A stretch of 64,000 nt of DNA from Mytilus edulis. Taxonomy: Eukaryota. The notes under the pieces were generated by a model that worked only from the letters and a program-made list of their open reading frames with translations, did not search any database and was not told the origin of the DNA. The stretch's first letter is position 1, and the number at the start of each line of letters is the position of its first letter. Shown piece after piece: positions 1-64,000 of this stretch. Location of the stretch: positions 30,938,001 through 31,002,000 of the forward strand of contig NC_092351.1 of assembly GCF_963676685.1 (NCBI RefSeq). Reading direction: 5' to 3'. Both the position numbers and the translations under genes were made by a program.

Positions 1-1698
1 ATGAACATTGATGTTTTTACTTGCTGAACATTGGTTTCTCTTACATAAATTAAACATCTCTATACGTTTTGAAATTAATTTTATCTTTTGTTGGATTTGA
101 ACTTTGTCTTGTGTATTTTTTTACTTGTCCACGGGCAACCAAGACAAAAATAATTACTTGTCCGGTTGTTCAAATGTACGAGTCGGGCATAGCATTTCCA
201 CACCCCTGCCATGCGTACAGTAAATCTGTTAAAGAGAAAACCCCTCCTATCCCCCCCTCATTAAATGCACCAAGAATTTCAGGGCTGTAATGTAGGTCAT
301 TTATACACACCAGAATTGTACAAAAAACTTATGTCATGTTTCTGTATACCAAATTATCATGAAATTGAGCTGTTTCCTTCAACATATACAAATATGTAGA
401 AATAATGTACATCGTTTTCATTAAGATACCAGATACGACTAAACATGTAAACAACCCCTGAACTACAATGTTATACGGAATCGTCCATAATGTAAACCCC
501 TAATATACAATGTTGTGTGGAATCGTCCAGGCGCGAATACACGGTTTCCGCTGTTAATGCCAGTGTTATCATGACTGACATTAGGGGATGAAATGCATAT
601 AGATGACTATAAACAGCTGATAAAGTATATTCAATAGTAACTTTTTTGTTCGTTGAAATGTGTGGGATTGTGCAGCACGTGTCATCATGACATGTGTCCC
701 TTCGCGGCCTTCAGTTTAGATTATAGACTAGAGAAGAGACTAAATGCGTACAAACCTGATGTCAAATGAAGATATACGGAATTTAAATAACGTTGATCTT
801 TTAAATGTACGAAACACAAACACATATGACAATTGTTCACATAAAATAGATAGTAATTTTTTTCCCAAATGAACGTCCATTAAAATTAAGTCTGTGATGA
901 ATATTTCCCGCGCAAATGTCATGGAATAGACCAAAACGAATTTTCGGTGTGTGTTGTCATTAAAACATTCGGGTCAATGAACACAGCTAGATTAAATATA
1001 TAAATATGTTAACTATATTTATATTGGTTTTTCAGAAAAGTGACTTTACCAGATTTTTTTGGGTGGCAAACAACGGTAAATAGCCTATATCATCTTACAT
1101 GACATATGAAAACCCCTTAAGCATAATGGTGTGTGTATGGAATAGTCCATGGAATTGTCCAAACCGATACAGGTGAAATACGTAGAATAATATTGCTGTG
1201 TCTATTGTGGGCACAGCAATAAAATCAGATTTAAGATCCTTATGAGCCCGTAGTAAAGTAAAAAAAACTGTAAAAAGCCTTATTTAATAAAATTTGCTCG
1301 ATTAACCTTGAAGTGAAGACTAATAAAAATTGCGTGTATAGTGAACCCCCTAAATAAAATAATACTGTGTTCTAGACCACTTCCCCTTTCGGTGATCTAC
1401 AGAAATGATTTTTTACTATATAGTATGTTAATCAATGCAGCAGTACTTTCTCATCCATATCACATAAATTATTTTTTTCGGAAAATAGGTGGGTGTGTTT
1501 TCCCGCCTTACATTATATGACATTTAAGTTTTCTTTGCGAATCATTTTATCCAAATGAAATGTATGAATGTCTACCAATATGTGAAATTTATGCATAATC
1601 AATTGAATGGAGTTTTATCAATTTCTTTAATTCAACTCTCGGTAATTTGATATATTAAGTATGAAAATTGCGTATGTGTATCCACGAATTAAACCGGT

Positions 1699-1733
1699 CC
1701 AATGCATGTTGCTAAGTAAGCTTTGTATATAAA
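1699..1733 (+). promoter_or_regulatory. Putative core promoter (CCAAT + TATA box) of the secreted-protein gene
   Basis: CCAAT at 1699 and TATATAAA at 1726-1733, about 60 nt upstream of the ATG at 1792. Confidence 0.5.
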
Positions 1734-1791
1734 GCCTCTCCTCAGTATTTGTACGAAGCAATCCAATTTAAAAAAAACAACGCGACAAGAG

Positions 1792-4700
1792 ATGTACAAG
1801 ACGTCCGTCTTATTCATATGCTGTATGGCAATATGTTATATTACGCCAACAAGTAAGTGATGTAAATTACGGTAAAAGTATGATATTTCAATTTAGAGGA
1901 CATATAAGTATTTTCAATTAGCAATCTCGTTTTGTTTTTGTTAAGAATTTAAGAAAACATTATAATTATACTGGGAGGTTTTTTAAGGTTACAATTATAA
2001 GACGGAATTTTTACTCAGTAACTCTGTCAATATAGTCTCTAATACATGGTCTGGTACTTAGACACTGCACTCTAATATGGTCTGTTTAACCTTTTTCAAG
2101 GTTTCATATGAAAAGCTATCTGAAAGGTTGTTAGATAATCTTTTGTATTGGCATTATGATAGCATGTACTGTTTGAAAGAAACCCAATATTGTAATATTA
2201 TATGCTAAACAGAACTTGTCAATTACAGGGAAACCTTTTCAGAACATGTTCAAACATTGACCAAAATTTTCTTCCCCCTGCCTTTTTTCAAATTGTTTGG
2301 TACAAAGGTAAAGCAACAAACGCTGGGACCTATTTTACTTTTTTCTTTTTCTTAGCGGAAATTAAAAATAAATCATCACATTATGAAAGACCAAGTTGAT
2401 ATCAATTTGCATTAAAAAAAAGTATCAAAAGTAAAATTAATACACTTTCAAGTTATGGTTAAAATAGATAAAGTTGAATAATTACTTAAAATAAAGATTT
2501 ATGCAGCAGTATTTCTTTTTAAAAATAACGAGTTGTATCGGCAGTATTATTTATAAAGATGCCAAGTCTATGTTGAAGTATTTTTATGAAGATAACTATT
2601 TTAAATATATGTTGCAGCATATATTTGTCTTTCTATAAACACAATGTATATGGCTACTTGTAAAAAATGGAAAACAACATGTTGAATAATTTAATGCATC
2701 CGAAGCTTTTCTGGACTTACCTTCATCAGGAACGCTCAAAGCCAAACATTTGAAATCCGAAGATGGATAAGTACAGAAAATCGTTGAAGAGCTATATGTA
2801 AAAAAAACCTCAAATAAATAGCCAAATTCATCTAAAGCCAACTTGGCCAAAGGAGTTGAAACCTTGAAGCCGTATTATGTGATATTGAATCAATGTATGA
2901 TTTTTTTTGTACAATGTTTTCAGAAGGGCAATGTATATGGCTACCAAAAGCCGCATTGGGTCTTATTGAAATAATGTAGGATTTTTGTCCAATGTTTTCA
3001 GAAGGGCAATATATATGGCTACTAAAAGCCGCATTGGGTCATTTTGATTTAATGTATGATTTTTGTACAATGGCCTGAGGGAGTTGAAACCTTGAAGCCG
3101 TATTATGTGATATTGAATCAATGTATGATTTTTTTTGTACAATGTTTTCAGAAGGGCAATGTATATGGCTACTAAAAGCCGCATTGGGTCATATTGAAAT
3201 AATGTAGGATTTTTGTCCAATGTTTTCAGAAGGGCAATGTATATGGCTACTAAAAGCCGCATTGGGTCATTTTGATTTAGTGTCTGATTTTTGTACAATG
3301 TTTTCAAAAGGGCAATGTATATGGTTACGAAAAGCCGCATTGGGTCTTATTGAAATAATGTAGAATTTTTGTACAATGTTTTCAGAAGGGCAATTCATAT
3401 GGTTACGTAAAGCTGCATTAGGTCATTTTGAATTCATGTATGATTTGTCATTTGTTTTCAGAAGGGTAATGTTTATGGCTACTAAAAGCCGTATTGTGTG
3501 ATGTTGAATAAATGTATGATTTTTTTGTCCAATGTTTTCAGAAGGGCAATGTATATGGCTACTAAAAGCCGCTTTATGTCATAATGAATTAATGTATCAT
3601 GATTTGTCATTTATTTTCAGAAGGGCAATGTTCGTTACCAGATACCTTACATAATCAGTACTTTCGAAGTTATGCTGGTGTTTCTGCTTGGCCTTTTACT
3701 GAGTCTACAGGGCAATTTTTCACTGACTACGTTACCTATAATGGGTTATTCCCAGCGACGTTTTTGTCGGACAGCCCTGATCGATATGACTGCAAACAAA
3801 ATAAAGGAGATTATTATTTGTTTAAGTAAGTTTGAAAATAGTTTAAGACAGAAAATATGAAAATAAAGAATTAAAACATAATGCAGAAAAATCAAATGTA
3901 ACCGAAAGTGAATTGTAAAGATGAGAAAATGATAATCCTTTTAATCGCTATTTTACAAATATTTTTTTTTCTTATTTATGAAGTCGTGTTGATTCTTCAG
4001 AAACGTCACCAGACACAGAAAAAACTAAAATCATTTTATTGATAGATGATTTGTAACATACATAATTTATATTCATTGTAGATCAGAGAATGCCATACTT
4101 GATCAGATTGAAAATAAACATATATTTCTGTGCATGAAACTAACACAAATTGATACAGGGAAATATGCTTTGTATTATTTTCGTGAAACGGGTAAGTAAA
4201 CAGCTGTTTAATTTACAAGTTGGGACAAAAAACTACAAAAGAAACTAAAATGACTTAAAAACTAGAGGCTCTAAAGAGCCTGTGTCGCTCACATTGGTCT
4301 ATGTGCATATAAAACAAAGGACACAGATGGATTCATGACAAAATTGTGTTTTGGTGATGGTGATGTGTTTGTAGATCCTACTTTACTGAACATTCTTGCT
4401 AATTACAATGTTCTCTATCTGTAATATACTTGGCCCTTAAGATACAGAAGAAAATATTTTGTATGAATTTACAAAATATTACCAAATTAATGAAAATTGT
4501 TAAAAATTTACTATAAAGGACAATAACTCATTAAGGGGTCAACTGACCATTTTGGTGATGTTGACTTTTTCTTAGATCTTACTTTGCTGAAAATTATTGC
4601 TGTTTACAGTTTATCTCTATCTATAATAGTATTCAAGATAATAACCAAAAACGGCAAAATTTCTTTAAAAATTACCAATTGGTGGCAGCAACCCAACAAC

Positions 4701-7700
4701 CAATTGTCCGATTCTTCTGAAATTTCAGGGCAGATAGATATTGACCTGATAAACAATTTAACCACTGTCAGATTTGCTCTAAATACTTTGGTTTCAGAGT
4801 TATAAGCCAAAATCAACATTTTACCCCTATGTTCTATTTTTAGCCATGGCGGCCATCTTGGTTGGTTGGCCGGGTCACCGGACACATTTTTCAAACTAGA
4901 TACCATAGTGATGATTGTGGCCAAGTTTGGTTAAATTTAGCTCAGTAGTTTCAGGAGAAGATTTTTGTAAAAGTTAACGACGACGGACGCCGGACGACGG
5001 ACGCCGGACGACGGACGCCAAGTGATTGGAAAAGCTCACTTGGCCCTTTTAAAAAGTAAAAAAAAACAAACACTTAACAATAAAAAAAAAAAAAAATAGC
5101 AATAAAATTAAGACAAACAACAGTCTATATAACTTAAATATCTAAATCAATTTTAAATAAAAACTGAGCAATACGATCCCCACAAAAAACGGGATAAACT
5201 CAGAAGCTCATGAAAATTCAACAGCTGGTTCTATTCTTATATATTTTTTGTAAATAGCATGATTGATTTAATATAGATGACCATGATGTTGCAACCGTAT
5301 ATTTACTTTTAAATATCTGCATACTAACTAGGTAGTTAGACGAAGTTTTGTAAAACAGACCTTTGGCTCCTTTCACGTTAAATCTTGCAAGTAATGAATT
5401 TAAGAATGGAAGTTTTTAACGACCTTGACTGTCTATACACCCCTTGCACGGTTAGCATAATGAATTTGTTGCTGATTTGGAACAATATATATGCACATTT
5501 GTAGCATTATATGTTGTTGTTGATTTAGAGGGACACATATATATATAATAAATGTTTATAATATGGTTAAGTTTATGTATACATCTATTTTTTTTATTTA
5601 GCTACTCAGCCCGCCGGTGTAACCAAAGGAAGTGTATCAACCAGAACGACGGAATCACAAGACCCTGATATATGTGATATATGCAAAATGCACCCTGGAG
5701 TTCCTGGTGATAATGATTATCATATAATTGTTCGTAAGTTGCATTTCTTGGAATGTCTAGTCCCTTCTGTAGACCTGCCTGTCTTCTTCATTTACGTTTT
5801 CATAGTGATGCAGCTAAGATACTTTTCCAATCAGTGTACCTTTAACAGTTTCCTAGATATATCTCCCAGATATGTTCAACGCATATATCTTCGTATGTGT
5901 CTTTTTATGCCCCATCTACGATAGTAGAGGGGCATTATGTTTTTTGGTCTGTGCGTCCGTTCGTTCGTGGTACCGTCCATCCGTCTGTTCGTCCGTTCGT
6001 CTGTCTGTCCCGCATCAAGTAAAAGTAAAAGGTTTTGGTCAATGTAGTTCATGATATGAAGTTGAAGTCTAATCAACTTGACATATGATACACATGTTCC
6101 CTATAATATGATCCTTCTCATTTTAATGCCAAATAAGAGTTTTTAACCCAATTTCACAGTCCACTGAACATAGAAAATTTAAGTGCGATTGGGACATCTG
6201 AGTAATTTGGACACATTCTTGTTTTAGTTGTTTGTTATCCCAATCATTTACACTGCACAAGGTATATACAAACGTCCGGCAGAATTTTGGAAAACATGAT
6301 TTTCTGGTGGATGTACACGAGACAACAATAAAAAAAATCAAACTATCATTGCTTTCTTCTTATAATAGTTGTTAGTTTTTTTCTTCTCTACCGATGTGTA
6401 GGCAAGAAAATTGGTTAACTACAAACGTGAAAGGAAATATCTCAAAAACAAGTGTGTCCATTTGAAACTTTTGGTTCAATCTATAATTACCATGAACTCT
6501 TTAATTTAGTTTACCCACTAATTTAGATTACGTTAAGGATCTGTGAATAACATAATCAGAAATATAAGGCTTTGTTTCAGAGAGACTATATTTCTGTTCT
6601 CCGAAAAAGCCAAAAACAATACACTTAAAAGTAATCAAATTTTGATCGCTTAAACATTTATTTATATTATCTACATTTTTTCTGTGGCATTACAAATACT
6701 GTTCCGTTTATTTCCCACATCAGAGTCATAGTAGTTTTACCAGCTATTTGGCGGAATCAGAATTTATAACTGCATTCAATGTGACATAAAATGAAAAAAT
6801 AAAGTTATAGTGCATATTTTTTTTATATGAATTAAATATAAATTGATTAGTATTATATGTATAACATTTGAATTTTTTTTAGATGCAGATGACCCTGCAC
6901 AAAGTAAGTATATTTGAATTAAGTGAAATATTGCATAGTACAGAATATCCTAAAATATTTACAGTCGCATAAGAGGAATGGGGTACCCTGACATTTTACA
7001 ATTATGGAGAGAGTTTAAAACAAATTTAACTGAATTGATTCTGTTATGCAAGTTATTCTTATTGCTCAAAACAATCCTCAGCGAAAAAAACAGAAGTATG
7101 AACTAGCAAAAGAAGAAATTGAAAAGAATTAGGAAATCTAAAATTAAAGATATCTGAAACTTATCATATTGCATTCGCAAGCTCTTGCAATGATAAACTG
7201 CTCCCGAAATTCGTCCGCAATATTAATAACTTAAACATGTATAAAGGTTCTGTTTTCAAACTTTCCTTTCAAATATTTATGACAAATATATTATTTGCAA
7301 TAATCATTTTGCGTGATATGTTTATCAAAATGTTTATGTATTACAGTTCCCGCGGACCCACCCCAGGTACCTATTCCAGTCCCTAAAGTTGGGTGTGGAA
7401 TACCTCCAGAGTGCCCTGGCTTTTATGAAGACTCTCGGTGTGTTCCGATAATTGTACCTACACCAATTGAGATATTCTGCCAGTTCTTCTTGGATAATTT
7501 GGAAGTACCAGTGGGAAAAAAACGAGGAGTTCCAGTACGAGGCGATCGTGTATTGAAAGAACTGATGACTAGACACAAAAAGAAAAAGGGAAAAAAGAAA
7601 GGACATTATTGGAAACCAAAATCTGGTTCTGGTTCTGGGTCTCATTCTGCTGAAGAGAATGTATGTTCATGTCCGGAATTCGATGTATTGATTACAGCGT

Positions 7701-7732
7701 GCGAGGAAATTCTTGGTTCCATTAATTATTAA
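1792..7732 (+). CDS. Secreted cysteine-containing protein of unknown family, 6 exons, 304 aa
   Basis: Exons 1792-1852, 3621-3825, 4082-4191, 5602-5733, 6883-6903 and 7347-7732 all have AG/GTAAGT boundaries with matching phases and total 915 nt ending in TAA. N-terminus MYKTSVLFICCMAICYITPTKG|QC is signal-peptide-like. It is followed by a Cys-bearing globular domain, a Pro-rich linker, GKKR, a Lys-rich stretch and SGSGSGS. Confidence 0.85.
2659..2865 (-). mobile_element. Hammerhead-bearing retrozyme/Penelope-type repeat fragment inserted into the intronic minisatellite
   Basis: Interrupts the minisatellite unit at ggctact^(a)aagccg and contains a minimal hammerhead on the minus strand. Confidence 0.6.
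2696..2735 (-). ncRNA. Minimal type I hammerhead ribozyme
   Basis: Minus strand reads GCGUUC-CUGAUGA-AGG UAAGU CCA-GAAA-AGCU-UC^GGAUGC. Stem I is GCGUUC/GGAUGC, the core is intact, and a palindromic AGCU stands in place of stem III. Confidence 0.7.
2866..3631 (+). repeat. ~78-bp intronic minisatellite (about 9-10 units) built from the exon-2 splice acceptor
   Basis: Units contain ttttcag|aagggcaatgt. The aaggg part starts at 2924, 3002, 3152, 3230, 3308, 3386, 3462, 3542 and 3621. The last is the real exon start. Confidence 0.9.
4260..5050 (-). mobile_element. Non-autonomous Helentron-type (HINE-like) element, family A
   Basis: One end is ACTAGAGGCTCTAAAGAGCCT (hairpin) plus subterminal GCTCAC. 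The other end is a GACG-rich microsatellite plus GCTCACTTGGCC. Inserted in an A/T run. Same family as 11016, 12333 and 29287. Confidence 0.75.
5903..6222 (+). mobile_element. Non-autonomous Helentron-type element, family B
   Basis: Starts ttttatgcccc..ggggcattatg, has a GTCC-type microsatellite, ends cattcttgtt. An inverted copy lies at 28490-28792 and a fragment at ~10250-10400. Confidence 0.65.
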
Positions 7733-9917
7733 GCTTCAACAACACTCTCTCAACTTTTTAGTATTTCATAGCTCATGCTTTTTTTGCTTTAACTATATTG
7801 CTGTTACGAAAATATAAAGACAACACAAGTTTTGGACGATAAAATGATTGCAAATTAATAGAGATCATCTTGGTTCAATCGTCTCAATTGAACCAATTGT
7901 ACTTACGTTATTTAAGAGGCGGATTAAGGGGCAAGGTGCTCAACTCCTTTTGTTGTTGACTATTTAAGGAATCACTGCATCACATGCCACTTCTTATGGT
8001 AGTCAGTGCCTTATAAAAATTTCTGGTCTGCCACTGATAAATCCATTTCTCGGTGCTAATTGCCTAGCTAATTATTATGTATAGAATATGCATCTATATG
8101 GTTAACTCATTTGTATGAAGATCTGGATTACAGAATCGTAAATAAATGGACCCGACAAATAAATTATTAAGAAAAAAAGCAAAAACGAAGAAAAGAAAAT
8201 CAGGGGTTGCTAAAATATATGATGGTGAAGATTAGAAAATTATCGCCAAACAAATACAGAATATTGAAAATACCAAAAGTATAATAGAAAAGAAGACCCC
8301 CACCGCAAAAAAAAATAAAAAAAAAAAAATAAGCCCTCTTTCAGACCTTTCGCGTATCCGTTGCTTTAAAATATTCCGCCTGAGCATCTTCGTTAAATTT
8401 TACTCATAGTACTAGCTACAACTTTAATGTATGGTGTGTGTGACACGTGTTTATTTTCAATATGTTTTTTTAAAGCAAAGCTAATTCTGATCAAGTCATG
8501 AATATGATACTTGTTATCAATTTGTTTGGTGCGTTTGATGTGTTTGGGTTTTTGCCATATGACACATGTTATCGTATTTTTTATTTGTTTGATTTGTTTG
8601 AGTTTTTGATTTTGTCATTTGATTAGGGACTTTCCGTTTGGATTGTCATCGGTGTTCAGATTTTTTTTTGTGATTTTACTTTCTACATATGTTGACCGAA
8701 AGTACACCAAGGTATTAAAACTTGTGATTTAGAAAAAAAACTTTCAAAGAATTCGTATTTTCACATTTTTATAAACTTGTTTGTTATTTTGCATTTTTTT
8801 CTTTCTGTTCATTGCTATAGTAATAAATAGTTGTGCATCTATCGGTTTGTTTTGGTTTTATTGTTAATAATACAATTACAAGTTACACAAGTTTATATAT
8901 ACCTCAAAGTACACACGTCAAAATTTTCTTAGATTTTCAACGATTGGCCATACAATGCATAAATAAAACAAATATAAAAACAAAAGTAACCTGACTTATA
9001 TTCCTAAATATGGTAAGTGCTTTTAACGAATTTAATTCCTCAGAAATTTTGAGAAAAAAAAAGAGAAATTTTAAGGATCTTAAGGTCGTTAGTTATTGAG
9101 AACGATAGGTTTTGAGTCGATATTTATTGTGTCAATATTTTTTGTGTCGATAGTTTTGAGAACGATAATTTTTGAGGTGCTGATGCCTTCATAAAGTTGC
9201 ATATTACTGCTTTGTAATAACAAATATGCTTACCGAAGATCATCACTATGAGCTAGACAATGATCAGCTTGACCTGAGGTTTTTAAAGCCTTCACGGGTA
9301 TGCTGGGTGAAATCAGGAACACAAATTATTCAGTGATTCACTCATAAAATACACAAATACGCGGTAACCCGATAGATTAATTTTCAAATTTAATCATAAT
9401 TAAATGATATAGCAGCCGTCAGTATAGGTTTTCAGAAGACTTCCACGAATAATTATCAGCAATACAAAAATCAAAATAGAGATTTTATTCTATCAAGAAT
9501 AATATTCTATTTGTAGAGTGTTCATTGTTGAAGATGCACATAAAGCTATGTACTTTAGTAGGTGAGCGACACAGACTTTTTAAAGCCTCAAGTTATAAAC
9601 ACTTGGATCCTACCTTAAATAAGATAAATCCAGACTACTTATACACATATGAATATCCCATTTGTTACAAGTAGATATTTGAATTCTGATTTGTAGTGAA
9701 GTAAATTAGTATAAATCCGAATTCCATTTTTTACTTGTACATGTGTAGTAGGAGGATTCATGATCTTAATGCAATCCAATGTGTGCTGTAACATGTGCAT
9801 CCGGAAGTGTCTTGAGCTTAATAGAAGACGCATTTTCAGATAAACTTATTACACATCCTTGCTATACGTATACATTATTTCGGGTTTGTCCTGGTACCTT
9901 TGATTACTATTTACACC

Positions 9918-9975
9918 ACTGGGTCGATGCCACTGCTGTTGGACGTTTCGTCCCCGAGGGTATCACCAGCCCAGT
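9918..9975 (+). ncRNA. Conserved 58-nt pseudoknotted RNA motif of unknown function (retrozyme copy)
   Basis: Gapless homolog of the minus-strand motif in the 157-bp array, with 6 compensatory base-pair changes. Confidence 0.65.
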
Positions 9976-10186
9976 AGTCAGCACTTCAGTGTTGACATGA
10001 ATATTAACTATATGGTCATTTTAAAAAAAATTCTGTTACAAAGCTTCGAAATATTCGAAAAACTAAGGATTTTTTTATCCCAGGAATAGATTACCTTAGC
10101 CGTATTTGGCACATTTTTTTGGAATTTTGGGTCCTCAATGCTCTTCAACTTAGTAATTGTTTGGCTTTATAACTAGATTGATCTGA

Positions 10187-10226
10187 GCGCCACTGAAGAG
10201 TCTTATGTAGACGAAACGCGAGTCTG
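10187..10226 (+). ncRNA. Type I hammerhead ribozyme (3' arm of stem I truncated)
   Basis: CUGAAGA at 10193-10199, stem II GUCU/AGAC, GAAA at 10213-10216, GUC site ending at 10224. Confidence 0.75.
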
Positions 10227-10933
10227 TATCAAAGAGATTGATACCCAACTCAACAAGAATGTGTCCATAGTACACGGATATTCCAAGCACTATAATTTTC
10301 TATGTTCAGTGGACCGTGAAATTGGGGTCAAAACTCAAATGTTGCTTTAAAATTATAAAGATCATATAATAGGGAACATGTGTACTAAGTTTCATGTTCA
10401 AAACTTGGAACATCCAAATGAAACATTCAGATATCTATCCAGTATCGTTTTGACAAACCTTCATGGAACTTTATGAAATAAGGGCAGAATCTTCTTTATG
10501 ATAAAAAGACATTATCGACAGCAGCATTTTGAAACTACTGTTATTTTTTTCATTTTCCGTTTTCATGAATAAATATATCTTTTTTGTCGAGCCTTCGACT
10601 TTTGTCGAAAAAGCGAGACATAGTGATCCTAAATTCCGTCGTGGTCGGCGTCCACAAATATTCACTCTGTGGTTAAAGTTTTTGAAATTATAAAAACTTT
10701 CTTAAACTATCCTGGATTTCTACCAAACTTGGACAAAAGCTTACTTATGATCATAAGATGTTATACAAATGTTGCCATTATTTTATGACAGCTAATGTTT
10801 ATGTATGCATAGTAATTTCTGAACATCTGTTGATGGATCAAACCAACAAAACAGGAGGTCATAAGGTGACATAAGTGGTATGAACAAGCTAGTTTGTTTT
10901 TTGAGAGTTAAAACATATAGTGACTTTAATATG

Positions 10934-11015
10934 TATCAAAGGTACCAGGATTATAATTTAATACACTAGAAGCGCATTTCGTCTACACAAGACTCATCAG
11001 TGACGCTCAGATCAA
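10934..11015 (-). mobile_element. Second retrozyme copy with degenerate hammerhead (10963-11007), split by later insertions; continues at 12276-12334 and 20328-20356
   Basis: Minus strand reads gcgtca-CTGATGA-gtct tgtgt agac-GAAA-tgcgcttc. The downstream pieces match the plus copy (10091-10185) contiguously once the insertions are removed. Confidence 0.75.
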
Positions 11016-12275
11016 ACTAGAGGCTCTCAAGAGCCTGTATCGCTCACTTGACTCTACTTGGGTTTTTGAAATCATATAAAAAAAGATAAAATTTGGCTAC
11101 AAAGTTACAAAACTTGGTCAGCACCTCATAAGGAACAATAATGCTATGTTGGGTTCCATTCCATTCAGTGGTTCTCTAAAAGAAGACTTTTGTATGCATT
11201 TCCCATAGGGTCCTATGTTAAACTAAACCCCCCGCTGGCGGCCATCTTGGATGATGGATCGGCTACAAAGTAACAACTCTTGGTCAGCATCTCATAAGAA
11301 ACATTTATGCTATGTTTGATTTCATTACATCAAGTGGTTCAATTTGAATGTATTTCCCTTAGGGTCCTATGTTAAACAAAGTCCACCAACTGGCGACCAT
11401 CTTGGATGATGGATCGGCGACAAAGTAACATCACTTTGTCAGCATCTCATTGGGAACATTCATACTATGTTTTGTTTCATTCCATTCAGTGGTTCACTAA
11501 AAGAAGACATTTGTATGTATTTCCCATATTGTCCTACGTAAAACTAAGTCCCCTGCTGGCAACCATCTTGGATGATGGATCGGCTACAAAGTAACAACAC
11601 TTGGTCAACACTTCATAAGGAACATTCATGCCATGTTTGGTTTTATTCCATTCAATGGTTCTTTAGAAGAAACCATTTGTTTGCATTTCCCATAGGGACC
11701 TATGTTAAACTAAGTCCCCCGCTAGTGGCCGTCTTGGATGATGGATCGGCTACAAAGAAACAACACTTGGTCAGCACCTCATAAGGATCATTCATGCCAT
11801 GTTTGGTTTCATTCCATTCAGTGGTTCTCTAAAAGAAGTCATTTGTATGCATTTCCCAAAGGGACCTATGTTAAACTAAGTCCCCCGCTGGCGGCCATCT
11901 TGGATCATGGATCGGCTACAAAGTAACAACACTTGGTCAGCACCTCATTAGGGACATTCATGCCATGTTTGGTTTCATTCCATTCAGTGGTTCTCTAAAA
12001 GGAGTCATTTGTATGCATTTCCCATAGAGTCCTATGTTAAACTAAGTTCCCAGATGGCAGACATCTTGGATGATGGATCGGCTACAAAGTAACAACACTT
12101 GGTCAGCATCTCATAAGGAACTTTCATGCCATGTTTGATTTTATTCCATTCAGTGGTTCTCTAGAAGAAGTTCAAAATGTAAAATGTTGACGACGACGAC
12201 GACGGACGACGGACGTCAGACGACGAACCCAAAGTGATGAGAAAAGCTCACTTGGCCCTTCGGGCAGGTGATCTA
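11016..12275 (-). mobile_element. HINE-like element (family A) carrying ~6.5 copies of a 166-bp satellite
   Basis: Terminal hairpin aggctc-tcaa-gagcct, 166-bp period (11406, 11572, 11738), ggcggccatcttgg core, GAC microsatellite, gctcacttggcc...caggtga end. Confidence 0.8.
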
Positions 12276-13228
12276 AAAAGTTATAAAGCCAAACAAATAC
12301 AAAGTTGAAGAGCATTGAGGACCCAAAATTCCAACTTAAGGCTCTGAAGAGCCTGTATCGCTCACCTGACTACTTGGGTTTTTGAAATCATATAAAAAAA
12401 GATAAATTTGGCTACAAAGTAACAACACGTAGCCAGCACCTCATAAGGAAAGGAACATTCATATGTTTGATTTCATTCAATTCAGTGGTTCTCTAGAAGG
12501 AAACTTTTGTATCCTATATTAAACTAAGCCCCCCCCCACCCCCCCTTCCCCGCTAGTGGCCATCTGTGATGATTGATCGGCTACAAAGTATCGACACTTG
12601 GTCAGCATCTCATAAGGAACATTTATGCTATGTTTGGTTTCATTCCATTCAGTGGTTCTTTAAAAGAAGAAATTTGTATGTATTTCCCATAGGGACCTAT
12701 GTTAAACTATTAAGTTCCCCCACTTGCGGCCTTCTTGGAAATTGGATCGGCGACAAAGTTACAACACTTGGTCAGCATCTCATTAGGAACATTCATGCTA
12801 TGTTTGGTTTCATTCCTTTCAGTGGTTCACTAAAAGAAGACATGTGTATGTATTTCCCATAGGGTCCTATGTTAAACTAAGTCCCCCGCTAGCAGCCATC
12901 TTGGATGATGCATCGGCTACAAAGTAACAACACTTGGTCAGCACCTCATAAGGAACATTCATGCTATGTTTGGTTTTTATTCCATTCAGTGGTTCTTTAA
13001 AAGAAGTCATTGTGCTATTTTTAATTAATTAAAAATATATAATTGGCGACTAGAGTTAAAGAAATAGACTTTATACTGTTCGAATTATTTCGGTTCTTTA
13101 CATACAGCTAATGATACAACTTGTTATGAATTTTATAACGTAACAATGCATTCTGATTGGTTCCTTTATATACTTGTGATTTAAAGAATTTTAAGTTTTT
13201 TATTCTGCCGTCGATATCCGAAAACTAA

Positions 13229-14319
13229 AATCAGCGAAAAGAAAAGACACCAGCGACTCCAAAAGTGTTAAAAGGAAGGGTGAGATCAATTTAGACAAAT
13301 TAAGAAAAAAGAAAGTGTTGACTAAATTAGTAGAGAAACAATTATCAGATATTTTAAAAAAGAATAATTTAATAGATTTAGTTGATTCTAGTGAAATTCC
13401 TCATGGTTGTTCTACTAGTGAGCATGATTTTTCTTCGCATTTACGCAAACGTAAAAACAAATCTTTGAAAAAGAAGAGTTCAAAAGTTCCTTTACAATAT
13501 TCTGATTCCGATTCGGACGACAATATTCATGTCCCGAAGGTTTAATCGGCTAAGGCCAAAAAGTTTAAAAAGTCGGGTAGCTCCAGGGTGACAAAACACA
13601 AGTCAAGAGTAATATCAGAGTCATCTGATAGTTCTGACTATGATGCATTCGAGTCTAGTACTGATGATGATACTTAAAGTACATCAGGTACAGATTCGTC
13701 CTGTAAAAAGAAATCACTTAAAAAGCGAAAGGTTAATCGGGTATGGTTGCTAAAGCAAGCGATGACGTGCAGAATCCACAAACTTGGCCCCATACTACAC
13801 TTCAGTACGAATATATAAATAAATCTGTTTCATTTCAAGATTTAGATTTAAAGCTGTTTGTTGCAGGGGAATTAGAAATAATTGGATCAAGCAAAATTAA
13901 AGCTATCGAGAAAATTACTAGATTGTCCCTTTTGAAGAAAATTCTATATTACAGTTCCATTTATCAGTGGAAATCTTTACTTGACTTCTATGCTGCCTTT
14001 TTGAGACAAATTGAAACGGGTGCTAAAACCTGGAAAGATACTCCTGATAATTTGGAAGTTCCTCTTTTATCTAAATATGTCAAACAAGAGTTCGATAAGA
14101 AGCATTCTTTTGGGGCTAAAAAAAGAGACCAAGACACATACTTTATGGTATTGTTCGTTATTTCAGAAAAATAAATGTTCAAAAACATCACCGCATAAAA
14201 TTCTGATTAGAGGTGTTGAACGTGAGGTTAATCATTTTTGTGCCACTTGTTATAGATTAGACAAACTTAAAAGTCATCATCCTGAATGTTCGTCTGCATG
14301 TCCTCATCATAATGAATGA
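13229..14319 (+). pseudogene. Ngaro gag-like ORF (5'-deleted, frameshifted, with stops)
   Basis: Lys/Ser-rich N-terminal part, then WPHTTL..FVAGELEII..FYAAFLRQIE. The C-terminal Cys/His zinc knuckle (CSLFQKNKC..H..HFCATC..HPE..C) is in a different frame. Confidence 0.75.
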
Positions 14320-14409
14320 CTAAATCAACATGTTCAGTTACCTGATTTTCAAAAGACATTATGGGGTTCTAGACATTCACTTAAATGCAGTCTTTGTTGT
14401 AACAGTTAT

Positions 14410-16089
14410 TTGGGTATAGATGATATGCAAAATTTTGTATCTATTCATAACATTGTTAAAAAATCTGGATTGTACAATTTTCAGGGTTGTAGAATTCCAA
14501 TTTACTCTAAAATCAATATTCTTTTTTTAAGAAGTTTGTTACAGAATTACAGTGACGCTCAAGTTTGTGACTTTTTAGAGTATGGATGGCCGGTGGGTCA
14601 CGATGGGAGCCCGTTCAGGTCATCTTTTTCCCGTAATCATTCGGGGGCTGATTTTCCAGATGATATTGCCAAATATTTGAAAAAAGAAAGTTCTTATAAA
14701 GCAATTGTTGGACCATTTAAGGCAAATCCGTTCAGCTGTCCGTCAGCTTTGTCTCCTTTAAATTCCGTTCCTAAAAAGGATTCAACAGAACGCAGAATTA
14801 TTGTTGATTTGAGCTTTCCAGAGGGCGAGGCGGTTAATTCTGGTATTTTCAAAGATCGTTATTTAGGCGATGAAATTTCAGTTTCGTATCCCACGGTTGA
14901 TGATTTTATTATGTTAATTAAGAGTAAAGGTCAAGGTTGCAGAATGTTTAAGAGGGACCTGAAACGGGCTTATAGACAATTAGTCGTTGACCCCGGTGAC
15001 ATCCATCTCTTAGGTTACAAATGGAGATGACACTTGTTTTACGATCGTGTATTAACAATGGGGTTGAGATCTGCTGCATATATATGTATGCGAACAACAA
15101 ATGCTATTGCATTTATATGTCAAAACATGGGTATAGATATTTTGAACTATTTAGATGATTTGGCTGGATGTGATATTCCTTCCAGCAGTGATGATGCTTA
15201 TGCTAAATTGGGTCTTATTTTACAGAATTGTGGCATTGAAGAATCAATTGAGAAGGCTTGTCCGCATAGTACTAAAATGATGTTTATTGGCATTTTATTT
15301 GATTCTGAGAACATGACAATTTCTATTGATACTCAAAGATTGTCAGAGATTCTGCAGTTAGTTTCTAATTGGCTCTGTAGCACAAATTGTACAAAGAGAG
15401 AATTACAATCATTGCTGGGAAAATTAAATTTTGTATCTCAATGTGTGCGTTCTGGCCGAATTTTTGTGTCAAGGCTGTTAAATTGGTTAAGAGATTTTCC
15501 CGATAATGGGAAAATAGTAATTCCAACTGATTTTAAACGTGATTTATTCTGGTGGCAGGAATTTTTGCCTAGTTATAATGGGATTTCTATGATTTTATCT
15601 GATGAATTCTCAAACCCTGATCAATTGTTTTCTGTTGATGCATGTTTGACAGGATGTGGCGGATAAATGGACGGAAGATACTTTCACTGTTCATTTCCGG
15701 AGTTTATTTTAGATCAAAACTTGCATATAAATTTATTAGAGATGTTGACGATTGTAGTAGCCTTGAAATTATGGGGAAAACATTTCACAAATTTAAAGGT
15801 GATTATTTATTGCGATAATATGGTATCAGTACGTGTTTTGAATACAGGCGCCACCAGAAATGAGTTCCTGCAGTAGTGTTTGAGGGAAGTTTGTTGGATT
15901 GCAGCTGTAAATAATTTTGAGTTAAAAGCTAAACATATTTCAGGTTGCAATAATCGTTTACCAGATCTTTTGTCTAGATGGGATTTAGATTATAAATTTC
16001 AGTTAGACTTTTACGAGAGGACAAAAGGCATGTCCCTATTTAGAGATTTGATTTCTAAAGAATTGTTTCAGTTTGAACATATTTGGTAA
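14410..16089 (+). pseudogene. Ngaro reverse transcriptase/RNase H with 3 in-frame stops
   Basis: RT motifs RIIVDLS, KRDLKRAYRQ, MGLRSA, YLDD. RNase H motifs VDAC, HINLLEM, CDN, HISG.NN..PDLLSR. Stops at 15028, 15664 and 15874. Confidence 0.9.
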
Positions 16090-17082
16090 TTGTTTATTCG
16101 TGTATTTGTAGATTTGCAAGTACTAAGACGAGATATGTTTGTGACTAGGATTTCGGCTTTCGCGAAAGGTACTTTGGTTAATTTTAAAACGCAGTGGAGA
16201 GCTTATTTATTGTTTTGTAATTACTTTCATTTAGAACCGTTTGATATTGATTCTGAATTATTATGCACTTATTCCGAGTTTCTCAGTAGAAGTTTCAGAT
16301 CAGCTCAATCTATTCGCAATTATTTAAACGGAGTTAAAGTTCTTTTCCTGTTGTTAGGATTACATGTGGATGTTTTTTCGTCTTACGAATTGAAGTTGAC
16401 GATGAAAGGGTTAGATAGGAAATTAAAACATTTACCTAAACAGGCATTTCCTATTACTTTAGAAATTTTAGGAAAAATTCGTGAACATTTGAATTTGAAT
16501 ACGCCGCTAGATGCGACATATTGGTGTTTATTTCTTTTTGCTTTATTACTTTTAAGCAGGAAGTCTAATTTAGTTCCAGTATCAACCAAGAAATTTGACA
16601 AAAATAAACAACTGTGCAGATGTGATGTTACAGTCTTTCCGTCTCTTATAATAGTTGCATTCAAATGGACAAAAACAATTCAGTTGGGTAATCGTATTTT
16701 AAGGATACCTTTGCTTGCATATCCTCTATCTAAATTTTGCCCAGTAAATGCATATAAAAGGATGTGTTCTTTAAATCCTTGCACGTCAGATGATGCCGCT
16801 TTTTCTTGTAAAAAAAGGGGGAAATGCATACCAATTACTTATAACCAGTTTCAGAATAAACTGAGAGAATTACTTTGTAAAATTGGGTTAAATCCAAATT
16901 TATTTTCTTCCCATAGTTTCCGAAGAGGTGGAGCAACGTTGGCACCGAAAGCAGGGGTTTCTCCTAGTTCTATCCAATTGATGGGTGATTGGAAAAGCAA
17001 TTGCTATACTAAATATATTGTCAGTTCTTTGTCTGATAAAATCAATGTAGCGGAACAAATTAAAGACTTTGTTTTAAAATAA
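16090..17082 (+). CDS. Ngaro tyrosine recombinase
   Basis: Open 330-codon frame with catalytic R (SRKSNL), K (KWTKT), HxxR (HSFRRGG), W (GDW) and Y (TKYI). True start uncertain. Confidence 0.9.
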   Translation: MFIRVFVDLQVLRRDMFVTRISAFAKGTLVNFKTQWRAYLLFCNYFHLEPFDIDSELLCTYSEFLSRSFRSAQSIRNYLNGVKVLFLLLGLHVDVFSSYELKLTMKGLDRKLKHLPKQAFPITLEILGKIREHLNLNTPLDATYWCLFLFALLLLSRKSNLVPVSTKKFDKNKQLCRCDVTVFPSLIIVAFKWTKTIQLGNRILRIPLLAYPLSKFCPVNAYKRMCSLNPCTSDDAAFSCKKRGKCIPITYNQFQNKLRELLCKIGLNPNLFSSHSFRRGGATLAPKAGVSPSSIQLMGDWKSNCYTKYIVSSLSDKINVAEQIKDFVLK

Positions 17083-17085
17083 AAT

Positions 17086-17601
17086 TTGCTCTTTATAGAT
17101 TTTAGGTCTACTCTGGTGTGCGATTCCATAGCCAAGCATGTTAAAACTATTAGAAGGTGTCACTTGCAAGCCTTTCCTGGAGCAAATATTTGGGACATGA
17201 TCAATTTGCTTAATTGTGGAACAATTCAGGTAAATTATGATATAATTCTGATGCATGTAGGAACCAACAATGTTTTTGCTGATTTTGATATAGGCTATAA
17301 TGTGCTTATCTCTACAATTGAGAAATTAGTTAAGCCACATACTGTCATAGTTGTTATGTCAGCAATTATTCCACGCTTACTTGATTTTCAGAATACAAGT
17401 TATTTTGTCACTACTATTAATTCTAGATTAAGAGGTTTATGCTTTAAACGTGGTGTTCAGTTTGTAGCTACTTATAAACCTTTTTTAAAGTTTGGGATGC
17501 CAGTTTGTGAACTTTATTCACCCATCTGTAAGTTACATTTGAATTATTTTGGTAATTTAAAATTGACAAATTTTTTTGTTCAAGTATTGTCTCATTGTTA
17601 A
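17086..17601 (+). CDS. SGNH/GDSL-type hydrolase-like ORF of the Ngaro element
   Basis: Block I (V)CDSI, block II FPGA, block III HVGTNN, block V CKLHLN. No ATG upstream of the Ser motif. Confidence 0.8.
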   Translation: MLFIDFRSTLVCDSIAKHVKTIRRCHLQAFPGANIWDMINLLNCGTIQVNYDIILMHVGTNNVFADFDIGYNVLISTIEKLVKPHTVIVVMSAIIPRLLDFQNTSYFVTTINSRLRGLCFKRGVQFVATYKPFLKFGMPVCELYSPICKLHLNYFGNLKLTNFFVQVLSHC

Positions 17602-17708
17602 ACAAGAGGATGTTAAGTCTCATCTTGTTACTGTTAAACAGAAGGAGCAATCTTATTCTGTGCCTTTTTTGTCTAATTGTGCTTATCCTTAAGGGAACAT
17701 TTTGTTTC

Positions 17709-17892
17709 CTGGCCAATCTTGTCAGAAAGATCTGACCATTCATGTCAGTGGTATTGTTTGATATCTGACCATTCATGTCGGTATTATTATACGTATTTGT
17801 TAGAAATATCTGAACAATCATGTCAGTGATATTTTTTTATTTCTGAACATTCATGTCAGTGATATTTTGTGATTTCTGACCATTCATGTCAG
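17709..17892 (+). repeat. Six spaced palindromic CTGAC-N7-GTCAG motifs in the Ngaro 3' region
   Basis: Copies start at 17709, 17732, 17765, 17810, 17844 and 17876; consensus ctgaccattcatgtcag. Confidence 0.8.
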
Positions 17893-18731
17893 TATTTTCA
17901 TTATTTTTGCTTGTAACTTAAATAGCTTTTAAATTTTGTTTAATATCAATCAATGTGCGTTAGTTACTGTTTGGCTGTTGGGGTTTTTGGTGCTGAACAT
18001 TGATTGGATTAACTTTAACGTCTATTATAGTTTTTTCATATGAAATTGTAATAATTTGCCAAAATTAAATGTTTTATTTTAATTCGTTTTAATTCCTACT
18101 GAGCATTTATTTAGTATTGCTTTGCATCCAGTCGTCTCATATCTTTAATAAATCTGCGTCTATTTACTTCGAAAGAGCAAATTGTGCTATTTTTGATTAA
18201 TTAAAAATATATAATTGGCCACTAGAGATAAAAGAAATAGACTTTATACTGTTCGAATTATTTCGGTTCTTTACATACAGCTAATGATACAACTTGTTAT
18301 GAATTTTATAACATAACAATGCATTCTGATTGGTTCCTTTATATACTTGTGATTTAAAGAATTTTAAGTTTTTCATTCTGCAGTCGATAGCCGAAAACTA
18401 ACCCTCCCATTATTTATCCCACCAAATATTTATAATCAGTAGTTTCAGTCTCATTTTCTGTGAAAGTTTTATTTTTCAGCGTATGTTCCTTGCCGGTGTT
18501 ACTGTGGATATACGAATTTACAATATAATCGACTGATTAAAGGACAATAAAGGAGCAATAGAGTTTATAACCGATAATTTGGATACGGATTAATTCACAA
18601 TGGTGTAGATGTTAGATTTATCGTTGCCCGCTGAATATAGACGTGCGGTCAAAGTGTTGTTGATGAATGGTGGTGCTGAACATTGATTGGATTAACTTTA
18701 ACGTCTATTATTGTTTTTTCATATGAAATTG

Positions 18732-19596
18732 TAAATAAAGGCAACAGTAGTATACCGCTGTTCAAAACTCATAAATCCATGGACAAAAAACAAAATCGGG
18801 GTACTAGTTTTCATGCTGTTAGGCTACCGGACTGGTAGAATCCTCGGGGACAGATTGTCCACCAGCAGAGACTCCGGTCCGGTGGTGATAAATAAAGGCA
18901 ACAGTAGTATACCGCTGTTCAAAACTCATAAATCCATGGACAAAAAACAAAATCGGGGTACTAGTTTTTATGCTGTTAGGCTACCGGACTGGTAGAATCC
19001 TCGGGGACAGATTGTCCACCAGCAGAGATTCCGGTCCGGTGGTGATAAATAAAGGCAACAGTAGTATACCGCTGTTCAAAACTCATAAATTCATGGACAA
19101 AAAACAAAATCGGGGTACTAGTTTTCATGCTGTTAGGCTACCGGACTGGTAGAATCCTCGGGGACAGATTGTCCACCAGCAGAGATTCCGGTCCGGTGGT
19201 GATAAATAAAGGCAACAGTAGTATACCGCTGTTCAAAACTCATAAATCCATGGACAAAAAACAAAATCGGGGTACTAGTTTTTATGCTGTTAGGCTACCG
19301 GACTGGTAGAATCCTCGGGGACAGATTGTCCACCAGCAGAGATTCCGGTCCGGTGGTGATAAATAAAGGCAACAGTAGTATACCGCTGTTCAAAACTCAT
19401 AAATCCATGGACAAAAAACAAAATCGGTGTACTAGTTTTCATGCTGTTAGGCTACCGGACTGGTAGAATCCTCGGGGACAGATTGTCCACCAGCAGAGAT
19501 TCCGGTCCGGTGGTGATAAATAAAGGCAACAGTAGTATACCGCTGTTCAAAACTCATAAATCCATGGACAAAAAACAAATTCGGGGTACTAGTTTT
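18732..19596 (-). repeat. 157-bp tandem array (5.5 units) inserted in Ngaro repeat B2, each full unit carrying the 58-nt pseudoknot motif
   Basis: Near-identical units with period 157 (18813, 18970, 19127, 19284, 19441). Absent from B1. Motif in the first unit is 18826-18883 (-). Confidence 0.95.
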
Positions 19597-22486
19597 AAAA
19601 TTTGCCAAAATTAAATGTTTTATTTTAATTCGTTTTAATTCCTACTGAGCATTTATTTAGTATTGCTTTGCATCCAGTCGTCTCATATCTTTAATATATC
19701 TGCGTCTATTTACTTCGAAAGAGCAAATTTGTATGAATTTCCGATAGGGTCCTATGTTAAACTAAGTCCCCCACTGGTGGCCATCTTGTATGTTGGATCG
19801 ACGACAATGTAACAACACTTGGTCAACATCTCATAAGGAACATTCATGCTATGTTTGATTTCATTCCGTTCAGTGGTTCTCTAAAAGAAGACATTCATAT
19901 CGGTCTTTTGATGTCCTTAAGGACTAAAAGTCTGCATTTGTATGTATTTCCCATAGTGTCCTATGTTGAACTAAGTCCCCCGCTGGCGGCCATCTTGGGT
20001 GATGCATTAGCTACAAAGTAACAACACTTGGTCAGCACCTCATAAGGAACATTCATGCTATGTTTGGTTTCATTCCATTCAGTGGTTCTCTAAAAGAAGT
20101 CATTTGTATGCATTTCACATAGGGTCCTATGTTAAACTCAGTCCCATGCTGGCGGCATCTTGGATGATGGGTCGGCTACAAAGTAACGACACTTGGTCAG
20201 CACCTCATATGGAACATTCATGCTATGTTTTGTTTCATTCCATTCAGGGGTTCTCTAAAAGAAGTCATTTGTATGCATTTCCCATAGGGTCCTATGTTAA
20301 ACTAAGTCCTTCCGGCCAGGTGAGCGAAAAAGTTGTTCCAAATGCGTCTAAGGTAAAAGCGTATTTATAGTAAGTTACTATATTGTATGGGCTTTGCTAA
20401 TTTTTGATACTGATGGATTTATGTCATTGGCAGAGATACCATCTTCTCAGTTTTGTTAACATACCTTTTGAGGCATACAGAAGATTCAATTAGTGCAAAT
20501 AAAGCAGCAAACCAGATTTAGCCACTAATAACAAGCATTTCATGATAGAGGGGATGACACACTTGGGATGTGGGGTAAAGAGGTTAAAAAAATGGGGATG
20601 TAGGAATCAGCTTCCACATACAGATGCTGGATTCATGTATCTAAGACCATGTTCGTGATCATTGTGTACTAGTTTCATAACATTTGGTTGAGACAAACAT
20701 AAGTTAGAGAACAAAAAAGGCAGATTTAGCAATTTTTCCATTTATAAAGGGGCATAACTAAAGAACAGTAAAGGTGATGCCACACACTACTGATCTGTGT
20801 TTTGTGGTCATAAGCATTGTGTATAAGTTTTATAGTATTTGGTTGAGGCAAACTAAAGTTAGAGAACAGAAATATTCAACATTTTGTTTATGTTTATAAA
20901 GGTACATAACTCATGAAAGGTAAGTCATGCCACCTAATTTCAAATTTAAGTTGTGTTTTGTGGTCATAAGCATTGTGTATAAGTCTTAAAGTATTTGGTT
21001 GAGGCAAACTAAAGTAATAAAATGCAAACCAATTTTTCTGATGTTCTGTACGGACTAACATCAGTAACACCTAAGCAAACTATAATACAGTAGGGGCATA
21101 CAATACATAGGATCTTGGAAAATGAAAGTAAAATGTGAAGTGGGAAAAATTACACAAAAAAAAGCTGGATTTAAGAAATCAGAATCCCTGTGTCACAATA
21201 TTAAGGTAATCCAACCATACATGAGAATGAGTTCAATTGTTTACAATTACTTTTAGTTTTGTTTAGGCTAAATTAGTAAGAGTAAAAGTGATTCTTTTTT
21301 CATGTTTTAATTCAGTAAAGGTTCTATTGTATAGTATATAAATTATTGACAATCTTATCAACTTTTAAAACAAATATAATATAACACACATAGCACACAA
21401 ATGACTGCCTTAAAATTGTTTACTGAGGGCAAAATAAAATATAACTCGGTTTCTGTACCTTGTATAACCATTTCATCAAGCATTCTTGAACCAAGAAAAT
21501 TTGAGAAATTAAAAACGGTTAAGAAAAAATATTTAAAAATATAAATTATGTTGGTCTAACTACAACCATAAGACAATAACAATCATACTGTTTAATGCAA
21601 CCAATGTTTAAAAGAACAGGTTTATCATAAAATGCAGGTATAAGCTTAAGATAGCAAACAAATATAATAAATAATATCAATTTGGTATTAATTACATTTG
21701 AATAAAATGAATAATTCTATTTTTAAATATAAAATAATAATGAAAACAAAAACGTAAAACGAAATGTATATAAGATTTCATACTTGGATATTCAATTGTC
21801 CTATTATTTTATTTTTTTCAACTATTTTATAAAATACAATATAAAGTAACATTTTGCAAATGACATTAATCTATAATGCTAAATGAGGACAATAAATATC
21901 TTAGCACCATCAGGATATATATAAATGATATGTTCTAATACATTATTGTTTGCAATATACAATTTGACATGAAGTCAACACATCATTTATTCATAAAAAA
22001 GTTGTCTGCACCAAGGAAAGGTCTTTAAAAGAAATAAAGTTGTTTACATTTTGGTATAATTTAATTTCAGATGTAACACTTCTTCTCATTGGAGCTTTTT
22101 GTCTATCAGCTCATAGACGTAATTTTGTCATTTGACCATGATGTCATCAATGTTATTTTTAATGATATACACCTTTAAGACGAAATAAGAATTAAATTAT
22201 AAGGAATGACTGTAATATTTTTTCTATCTATTCAAAATAACCTAAAATATATGGTGCACAATGAATAACCCAAGTAACAGGTTATTTATAAGTGTGCACC
22301 ACATTAGACAGAAAAAAATATTGCAGTCATTCCTTAAATAACATCAGGATAAGACATTCAAAGTACAGCAATTTCCATCAAAAAAGTATAAAGTTTAAAT
22401 TTGTTATATTTTTAAAATAAATGTACATATGTTATCAACTTTGATAAATCACTTTGCGTATACTGTAAAAAGATTATATCATTTAA

Positions 22487-22741
22487 CCCTTTCCTCCATA
22501 ATGACACCTTTTAACGCCTGTGTAGTGCCTCAGTTGAACATTTTACCTACAAAAAGTCTGTACCAGACTTATTAAAATTTGTATCCAATATAAAAAAGGA
22601 TATTCATGAGAATATCTGACTGGCATTTCATTGATAAAATATTTCGCAATGCAATAATACTGTAAACCTGCTGATTTTTTTGTTATTGAAAAGTTCCTAT
22701 ACGAATCAAGTATGTAAATAGAAATTACATGGAGGAAAGGG
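22487..22741. mobile_element. piggyBac-type MITE
   Basis: ttaa|CCCTTTCCTCCAT ... ATGGAGGAAAGGG|ctaa. Confidence 0.65.
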
Positions 22742-24783
22742 CTAATGTGGTCATCAATATATCAATCTGTAAAACATTGAATTTTTACTTATTGTCAGTC
22801 CCCTCTCCCCTCCCCATCCTCAAATTGCAAAGAAATGCTTTAAAATAGAACAATATCGATGTCAACAAACAGAATGGAAGGAGACTTCTAATGGTCATGC
22901 CAAATCAAATAGTTTGTGCAGATATAAACAGTTCTGATAAGAGGTAGTTAGAGGGTATAAGGGTTCAAATCTATCCATTTCAGAATAGAAAGAACTATGG
23001 GTAATCTCATTGTTTGTACACCAAAATGTAAATAACATTACTAATCACAGCGATTTTATCTTTTAAAAATGTTACCGAGAATGCATTACATTCTTAAAGG
23101 GCGAATAAGTTTGGGTTCCTGGTGTGGGACCTTTCTTTTCATAAATGAATAGTACCATTGATATTTAGATTGTAAAGGCAAGGCAATCCATTCTTTACAT
23201 GGGATCTATGACTCTTATAAGGAGGGCCAGCATTTGAAAATTTAAATGGTTATGAACCTTTTATTCTATAAGGCAAATTTGAAACACAGCAAATCATATA
23301 TTATATTTGATAATTTTTATATACTAAATGCAATTAAATAACTTTGATATGAATGTAACATACATTAAAACCACTTCAAATACATTATTTAATAGGACAA
23401 ATCAGCACCAAGTATTCTAATATCATTTGAATAATATTGTTTATTAAATCTAAAAACACTTTAATTTCCTAATCCTTCCTGCATGACTGATATAGAAAAA
23501 CTAAAAAAACAGCGATGTATATGTATAAGATTATTCAAGCTTACATAAATGAGTTCCTAGCAAAATAATAAATTCCTGCTAAAAGTACTGTATATTTGTA
23601 CAAAAATAAAATGTCTATGACCTTCTAAAAATATAATGCCAGATTAAAGATAACTAAATTGTATCTTATATATGTATGGATGTAACTTTGAAATCAATAA
23701 AAACCAACTATAATAGTTTTATAATAAATTCAACTATAAATAATATCTAATCTGTAAATATTTTCTTCCATAGATATGTAGAGTTTTATATATTCAACTG
23801 TTTCAAATAAAAATCTATTTATTAGCAGTCTTAGAAAACATGTTACATACTATTTAATTAACCATCACTAAAAATACAACCAATCTTCCTTGGACGGAAT
23901 AATAATAATCATAATTTATGAATAAATATAAAGATATAAAAATGTTTTAAAAATATGTCACTGTCTTATACCTTACTCATTTCAATAAAACATTCACTAA
24001 TGTCTTTGGCAGTGCAGAAATTAAAAGATAAAAAAAAATAATACAGTATTGATAAAATATTTGATTGTATATAAGTAGGGGCAGAGTCAGTCTTAGATAT
24101 GATTGTGACATTAGTCAGATCTTTCTTAAATAACATTACATAATAAATACAAAGTTTGTTTAAAAAATTGCACTATTTAGTATTTCTTACAGCAATATCA
24201 AGTTTGCATGCTGCCAAGTATTCTAAATTAACTAGACAGTGAGGTAATTGATAATTAAAGCATATAAATATTCATGTCACTTTTCAAACATATAAATATA
24301 AAAATTAACTAATATCATATGATGCATGGATTTCTGAATAATTCCTTGGAATTAAGATTTTTCTATTTAAAATAAAATATATATAAAATGTATAAATTGA
24401 TTAAGAGTAAATCAAGTTTGTAGTCACTTTTTCTGGCCTGCAAAATCAGTTTAAATTTGATAACAAATCCAAGAAAAAGGTTTTGAAACATTCATGAAAC
24501 CCAAAATCCATTCAGTGTTAATGTTGAGTGTCCTCAATTTAAATTAAACTTATTTCTGGTATATAGGCCTTAAATTTTTTCAGGCCATGTAGTATAAAAA
24601 GATAAATAAATGCCCATCTTTCTTTGTCTCCGAAAGAAAATAAGAGGACAATGATTGTCCTACCTATTGATATACAAATTCAAGAAGCCATTGCTATTGA
24701 ATTTTTACATACATTGACCAAATTTCAATAATATTAACTCTTTCTACATGAGAAAACAATTTCAGTGGGAAATATTTCCATCA

Positions 24784-27700
24784 TTACTGACAGATGGTAT
24801 CTGTTGCTTTACAGTCAGAGTTAGGTTGGGATAAAAACAATCGTCCACTCTCACAAATACATAACTCATAAACAGTACCAGTGTATGGAGTCCCACTTTG
24901 TGGACTGCTTACTCTTGGCTTCTTGATATAATAATCTTTTGCCTGTAAGTACATCTACAAAAACAAACACATCAGAAATGAAATACAATTTATTTTCCTT
25001 TGCATAACATATACCTTTATATTTTCATCTTTTGGTATTGCTGTTGTTCACATTAAATAGAAACAAATCGTAATTTTTTTTATTTTGTTTTGTTTTTCAT
25101 TTAGTTATGAATCATTATAACACTGGTCTAATCAGGGCACCATAATTGGACCAATAAAATATGCCTTTCCATACTGTAAATTAGACTTGGTGAATAATAA
25201 AAACTTGCATATGTGTGTGCATATTTTCCCGAGATTGCAATAACCTCACATTTATGTCTTTTCTTCAAATATCACAATAATAAATGAACACAAATAGAAT
25301 TTACAGTATGCAATGCCAAATTTGTTAACCCAATACCTATACTGAAGAAAGTAAATCTTCAATAAAACATTGATTTATAAATAAATGAGTTGATATTACT
25401 CACATGAGTTAAAAGATGCAAGGATGAACTGTAATTTTACAATCACTGCTTTTAACCAAATCAGTTTCTAAAGCAATTCATTTATGAGATTTAAAAGAGA
25501 TGTTAATAATTAATACTACTTTAGCAACATATAAATCCTTGCTTATTTGTCAAACAATTATTGTCTCTTATAAATACTTTATCGTTAAAAAAAGTCCACA
25601 AAATTAATTTGGTTTACAGTAACTACATTTTAAATTAAGAAAACCCAGATGAATATAAAATATTACTTACATTTTTATTGGCAATCAAGCTGAGTTGGTT
25701 AGCACTTTTAATGAGTATTTTACCAGCTGGAGCTGTCACATATACTCCTTGGTCACCCACTACTCTCAATTGAGTACTTATAGCTTCTACTCTATAATAA
25801 ATAATAAGATGTGTTATAATTGCCAATAAGACCACTCTCCTCAAGAGACCAAATAACATACTGTGGATTCATTTATTTTCGTGGATTGCTGAAAACTTGC
25901 ATATTCGTGGATATTTGATTTCGTGGTTTTGTAGATCTCTGTATATAAAGCCTATTGAAAATAGGATATTCGTTGAACATTTGAATTTGTGGTTCATCTG
26001 TACCCACGAAACCCACGAAAATTGGTATCCAACGAATAATAATGAATCCACAGTAGCAGTCACCATTAGTCATTAATCAAATCATTCTCTTAACCTCAAC
26101 TATGTAGATGTTCCAGACCATATGAGTATTTGGACCATATGAGTATACGCGTATGGTCCACTACGAGCTGACCATACATGTTATTAGATCATATGGGTTA
26201 AATTAAAAAAAATTAACATTAATCACAATCTTTATTTTCAGATTTACTAATTTAATATTATTACAATTACACGGATAAAATGAACGAATGAACAATTGAA
26301 ATTAAATATTTGTTTAATTGTATATCTTGATCCTAATTTTGGTACTCTCAACCAATGTTACACTTGCTACCACAAGTAATGTACTAATATTTTTTACATT
26401 TACATTTTTGCAGTTCGTGTATGTTCCTTAGCAAAAATATTTTTTGGTAAAGTTGCTAAATATTCTAAAACAATTGTCCTCCCACATTATATTTACTTCC
26501 GATATTTTCAATTTTAGTGATCATAATTCAATTATTTTACTGAGTGATCGACATGTTTTAAAAATACAAGAGATTAACAGATTCAATTAGTGTGAATTTT
26601 TTAAATCATTAAAATATATAGTTTTTTTTTTTCAATTACAATTAAACTTTTTTATATCTATTTGAGAGTTAAGTTATATTGATCTGTTATATGGATCTAA
26701 TTAACTTTGACAACTTCTTAATATTAGTCAGAACCTATGAGTATTTTGAAAAAGTACGCATACGGTCCAGACCGTACGCGCACGGTCCAAATACTCATAC
26801 GGTCTGGAACATAGATATAAGCAAACACAAATATTTGTGTGAGCAGAATTCTTTACTTTTTTTCATTATGTATTTTTTTTCTGTCAATTATACATTGTTA
26901 TATACTTCATACAATTTTAGAACTCTCAATTCAATATATCAATAGGTTTCTTTTCTTCAAATATAAATTTAAGTATATACATATAAAGCAAACTATTTTA
27001 AATAGACGGAGATGGCTCTGACATCTGACAGCCTGCTTTAGGACTTGCTGGGCTGTAGGACATCAATCCATATAAAAAAAACTTGGAAACTGTCAACTCG
27101 GACTTTGGATGGCATTTTTTTTTTCATTAATCACCTTTCTCCTAATTTATTTACTATAGCACAACTAAGGCTTTATTATTTATTTTATAGACCCCTTCCT
27201 GTTTCAAATAAAAGCATGCTTCTTTACGTGTACATGCTATTTTGAAGAAAAAAATTGTAGAAAATACTGCTATTTACAGAACAGATATCTACTACTATAA
27301 TTTATAGTGGGAGCATACAAAGACTTAATTGATCATTGTATTAATCTAGTTTTATATATAAGTTACCTCAATGGTTCTGACACAGGTCCTCTAACATTAG
27401 GTGTGGCTATAGATCCTGTAAAGTTTACTTTAGATGAACCTAAATATACAAACAGAAAGAACATCATTAAAAGGGTACATTTAAAATTAATTTCTATCAT
27501 ATACATTTTGTAATTTTTCTTCTTTTAAATAAGTAAAAAAGGCAAAATGATAGCCTAGCTACAAAAGAAATAATAGGACAGGAATATTTATTTTCATTAA
27601 AGTTACATTATTTCATTCATAAAACAAAACTGGAAAGTGTAAAGCAACATAAGGAAGAAATACTTTGAATATTTCAGATAAAGGTGATGTTTGTATGCAA

Positions 27701-30700
27701 AGGGGGATAATTTTGCTTTTGTGTATTTCAAATCCCCTCTTACACTAATACATATGGCCTCTGAAAATATGAACCTATAGTTGCCTTATCATTTAAACTT
27801 GGAAGGGGGGGGGGGGGATAGCAACTTAAATACTAGAGGAGCAAATATCAATTCCTATGTCATCCCTGCAGAGACTTGCTAGTATAGATTATATTACACT
27901 GCTTTTAATTCTTTACTTGTTTTAGGACTAAATGTGTGTGCAAAAACAAATAATTTCATTTTTTTCTTGAAAAAAGGTTAAGTATGGTATTAACAATGAC
28001 TTTGGATTCTCAAATCATTTCTAGCTTAATAACAACTCTGCAACAATATATATCACAATTAACTAAACCAAATTCAGACGAAAACTTTTTTCAAATAATT
28101 CTTTATTCTATAATGCTTATTGACAGATTTGAATGTTTTCAATGTATCCATACCTGTGAAAGTGACATCCATATTGCCAAACTTGACCCCATTGTTGGAC
28201 ACACTGAGTTTTGTTTGACCCTTACTATTCTTTATCTCAAATAATTCACATCTTGATGATACAGTCTTGTTTGCTGAGAAAAAAGTAATGACATGGTGGT
28301 TTAATACTTGATACTATGTCTTTAGATTAAGTAACATATTTTTGAAATAACAATATATGGAGCATTTTTGAGAAATTGTTGAATATTCAGTACACCTATG
28401 CTATAAAAATTTGTGTTTGTGAAGGAAAATGTAGTTTTAAGTGCTTAAATAAAAGTTTTTAGAGTGTATGATTCTATACATTAATATTAAACAAGAATGT
28501 GTCCCAAGTACACGGATGCCCCACTCGACTATCATTTTCTATGTTCAGTGGACTGTGAAATTAGGGTCAAAACTTTAATTTGGAATTAAAATTAGAAAGA
28601 TCATATCATAGGGAACATGTGTACTAAGTTTCAAGTTGATTAGACTTCAACTTCTTCAAAAACTACCTTTATCAAAAACTTTAACCTGAAGCGGACGGAT
28701 GAACGGACGCACAAACGGACGGACGCACAGACGGATGGACGAACAGACCAGAAAACATAATGCCCCTCTACTATCGTAGGTGGGGCATAAAAAGAATTTA
28801 GATCTAATTTGATAAGATTAAAATATATACATGTGTATACAAGTACTCTTATATTTCTTCAACATAAAACAATTATTAGATTTTTTGTTCTATACTCATA
28901 ATTTGAAGGATGACAAAGTAAAAGACAATGGTCAAGTCTTGGTTTCAAATGATTAACATCTCAATAATGTGTGATCAAACAACTTCCAAAAGAATAAGCA
29001 TGTATCTCACCTATAACAAAGTGATTTGTGATATTATTATCTTCATTTCTGGCTCTTATATATACACCTCGACTTGAATCGATCTTTAATGCTGTACTCT
29101 GGAGGATAAAAAAACACAACTTCTATTAACTAATATGAATAAAATGTTTTTATCAAAATCAACTTTTGGGGTTATATTTCTTAGTTGATTAAATTGACCT
29201 AATATCTTAAAAAAAATCATCAACTGAATTAAATTATATCTGACTTTTTCAGCAGAATTTCATTTTTCGATCTCATGTAAAAAATAACTAGAGGCTCTAA
29301 AGAGCCTGTGTCGCTCACCTTGGTCTATGTGAATATTAAACAATGGACACAGATGGATTCATGACAAAATTGTGTTTTGGTGATGGTGATGTGTTTGTAG
29401 ATCTTACTTTACTAAACATTCTTGCTGCTTACAATTATCTCTATCTATAACAGTACTTTCTGTGGTAAATGTTATTGAAAATCTTCAAATTTTAAGAAAA
29501 TTGTTAAAAATTGACCATGAAGGGCAATAACTCCTTAGGGGGTCAATTGACTATTTTGGCCATACTGACTTATTTTTAGTTCTTACTTTGCTGTACATAC
29601 AGGCCTCTACATTAACATTTTTTCTAACTTGACCCTTTGGACAAGTGGCAAGAAAATCAGCTTGTCCGAACTCTTAACTCACTTGTCCGAATTCATAATT
29701 GAAAATCTAACATATTGATGATTTATGCAATAATAACACTTGGGCTTTGCTTGTACCTAATAAAAGGAGCATTTTGTAATGTTATATGAATACTGCATCA
29801 AAATACATTTCATTATTTCAGAATGAAGGTTTTTTTGCAAGACTGTGTTCTCTGACTCAATGTCACTATCATTTGTCATTTCTTCCCAAACCACTACGTT
29901 CCCCTATGGACCTATTCATTCTTTAGTAGTGGTATGGATTAAACCAAGGATGTAAATACACCTGGCCACCTTGAACATGTATATGAGTAAACCTTTTTAA
30001 TTTATTGATGATGTCAAAACAATATTTTACAATTTATTTTGATTTGCATATACATTGATATATGATCATGAAGTACATACACATTTCACTAAAAAATCTG
30101 CCTTTTTAGATTTTAGATTTTTTTTTTCATCTTATAAATTTCTATATCATAGATCTTATCAAATAAAACCTCTTTTAATGTATTGTTATGCATAAAAGAA
30201 AAATCAAATGAAACATACTTTAATTTAATATTTTAAAGTTTTAGGTAAAACTCCATATGGAGGTGCTCCTTATTCAAGGAAACTTATACTAAGAAGATAC
30301 ATTAACATTGGTTTCTTTCCCCTTACTTATTTCCCCCTGGTCAATGGCTGCCAGCATGTTCAATACTCCAAATCAGAGACATATTATACAAGTTTTATAT
30401 GTGTCTGGTTCAATCAATGAATAATTATTTCATTAAGTATGATCAATAAAACAATCATTCATATTTTTTGTTGATCTATTTTTATCTGACCTTGATTTTT
30501 CACTTGTCCCATCGGACAAGTAGTATGGTGAATCTACTTGCCCGACACATGTGTCCACTTGTCCCGGACAATCGGACAACCGTTAATGTCGAGCCCTGAC
30601 ATTATTGCTGTTTACAGTTTATCTCTATCTATAATAATATTCAAGATAATAACAAAAAAACAGCAAAATTTCCTCAAAATTACCAATTCAGGGGCAGCAA

Positions 30701-32878
30701 CCTAACAACCAATTATCAGATTCATCTGAAAATTCCAGGGCAGATAGATTGTGACCTGATCAACAATTTTACTACCTGTCAGATTTGCTTTTAATGCTTT
30801 GGTTTTTGAGTAATAAGCCAAAAACTGCATTTTACCCCTATGTTCTATTTTTAGCCATGTCGGCCATCTTGATTTGTTGGCCGAGTAACCGGACACATTT
30901 TTTTTAACTACATACCCCAATGATGAATATGGCAAAGTTTGGTTAAATTTGGCCCAGTAGTTTCAGAGGAGAAGATTTTTCTTAAAGATTACTAAGATTT
31001 ACGAAAAGTGGTTAAAAATTGACTATAAAGGGCAATAACTCCTAAAGTGGTCAACTGACCATTTTGGTCATGTTGACTTATTTGTAGATCTTACTTTGCT
31101 GAACATTATTGCTGTTTACAGTTTATCTCTATAATAATATTCAAGATAATAACCAAAAACAGCAAAATTTCCTTAAAATTACCATTTCAGGGGCAGCAAC
31201 CCAACAACGATATGTCCGATTCATCTGAAAATTTCAGGGCAGATAGATCTTGACCTGATGAACAATTTTACCCCCATGTCAGATTTGCTCTAAATGCTTT
31301 GATTTTTGAGTTATAAGTCAAAAACTGCATTTTACCCCTATGTTCTAATTTTAGCCATGGCGGCCATCTTGGTTGGTTGGCCGGGTCACTGGACACATTT
31401 TTTAAACTAGATACTCAAATGATGATTATGGCCAAGTTTGGTAAAATTTGGCCCAGTAGTTTCAGAGGAGAAGAATTTTGTAAAAGTTAAAGCAGGACGA
31501 CGACGACGGACGCCAAGTGATGAGAAAAGCTCACTTGGCCTTTTGGCCAGGTGAGCTAAAAAAACATGAGATCAGAATGTAAGTTATTTACTTATTTCTT
31601 TTCTAGCAAATTTCTCTAGCTTGTCTGAAAACACAGTTAGCATCATTAGATTTCCGTTGTCTACAAATATAGTCCCTTATGTGGACAGTGTATAACTTTT
31701 TTTTTTTTCATACACTTTCAAAATTTCTATCTTTATATTTCATGAAAGAAATTTTGTTACCTGCTTGTTTTCTGTAGAGTTAAAACCTTTCTGACCATAA
31801 TTTACCTGAAGTGACTGAATGTTTTCAGTATATAAAGAATCTAGGAATTCTACCTGTCCTTCTGTTCTCATACCATCCTCAGTAAACTTAACATTCTTTA
31901 TCCCATCCTGAAAGTCAAACCATAATGAATAGGTGGTTAAACCAAATTTAAAATGCACATTTATCTTTAAATCTTCATCTTTTTATTCAAATTTTATATG
32001 AGATTCATTTTTTTATTTCAAAATTTGAAAAATAAAGAAATTCATATTAATCATGATTGGAAAAATTAAGTGATAAATATTAAGACATTCTATTGCCATG
32101 ATTGTAGATATAAAGTAGAACAAGATTTGTTATTTTATGTTGTTGCCAGTTTAATATCAAAATATATATCATATATTACTTACATGCATATTTGTAGTCA
32201 TGTACATGATTCTTTAAAAGTTACATGTCCATGTGCCTGTTCCAAATAAAGAACTGTGTGATTGCTTACAAATGTATCTGTCCTTGAATCTTATTTTTTA
32301 TTGTTCAGTTTCATATGTACAAGCAGATATTTCAGTCTGTTATACATTGTATTCATTTACAAATTTTCGGGACTCTCTATTATGTCTATGATTTAGACTG
32401 TGAAATATTGTGTAAACATTAGTCCTTAATTGCAGACTGTATATTGATCTTCAGATGTTCTATGGATGTTTGTGCTTTTATGGTTGCTATCTCATTGATG
32501 TATACCCAACATCTCCTTTTCCATACAAAATACTTGCATGATTTGAACAATGAAACTTTTTTTTATCAAACTGATGATTTTACAAATGTATTTGGATTAT
32601 AGTATTCACGATACACAGGTTGAATTACTAAGATCAATTGATGTAACTATAACTACAGCAATATACCATACCCAATTGAAATTAAGTACTCTCAGCATCC
32701 AAACTAGCAATGCAAGATTTAATACAGTTAGGATAACCAGCAGTAATATAAATCCATAGAGACATCTCTTTCTCCATCCATAAATTCCTACTGGTTGAGG
32801 TCTATCATCTAACAGTTCTGTATCCCTGTCGGCATGGTTACTGTTCTCATTTGATGTCCTACTTCTTCCTTTGCCCAT
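24784..32878 (-). CDS. Gamma/delta/zeta-sarcoglycan, 7 coding exons, 293 aa
   Basis: Exons 32878-32672, 31907-31806, 29098-29011, 28273-28154, 27439-27367, 25791-25671 and 24954-24784, all GT-AG with consistent phases (882 nt). Contains [12 protein letters not shown] plus a TM helix, and C-terminal VYELCIC.SGRLFL....C......C. Confidence 0.93.
25861..26053. mobile_element. TA-flanked MITE
   Basis: ta|ctgtggattcatt ... aatgaatccacag|ta. A related copy lies at ~58883-59081. Confidence 0.7.
26108..26809. mobile_element. MITE with ~27-bp terminal inverted repeats
   Basis: atgttccagaccatatgagtatttggacc ... ggtccaaatactcatacggtctggaacat. Confidence 0.7.
28490..28792 (-). mobile_element. Helentron-type element, family B
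   Basis: Reverse complement of the 5903-6222 element, with a GGAC-type microsatellite. Confidence 0.7.
29287..31560 (-). mobile_element. HINE-like element (family A) with duplicated internal unit, interrupted by a TIR element
   Basis: actagaggctctaaagagcct start and ggccaggtgagctaaa end. Host sequence resumes at 30599. Confidence 0.8.
29600..30598. mobile_element. Non-autonomous TIR element (CAGG termini, subterminal acttgtcc repeats)
   Basis: caggcctctacattaac ... gttaatgtcgagccctg, flanked by acata/acatt. Confidence 0.7.
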
Positions 32879-33534
32879 CTTCACTTCATTTTGGAGTAAC
32901 CTTTGAAAAGAAATTTTGAATATTATATAAACATGATAAAAGGAAAATAAAATTTTCTTTCGAATGTGTAACAAAAGTAAACAATGTTTGCAGTCATGAC
33001 AGCATACAACAAATTACATGTGATTCAGATGATACAGGTGGTGTAAAACTGTGGGATTTAGATTTTTATAATGTTGTCTTTATTGGTACCCATTAATTTA
33101 GTTTTATATAAATTCAAACATCACTTCATGTATTGCTATACAGTTAGGAACCCTAAACAAAGTCCTATGTTTGTGTCGTTTTGGTCTTTTGTGGATAGCT
33201 GTCTCATTGGCAATCATACCACATCTTCTTTTTTATATTTATCCTACATACATGACATATACATTTACTTTAATATATTGCTGAATTCTGCAAGGTTATA
33301 TCCCTTTTTAGCCCTGGACAGAATCTTAATCTGTTGCATGTGAAATGGTGGTCACTTTGTTTACTTGTTTATTCAATTTATTTGGGGAAATTGGTTAATA
33401 TTAGTATTACTTAAAGTTCCGTTACGCTTTCTCCCGAGACAGGCCATGTAATTATTTTTGTCGGGACTTCCTGCTTCTTGCACGTGCTCTACATCTGGCT
33501 CGGCAGGGCTCATTGTCCCTAGGAACGATAAGTA

Positions 33535-33542
33535 TGACGTCA
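33535..33542. promoter_or_regulatory. Perfect CRE palindrome in the probable sarcoglycan promoter region
   Basis: TGACGTCA within a CpG-richer patch ~650 nt upstream of the sarcoglycan ATG. Confidence 0.3.
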
Positions 33543-34349
33543 CTAACCGGGTTCGGGGCAGTCTACACTTAATAGGATTTGAAATGAGCAGATACTCATA
33601 TCGTTTGGCTTTAAATAATATGGAACCTTTATTTAAACAAGAAGAAGACTAGCCGCCACTGTATATTTTTTTCAGTATTCTAATATATGTAATCGTATGT
33701 TCAACCATAATTTATTTCTTCAAATAAACATCTTGTTTATATTTACGTGTTTTACGTAGTTTGTCCAATATCCCAGAACTTGGGTAGACAACGGGAAAAC
33801 GAAGCCAGTGGAAACTCCACTCCTGTTACACATGTGTAATGAACATGCTGAAGCCTATTTTTAGTCTGGGAAAGGCCAATTCTTTGTGTTACTGTGCTCA
33901 GTCAGCATGGTCAGGTTTATTGGGGAGATTTATGCTAATCAGATGAGAAAACATCTATTTAAAACAGTTTGTTCTTAAGTTCTGGGGTCAAGTTGTGTGG
34001 TTACCCCACTATCCACAGTAAGGAGAGGATTGAGCATTGTTGTCATCATGGTCATCATCTTCTTCTTCTTATCGTATCCAGTTATCCATCAGATTTTTGA
34101 TGATTACTAACTGCTGCGCATGCGTAGGATAATAATAAATAAATATTTACAAAAGATTAGTGCCAAAAATAAACAAATACTAACATGACATGTGATTAAA
34201 ACTATTTACATAACTACTAGGTTTACGGTTCTATATTGTAGAGAACAGTAGGTGTCATGTTTATCTTTATTTGCCTTACCCCAAAAAATCAGGAGGTATT
34301 AGATTGTAAATGAGTATATGCAGCTGGTCGCTCTCTGCCATATATATAT

Positions 34350-37300
34350 GACGCCCGACAAGCAAAATCGACCCTTATGGCAAAAATTATGTATTATCAG
34401 ATTTTATATTACCTCAACAGAAAATACTAATGCCAATCCAATGTAAAAAATTTGACAACGATCGTTTGAAAACTAGTTGAGAAATTTTAATTTTAATAAC
34501 ATATACAAATTTGTTCTAACGTAAATAAAAATCAGTATAACGTTGGAATAATGTACTTGACGTCGATTTAAGTTTGTTGACATTCAAAAGTTTACTCTTC
34601 TCCTGGTGCTTGACAAAATGCAGCCTGATATTCCTTCCTAGCATATGGACGGACTTTTGAATATAGATATTCATGCCTAGTACGTGAAAGTCCGGCTGCA
34701 GGAATAACTTCAGGACGATCCAACGGGTCGAACTCTTCTAAGGGACGGCGAAGAATGTTTATTTCTTTTTCAATCCCATCGCATTTTTCTTTAACGATAA
34801 CAATACCCGGTTTGTCATGACGGAAGACGAAATGATGATACTTTCTGATACCTGGAACAGGTTTAAACAACGCAGATAAAAAAGATTTCCAATCTCTCCA
34901 TTGCCAGGTTATTTCATTGTTTTCTTGGTTATACTGAACAACTTCATTTGATGATGATGATTTTCGGAATATGTCCGCTAAATGAGATACAGTATCACAG
35001 TTTGATCGGCGGAACAGTTTTTTAGCTTGACCAAATCCAGCGTCTACCAAACATTTTGTATGACCTGGAAACTGCATCATTAGGCTTATTTTCTGATGTT
35101 GTCCGGTTAGCACACGCCAAGCAAGATAACCAGTCATATATCGATTTTTGTTTTCTCCTACAATAAAACAACAAGTATTAAATGTAAAATATATTTACGC
35201 TTCATTAAATTGGTAGTTTTATTTTCAATTTAATTCCTCTAAATTGCTCAGTTTTATCTTAATTAGAACAAATGTATTGAATAGCATGAACACCTAATAC
35301 TCCCATAGCACTTTCGGTTTTTCATGAGGTTCGTGTTGCTCAATATTCAAAATTTAAATTGCAAGACGAAGAATTTCTTTTTTTTTTAAATGGAAAATAT
35401 TAATTTTCTTAGTTGTGTTGTTTTATATTCTTTGTATCGGGGTCTTTTATAGCCGACTGTGCGGTATGGAGTTTTCTCATTGTTGAAGTACGTGTGTTGT
35501 CCTATAAATTCTTACATCCACTTTATTTGAACTCCAATGGATAGTTGTCTTATTTACATTCATACCACATCTTCTAATTATACGACCGCAAACAATTTTG
35601 AGGTCGAATATTGTTAATTGGTATTATTTTTATATTGGTTAAGAGTTTAGAAATAAAAAAAATCAATGTACTGAAATATAAGTGAAAGTAACGTACCTGG
35701 ACAATTATCACAATGGATTCCACATTCAGACTCATTCAGACCATAACACTCAACAGCATGGTCAAACATGGAAATTGTTGCGTTTGGACCCTTTGTATCG
35801 GCACAATCTTTTAAAATTCCCTCATCTTCATCAACCAAATAGTTATACTGTTTCCGTTTTCCTTCAATGCATACCCCAAAAACTTTAACCTTTCTACCGG
35901 ATAAAAAATACAGTTGACCGACTTGATCGGTATGATGTGGCAAACTAATACTTTGAGCAAAATCAATTGTATAGTGAACATTCTTTAAAACCTGTCCTTG
36001 ATTAAAGTTACTAAACTCGTCGCGCGATTTTGACAACCATCCGTTGTACAGCTCTCGTTCTCTCCTTGCAGCTTCAATATGGGATATGTAATTTTGGGAT
36101 GTTTCAATTTTGTCCTCCTCGGTTTGTGCTAGAGTGACAGATTCTCGTAACCTTTTACAAGTATTACACACATCAGAATGTAAAGACGCGAATCGTATGT
36201 GCGGACAGCAAGACGACCTGACATTTTTGAATGTTGTTAAGTGGACACTTCTAGTTCCATCTGCCTGACATGCTGATATATATGTGTCAAACACAGACTG
36301 TTTTGATTCACACGTAGGTAACAAAACATGAGGTTCTGAGTCATGTCTGTTAGGTGGGGCAGCTTGTGGTAAACCATGCAGACGAGCATAATTTTTCAAG
36401 TATTGTACTATATTTGAAATTTCCTCAAATGAAAATGCATTTTTCGGACGTCTATTGCAATTTCCATGTTTTCGTGGAGCAATACCATTAGTATTCATGT
36501 GTTTGAGCAAAGACTTTAAATAGGACTCTCCAATATCATGAGTAAGAAGAAATACATCGTGACAAACCTCTCTGTCGTCAAAAGTATAAGCATATCTAGT
36601 TCGCTTTCGCTCTCCATATCTTGAACGGGATTTATCGACTCCTTTTGATTTCAATTTACCCATTAAGTACATGTCTTTACCTTCTTTTGGTAGTTCAAGC
36701 ATAGAAAGTATATGAGTTATTATTTCATCATGTTCAAATTGGTTTATACATTTTGCAAGACAACCACAATCTCCAGTTATTTTGGCCATATCCAAATCTT
36801 CATTGTTTATACATATATTATCTCCATTTTGATGTTGAACGAAAGCTGCAGCTGCTTGTGCAATTTCATCAGTCTCGGATATATGTTCGACAGGTTCTGT
36901 GTCTTCAAGTTCACTGTTTTCGTTATCATTAATATTATCATTGTTTTCATCATTGAAGTTATTTGTTGGTACATGTAGATATTCCCGATAAATTTCATCT
37001 AAATCCTGCAATAAACATTTATTCGTTTTAAAAGTGTTTACCAAACAAACAAAAATGTAAGCTAAATTAAATTATTATATACGAAAAATAACAGATGAGC
37101 ACTTTTTTCTCTAACTAAGAACAATGCCAATGTATCTCTTGTGCAAATTCTCAATCTGTTCATGTTCGTCATCAATATCGACTACTTGTATGGATTATAA
37201 TAAAAAGTTTCGCCTAGATATCCCTTATAAGAACATTTGTAAATCTGAATAACAACAAAATTATTTGATGTGGCCTGACTTTACATTTGTTAAGCTTCAC

Positions 37301-39849
37301 TGGTTTCAATTATTTTTTGCCCCGTCTTTAAAGATTATTTTATTATTTCCAGCATCATATTGATCAAAATCAAAATACGACATTATATTTTGTTAGTTTC
37401 TGTTTTTACATAGCGTAAACAAATACCATTGAAAGTGTATGATATGATTGTTAACCCGATCTTATCGGGCGCATTTTATAAAAGCCAATATTTGTTTTAA
37501 TGCCGTACGGTTATCTATGTTAGCTTTCGTCCTCTTCATTTGAACTTTGGTGGATAGTTGTCTCATTTGCAATCAAACCACCTCTTCGTATTTGTATATA
37601 GAGGAAATAAATCTGTAATTTTTTATGACCACGCATATGTTATCCAGTGTACACGAGTTCATTCGAGCCTTTGCTTACACGTCTTGTGATACAAACAAAA
37701 TGTTTGGTTTTGATCCAGTGTGTATACTGCTTTATTTCAGCTTTTATTCTCTCGTTATATAGTAACAGAACTGAGTCTGTGTTTTAACATTATTAGGAAA
37801 AGTCTCTTCTTATAAATGAATCAGTAAATAGTGCTTGTATTATGGTTACGATGACTGATTTTACTGGGAGGAATATTTTTAATATGCAGTAAAAAAAAAA
37901 AAGTGTTTTAAAGTTATCATTAAAAGTCTCTTTCGAATGAAACTATTTTTAAACGGTTTACTCGTATTTTGTCGAAAATAAAATGTTTTCTTTTAGCGCA
38001 AATGTAAGATTATTTGGGCGCCAAAGCAAAGCGCCTGGTCTTACAAATAGTTTTAAAGAGCTTTACTACGGGTGTTACATTTAATGACTTTGATTCGTTT
38101 AAAACACTATGGCGTTCATTATCACTGAACTAGTATATATTTGTTTAGGGGCCAGTTGAAGGACGCCTCCGGGTGCGGGAATTTCTCGCTACATTGAAGA
38201 CCTGTTGGTGACCTTCTGCTGTTGTTTTTTTCTATGGTCGGGTTGTTGTCTCTTTGGCACATTCCCCATTTCCATTCTCAATTTTAACTTCAATTAAAAA
38301 TGTGTCTGTTTAGTAGTCGTGGTATCACCTTTTGCACTTTATAGACCAGAGTATTTATTTTAAACAAAATTAAATAATTGTTAGTCAAAATATATCCCTA
38401 ATCTCTTTTATTCATAATCAATAAAACGTTTTTGAACTGTGATTTATGACTGCTATATATAAAACATATATTTGACAACATTGTAACAGTGATCAACCAG
38501 CTAAAATAGTCTCGTGTATAAATCCAGAATTGTTCTTCAAACAATTTTCGAATCGGCACAAGCCTCTATCATTACGTAATTCTAATAACGTGTGTTCTGA
38601 TGGTTTGTCTTCCTTTCTTTGTTGGTTTGATTATGAAGGGCCTATATAGAACACAGACTGTTCATCGTATGTAGGGGAATCACTCACTGGGTAGTGCATT
38701 ACTCAAAGTATTACTTGAAGAATAAAGGAATTAGTGACCGAAAGAAACGATTCGAAAAATTAAAGTTTGCATACTTGCAGAAAAAGTAAAGGAAAAACAT
38801 AAATAGCAACAACACTTATTCTTTTAGTTTATTGACATTTTTTTTATTTCATTTTTTTCATGTGTCCCGATACATCATTGCAGCCCCTTATCACTTTGAT
38901 AATGAGTGACCGGCCCTCTTGGTGATTCGACTTAACTTCAAAAAGGGTAAAACATTATGAACTGATATTTATTTGTGCACATTTTATATACTAACAGTTT
39001 AAGATGCACTGCAAACCTTGTGATATTATAAAATACTTGCAGAATGTTTTCATGAAATCGATTTATTCTTTTATGTGCAGAAGTAAATGATTATTATCAT
39101 CCGATAACGGATTTTGCAGATAATACATACATGTACCTCAATTTCCATTATTGTAAAGTACAATACATGTAGTTCTTTCTTTTAGAGCGTGGTTAAAAAG
39201 ACGAAAACATTCAGACAGGTCTTCTTCTCTGCCATATTGGATTTCTTTAAGCAAACGCTCTCGTGAAATTAGCCATGCACAAATTCCCGCCATAGCATGC
39301 ATTATATCCCGCCATATGTTAAATCATTTTTTGTGTTCATACAACAATTTGGACGTATCAAAAATAGAATAGTAATCTAGCTTTGGAAAATAACTAATAG
39401 TGTTTTTTCGTAAATATTTCAGATTTGTCATTGGTTATATATAGTATAGAAGAAAATACATTTAATGTATTGCAACATTTAGATATCGTGATACTATGAG
39501 ACAAACTTTGTGTTTTTTTTTCTTTTGTTTATTTGGTATTTTTTTTTTTTAATATTTGTACTTTTAAAAAACAAAAAAGACATATACATTGGACACACAA
39601 ACAAGAAGATGGAAGGTTTTAAATGAAGTTTATCACAAAATTCAAATCATTCTGTTTAAATTTCGGATCGTAAATAATACGGTATTTTTACAGAAAGAAT
39701 GTACAATAAGACACACGCATTAGAACGTCAAGTAAACAATATCTCAATTTCAACGTGAAATTTATCGGTTTGTCGTACGTTACCTTCTAGCGTTGACTAC
39801 CGATAACGACGTCAAATGCGATAAGGGTTGTTTTTGCTTGACGGGCGTC
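34350..39849 (-). mobile_element. Sola-like DNA transposon (5.5 kb)
   Basis: TIRs GACGCCCG(A/T)CAAGCAAAA(T/A)C(G/A)ACCCTTAT, ATAT on both flanks, internal spliced transposase. Confidence 0.85.
34592..37005 (-). CDS. Sola-type DDD transposase (exons 37005-35697 and 35157-34592; first exon not located)
   Basis: Motifs IDFAQ, HCDNCP|GENKN (rebuilt across a GT-AG intron) and FPGHTKCLVD. No stops in either exon. Confidence 0.82.
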
Positions 39850-40767
39850 ATATATATTTTTTTTTCTTGTTTTTTTCATATTAATTATTCTGATAAATCA
39901 GTTTTTTCATGTGTTTATAAGACTAGTTCGCCTTGATTGACAGTAGTCCAAATAATTATGACATCTTGAAAGGCTATTATACTTTTTTTCTTTGACGCCT
40001 TACATCGACGTCATAACGCCAAACTCATATTTTCAGTTGGACTTTGAGAGGGAATTTACTGCTTTAATAAAATGTTTAGCTGATTTCTCCCCAAGATGCT
40101 TCATTTTAGGAGTATAAAATATATTTTTGAACCAAACTCGAGTTTGGTTCAAAAATTATTTTATTATTTCCTAAAAAAGAAATCAGATAAACGTTTTAAA
40201 AAATGCAGTCGACATGTTCCTGCCTCGGATGGAATTGTAACTTATTTTATTATTACTGTCAGTCAGGGGTACTACTTGTACAAGTTATTTTTATTTACTT
40301 GAAGAAGTAAAAAAAAATATACACCTATAAGTAAATAAATAATGTTTGAATAATCTCCCCTTAATTTTCTTAAAAATTTACTTGTATAAGCATGATAAGT
40401 AAATTTTTCTTACAATCCCAAAAAAGTCCTCAAGTTTTGAGATGTTAATTCATGCCTTTAATGATTTTTCCCAGGTTTGCTCAATTATTTTTATTAGAGT
40501 TCAATGTTTCATCTCATTAATTCGTCAAAGAAACTTATTTCACAAAGATCTGAAGTATTTGTGAAAGGCCTTCAAAAATTGCTCCTTGGGGGCTTGTAAA
40601 TGAGCAGTGTTCTGAAAATAACAGACAAATTGGATTTTTATTGTCCATGAAATTGCACTTAAATGATTAGTAAAGACATCTGCAAAAGAAGGATAATTTA
40701 AAATTCTATTAGAGCAAAGAAATCCAAAGAATTCAAGAAAAGAAGATAGGATGACTGTTTTACTTCT

Positions 40768-40991
40768 GAGGGCCCTCATGGGGTTTTTGATTATGTGATT
40801 ACTTGGCCGTTTTTTAATGATTATTTGATTATTAAGCCAAATATTTCATGATTATTTGATTACCTAGGACTGTATTTTTAGTTTATGATTATTTGATTAC
40901 TAAAGATAAGCAAATATTTAATGATTATGTGATTATATTGGCCAAAAAATGGTGATTATGTGATTACTAGGACCCCCCCATGAGGGGCCTC
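40768..40991. mobile_element. MITE with 6-bp TSD (ACTTCT) and internal TGATTA repeats
   Basis: acttct|gagggccctcatgggg ... ccccatgaggggcctc|acttct. Confidence 0.8.
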
Positions 40992-41058
40992 ACTTCTACA
41001 TGTAAAAAAATCTGAATGTCTAAGGGACATAACTCAGCCAATAATTTTTTTACCTATA

Positions 41059-41977
41059 CAGTTAAACCTGATTAAACCGGACCCTGAATAAACCGGTTTC
41101 CTGTCCATTCCGGTCGAATATGAAAGTCCCTTATCTTTCCATTCAAAGTCTTTGTTAAAATACCCTTTGTAAACCGGACCCTGTGTATTCCGAATTTCGG
41201 TCTAATTATATGAAGTCCCAATACTCTTAATTACATTAATTATAACCTGTCTAAACCCGGTTTGTCTAATTAATTTCAATGATCAATATGCAATCAAAAC
41301 ATATTTGTTTATACAACATGTACAATATGGCTTTTCGTGATAATCAATTAGTCAGGTACCGGTGTCAAACTGTGAACCTAAAATCGTACAGCAGTGAGCT
41401 GTATCAAAACATTATAAACGTCTCATTAAACGAAAAAACACACCGAATATATCTCGGATTGAACTTACGTTTTAACTTGGATAAACAAATTTAAATCGCG
41501 GAGTAAGAAATTCACATCGTGACTTCGAAATCCTGGGTTCCCTATTGTGAACCCCTAAACAAATGACCTTGATAATAAAAAACATCCGGATGACAACAAC
41601 ATGAACAATCAATGGATATTTTACACTGTACGACAAGGTTTTGAAAGTGATGAAATTACGTTTGATAATATTCTGGCTTTTTAATCGGCCATTCCAACAT
41701 TTCAAATTATTGATCATGGGAGTAAATCGAAATTCTCGTCTTACAATCCAAAAAAACGCGAGCATTATGATGCAAATGCAAACAAGGAAAAACGAAGTGA
41801 AATTATTTTAATGTATCAGATATAATTTACAATCAGAGAGAAATTTTACATGCAAAATGTCTGACGTCACAAGTCATCAACTTCTGGTCAAAACTGAAAC
41901 CTGAATAAACCGGCTCACTGTCCAAACCGGCCCTTTTTCATAGTCCCGTAGCCGGCCGGTTTATACAGGTTTTACTG
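41059..41977. mobile_element. Tc1/mariner-type MITE (TA TSD)
   Basis: ta|cagttaaacctgattaaaccgg ... ccggtttatacaggttttactg|ta. Confidence 0.75.
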
Positions 41978-42604
41978 TACATGTAAATAAAATTCACTTG
42001 TATAAGTATCCTACAAATTTACTTATATAAGTATATTAATATTACTTCTTCAAGTAATTAAAAATAACTTGTACAAGTAGTACCCCTGACTGACTGTAGG
42101 GATTAATTGGAAATAATTTGCACAAACAAACACATAAAAGGTAAGAATTTTTATATATGCACATTTTTTTTAGGTCTTCAATGAAAATTTTATGGCTAAA
42201 TTGGGTCTCAAAGTTGAGCAAAATATGCTCTCAAAGTCCAACCGAAAATGGTGGCTTCAGCATTATGACATCGATGTAAGGCGTCAAAGAAAAAATATAT
42301 AATAGCCTTTCAAGACGTCATAATTATTTCAATTCAAAAGGATTCCCAAACTATGTATAGAACTGAAATGTATTCTACAGAAGAGAAAAAAAGGGGGGGG
42401 GGGGGGGGTTAAGAAATGCTGATTCCAGCATGTATAATAGATGTGCCATTTGACTTTGGTACACTCAAAATGGTTGATGCTACTGTGCTACTGTGACAAT
42501 GTCGGGGTGCCGTCCATGTAAGGCGTCAAAGAAAAAAAATATAACAGCCTTTCAAAACGTCATAATTATTTGGACTATAGATTGACAGGTGCTCAAGAAT
42601 CATC

Positions 42605-45005
42605 ATATACCTTATATACCTTTATACCTTTATCTTCGGGTCGTTACATAAGCCAAAGGCTTCTACTGACCCCTCATCTTGGATTGTCGTATATAATTTC
42701 TCATCTCATTATAATACATTTATATATAATGTATTAAACTTATCAAAAAATAACTTATTTAGGTGTGCGCAGCTGAAACACTTAACACGAACATATGAAT
42801 TTATATAGGTTCCAATTTTCGCCATTTAATGCAGACTTAAAATTATTCAGAGTCTTTGCCGTCACCGTTAAATCTGACAGGTTATTCCACTGATCCACTA
42901 CTCTAATTGAAAAAGTATTTAGTCTATGTGTGGTCTTACACTGTTTTTTAAAAAGTTTTAATGAGTGACCTCTAGTATTATTAGATGGTGCTAAAGTAAA
43001 TAGGCTCATCCAGTCGATGTCATCTATACCATGCAACGCTTTGTAGACTTGTATCATATCATTCCTATCCCTACGATATTCCAAGGTTGGCAAACCCAAT
43101 GAACGTAGCCTGTCTTCATAATTAAGATGACAAATATTTTTTACCAGCTTTGTGGCCCTTCTTTGTACAGATTCCAATTTGCGGATGTCTTTTTTAAGAT
43201 ACGGTGACCAGACACATGTCGCATATTCTAGCAGTGGACGCACTATTGATTTATAAATAGTAAGAAACATATCTTGATCCATGTAATCAAAAGAATGATT
43301 AATAAGAGACAGCACTCTTTGGGCTTTGTTATAAATATCACTTATATGTTTTTCAAATTTCAAATTAGACTCGAAAGTTACTCCCAGATCCTTTTCTTCG
43401 TTCACTGTAGATAATGCAATAAAATTTCCGGATTCATCCAACATGGTATAACGATATTGCAGGTCATTGTCAGGATTAATATGCAATACTTTACATTTAG
43501 CAGCATTAAATTTCAATTTCCACATATCTGACCATTCACATAATCTGTCCAAATTTTCCTGTAACTTACATCGCTCATAATCTGACGAGACTTTAGAATA
43601 AACTTTACAATCATCAGCAAAAACTTTTACTATACCCTCTACTACATCAGGAAGATCATTTATAAATATTAAGAAAAGAACTGGTCCTAAAACACTTCCC
43701 TGAGGTACACCGCTCACCACGTCTGACCATGTTGATGTTGTATTATTTATACGAACACATTGCTTACGCCCAGATAGAAAACTTTTTATCCAATTCAAAA
43801 TGCAGCCCTTTATTCCAAGTTTTTCAAGTTTCAAAAATAAACGCTGATGTGGCATGGTATCAAACGCCTTGGAAAAATCAAGGAAAATCGAGTCCAGTGG
43901 AAAACCACTATCAATTAATTCTGACCACTCATCCAGAACTTCTAGGAGTTGAGTAACACATGATCTACCGGGACGGAAGCCATATTGACTACTAGTGAAA
44001 AGATTGTTCGTGAGAATGAACTTCATAATATTGTCTCTAATAATGGATTCACATATCTTACATACCACTGATGTTAAGCTTACAGGTCTATAATTACCAG
44101 GTTTCAGTTTTTTCCCTTTCTTAAATATCGGTGATACTATGGCATTTTTCCAATCGTCTGGAACTTTACCCTCTATGATAGACTTGTTAAAAATTAAAAA
44201 CAATGGATAACAAATTGCATTTCTAACTTCATATAAAACTTTCGGATGAAGACCATCAGGTCCTGCAGATTTATCTGTCTTTAATTTATTAAGTTTCTTT
44301 AACACATCTTCCTGGCAAATATTAATATCATTTAAAAAATTGTTCGACACTGAATTAGTATCATAATCTTTCAAGTCCTCTGTTTGAGTAAAAACACTAG
44401 TAAAAAACTGATTTAAAACTTCAACTTTGTCAGCAGTACTGGATGCTAAAGTACCATCCGGTTTCTCAAGCGTGCCTATTCCTGATCTAGTCTTGAGTTT
44501 ACTGTTAACATAATTCCAAAACGACTTAACATTAGTCTTTGATTCTAAGGCCACTTTTTGTTCAAAACTAAGTTTAGCATTTTTAACAGCATTTGTACAT
44601 TCATTGCGATCCTTCACATATTTAACATATGACAAATTATTTCTTGAATATTTATATTTTTTCCATGATTTACGTTTCTTGACAATTGCAGACTTAGTAG
44701 CTCTATCCATCCACAAAGGTGGGCTTATAAATTTACGGTCAGTTTTTTTCTTCGGAATAAATCTATCAATGTTATCGGACATAACAAGAAGAGAAACATT
44801 TCCACATTTCATTAATACTTTTATCATTTAGCAGAACATCCCAGTCAATGTTGTTTAGAGTCTCATTAAAAAGCTCATAGTTACCTCTAAAATATGAAAA
44901 ACGATCGCCAGAAGTATTCTCATTATTCAAATAGCAACAAAAATCGAAAGTTATCATGCAATGGTCACTCTTCCCAACTGGCGAATCCATATCATTGTTA
45001 ATGAT
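42605..45005 (-). mobile_element. 5'-truncated CR1/L2-group LINE
   Basis: End of endonuclease (GKSDH), then RT, then a 3' UTR with a gggtc/gaccc stem and an (AAGGTAT)n-like tail at 42605-42633. Confidence 0.9.
42782..44990 (-). pseudogene. LINE ORF2 (endonuclease C-terminus + RT), one frameshift near 44790
   Basis: Motifs PGNYRPVSLTS, QYGFRPGRSC, FLDFSKAFD, GVPQGSVLGP, FADD, TRGHSLKL. 681 codons open. Confidence 0.9.
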
Positions 45006-48000
45006 TTAACCAAAAGATTGACTTATTTCCATTAGATTTTGACATTATACGTCAACGCAAATGGGACAAAAACAATTAATTAATTCATCATTCATAACTT
45101 ACAACTTTAGGATTACAAAGCTCGACAGTGGGAAAGCCAGTGACATTGAAGAGCTACTTCCGGTAGTCCCGCGGGAAAGGGGACATAATCTAAAAATTTT
45201 GAGGTGGCGCTGTAACCAGCGTGTAAACAAAAACGTAGCCTGTGCTTCAGACAATAAATCTATTAAAACAACTTATCATCCATCAGTATTTGAGTTTAAT
45301 TTTTCATTAGAATAGATTTTGTCACACGACTGCCAAATTCGGTATTCAAATAAGTGCTCCGTTATTGAAAAATGATAATCCAAAAGACTACCTCCGTTGA
45401 TTTCCAAAAAACCGCGGGTAATCCCCACGACTACAAACAACTGACACAAATGCATCCTAAAGCTTTTCATTGGTCGAGATATAAATAAATGTGACCTAGA
45501 AACATATGGGCACATGACTATGTACAGGATTCCCCGTCACTCTGAGTCTTGTTTACATAATAAATACTTCAACCGGAGGTCAAAATTCAACATTTTTCAG
45601 ACGTTTTGGGAGTTATTTCGGTGCAAAATCAAGCAAATTATGTCATATTTTACAGATTTTAAGCACAAAATTGATTGAGACAACGAAGGGTGATGATGTT
45701 TTCAGGATTTTAAATATATTTTTCTTAAAACGTTGAGTGGTTGAAGGCTTTACAACGTCATTTGTTGATGTTTACAATTTGCTCAAACTCCTCGTATCAC
45801 ATTTTCTGTAGTTATTTAATTATGCTGGTGACGTATAACAGATTTATGGGCGAGATTTATGTATAACATTGAAACTGATTTAATCTATGAACGAATTTGT
45901 CCATATAAATAACTTCCATTGTCTGGAAGTAGACCTACCCCCCTTTTTTCAACAAAAAAAATTTCAGTTAGTCAAAAGTTGTTGTCTGAATAAGCATGCA
46001 AAAGTGCAAAGTGTAAGCACTCGGCTAGTCTTTGTTTTAAGCCAATTTTTAGGGTAATGGTTACAGTCATTCTTTGCAATTTGATTCTGTAAATTATTAT
46101 AAATCTGAAATGTTTCAACTTGTCAATTTTAAAAAGTACATGTACCAATCAACAAGAATTGCCTGCCTAAACACTCACACATGTTTATAAATGTCTGTCC
46201 TTATTATGCGTATCAAGTAACCTGATGTACACTGTGACTAACTATTCATGTTTGAGTGTTTCTGGGCCCTGGGGCATATTTAACTCTTGAGAACTTGAGA
46301 TTAACATTCAATAGGAATGCCCAATGCCTAGTACATCAAATTCTTAATACATGTTAGAGCTACATGTATATGACCATTTAAAGCATTAACAAAATGCTAT
46401 ATCACTTCCAAGGTCTGGTATATGAATGTCTCACTCTGATTTTGGTGATCCTGTTTTGTTGCATTGATATAACTGCTTGACCCATATTTTTATTTTACAC
46501 CAGTTTACAAGAAAACAAATCTTGGACACAGGATCTATTCTTTATTAAGAATCATACCATTCCTATATCTGTGTGCTGATTTTTCTGCAATAGAATACCT
46601 TTTCACACATTTTACTCCATTCTAAAAGCACACAATTGCAATAATTTGCAAAATCATGTGTTTACATATCTAGGAAAAGGGTACATAGACATCTCATTCA
46701 TAGTACTACACAAGGAGCAGGATCTGCTTATTCTTCCAGAGCACATGAGATCAATTATATGTTGTGGGTTCAAGTTGATCAGTTTTCTTTTTTCTAATTT
46801 GTATATTTGTTTAATCTTTTCATCAAAAAGTCTGAAAAAAGAGATATGTATCTACTGAAAATGATTTATTTAGGTGCAGGGGTTGCCACACTTTGAAATC
46901 TACATGGAAGCAAAACAGTGAAAAGTCATGTTCATGATAGGCTACTTGAGAGACCTCACTATGTCTAGGAGAAGTGAACAATTCTAGAAACTTTCCATTT
47001 AAGTCATTCAAACCTTATAAAGAATAAAAGACCATCATTTTGACTTTTTATATCTTTTTTTTTCTTATGTCTCAAATACTACAGTACATACATGTATATT
47101 TCTGATACCAGTGACCGATCCAGAACTTTTTCTATTTTTTTTTGGGGGGGGGGGGGGGGGGGGTAAGGGGTTGCTGCTGCTGACTAACTTAGGAGGGACC
47201 CGCTCCAGTGATTCCCTATTTAATCAAAGTAAGTAATATTGTATTGCAACAGTATAGTGTCTCATGTACATTTACCCCACGTTATCAATATAAAATGGTG
47301 GAGTGTTTCACATTGTATGTGTATTTGAAAATATAAAAATGTTTAGAAATAAAAGTTTATTAAATGATGAATAAATACAAAGTCATAAAAATAATGTTAA
47401 AATGAAAAATATGTAAAAAGTATTTTAAACATTTAAGGAGAACTATTCGTCTATTGTTAAAATTAAAAAGTTTTTTAAAGTAAAATCAAGTCAAATAGTC
47501 CTCTGTCCCATACATGTAAATCCTCAATATAGAAATCCTGCTCTTCTTATTCCTATTGTTATCTGAAAATATATAATTTATGCAGATGATATTATCAAAT
47601 GAATATAATTGCAAACTTCTCTAGATTTTCTATATGATCGGTAAATTATAATATATTTTAATTGTCTACTGACAGAAACATGATCTTCTGAGGTCCCAAT
47701 TAAAAAAAAAATGTTGAAAGGAAATACTGGAATCCGAAGGATCAATCTCGAAATCCTGAGCTATAAAATTACCAGATCCAGACGTCCCGAAAAAGGTTCT
47801 CTAGAAAAGGTAATACTTATACACACCAACAGATGTTTGGAAAAAATTTCTACTTATAAATTCATTTACTTAGTATTTAAAATTCATCACCATAATAACA
47901 TATCAACCTTTTTAAAAGATATAAATAATGTTTTAATAAAGTATAACGTAATATGCAACATTAAATTATCTTACAGGTATCTGTTATTTAAAAGATAACT

Positions 48001-48403
48001 TTTCATTCAATCATTCATATCTTTAATTCTTCATACCAGTAATTGATAATAAATGTATCCAACGCCAATAAAACCTGGCCACAACACCAAGCCAATACTG
48101 AAGGTGGCAATAAAATTCAACAATAAATCACATAATTTTTTTTTAGCATGGAAGGAGGGACAGAATTTATACTTTCCTACTGGTGAATATTTCATATACC
48201 TGAAACCTTTTAAAAGATATTTTACATGCCCATATGCACTATTCAGCAAAAATAATAGAACTGTTGTTCACATAGACAAGGGTCTGGATGGGGTGTTCTG
48301 CATTTCTTTATCATTTAATCTTTTAGGTCACTGGTTTCTATTTTTTTTTATACTTTTTGTCCATAATTTCTCTTTCCTCAATATATAAATTAGCACATCA
48401 ATA

Positions 48404-48609
48404 CTGTAAATTCAGAAATTATTGCGAGGTTTTTATTATTGCGAAAAATGCGACAGAGTTGTAAACGCAATAATTAAAACTTGCATTTTGTAATATTTTA
48501 ACTGAATTAAGCATGACTTTTCTCAAAATCGTAAAAATTAAAATTGCATTCAAGTTTAAAATGACAAAATCGCAATAATAAGTGCACGCAATAATTTCTG
48601 AATTTACAG
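48404..48609. mobile_element. TA-flanked MITE
   Basis: ta|ctgtaaattcagaaattattgcg ... cgcaataatttctgaatttacag|ta. Confidence 0.75.
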
Positions 48610-51269
48610 TAGTTCAAATGATTATGACCAGACCTAAGGCTTGCTGCTAAGAATATTAAGATTTTTTTCTGGGATGCATAGGAAGTCGTCCCAGAAAAAA
48701 AGTAGTCTTGTCAGACTTCATAATAATTTGGACTAGCATGTCATTTGCTCTATTTTTTACTTATTTTATGGTAAATTTTCTCTATTCTTGTTCCTATAGT
48801 AATAATTCTCTAATTCTTTATACGTTTTAATAATCATAGTTCCCAGTAACAGATCCAGGGATAGGGTTCCAGGGATTGGAATCTCCCTTTTTGGGGATGA
48901 TCAATGCATTTGAATGGGGACATATAGTTGGAACCCCCCTTTGTCCTGGGGTAGTTATTTTTTTCATATATTTTTATTTTGTTTGTGTTTTGTGTTTTTT
49001 GTCACACTTTTTGGGTTCAAAAATAAAAATATTCACCTTTTTACTATTCGAGACAACCAAACAAATCAGCACATTACATTACACAACTGCAAAACTTTAA
49101 TTAAAATTTAAATGCTAACATTGACCTGCCAAAATTGAAGTTTTATTCAAATTGAAGTCTCACGCTGGAAAAGGGGCGTTTATTTACATGTGGTCTACGG
49201 AAATTTACTGGATTTAAGAATCGAAAAGAGGCAAACATGTAGCCATAACCCGATCAGATCAATAAATTATGTTATGGATAGTATTAATATCTTTCTACTA
49301 ACCATTAAAAGTAATAATACTAGGATTTCGTGAGCTCAGAAACCTTAATCTGTTGAAAAATGGCGTCGATTTGTGTGCTTCCTTTTCGCAGCCTCAGTTA
49401 CAATTTGACACGGAGTGATGGGTATTTATGCAAATATTTAGGGACTCCTATCATCATAGATACTATTTTTGGTCATTTTATATTTAAATAGCCAATAGGA
49501 TGCAAATGTGTCAGTTATTTTCAGAAGGGGAAAACACCCGCCATATTTTTATCCCCCAAATTAACAACGTCACTTGCCACTTTCAGAAGTTCGTTTCTTG
49601 TAAAATAAAATCTTCTAAGAAGAAAAAATAGCATGGTCACCTGTAAAACTTACCTATATAACTTATTGATGATGAAATGACACAAGTTTAATTGTCTTTA
49701 ATGATAAATTTCTCGAAAAATCACACGTACACGATGTAAACAAATTGCCGCGATGGCGCGATACTGTCGCCCTCTATGAAAAATCGCGATTGTCGCCCTT
49801 GATTTTCTGGCCTTTACGTCATATGGAAGGAGGCGCAGAATCGATCCGTGGCTTTCCCACTGCGAAAGTTTTTCAACTTCTCAGTTTCAGCAGCCCAAAT
49901 GCGTTTTGTAACCTGTACGTTCATTGGTTCAAAATTATGTATTACTTGTATTGTATCTTCCTCCATTGTATCTGGAGCACTTCACTGTGTAAGAAATGAA
50001 AGATCGGCTACTCTGTCAAATCGGCATCAGCCGGTTCGGACTTACGGCTAGTTCGGACATATTTTGTATACAGTAGTTTTGGCCATTGGTTTTGTCATAA
50101 ATGATAAAGGAATGATACATAATTGTTTTAGAATCAGGAATGATGAAAAAAAATACATTTTATATTAATTTATGATTTATTGATAAATATGTGTTTTGAT
50201 TTTTAAAGAATGTTATAAAAGATATTTTTGATAAAAAAAATATAAAATCATTTTATAACATGACTTTTAATGAAACGGTGATACATGATATTACAAGATA
50301 CAATAATTAATAAAAAGTGAAGACGTTTTTCTTCTTCTTATCTTCTTCTTCTTCTTCCAAATCTTCACATCCTTTGTAGGACAACCACACCGTTAAGGCA
50401 TGTAAAACAAAACCCACCACCATACAAGTAGGAATATATTTACACTATAATTTGAATAATTCCATCCTCCACCGCTATATACAGGATCACTTTTGTAGTT
50501 TCACATATATCTTGTTGTATGTTTTCTTAGTTGCGTTTAAAATTGTTAGGCTAGTTACCGGACATATATACAATGGGATTATATATGTTTACGTAGTAAT
50601 ATAGTTCATTCTTAAGAGACAATGTAGTAAAATAGTTCATTCTTAAAAGACAATGTTGTAAAATAAGTTGCTACACTCAAGTTCGCACTAATAAAAAGAA
50701 TAATAGGTTTGCAGCAGTAAAATGTAAAATAGTTCGCCTTTCGTGATATGATAAAAAGATCTAAAAGCTAAAAGAAAATCACTTTTTTTCTTTTTCATAT
50801 ACTTAAAATTGATTAAAATGTTCATATTGCCTAAAAACTTAATCCACGCATATAAATAGACAATTTCACATCATAAAATATAGAACAAGATTTTTAAGAT
50901 TTCGTTGCATCTATATATTAGCACTTTGTGCGACGTTTACGATCTAGGCACGCACTGTAATGTAACAGCAATTGTCATATGTTTATTAATATAGTTCTAA
51001 AAGCTTGTCTTTAAAAGGTAAAAGATTTTATCTCACATCAATATTGGCACCGGCTCACCCATATTACGTATTTGTTGCAGCATTCTGCATAATGTTCATT
51101 GTAAATATGGTCAAATTACACCCATGAATTCCGAAGCGTTTGAAATTAACATGTTATACAGTGAGCTCGACTTATTTGGAATTGGCTGCCCTACACACCC
51201 AGACCCAACCCTACCATAAACCCTGATCAAAGCATCTTTATCATATTCAATCGGTCTATAGATACCGTA

Positions 51270-51408
51270 AAGAAGACATGAGTATAGTATACCCAACAAA
51301 GGCCCAAGCCCATATCCCACCATGGGTAAAATCAACATAAACAGAAATGGAGTATACAACCTATTAAGAAACCTTAAACAACACAAAGCTTCAGGACCAG
51401 ATAACATT
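51270..51408 (+). pseudogene. LINE ORF2 fragment (EN-RT linker)
   Basis: Translates to PNKGPSPYPTMGKININRNGVYNLLRNLKQHKASGPDNI. Confidence 0.6.
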
Positions 51409-51719
51409 GCTTTGTACATTAATTATGTCAAAAAGTGATTATATGCAAAGAATAAGAGAACAAAAGTACTTGAAGAATGCAGTAATAATAACTAACGAAT
51501 TTACAAACTTTTTAGAAACGATGTCCAAATTGGCCATCATCATCATAATACAAAGATCAAAATCAATGGAACAAAATCATATACTAACAGATACTGTACT
51601 TTTTTCATGTATCAAACTGATAAAAAAAATACTGACTACCGAGAAGAAAGGCCCATGCTTTGTATTGTACTAACGAGATAAAAATAACGAATAATATGTT
51701 TTTAACAATAAAAAAATGG

Positions 51720-51905
51720 TGTGGACTTTAATGGTGCTTTTTTCTGAACTTTAGCGGAACTTGCTATTGTGGACTTTAACGGCGTTTTCTTGTGGACTTT
51801 AGCGGAAAGTTTGTGGACTTTAGCGGCGTTGTGGACTTTCCGCGGAAATTTGTTGTTGACTTTAGCGGTGTTGTGGACTTTAGAGGAATTGTGGACTTTA
51901 ACGGT
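51720..51905 (+). repeat. ~21-bp imperfect tandem repeat (tgtggactttagcgg)
   Basis: About 8 copies of a gacttt(a/c) core. Confidence 0.75.
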
Positions 51906-51949
51906 GCCACATCTGCTATGTACTGTGTGCGCTATAGAAAAGCCGATGA

Positions 51950-53160
51950 TTAAGGAAATTTTGCCGATTTTTGGTCATTATCTTGAATATTATTATAGAT
52001 AGAGATAAACTGTAAAGAGCAATATTGTTCAGCAAAGTAAAATCTACAAATAAGTCGACATGACCAAAATGGTCAGTTTGTTTCTTAAGGAGTTATTGCC
52101 CTTTATAGTCAATTTTTAACAGTTTAAAAAAAAATTTGTAATCTTTTACAAAAATCTTCTCCTCTGAAACTACTGAGACAAATTTAACCAAACTTGTCCA
52201 CAATCATCATTCGGGTATATAGTTTTTAATTTGTGTTCGATGACCCCGCCCGTGAACCAAAATGGCCGACATGGCTCAAAATAGTACATAGGGTAAAATG
52301 CAGTTTTTTGCTCATATCTTAGAAACCAAAGTATTTGGAGCAAATATGACAGGATAATATTGTTCATTAGGTTCAGATCTATCTGCCCTAACATTTATAC
52401 CATTCAGGCAACCCGTTCTTGGGTTCCTACCCCTGAATTGGTAATTTTAAGAAAATTTTGCAGCTTTTGGTTAATATCTTAAATATTATTATAGATGGAG
52501 AATAACCGTAAACAGCAATAATGTACATTGAGGTAAGACCTAAAAATAAGTCAAAATGACCAAAATGGTCAATTGATCCCTTAAGGAGTTATTGCCCTTT
52601 ATAGTCAATTTTTAACAATTTTCTTTAATTTTGTAATTTAAAAAAATGTTATACACTTTAACTACTGGACCAAGTTGAATGTTCCTTAAATTCTTGACTT
52701 ACATCTAATTTATAATTACGGACGCCATCACGAGTTGGTTGACCGTTATGGAATAACCGTTTCACAAATGATATCGGATATGTTCCTTACGTCGTGACTA
52801 CAATCCCCTTCCCTTTCATGAATGTGACCTACCGAATTAGACTATTTACCGGATTTGTTATCACATAAGCAACACGACGGGTGCCACATGTGGAGGAGGA
52901 TCTGCTTACCATTCTGGAGCACCTGAGCCAGTTTTTGGTGGGGTTCGTGTTGCTTATTCTTTAGTTTTCTATGTTGTGTCATGCGTACTATTGGTTGTCT
53001 GTTTGTCTTTTTCATTTTTAGCCATGGCGTTGTCAATTTATTTTCAATTTATTAAGTTGACTGTCCCTCTGGTATCTTTCGTCCCTCTTTTAAAGATAGA
53101 GATAATTGTAAGCAGCAAGAAATAAAGTAAGATCTCAATCACATCACCATCACCAAAACA
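51950..53160 (+). mobile_element. Partial HINE-like family A element interrupted by a retroelement 3' end (~52715-53090)
   Basis: Reverse complement of the 29287 internal unit. The insert encodes YGRHHELVDRYGITVSQM, resembling an RT C-terminus (inferred Penelope-like). Confidence 0.55.
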
Positions 53161-55999
53161 CTTTTAAATGATTTACTTTTCAATACTGCATTGAGAAAAA
53201 GAAGGGGGGGATGATACAAGTAACTTTATTTTGTGACACAGTATATAATTCAATTATAATGATTTGTATTCAACAAATTGTAGGATTCTACCATGCCAAG
53301 AAATCATCGCTAAAAATTCCGGTAGACCTCCTATTACTAAGTAGTAGTTTAAAAACTGTAAAGATTTAATTGATTTCATTCAACACATTAATTTATGACC
53401 TGCATGTACGTGTCGCCTAGAACACGGTCATATACCAAATGGTCAACATTAATCATCCAATGTGATTTGCTCTATGGGATGTTTGCAAAATTTCAACGGA
53501 GGCAATTTCTTGGCATGACGAAACATCATCCCAGCAATAAAAGAATATGTTTGAAAGAACTATGTACTCGGCTACCTTTTTTTCGCCAATTCGTTTTTTA
53601 AAATGTCTTGGTTTCTTCAATTTGAATATTAGAAAAGAAAACTATTTAAAAACGAAAACTTGATAAAGTGAGAAACAAGTTTCTTTCATTAGTAAAAATT
53701 GCTGCTTCATTGCGTATTTCAGAGTTCGAAGCCTACCGTGACAATCTTATTTGACTAGGATTGACAGTTTCCTTGCCGAAGGTCAGTGGTTCTCTCCGAG
53801 CGTCACAGCTTTCTACATTAAAAAAAGCTGGGCGCCATAAAATAGCAAATAACCGGATAAGAGTGGCATTAAAGACCAACAATGAATACATCAATCATTG
53901 TACATCTTAGACTTTTTACACACAGATAATAGTTTTATTAAACACGAATCTATTTATTTTGAAATTGAATGTGACAATAGCAATTTTCCCGCATCGTACA
54001 ACGATGAATCCGGATGGCACTGTAATATGTGCCGCTGGTATGAAAAAGCTTAACCTTTAAAAATTTTGAATTACTAGAAGAAAAGATGGATTTTAAAGCA
54101 GAGCTTTTTAAAAATTTTGTCAGATATTTCAAAATGAAGAAAAGACATTTAAGATTTCCAAGGATAAGGCAACATAGAAGGGGACTATATTTAAAGGTTG
54201 GTGTGTCCATCATATTATATATGTGGCAACTTTTTTTGTTTCAGTCTTATAACAAATTAAACTTTTCAAAGTTATATAAGTTCAATTACTAACTTACATT
54301 TGACAATTTATACATGTTATAATGTAGAATATCTATTTTATACAGAAAAGGGTGTTTTCTATGTCAAAAAGTTGCAAAATTTCTGAGAAGGAATGGAGCA
54401 GTCCATATTCAAAGGCAGAATTTGTTAACTTAGTAGAAAGGTCTTTGACAAGCAATACTTTGAACCACTGACAGAGTTTTTAACGATCCAATGAACAAAA
54501 TTGAAAACAAAGTATTGCCCCTGTCAATCTAAAGAGTGTAGGTTTCAGCTCGAGCGTTCCCACATGTCCCAGTGAAGCTTTTTTTTACAGTTAAAAAACT
54601 AGAGGAACAGAAAATCAGATCATTTCGTCTTTTTCTATTTTGTTCTTTGAGTCTCTTTTTTGCTTTTCAGGCTTTACTTTATCATGCATGCCATAAAACT
54701 TAAACTCAACTTGTTCTAAAACAATTTTTACGTGTGCATTGTGCTTCAATATGAAATTATGGGGTAAACGTCAATGATACAGCAACTTAGTGACAGAAAC
54801 AACAAAAATACAAGTCTTGTGCTCGGTTTGACAGTAAACCAGATACTATGATATGCGAGATTTCCTCACAGGAGAAATGAAGAAAGACCATTCACAATTT
54901 GCCTTACATTTGTTTTTCCTTCTATTAATTAAATAAAAAAAAAACACTTTCAAATGTAGAGTTCATTAGATACAAATATTCCCTGTGGAAGAGCACCCCC
55001 CCCCCCCCCCCCCCCCCCCCAACATACACACACGTTTTTTTTTCTCTCGTGCTCTCCGATTTCAACCATCAAATAAAGTTTTCCAATCTAATTAAAATTA
55101 GAAAAGAAAAAGAGAGAAGGATCCTTTTTAGCAAAGGTTGCCGGGGGTAACCTTCTCTGTGTTTACGATATACATGAAATATTTGCCACTGCCCCTTGTC
55201 TGTTCTATAAACCCTTACCCTGAATTTACTATCTGTTACTGTTTGTAAAGGGGTTTACTGCTTTTTATCTCGATCTTATTCCAGCATATTTCACTGTTGG
55301 TGTCCAGTGTGTTTTCAGCTGTAGATAACATGTCTTTCAAGTTCTTTATACTAAGTTTAAAACCCGGCCCTCCACCTCCATGTCCTATCCCAAATTCACG
55401 ATCTTTTCTTTTATACTTAATGAGTTCTGCAGTGCATTTGACATGGTTTTATCTAGGTGTGTTTCGGCTGCATGTATTATATGGGGTTTAATAAATCCAG
55501 AAATTTTTATTTTATTTTATTTAAGATTTTTTAAAATCTAACTTTATTTTAACATTTATTCCTAATTGGTTTTATCTAGGTGTGTGTTTAGCACAGGCTC
55601 TTGTCTCAATCCCCCCTATACACCTTTATATAACATTAAGGTATATAGGAAAAATAATTCCGAGACACTGAAGTGTCTGTGCATGGTGTTTAAGTTGCAT
55701 GTATTATATGGGGGTTTCTAATGCAGAATTTTTTTATTTTTTTTTTTAATTTTAAAATCTAACCTTTTCCACATTGTTTGTATTATTTCTTTTCCCAAAT
55801 TTTGGGTAAAATCAGGTATCAAACATCCAAACATACTATCCGCACTCATCTGTGTCCACACTTGTATAGTGGAAAATATATGTCATTGCCGTAATGTTTA
55901 TCAACCAATCAGAGACGTTTTAACAAACACGTATCAACGTTTTGGACGCATCGAGATTCTTCCTTCAATCCTACGCAAAAGGAAGTATTGATGTGCAAT

Positions 56000-58900
56000 A
56001 TGGCAGCGATGTGGACGTTGTTGAAAGTTTTTCTGACAGTTTTCTGTTTAAGCCTTATTCAGAATTCATTTGCTGTGCAGAAAAATAAACAGGTATATAA
56101 TTCGTCTATTTGATTACGCATTGTCTTTTTTGTGAGAATTATCAACGGAAATCCTGCGCTATATATCGGACACAATCTTGCCGGCTTACATTCATGACTC
56201 TCCTTGAGTTTACCATACCGGCTTACCAGTCAATATAATACTCTAATATCATGAATATCATTCGTCTCACTAATTAGCGACAAAAAAAAAATAGTGACGA
56301 GAAGACTATTTTATAGCGACTCTGTTTTTTATTAAAATAAATATATTAAAAAATATGCAATGACATTTTTATTTTAAAACACAGCAGTGATTTACCTTTT
56401 TTTTAATTATTATTATATTGATAGATATAGAAATTTCCCTGTCATATAATGCTTTTAATTTTTACATGTATCCTAGTGTTATCGGTTTTCGATATTGTAA
56501 CAAACTTTTGCTCCGTAGGCCCAGTTCTTCAAATAAATGTGGTCAAAGCTCAAAGCCAGTCTTTAAGATGAACTGTTAAATCTACAGGCCCAGAGCTCAA
56601 TTTTTGAAATTTTTTAGTTAGATTATATTGGCCTGTAGATATGATTTTTACAGGCCCAAGAGCAATTTTACAAGCCTGGGCTGCCACTCAGCGTGAAGAC
56701 TGCAAAGCTGATTGTGTTAATTTAGTAGATACTTTAATTCATTTCCTATTAATTTTTTTATCCTCACGATTTTCTCTTGGGTAAATTAAGAAAAATCAAA
56801 ACATCTGTTGTTGTGCATAATTTTGACAGAATAAAAACTCGCTTCAAGCATGCATAAATTTCAACATTTGAGCTGCGTCGGATAGAAATCGACCTTATGC
56901 AAGTGCATGTACACATATACATATCTAAGACTTTGATCGATTTTGGAATAACTAAGATATAAAAGCTGCATTTGAAATACGGAAATTGAGAAAACATGTG
57001 CGATTTCGCGAACTACTTTTATTCTTACCACATGCATTGCTATCGAAATCTAATTACTATCGAGAACAGATGACTTCACGATACTTGTGTTTTAGAACAA
57101 TTATATATTTATTTTATAAATTTTTTAACACTCTCTCTGTCTAAATATAATAAACTGACTGCATACAAAATGCATTATTCGTAAATCAATGTCCTGAAAA
57201 GTGGAAAAACTTTTTTCAAACTTTCAGTGAATTTTATGACCTTTCAACAGAAGCTTTCGCTGTCAAGAGACGGCTTAGTGTCTGTGGAAATATCTAATCA
57301 CAAATGCACCATATCCACTTTCAAATCTACTTTAATTTTGCAGTAAATTTCAAAGAAAAAGATTTAGCAATTGACATTAGACAATGATTGAGACATCAAA
57401 ACTGGTACATGTATTACCACCTGAATTGTTTTTATTTTTCGCTAATCATGTTTATTGATTTGTTTATGTTATAAATTAGGATGTAAGTTTTCTCAATTGA
57501 ATTGTTTCATATTATTCATGTTGGGGCCTTTCTACGCAACTATCGGATAGGATTTTTTCATATTGTTGAAGGCCTTATGGTTGCTTATAATTGCTTACAC
57601 CTACTTGAATGATCCTTATCATTTTAACTTTGATGGATAGTTTTCTCGTTGGCAATCCTGTAACATCTCCTTATCTTAAATTGTATACAGATACATGACA
57701 TATATTTATCAATGCCATGTACATGCAGTCTTCAACAAAAAAGTAACTTACCTAGACAATATATATGTCAAGTCTTAAAACACACCAATGTTTTTGTTAT
57801 TTAAATCTATGAATTGATACTAAAAAAAATTCCCATATCAAAATATGTTTGATGAAAAAAAGTCTATTATTTTCATTGTCTTATAGGATTTATTGACTGA
57901 CAAGGTACAACAGATGACAGAATGGAACAACAAGAAATCAGTTATCAAGTTTAATGGAGATAAATTTAAACAGTATGTCAGAACTGCACCTAGGAATTAT
58001 TCAGTTATCGTCATGTTAACTGCTCTACAGCCTAAAAGACAGTGTTCTGTATGCAAGTAAGTTTCATGGTGTTTATTGTTTATTAACTCAATACATATAT
58101 CATGTTTATATTTGTTCTTAAACAATGATAAACTGAACTTTTATTTTTTTCAAATGCTTAATATCATTAATATACAAATACACAGATTTAAGTCATGTTA
58201 TTACAATGTACCAGTTTATTATAACCAATACAAAGTACAAAGATTGACATGGAAATTTGGATATCAATAAAACTTAATCATACATAGACATATTGCAAAA
58301 CAACTTGTTTGTAAATGTTACAAATTCTACATTATATGGTATAGTGGGTTATTTCAGTGGGTATTACTGTAAGATTTCACGATTTAGGAGCATCAAAGTA
58401 TACGAAAAATTTGGGCATTTTTTATTTTGGCTGACTCTTTTATCCCAATTAAACATGTTAGATTTTTTGCAGATGACAGAAATCATGGAAATGGTTGCAG
58501 TTAAAAAAAAAATATAAATTGACTGTTGTCAATGATTGTTATGGTTAAATGATTGTTTTATTTAATACTGATTATATTTAAATACACTTAATCAATAAAA
58601 TACCAGTACTTAGATTTTTGTCACAGGTGTAAAATTCTGGTAAATGTTACGGTTGATTAGTTACGAAATTGATCGGGCCTTTTGGGATTCCCCATTACCA
58701 GCCAAAATAAGTAAAATAAATACCCTGTATAAATAACCTGTTATACAGTAGTAGAAAGATGGTTGCTATTCATGCTTTATCAACTGGTAGTGATAGGTTG
58801 TTGTTTGCTAAATTTCCATGGGCAAACATTTTATGCATATTTAGGAAGACATTTGAGGTAAACCATATCATGAAACTAGGTACTGTAAATTTTATTAATA

Positions 58901-61900
58901 TTCATTGGATACTAATTTTCGTGGATTACGTGGTTACAGGGGAATCAAAAATTTAAATATTCAACGAATAAGAATTTTTCTAAAGGAATGTATGCAGACT
59001 TTGCCAAAAACAATATCCATGAATATGCAAGTTTTCCTCAATCCACGAAAATTGATACCCACAAAAATGAATGAATCCACAGAATTCAAGCACAAATTTG
59101 ACAAAAAATACACAGGACCACCAGGCAACATAACCCCATTCATCATTGTTCATATTTAAGATTTCGCCTGCATTTATTTATTTCAGACAGGCTAATGAAG
59201 AGTATGTAATCCTAGCTAATTCTTGGAGGTACTCCCAGCAGTATTCTAACAAACTATTTTTCGCTATGGTTGATTATGATGATGGTGCAGATGTGTTTTC
59301 ACAGGTATAATATATTTTATACATGTAATATAAGAATGACATTGCTGTGTACGTTTTAGAAACAAACAAAATAAGCGTTTCTAAATTCTTCTTTATTAAA
59401 AATGTTTAAAGTATATTACAAATACATGAAATATAAGGAAAATGTTAATAGTTAATTACATAGAGAGAAAAAAACTTGTAATGATTTTTATAAATCTACC
59501 TACCGGTATCTATACTATTAAACGAGAAGACCTCATTTTGGGTGTCGCTTCTCCTCCTTCCACAATAAATTAATCATCATGCCTCTGTGTCCTATAGGTA
59601 ACATGTATAGTCGCATTTGTCATCCATTCTTATGATCATTCAGTTGGGGTTATTTTGGAATAAAAACGAAAAAGAATGCGTCCGGATATTTTCCCGTCAT
59701 TGGACAAAACTTTAAGTCAGATTAGACTTCCGGTTTGTGTTTTTCTGTACTTTGAACATACAAAGACTATGAATAAAGTATATACATTTGCTTTCTGCTG
59801 TCATTTTGAGTTCTAGCATGTATCATCCTTGCTTAACGTGTTTCAGTTTGGGTTATTTTGGGAGGAAAACGAAAATGAATAATATTTGCTATTTACTATC
59901 AATTAGTTTACAGTGGCGGATCCAGAACTTTTCATAAGGGAGGGGGGCACTGACTGACCTAAAAGGGGGGCGTTCCTCTCATGCTTCAGTGATTCCCCAT
60001 ATAATCAACAAATTTTTTTCAACGACCCTCCCTGGGATCCGCCTATGGTTTACTATCAACGGCGGTCACTGCGGATATATTTCTGTATACATACATTTAC
60101 TATGAATAACTGTATTTGTTATAATTTACTATAAATTCCAATGGTTATCTTGGGAGGGGGGATCTTTACTATTTATGGCGTTCACTGATGTATATATATA
60201 TATATATATATAAGTACTTTTGACTTTTGATACCTCTCCTGAAATTATCTGAATAGTAATTAAAGAATATATGCATGTTCATAGAGTACAGAAAAACAGA
60301 AGGTATAAAAATCGGTATTTGGAAAATAGGGGGAGGGCAAAAAAATATGTCCAGTCTCTAAGTACCTTAGACTTTTGATACCTCTCCTGAAATTCTCTGT
60401 ATAGTAATTAAAGTATATATGCATGTTCATAGAGTACAGAAAAACAGAAGGTATAAAAATCGGTATTTGGAAAATAGGGGGAGGGCTAAAAAATGTGCCC
60501 AGTCCCTAAGTACCTTTGACTTTTGATACCTCTCCTGAAATTCTCAGTATAGTAATTAAATTACAGAAAAACAGATGGTATAAAAATCGGTACTTGGAAA
60601 ATAGGGGGAAGGCAAAAAATGTGCCCAGTCCCTAAGTACCTTTGACTTTTGATATCTCTCCTGAAATTCTCCAGTCAGTATATTTTTTTTACAGTTTACA
60701 TACGCTCTATTTCCCCGCGATTTCGCGGGTATGTTCTAGTATAATTATTAAACTTAAAAAACAACAAATCAGAATCATAGGGATAAATGGAAGTTCAAAC
60801 AACATTAAACAGATAATGTTTCAATCAAATTAAGTAGGGAGAACATGGTAATACCATATCAATACAAATCCTGCTTTGCACTAGGGTGACAAGTTGAGTC
60901 AGATTTTAAACAAACTAAATCATGTACATGTAGCTGATAATTTATTATTCCTAAGTTCCACTGCCACTCCATCATTGATAGGTTATGTAGGTTATTCTGA
61001 CATTGAAGAACCAAAAATGTTCTCCGATTTGAAAAGACTTGTGCTATCTAGTGAGCAGCATTATTGTATTAATGTATAAACTTTATTTTTCTAGCTGAAG
61101 ACGAACACTGCTCCAGTATTTATGCATTTCCCAGAAAAAGGCAAGACAAAGAAAGGAGACACTTTGGATATTAACAGGTTTATCATAACAGAATTATCAT
61201 ATAGCATGAATAATTAAAAACAAAACTTTGCAGAAATTGACATTTGAAAAATTACAATGGACTACAAAAGACATTTTTTCATTAATTGATGTTTTCTTGA
61301 TGAAATAAAATTTCATTGATAGAAAAAAAGTAAAAGAGCAAAATTATAGAACTCTGAGGAAAATTCAAAACCAAAAGTCCTTAAGCAAATGACAAAAACA
61401 AAGGCTCAAACACCTCAAACAAATAGATAACAACATAACAACTGTCATATTCCCTACTTGGTAACAGCATTTTATTATGTAGAAAATGGTGGATTAATCC
61501 TGGTTTTATAGCTAGCTAAATCTCTCACTTATATGGCAGTCACTTAAAATTCCATTATATTGACAACAATGTGTTATATTTATCTTTTTATGTGTTTAAC
61601 AATTTAATAGGTTGAAAAGTTGATTATTTTATATAGCCAATAACACTTTGCCATCTCGTCCTTCTTGTGAAATAAAAACTTTTTTATTTCAGAGTAGGAT
61701 TTTCTGCAGAAGCCATTGCTAAATGGGTACAAGAGAGAACTGATGTCCAGGTAGTGTTATGTTGATGGCATTATTCAGTAAAATATAAATGTATATGTAC
61801 TATTACAGATGTAACCTTGGTCGATGTGCAGGCTATGACAATACAGCCTCTATTAATACAGTCGATTCCACTTAATTGCATACCGCTTAATAGCATAATT

Positions 61901-63810
61901 CGGTTAATTGCATAGTTTTCTCCTGCACAAAACCATTTCCCATTCATCTAATGTTAAATTGTCCGGTTATATGCATAGCTCTACAAGTGGCCTTTCGGTT
62001 TATTGCATAGAAAATTATTGCCGTCTAGATATGCTTAGTTAAAACTGACGAGATTTTTGACCGGAAACGATCATTTGGTAAGCATATTTTTCTTGAATGC
62101 ATTCTTATTTTCGTTATTATTTCATATTTACTTTAGTGTTATTGAAACAAAGTTTTAAAACAGTTTCTTTCGTGTTTATATTATGGAATTTGATTAAAAA
62201 TAAACCTCGATGTCTGCACAGGTAAAGTTTCCCATGTTCTATTTTAAGCCTCGAGGTCATAAAAATGTCAAACAGATAATTGTTGTAAAAACACTGACCA
62301 TTCTACTTCAAAGGGTGTTAATAATTGATTGGATTTAAACAATTGTCCATAGATTACATTTGGGGTTAATTTTTAAAACAAAAACTCCTGTTAATTATCG
62401 ATCATAACCAATGTGAACTCTATTGGGCTTGGGGTGATCTTTATTAATGTTAATATTATAGGGCATTTACATATGGTTAAAAGAATTTTATACATCAATC
62501 ATTTGTTTTTAAAATTTTATGAAAAGAGCATTTACTTTTAATTATTATATTTTCTCACTTTCAACACTTGTGTCCAGCAATTAACCCGTACAGGACCCCA
62601 CCATTACTGCTTTGCATATACGAAACTAACAAGTTGTTACTTCAGTGCCCAACTGCATAATTCATTACACATCTATTGTTAAAATAATTATAAACTGTGA
62701 AGTATTGTTTAAAAGTTTATTTTAATCAAAGCCTAACAATGTACATTGTACATATGGGTCATAGAAACAAATCTATTTTTAGAACAGTTTATTTTCGTAT
62801 CCCAGGTAAAGGAAAGTCTGAATGCAAATAAACTAAAACTAAATGTGTTTATAATCTTTATTTAAAGAAACAAAATAAAATAACACATATGACACTAGAG
62901 TAGACATAAAAAATTTATTATAATAAATCATCATTCAGTATATTGTATGTGGATTACAGACGTTCATCTTTCTTCAGGGATTTCTTTTACTGATCTGTTC
63001 TATCGATGTTATTTGACTCTGTCATTTGGCATTTCGGATATAAGCATACTCCGCTTTATTGCATAATTTTGTCTGACAAATAGACTATGCAAATAACAGG
63101 AATCTACTGTACAAACTTTTTTTTTTCTTATGGCTTTCAATATTTTAAAGGTTAGGGCTATTCCAGAAAAAAATGTAGGGGGGGGGGGGTGTTGGAAGGC
63201 ACATTATATTAATAATACATGGGTGATGGGTATCAGAGCAACTTTTCACACTATAATGTACTATAATTCTCAATTACAAGTGTCTGGGTGGTGGGTGCTG
63301 ACAAAAACTGCCTTCCAACCCCCCATACATTTTTTTCTTGAATAGCCCTTAGCTAACTTCTTCTTGTTGCAGGTCATGACAGAGCTAAAAATAAAAAAAA
63401 AATAATAAAAGAATTCCTTGCTCCTGTATTGAATTAACAGACATGAGTTTGAGCTATAAGCTTTGAGAATACACTAATGCTCTGAAAAGAAAGGTCACTT
63501 ATGTTAAAAATAGTACTTGTTTTTCATTTTCTTATAATTATCTAATGGTGACTAACTAAATTTTCAATTTTAGAAATCTGCCTGCAATGCTTTTCACACA
63601 AAACAAAACTTTTAAATATAACATTGCCAATAATTTAACAAATGATTTTAAATTAATTTTATTTTACAGATCAGAATATTCCGTCCTCCTAACTATTCAG
63701 GAACACTTGCTTTAGCATTGCTGTTTGCCTTGATTGGTGGATTGCTGTATTTAAAGAGAAACAATTTAGAATTTATCTACAACAAAACATTTTGGGGAAT
63801 CGGTGCACTG
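56000..63810 (+). CDS. TUSC3: TUSC3/MAGT1 (OST3/OST6) oligosaccharyltransferase subunit, 5' part; continues beyond the window
   Basis: Exons 56000-56092, 57887-58056, 59187-59304, 61095-61177, 61693-61750 and 63670-63810, phase-consistent. Signal peptide, [40 protein letters not shown] plus TM. The CSVC motif is TUSC3-like. Confidence 0.93.
60213..60670 (+). repeat. ~147-bp tandem repeat (about 3 units) in a TUSC3 intron
   Basis: Repeated aagtacc..gacttttgatacctctcctgaaatt..ggtataaaaatcggta. Confidence 0.8.
61859..63109. mobile_element. Tc1/mariner-type non-autonomous element (TA TSD)
   Basis: ta|cagtcgattcc ... ggaatctactg|ta, with subterminal ttgcata repeats. Confidence 0.65.
63155..63348. 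mobile_element. PIF/Harbinger-type MITE (TTA TSD)
   Basis: tta|gggctattccagaaaaaaatgta ... tacattttttttcttgaatagccc|tta. Confidence 0.75.
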
Positions 63811-64000
63811 GTAAGATATTTTTTTAAAATAAAGGTTTGAAATTTGTAGGACATTACCTAAAAAAAATGAGGTAACTTTTGCATCAAATCAATGAGTTGA
63901 TATTCTGATAAAAAATGTTTGAATTATTTGTTCCCCAAGTGCATTTGATAATTATGTACATTTGAAAGTGATCGAAAAATTATGAAAAATATTTGTTTTT

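Follow-up and report, generated by a model that had tools for sequence, protein, structure and literature searches.

The present locus bears on the question of which autonomous element mobilises the hammerhead retrozymes of animals, and by what signal. In a window of 64,000 nucleotides of mussel DNA (the whole stretch analysed), a 58-nt motif is common to a hammerhead retrozyme and to a tandem array of short units. An initial annotation, made from the letters alone, drew this motif as a covarying pseudoknot and proposed either a new ribozyme or a recognition element for the reverse transcriptase (RT) of a Penelope-like element (PLE). The window holds one copy on the plus strand and five on the minus strand at a spacing of 157 nt. 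We refer to the motif below as the head, for reasons that will become clear:

9918-9975, plus strand: head hairpin of the F1 retrozyme copy (86.3 bits)
18826-18883, minus strand: head hairpin in the array's 3'-most complete unit, with an A>G variant giving G12.U44 (79.2 bits, model R1)
18983-19040, minus strand: head hairpin copy (79.6 bits)
19140-19197, minus strand: head hairpin copy (covariance-model match)
19297-19354, minus strand: head hairpin copy (covariance-model match)
19454-19511, minus strand: head hairpin copy (covariance-model match)

These are the sites that had been announced. The alignment of the retrozyme copy with the array unit is indeed ungapped over 58 nt, and the two do have flanking sequences in common. 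Dinucleotide shuffles of the window contain no copy, that is, the chance expectation is zero. The motif is much more widespread than the two families in one window from which it was described. The 1.37-Gb genome contains 14,554 matches to its core pattern and a further 1,630 to a variant core, whereas reversed-pattern controls give none; the total is about 16,200 copies in at least seven families, most copies falling in a few young families. A covariance-model search of the genome returned, among the matches listed, only top-scoring identical copies. Marine and estuarine metagenomes also contain the exact 22-base core, on 18 contigs. No description of the element was found in the PLE and retrozyme literature cited here.

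Two motif copies 3370 nt apart led to an autonomous element. This locus (L031) is a tandem of 3370-nt units; every unit encodes 995 aa in an ORF that runs on the same strand as the motif. The protein of this family (F3) has a GIY-YIG motif (VVYGLEC...VYVGET) near its N-terminus and an RT near its C-terminus; by prediction, this is the permuted architecture of a Naiad, with GIY-YIG N-terminal and RT C-terminal. In two related elements described below, L078 and Naiad-B, Pfam GIY-YIG scores 24.1 and 23.8 bits at aa 135-225 (cut-off 22.6), and RVT_1 scores 22.8 and 21.7 bits at aa 640-856, below its threshold of 29.6. Craig et al. 2021 (PMC8557442) describe Naiads as dominant in bivalve genomes, as devoid of canonical hammerheads and as inserting preferentially in (TA)n; the other PLE clades have hammerheads, most Chlamys excepted (PMC8557442). 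An Rfam search likewise found no hammerhead in the Naiad junction region. More than 130 near-identical F3 copies were scored in the genome, many with intact frames of about 1000 aa, and the family is young and abundant. A protein search of the genome for further Naiad families gave, among the matches listed, only F3's own family.

Other autonomous families carry the same motif. In Naiad-B, which carries the array's variant of the head, the N-terminal half is open over 496 codons and includes GIY-YIG; the ORF DNA of Naiad-B is about 65% identical to that of F3. Among metagenomic loci, L078 is an intact Naiad with 60% protein identity, whose head has compensatory changes in P0 and PA, and L071 is a Naiad at 78% identity with an identical layout of tail, head and ATG. 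A Naiad fragment at C8:81.58 Mb (42% identity) has no head, but is itself 5'-truncated. More distant Naiad proteins, at 33-47% identity, are present in the protein collection.

The position of the motif within the unit can be read from the ends of these elements. In tandem and pseudo-LTR copies, the head starts 4-5 nt beyond the point where the previous unit ends (...UAUUUAYCACC). The last tandem unit of L031 keeps its homology as far as ...CTCTTTTATTACC and loses it precisely at the point where another head would follow. This makes the motif the opening segment of the unit, and the upstream flank noticed in the initial annotation corresponds to the 3' terminus of a unit. Seven full-length copies were examined, and in every one the sequence just upstream is a unit lacking its 5' part (130-1370 nt) and joined by the same tail-head junction; this layout of partial unit followed by full unit is the classic pseudo-LTR (pLTR) arrangement of PLEs. 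On the other side, the distance from head to ATG is 11-17 nt in the three autonomous families read as DNA (17 nt in the L031 family), and the downstream flank "caugaa" turns out to be the Naiad start codon. A second hairpin, PD, directly follows the head, and the two occupy the entire stretch before the AUG in all three of these families. In the window, PD is found in the retrozyme copy, and a Naiad tail is also present:

9977-9999, plus strand: hairpin PD (GUCAGCAC UUCA GUGUUGAC), then the conserved AUG (9997-9999)
52716-53092, plus strand: 3' tail of Naiad F3, 5'-truncated, 92% identity, unit positions 2982-3365 of 3370

PD also covaries (GUCAACA/UGUUGAC, GCCAGUAC/GUACUGGC, GUCAGUAC/GUACUGAC, GCAA/UUGC). 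The AUG after PD is kept in all non-coding derivatives (window 9997-9999; L005, L007, L028, L065-L079), where stops follow 2-17 codons later. The F3 tail at 52716-53092(+) stops 5 nt short of the head position. We also note a block, GAUUUAUGAGUUU, common to F3 and Naiad-B tails about 40 nt before the unit end and absent from retrozyme tails; it lies in the region L031:4376-4400(-) and at about 18920-18935(-) in the window.

The array can be accounted for on this basis:

18732-19596, minus strand: tandem array of 5.5 "mini-Naiad" units of 157 nt, 98.7-99.4% identical to Naiad-B
18884-18958, minus strand: 75-nt segment of the Naiad-B 3' tail, its terminus UAUUUAUCACC abutting the head
18802-18825, minus strand: 24 nt after the head kept from Naiad-B, with the start codon ATG at 18814-18812

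Comparison with Naiad-B loci (L034, L048, L049) resolves the 157-nt unit into the first 82 nt of Naiad-B (the head plus 24 nt including the ATG) and its last 75 nt. The unit is thus, judging by its sequence, an internally deleted mini-Naiad. The first unit of the array is 5'-truncated and the array ends (...TTTATTTA) a few nt short of the next head position, both as expected if a multimeric or circular template is copied by target-primed reverse transcription. An Rfam search found no hammerhead in the array, which is not a retrozyme. In a second mini-Naiad, 79 nt from the 3' end of F3 and 124 nt from its 5' end alone form a tandem unit of 201 nt (L041/L042, at G000:C1:68129036 and 68129237). 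The core of the array (family F4) is also found with different spacings, one locus having about 279 nt. A satellite of about 166 nt near the retrozyme copy and the array (11095-13011, 19727-20309) is without the head motif.

Retrozymes present a different body with the same ends. Metazoan non-LTR retrozymes are defined by a type I hammerhead, tandem repeats of about 170-400 nt and expression as circRNA; families F1, F2 and F6, with a hammerhead every 350-355 nt, belong here. The window has one such copy:

9889-10226, plus strand: one circularly permuted F1 retrozyme monomer, positions 327 to 310
9907-9917, plus strand: unit 3' terminus (CUAUUUACACC), abutting the head
10191-10226, plus strand: type I hammerhead of the F1 retrozyme copy (21.2 bits; Rfam threshold 34)

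In a retrozyme, about 47 nt lie between the hammerhead cleavage site and the head. Retrozymes and Naiads have in common the head and the last ~10 nt, and nothing else is alike. The retrozyme and the array, described at the outset as otherwise unrelated, thus both emerge as Naiad derivatives. We compared 35 independent retrozyme insertions: the 3' end of 28 falls in the 8 nt that precede the head, and no insertion continues beyond head position 1. The 5' ends are scattered, except for six of the 35 at head positions 5-13, corresponding to one or two whole units; these 5' counts are biased, as the loci were chosen for containing the motif core. The window copy, 9889-10226(+), and L004 (268 to 269) are exceptions, being circularly permuted single units; the window copy is also atypical in ending at the hammerhead cleavage site. 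Both resemble cDNA made from RNA that was circular or had been cut by the hammerhead, with priming at non-canonical sites. Some 700 nt away from the sense copy of the window, at 10928-11019(-), is a retrozyme fragment in inverted orientation and truncated at its 5' end (monomer positions 258-349); it contains a hammerhead-like site at 10971-11009, and such an inverted arrangement is typical of PLE insertions. Vertebrate retrozymes derive from PLE pLTRs (preprint 2026, 10.64898/2026.07.22.740005).

We assessed the fold of the head in a first set of six sequences from five families and in a larger set of 23 sequences, 18 of them from metagenome contigs. The six-sequence set has 98.5% of cells paired and six pairs changed on both sides, a level of double-sided change reached by none of 500 shuffles. 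The larger set has eight pairs changed on both sides, all within helices P0, PA or PC; families F6 and F7 contribute a change from C-G to G.U at pair 27/33 and one from A-U to U-A at pair 28/32. G.U pairs far exceed A.C pairs (49 versus 8), which identifies the folded strand as the hammerhead/ORF-sense strand, as had been argued from G-U wobbles; the A>G variant in the copy at 18826-18883 does produce a G.U pair.

Covariation holds for P0, PA and PC. It fails for PB (19-23/48-52), the helix that would form the pseudoknot with PA: no PB pair is changed on both sides, and PB is 82% paired. Pair 20/51 is open in 11 of 20 distinct sequences, an active Naiad family included. Positions 48-52 read AUCCG in the highly active Naiad F3 and UGUCG in the intact element L078, where PB is abolished. 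Furthermore, position 52 would be an A according to the protein P0008, and an A there is compatible with pairing 7/52 but not with 19/52. With PB devoid of covariation, mismatched in active elements and lost in L078, we dropped the H-type PA/PB pseudoknot. RNAfold and RNAalifold give one identical nested hairpin for every family (-24 to -28 kcal/mol), and this nested pairing is the minimum free energy (MFE) and alifold consensus in all of them:

P0, 1-7/52-58, and PA, 9-14/42-47: outer helices, with positions 48-51 bulged
C16-G41, U17-A40, U20.G39, G21-C38, G22-C37: mid helix
PC, 24-28/32-36: inner part

Pair 7/52 varies consistently as U.G, C-G and U-A, the last inferred from P0008. The mid helix is made by bases of the supposed linkers pairing with one another; the linkers are invariant, as initially observed, but are paired together in the MFE and alifold structures rather than single-stranded. 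Since the mid helix is invariant, covariation cannot speak for or against it. The internal-loop bases CUGCUGGUGGA and CCCGAGG are invariant in the head, whereas GGAC/GUCC varies in families F6 and F7. The head is best drawn as a single irregular nested hairpin, with a predicted P0 of 7 bp, PA of 6 bp and PC of 5 bp. We also considered that the head might be coding sequence. Gene callers translate it in differing frames in Naiad families at 55-60% identity (P0006, P0008 and P0056, drawn from a collection of 5.8 billion proteins); conservation is therefore at the nucleotide rather than the peptide level, and we rejected a coding role.

Taken together, the 58-nt hairpin appears to be the conserved 5' head of Naiad-type PLEs and of small parasitic repeats, the non-autonomous derivatives (mini-Naiads and retrozymes) keeping the head, a short 3' terminus and little else. 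Our preferred reading, held with moderate confidence, is that the head is an element acting in cis, for recognition and as the boundary of the unit, and that the Naiad RT would use it to mobilise its own RNA and that of its parasites. Of the two functions initially proposed, recognition by a PLE RT gains from the position of the motif as the 5' head of Naiads and from its retention by derivatives, while the ribozyme gains nothing; the head is most likely a tag recognised by the Naiad enzyme rather than a new ribozyme.

The mechanism may be pictured as follows. The Naiad RT/EN would pick its template, either its own mRNA or a parasitic RNA, via the head, which would also mark the unit boundary. 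The head-bound enzyme would start cDNA on the A/U-rich terminus immediately 5' of the head, a terminus that could anneal to a nicked A/T-rich target. The template would be a circular RNA (for retrozymes, formed via the hammerhead and a ligase) or a multimeric RNA; one full turn would stop inside the head and more turns would yield tandem arrays. We infer recognition by the RT from architecture alone. In loci with a partial unit followed by a full unit, no head follows the tail of the full unit; initiation would thus need circular or multimeric RNA, or a contact between 5' and 3' ends. The conserved AUG in non-coding derivatives hints at a translation-linked role, which the recognition model leaves unexplained.

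This last observation also belongs to the first alternative, in which the head acts mainly in expression, either as a 5'-UTR for cap-independent translation or, as DNA, as an internal promoter or start-site determinant. The head and PD do fill the interval up to the AUG in three autonomous families, and the AUG is kept even where there is nothing to translate. A hairpin of -24 to -28 kcal/mol at a capped 5' end would block scanning and favour a special mode of initiation. Abundant sense-strand retrozyme RNA needs a promoter within the ~355-nt unit, and the head is one of only two G+C-rich conserved retrozyme blocks. However, compensatory changes and strand-specific G.U pairs are seen in elements without an ORF, and the retention of the head by such elements indicates an RNA-level role other than ORF translation. 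The pLTRs before full copies are 130-1370 nt long, so that transcripts and templates cross the junction rather than start there. Neither a tRNA-like gene (ARAGORN on 9500-20000) nor an A/B box was found, which also led us to reject a tRNA-derived SINE head in that interval. We consider a role mainly in expression unlikely.

RNA data bear on expression and on the ribozyme alike. Four raw RNA-seq runs, three of them stranded, were mapped to retrozyme L017. All four cover the retrozyme deeply, and reads cross the tail-head junction at full depth. In the three stranded runs, the first mate is on the minus strand 5-10 times more often, consistent with sense-strand RNA. Many reads depart from the reference after L017:1834-1836 into heterogeneous A/T-rich sequence; this point coincides with the 3' boundary seen in the genome, 5-7 nt upstream of the head. 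At L017:1754 and 1800, many reads match the F1 hammerhead region only, and then the published circRNA consensus (F6); in these runs, F6 may have the highest expression of the retrozyme families.

A second alternative, which we regard as very unlikely, is that the head is a new class of self-cleaving ribozyme cutting at its own 5' edge, the tail-head junction. It would free unit-length RNAs from tandem transcripts and replace the hammerhead that Naiads, unlike all other PLE clades save most Chlamys, do not have. The head is placed exactly at the unit junction, it has invariant bases within a covarying fold, insertion 3' ends stop by head position 1 while "full-length" copies start at 5-13, a pattern that RNA ends at the junction would produce, and it lies just before the AUG, as do the HDV-like ribozymes of R2 and RTE (cited in PMC13725137). 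Against this, the four RNA-seq runs show no pile-up of molecule ends above threshold at the junction; the hammerhead control site is equally blank, so the test is not discriminating and this absence is weak evidence. Mussel gonad circRNA, as cloned, keeps the junction intact: the consensus and the T7 construct Mg353 have an intact junction and a complete head, with the PC variant GGAGA UUUA UUUCU in Mg353 (Cervera and de la Pena 2020 supplement). One cloning primer of the 2020 study starts at the end of PD and the AUG, beside the head. In that study, the 353-nt Mg353 monomer was freed by two hammerheads, gel-purified, circularised with RtcB and then exposed to 10 and 50 mM Mg2+; linear, circular and dimeric species are indicated, and no others. 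This behaviour weighs against efficient self-cleavage by the head, as an argument from silence.

Nor does the motif resemble a known ribozyme, and the pseudoknot that suggested one is unsupported. It had been said not to map onto hammerhead, HDV, twister, twister-sister, pistol or hatchet, and an Rfam screen proposed as a check of novelty agrees: no family matches the motif at the gathering threshold in the whole window, nor by cmscan at E up to 10 in 8500-21000 and the Naiad junction. A hammerhead was rejected, as the core CUGANGA...GAAA...UH is missing from the 58 nt and no Rfam hammerhead matches them at E up to 10. An HDV-like fold, defined by a nested double pseudoknot (P1/P2 and P3/P1.1), a catalytic C in J4/2 and cleavage 5' of P1, was rejected for want of an HDV-like/CPEB3 Rfam match and of a conserved P2 3' strand after PD; taking PD as P4 likewise leaves P2 without a partner. 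Twister, twister-sister, pistol, hatchet and hairpin ribozymes were detected by cmscan neither at the two motif sites nor at the Naiad junction. A Twister-P5 search of the genome gave no match among 79 candidates scored, and the F3 junction region is likewise free of Rfam twister matches. We also considered and rejected a K-turn, as well as an RNase P or tRNA-like substrate. A ribozyme that cleaves itself, or cleaves and ligates, in place of the hammerhead would have to be silent in vitro or in need of the Naiad context or a cofactor, and we give this version an equally small chance.

Finally, we give scarcely any credence to the idea that the motif has no function of its own and is common only through recent descent from one Naiad terminus: the mini-Naiad unit and its parent do show about 99% identity, and a few young families account for most genome copies, but loops and stems persist between Naiads at 60% protein and ~65% ORF DNA identity, eight pairs are changed on both sides with pairing kept, and retrozyme bodies have nothing else in common with Naiads.

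The literature assumes that canonical hammerhead-bearing PLEs mobilise the hammerhead retrozymes of animals. Mussel retrozymes and their likely partner have no hammerhead in common; what they have in common with Naiads is a covarying 58-nt hairpin and a 10-nt terminus, and hammerhead-less Naiads are the commonest PLEs of bivalves. Abundant hammerhead-less tandem arrays are explained as mini-Naiads, and the covariance model of the head can be used for annotating such repeats. The head also offers a concrete, mutable RNA element for studying template choice by a telomerase-related RT.

Known systems provide partial parallels. In LINE-SINE pairs such as eel UnaL2/UnaSINE1, a common 3' stem-loop allows mobilisation in trans. 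As in these pairs, a short structured RNA is common here to an autonomous RT element and to non-coding parasites whose bodies have been replaced. Unlike them, the large structure occupies the 5' end of the unit, where it meets the 3' end of the one before, and what head-bearing elements have in common at the 3' terminus is limited to ~10 nt; moreover, the partner is a Penelope-like element, and the parasites include hammerhead circRNAs.

Another parallel is provided by the hammerheads of PLE pLTRs and metazoan retrozymes (PMC4209133, PMC7229834), which are also structured RNAs at a junction and also occur in tandem non-autonomous derivatives. The head differs in having neither a hammerhead core nor an Rfam match, and no cleavage is seen; in mussel retrozymes, it coexists with a hammerhead ~47 nt upstream. 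HDV-like ribozymes are found at the 5' end of R2, RTE and L1Tc (Ruminski 2011, Eickbush 2010, as cited in PMC13725137). The head resembles them as a compact structure at the exact 5' boundary, just before the start codon. Unlike HDV, it has no nested double pseudoknot, P2 partner, J4/2 cytosine context or Rfam match, and self-cleavage is not indicated.

A last parallel concerns the enzyme. In telomerase RNA, a template boundary element and a pseudoknot flank the template. PLE RTs are sister to TERT (PMC8557442). The head differs from telomerase RNA in that it is copied into cDNA as part of the unit; by analogy alone, like the RNA that flanks the telomerase template, an RT-binding structure beside a short A/U-rich start would fix the site of initiation.

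What the first reader, a model, noticed from the sequence alone, without database searches (positions are those of the whole stretch)
18732..19596. 157-bp x 5.5 array looks like a rolling-circle product of a minimal retrozyme lacking a hammerhead
Seen: near-identical head-to-tail units with a partial terminal unit, present in Ngaro B2 but not B1, so it is a single young insertion with no clear TSD. Neither strand has a CUGANGA core. Each unit carries the pseudoknot motif and an imperfect aacag..ctgtt hairpin. Established: metazoan non-LTR retrozymes occur as short tandem arrays derived from small circular RNAs and normally carry a self-cleaving motif in each monomer. Inference: this is a ~157-nt circRNA family processed by a different activity or dependent on the retrozyme machinery. 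A Helitron-type origin is the alternative.
Basis: partly seen in the sequence, partly recalled or inferred. Interest (0 to 1): 0.8.

Follow-up and report, generated by a model that had tools for sequence, protein, structure and literature searches.

The report
Tandem mini Penelope-like (Naiad) retroelement array
The 157-bp tandem array is a stripped-down, non-coding copy of a Penelope-like retrotransposon of the ribozyme-free Naiad type. It keeps only that element's two ends and is inserted head-to-tail, so it is a ribozyme-less cousin of animal "retrozymes", with no sign of a new circular RNA.

Summary
Window 18732-19596 is 5.5 head-to-tail copies of a 157-bp unit at 98% identity. It lies in direct repeat B2 but not B1 of a tyrosine-recombinase (Ngaro-like) element. 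It has no clear target duplication, no CUGANGA core and no Rfam ribozyme.

The unit is not a new kind of RNA. Read on the window's minus strand, it is the first 86 nt joined to the last 70 nt of a 4.75-kb autonomous Penelope-like element (PLE) of the Naiad type. That element encodes an N-terminal GIY-YIG nuclease, CxC and DKA motifs and a C-terminal reverse transcriptase, and it has about 11,000 3' ends in this genome. Naiads are known to lack hammerheads, to form head-to-tail partial tandems, to be heavily 5'-truncated and to leave unclear duplications.

Seven such mini-arrays (periods 150-296 bp, six or more different deletions) all stop at the PLE's 3' terminus and all start 5'-truncated. 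The exact 157-bp deletion junction occurs at only two loci. Three RNA-seq runs gave no read across it. An alternating C/T variant argues against a monomer circle as template.

The mussel 358-bp hammerhead retrozyme shares the 5' hairpin module and a 3'-UTR module with this Naiad.

Verdict: a new member of a known kind, of moderate interest.

The parts
18732..19596 (-). Head-to-tail array of 5.5 copies of a 157-nt internally deleted (non-coding) Naiad-type Penelope-like element. The sense strand is the window's minus strand. The element's 3' terminus is at 18732 and the 5'-truncated first unit is at 19596.
   Evidence: array; each unit = parent 1-86 + 4680-4749; left end equals the parent's 3' terminus.
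18732..18803 (-). 3' module of one unit: the last 70-72 nt of the parent PLE. It recurs every 157 bp. RNA-seq reads that cover it continue into the parent's 3' UTR or into varied AT-rich flanks.
   Evidence: The 31-mer inside it has 11,120 genome matches.
18743..18762 (-). Short 3'-terminal hairpin (AACAG / CTGTT stem, 10-nt loop) about 11 nt from the element's 3' end. It is kept in all seven mini-arrays, whose smallest retained 3' part is 43 nt. It is a candidate recognition site for the reverse transcriptase (inferred).
18802..18803 (.). Deletion junction (a shared TA) where parent position 86 meets parent position 4680. It is diagnostic of this 157-nt derivative and recurs every 157 bp.
   Evidence: A 29-mer across it has 8 genome matches: 5 here and 3 at C5:12075359-12075700.
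18802..18888 (-). 5' module of one unit: parent nt 1-86, meaning the 73-nt 5' UTR plus the ATG and 10 nt of the open reading frame. The ATG is CAT at 18812-18814 on the plus strand and is mutated to ATA in units 2 and 4. Zero RNA-seq depth was seen here.
18826..18883 (-). It is shared, with compensatory changes, with the 358-bp hammerhead retrozyme.
   Evidence: fold z-scores -1.95 sense, -3.5 antisense; 23 pairs, 6 with changes on both sides.
18888..18889 (.). Head-to-tail junction: the PLE 5' start abuts the PLE 3' end. It is the same junction as in the parent's pseudo-LTR arrangement.
   Evidence: c1 8304, c12 7144; 82 such junctions in the genome.
13009..19729 (+). Host element: a degenerate tyrosine-recombinase retroelement with split direct repeats (Ngaro-like). 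The repeats are A1 13009-13228, B1 17988-18183, A2 18181-18401, and B2 18671-18738 plus 19593-19729. It is itself inserted in a 166-bp satellite.
   Evidence: Pfam Phage_integrase E=2.2e-5, GDSL-like hydrolase E=1.6e-5, weak RVT_1 E=0.05.
17988..18183 (+). B1, the empty-site reference. The insertion point corresponds to about 18052-18054 (TTGTAA|TAATTTGCC).

Best explanation
The array is a non-autonomous, internally deleted derivative of an autonomous Naiad-clade Penelope-like retrotransposon (PLE). It is inserted antisense into repeat B2 of a Ngaro-like element.

**Shown**
- Each 157-nt unit, read on the window's minus strand, is parent nt 1-86 (the structured 5' UTR plus the first codons) joined at a TA microhomology to parent nt 4680-4749 (the 3' terminus with a small hairpin).
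- The array ends exactly at the PLE 3' terminus.
- The array begins with a 5'-truncated unit.
- The parent family has thousands of 3' ends, about 90 5' ends, and almost always a head-to-tail junction upstream of a 5' end.

**Inferred**
- The mini-element RNA, probably a multimer transcribed from an earlier array, was copied in trans by the Naiad reverse transcriptase after the GIY-YIG nuclease nicked an AT-rich target.
- Copying started at the 3' terminus.
- Head-to-tail units arise by the usual PLE habit of running from the 5' end of one template onto the 3' end of the next, possibly enlarged later by unequal exchange.
- No ribozyme is needed, because Naiads do without one.
For: **The unit's relation to the parent**
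- The unit occurs once, with homologous flanks on both sides, in more than 40 dispersed copies of a larger element.
- That element is about 4.75 kb and stands in tandem or pseudo-LTR form.
- Its 1004-aa ORF starts inside the unit on the minus strand.
- Mapped on the 4751-nt parent, the unit is positions 1-86 plus 4680-4749.

**The parent is a Naiad PLE**
- GIY-YIG at residues 135-223, upstream of a weak RVT_1 match at 750-854.
- Motifs DCSCAS (CxC), GPKY, PADKAS (DKA) and YIDD are present. They match the Naiad diagnostics in PMC8557442.
- 91 homologues of about 1000 aa carry PF01541 and/or PF00078, including bivalve (Pinctada) reverse-transcriptase proteins.

**Insertion signature**
- The window array's left end equals the parent's 3' terminus at three independent parent loci.
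- Arrays on C5, C7, C3, C2, C4 and C6 all stop at that terminus and start at different phases.
- Genome counts: 11,120 matches for the 3' 31-mer, 90 for the 5' 31-mer, 82 head-to-tail junctions.
- The same deletion junction sits at a second locus with unrelated flanks.

**No ribozyme**
- No hammerhead or other Rfam ribozyme was found in the array, the parent or the sister arrays.

**Published Naiad traits that match**
- No canonical hammerhead.
- Pseudo-LTRs and partial tandems.
- Strong 5' truncation.
- TA-rich targets.
- Unclear target duplications.
Against: - Trans-mobilisation is inferred, not shown. This exact derivative has only two insertions in the assembly.
- No RNA from the mini-element was detected, so current activity is unproven.
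- Only the C2 array shows a convincing target duplication (13 bp) with a roughly 29-bp tail. The window insertion has at most a 3-bp overlap.
- The share of copy number due to later DNA-level unequal exchange cannot be separated from that due to reverse transcription.
- The GIY-YIG Pfam score is 0.1 bit below the gathering cut-off (22.5 against 22.6), and the RT Pfam match is weak. The clade call therefore leans on motifs read by eye and on homologues' domains.
Confidence: 0.85

Rival explanations
1. A 157-nt circular RNA, made by an unknown cleavage and ligation activity, is reverse-transcribed by rolling circle, and the multimeric cDNA is integrated.
For: - The units are near-identical and head-to-tail with a partial terminal unit.
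- A conserved structured hairpin is present.
- Related hammerhead retrozymes of mussels are known to make abundant circular RNAs (PMC7229834).
Against: - No self-cleaving motif was found.
- Zero RNA-seq depth on the 5' module and no read across the deletion junction in three runs, with about 4.4 thousand million letters read.
- The strictly alternating C/T at column 81, with both variants also present at the C5 locus, is not what a monomer circle gives.
- All arrays end at the linear PLE 3' terminus.
- Full-length Naiads form the same head-to-tail junction without any circle being needed.
Confidence: 0.07
2. Only one or two units of the mini-element were inserted. The rest of the array grew locally at the DNA level by unequal crossing-over or replication slippage, as satellite birth from a transposon end.
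For: - The alternating C/T pattern fits duplication of a two-unit block.
- The 2026 preprint proposes local amplification for PLE-derived tandem repeats.
- Copy number differs between the two loci with the same junction, 5.5 against 2.9.
Against: - Both C and T variants are already present at the second locus, so a multi-unit source predates at least one of the insertions.
- All seven arrays, including short ones, have the same polarity of a truncated 5' unit and an intact 3' end. That is what multi-unit reverse transcription gives directly.
- Multicopy head-to-tail insertions are described for non-autonomous relatives, the Chlamys elements.
Confidence: 0.25
3. A Helitron-borne or extrachromosomal-circular-DNA-borne satellite, made by rolling-circle DNA replication of a captured fragment.
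For: - Tandem arrays inside Helitron-like elements are common in bivalves (own knowledge).
- The array has one fixed end.
Against: - The flanks of four independent arrays share nothing and show no Helitron termini.
- The fixed end is the 3' terminus of a reverse-transcriptase-encoding element.
- No Rep/helicase gene is associated.
Confidence: 0.02

Closest known systems
Naiad clade of Penelope-like elements (Craig, Yushenova, Rodriguez & Arkhipova 2021, PMC8557442)
   Same: - The parent has the N-terminal GIY-YIG domain, the CxC, GxKY and DKA motifs and a C-terminal reverse transcriptase.
- It shows pseudo-LTR and partial tandem structure and massive 5' truncation.
- It has no canonical hammerhead.
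- It inserts at AT-rich targets with unclear duplications.
- It is highly abundant in a bivalve-type genome.
   Different: - The window holds no ORF. It holds only a 157-nt derivative made of the two termini, repeated 5.5 times.
- The parent is 4.75 kb, slightly above the 3.4-4.4 kb quoted for Naiads. Its 1.66-kb 3' UTR carries 242-bp repeats and a decayed hammerhead-like stretch.
Non-autonomous Chlamys elements such as MRC1 of Chlamydomonas (PMC8557442)
   Same: They are non-coding derivatives of N-terminal-nuclease PLEs. [quoted passage not shown]
   Different: - The host here is an animal and the clade is Naiad.
- Here both the 5' (81 nt or more) and the 3' (43 nt or more) termini are retained.
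- The unit is far shorter.
Metazoan non-LTR retrozymes (Cervera & de la Pena 2020, PMC7229834; Li, Clavereau & Pollet 2026 preprint, 10.64898/2026.07.22.740005)
   Same: - Both are short (150-400 bp) tandem non-coding repeats related to PLE terminal regions.
- In this genome the 358-bp hammerhead retrozyme shares the 5' hairpin module and shows the same fixed 3' end with variable 5' truncation.
   Different: - No hammerhead is present in the unit.
- No detectable RNA, linear or circular, was seen in the runs examined.
- Copy number is tiny: two loci, against more than 15,000 hammerhead copies.
Internally deleted non-autonomous transposons in general (MITEs from DNA transposons; SINE/LINE partnerships)
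   Same: The unit keeps only the cis-acting ends and depends on an autonomous partner's proteins.
   Different: It is RNA-mediated, and it is arranged in head-to-tail arrays as a by-product of PLE integration.

Membership tests
Penelope-like element, Naiad clade (applies to the parent of the unit) | GIY-YIG endonuclease N-terminal to the reverse transcriptase in one ORF | tested here: met
   Pfam GIY-YIG at residues 135-223 (E=1.4e-4; 22.5 bits against a 22.6 cut-off). RVT_1 at residues 750-854 (E=0.011). Homologues carry PF01541 and/or PF00078.
Penelope-like element, Naiad clade (applies to the parent of the unit) | CxC motif, GxKF/Y motif and DKG changed to DKA | tested here: met
   DCSCAS, GPKY and PADKAS were read in the translation, against the diagnostics quoted. 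They were read by eye and not aligned to the published set.
Penelope-like element, Naiad clade (applies to the parent of the unit) | Pseudo-LTR / partial tandem insertions and strong 5' truncation | tested here: met
   4750-bp tandem on C12 and a 576-bp pseudo-LTR on C1. 11,120 3' ends against 90 5' ends and 82 head-to-tail junctions.
Penelope-like element, Naiad clade (applies to the parent of the unit) | No canonical hammerhead ribozyme | tested here: met
   No Rfam hit in the parent loci. Only a decayed core was found, mostly CTGGTGAG, with the GAAA lost.
Non-autonomous PLE derivative (applies to the array) | Non-coding unit that shares the autonomous element's termini and ends at its 3' terminus | tested here: met
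   The unit is parent 1-86 plus 4680-4749. The array's end equals the parent's 3' end.
Non-autonomous PLE derivative (applies to the array) | Copied as a unit to more than one locus | tested here: met
   An identical deletion junction occurs at C8 (the window) and at C5, with unrelated flanks. These are the only two loci.
Non-autonomous PLE derivative (applies to the array) | Mobilised in trans by the PLE proteins | not testable with these tools
   This needs a retrotransposition assay.
Metazoan non-LTR retrozyme | Type I hammerhead ribozyme in each monomer | tested here: not met
   No Rfam match at E<=10. No CTGANGA on either strand.
Metazoan non-LTR retrozyme | Abundant linear and circular RNA of monomer length | tested here: inconclusive
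   Zero depth on 18808-18888 and no junction-spanning read in three RNA-seq runs. Standard libraries may lose 157-nt RNAs, and only 6-18% of each run was read.
Metazoan non-LTR retrozyme | Short tandem repeats of about 170-400 bp related to PLE ends | tested here: met
   The 157-bp period is slightly below the published range. The PLE relation is shown.
Helitron / Helentron-borne satellite | Conserved Helitron termini around the array, with a Rep/helicase partner | tested here: not met
   The flanks of four arrays are unrelated and lack such termini.
Local slippage minisatellite | Unit unique to the locus | tested here: not met
   The unit is dispersed.

The most novel reading that the evidence does not exclude
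The 157-bp array and the 358-bp hammerhead retrozyme of this mussel-type genome are two outcomes of one process: internal deletion of Naiad-type PLEs that keeps a structured 5'-UTR hairpin and a 3' end.

If so:
- Mussel retrozymes are non-autonomous Naiads, a clade reported to lack hammerheads.
- The hammerhead is dispensable for making and moving tandem mini-PLEs.
- The natural deletion series (5' 81 nt or more, 3' 43 nt or more) maps the minimal cis requirements of PLE retrotransposition.
- Retrozyme arrays are set by a PLE-type 3' terminus about 55 nt past the ribozyme, not by the ribozyme cut.
Probability: 0.5. Interest if true: 0.55.

Novelty: new member of a known kind. Interest (0 to 1): 0.38.

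Why it matters
The array itself is an ordinary piece of transposon biology, but it is a clean example.

- **Tandem arrays without a ribozyme.** A PLE reduced to 86 + 70 nt still ends up as head-to-tail arrays at new sites with no self-cleaving ribozyme. This bears on the open question of what hammerheads do for PLEs and retrozymes.
- **A candidate map of cis-acting ends.** Seven independent deletion derivatives retain the same two ends. Together they give a ready-made, testable map of the cis-acting sequences of a Naiad element, whose integration mechanism is still poorly understood.
- **A link to retrozymes.** The side observation that the abundant mussel hammerhead retrozyme shares both modules with this Naiad would, if confirmed, tie invertebrate retrozymes to a specific autonomous partner.

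Tried and rejected
- **Rfam scans.** Gathering and E-value scans of the window, the array region, seven related loci and a 10-kb parent locus found no ribozyme and only chance or microRNA-like hairpin matches.
- **tRNA scan.** None found.
- **Helitron reading.** Rejected on flanks and on the parent's coding capacity.
- **Local slippage.** Rejected because the unit is dispersed.
- **Array carried by other Ngaro copies.** Rejected: the flanks of the other arrays do not match the window's.
- **Target duplications.** A search around seven arrays found only one convincing case, on C2.
- **Solved-structure sequence search of the parent ORF.** Nothing useful.
- **Protein Atlas.** Unavailable for this sequence.
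- **Tool-format errors, corrected and repeated.**
- **Not attempted.** I did not find an autonomous Naiad with an intact hammerhead and a retrozyme-type 3' end. Only 1 of the first 100 listed Naiad-type copies has CTGATGAG.

Full report
**1. The observation**

Tandem Repeats Finder reports 18732-19596 as a 157-bp period in 5.5 copies, with 98% matches, no indels and score 1688 (sequence). The six units differ at only five columns.

The array sits in a tyrosine-recombinase retroelement with split direct repeats:
- A1 is 13009-13228 and A2 is 18181-18401, at 96% identity.
- B1 is 17988-18183.
- B2 is 18671-18738 plus 19593-19729.
- Pfam supports the element type: Phage_integrase E=2.2e-5, a GDSL-like hydrolase ORF E=1.6e-5, and weak RVT_1 E=0.05.

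Aligning B1 with the two halves of B2 shows that the array is an insertion in B2. B1 reads TTGTAA|TAATTTGCC, and B2 reads TTGTAA[array]AAAATTTGCC. At most a 2-3-bp overlap is shared.

No Rfam family matches the window at gathering score or at E<=1, nor the array region at E<=10. Neither strand holds CTGANGA.

**2. The unit is dispersed, and it is a piece of a larger element**

A search of the window's own genome (1.37 Gb) with two units gave three kinds of match:
- other arrays on C5, C7 and C3;
- a 279-bp array on C2;
- more than 40 single 159-nt matches at 97-99% identity on many chromosomes.

The single matches have homologous flanks on both sides. Homology extends more than 1.5 kb on one side and about 0.6-0.77 kb on the other. 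Only the 159 nt are shared with the window.

The larger element is about 4.75 kb. It stands in tandem on C12 with a 4750-bp period, and with a 576-bp pseudo-LTR on C1.

**3. The parent is a Naiad-type Penelope-like element (PLE)**

The parent carries a 1004-aa ORF on the strand opposite to the window's plus strand. Its ATG lies inside the unit: it is CAT at unit positions 11-13 on the plus strand.

Domain and motif evidence:
- Pfam finds GIY-YIG at residues 135-223 and a weak RVT_1 at 750-854.
- The translation shows DCSCAS (CxC), GPKY, PADKAS (DKA) and YIDD.
- These features, together with the N-terminal position of the nuclease, are the diagnostics of the Naiad clade (PMC8557442).
- 91 homologues of about 1000 aa carry PF01541 and/or PF00078. 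The named ones are bivalve reverse-transcriptase proteins.

The same paper states several Naiad properties:
- They dominate bivalve genomes.
- They form pseudo-LTRs and partial tandems.
- They are strongly 5'-truncated.
- They prefer TA-rich targets.
- They often leave no discernible duplication.
- They lack canonical hammerheads.

**4. Anatomy of the unit**

On a 4751-nt parent reference in the sense orientation, each window unit is parent 1-86 plus parent 4680-4749, joined at a shared TA. The first part comprises the 73-nt 5' UTR, the ATG and 10 nt of ORF.

The head-to-tail junction between units is the same junction that the parent forms between a pseudo-LTR and the full copy.

The array's left end in the window (18732) is the PLE's 3' terminus. 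Three independent parent loci end at the same bases. The right end (19596) is a 5'-truncated unit.

**5. A family of mini-arrays**

| Locus | Parent positions kept | Period (bp) | Copies |
|---|---|---|---|
| C8 (the window) | 1-86 + 4680-4749 | 157 | 5.5 |
| C5 | 1-86 + 4680-4749 (same breakpoints) | 157 | 2.9 |
| C2 | 1-208 + 4677-4749 | 279 | 11.6 |
| C6 | 1-218 + 4673-4749 | 296 | about 3 |
| C4 | 1-192 + 4707-4749 | about 236 | about 3.3 |
| C7 | 1-102 + 4707-4749 (locally duplicated) | 150 | 2.4 |
| C3 | diverged copy | – | – |

All of these arrays stop at the parent's 3' terminus. They start at different internal positions: 14, 45, 126, 140, 195 and about 76. Their flanks are unrelated.

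Only C2 shows a clear 13-bp duplication, with a roughly 29-bp tail. Such a tail is described for PLEs.

Genome counts with up to 2 mismatches:

| Sequence searched | Matches |
|---|---|
| 3' 31-mer | 11,120 |
| 5'-UTR 31-mer | 90 |
| Head-to-tail junction | 82 |
| 157-type deletion junction | 8 (5 in the window, 3 on C5) |

The derivative has therefore been copied to a second site, but it is rare.

**6. Mechanism**

A fixed 3' end, variable 5' truncation and head-to-tail units are what target-primed reverse transcription by a PLE gives. Non-autonomous relatives (Chlamys elements) are reported to make multicopy head-to-tail insertions.

I infer trans-mobilisation by the Naiad reverse transcriptase and nuclease. 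I also infer that the retained ends carry the cis signals. Across the series these ends are at least 81 nt at the 5' side and at least 43 nt at the 3' side, the latter including the AACAG/CTGTT hairpin.

Column 81 alternates C, T, C, T, C along the window array. Both variants occur in the C5 array, and the site is not a CpG. This fits a multi-unit template or duplication of a two-unit block. It does not fit rolling-circle copying of a monomer.

**7. RNA**

Three raw RNA-seq runs of a species holding the unit were laid on 18400-18888.
- Depth is in the hundreds on 18732-18803, the PLE 3' module.
- On one side, the reads there run on into the parent's 3' UTR (loose-end consensus ACAAACTAAAACCGAGGG...).
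- On the other side, they run into heterogeneous AT-rich flanks. This is read-through of thousands of truncated copies, on both strands.
- Depth is zero on 18808-18888, and no read crosses the deletion junction.

This gives no support for an abundant 157-nt RNA. There are caveats:
- only 6-18% of each run was read;
- standard libraries may lose small RNAs;
- with about 90 copies of the 5' module against 11,000 of the 3' module, little signal is expected from passive transcription.

**8. Relation to retrozymes**

The window also holds pieces of the abundant 358-bp hammerhead repeat, at 9911-10216 on the plus strand and 10919-11020 on the minus strand. The core reads CTGATGAGTCTTGTGTAGACGAAA. 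A 30-mer of that core has 15,567 genome matches, often at 357-358-bp spacing. This matches the mussel retrozyme of 350-390 bp in PMC7229834.

That unit is built on the same plan as the 157-nt unit:
- Its first 75 nt or so align to the Naiad 5'-UTR hairpin. Of 23 predicted pairs, 6 show changes on both sides that keep the pair.
- Its last 258 nt or so align to parent 3978-4243 in the 3' UTR, with 74.7% identity over 241 nt by BLAST.
- In the Naiad the hammerhead core is decayed. It is mostly CTGGTGAG, the GAAA is lost, and there are about 1,094 such copies.

Seven retrozyme arrays all stop at unit position 356-358 and begin at variable positions.

The 157-nt unit and the retrozyme share the 5' module, and probably the same kind of autonomous partner.

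A 2026 preprint argues that vertebrate retrozymes are non-autonomous PLE derivatives (10.64898/2026.07.22.740005). I did not find the mussel retrozyme-Naiad link stated in the papers I read.

**9. Verdict**

The array is a new member of a known kind: a non-autonomous, internally deleted Naiad PLE inserted as a head-to-tail array.
- The missing hammerhead is inherited from a hammerhead-less parent clade. It is not a sign of a new processing activity.
- The circular-RNA and Helitron readings are not supported.
- Interest is moderate. It rests mainly on the natural deletion series and on the retrozyme-Naiad lead.

I tested its covariation. Another note (s1-838049) records a hammerhead retrozyme array near a Penelope-type ORF elsewhere in this genome. 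I did not test that one.

Noticed in passing
window 9911-10216 (+) and 10919-11020 (-): These are pieces of the abundant 358-bp hammerhead retrozyme repeat in inverted orientation (53-nt arms 10173-10225 and 10968-11020). The hammerhead cores are CTGAAGAGTCTTATGTAGACGAAA at 10193-10216 and CTGATGAGTCTTGTGTAGACGAAA at 10977-11000. Rfam does not call them, even at E<=1. A 30-mer of the core has 15,567 genome matches.
   Followed up: partly
L043:1099-2077, L044:1094-2669, L045-L049; parent reference positions 1-75 and 3978-4243: The 358-nt hammerhead retrozyme unit aligns at its 5' end to the Naiad 5'-UTR hairpin (6 compensatory pairs of 23). Over its last 258 nt or so it aligns to the Naiad 3' UTR. 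Seven retrozyme arrays all end at unit position 356-358 and start at variable phase. This suggests that mussel retrozymes are internally deleted Naiad-type PLEs.
   Followed up: partly
Parent Naiad, sense positions about 4148-4185 (for example L032/L036 copies); about 1,094 genome copies: The Naiad 3' UTR carries a decayed hammerhead homologous to the retrozyme ribozyme. The core is mostly CTGGTGAG (also CTAGTGAG and CTTGTAAG), and the GAAA is replaced. Only 1 of the first 100 listed copies has CTGATGAG.
   Followed up: partly
L034:5124-8348 (G000:C2:95561124-95564348): A 279-bp x 11.6 array at 99% identity is made of a second mini-Naiad (parent 1-208 + 4677-4749). It keeps the first 43 or so codons of the ORF. 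It is flanked by a 13-bp duplication (AAGTTCAAGCATG) with a roughly 29-bp extra tail at the 5' side.
   Followed up: yes
window 11064-13045 and 19608-20304: A 166-bp satellite (10 or more copies, 71-90% identity) is interrupted by the Ngaro-like element 13009-19729. The satellite resumes right after B2.
   Followed up: no
window 18402-18670: About 270 bp lie between A2 and B2 of the Ngaro-like element, with no counterpart next to A1 or B1. The origin was not examined.
   Followed up: no
window 17086-17601 (+): This ORF has a GDSL/SGNH-hydrolase-like match (Pfam PF13472, E=1.6e-5). It lies downstream of the tyrosine-recombinase ORF, as reported for some Ngaro elements (own knowledge).
   Followed up: no
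L007:1859-1944 (G000:C3, beside a diverged mini-array): A near-perfect 86-nt inverted-repeat hairpin scores as MIR405-like on both strands (E=1e-7, below gathering). It is probably a MITE-type palindrome.
   Followed up: no
G000:C10:74485323, 74517336, 74554516, 74587047: Four full-length Naiad 5' ends are spaced 32-37 kb apart on the same strand and have near-identical flanks. This suggests a large segmental tandem duplication carrying the element.
   Followed up: no
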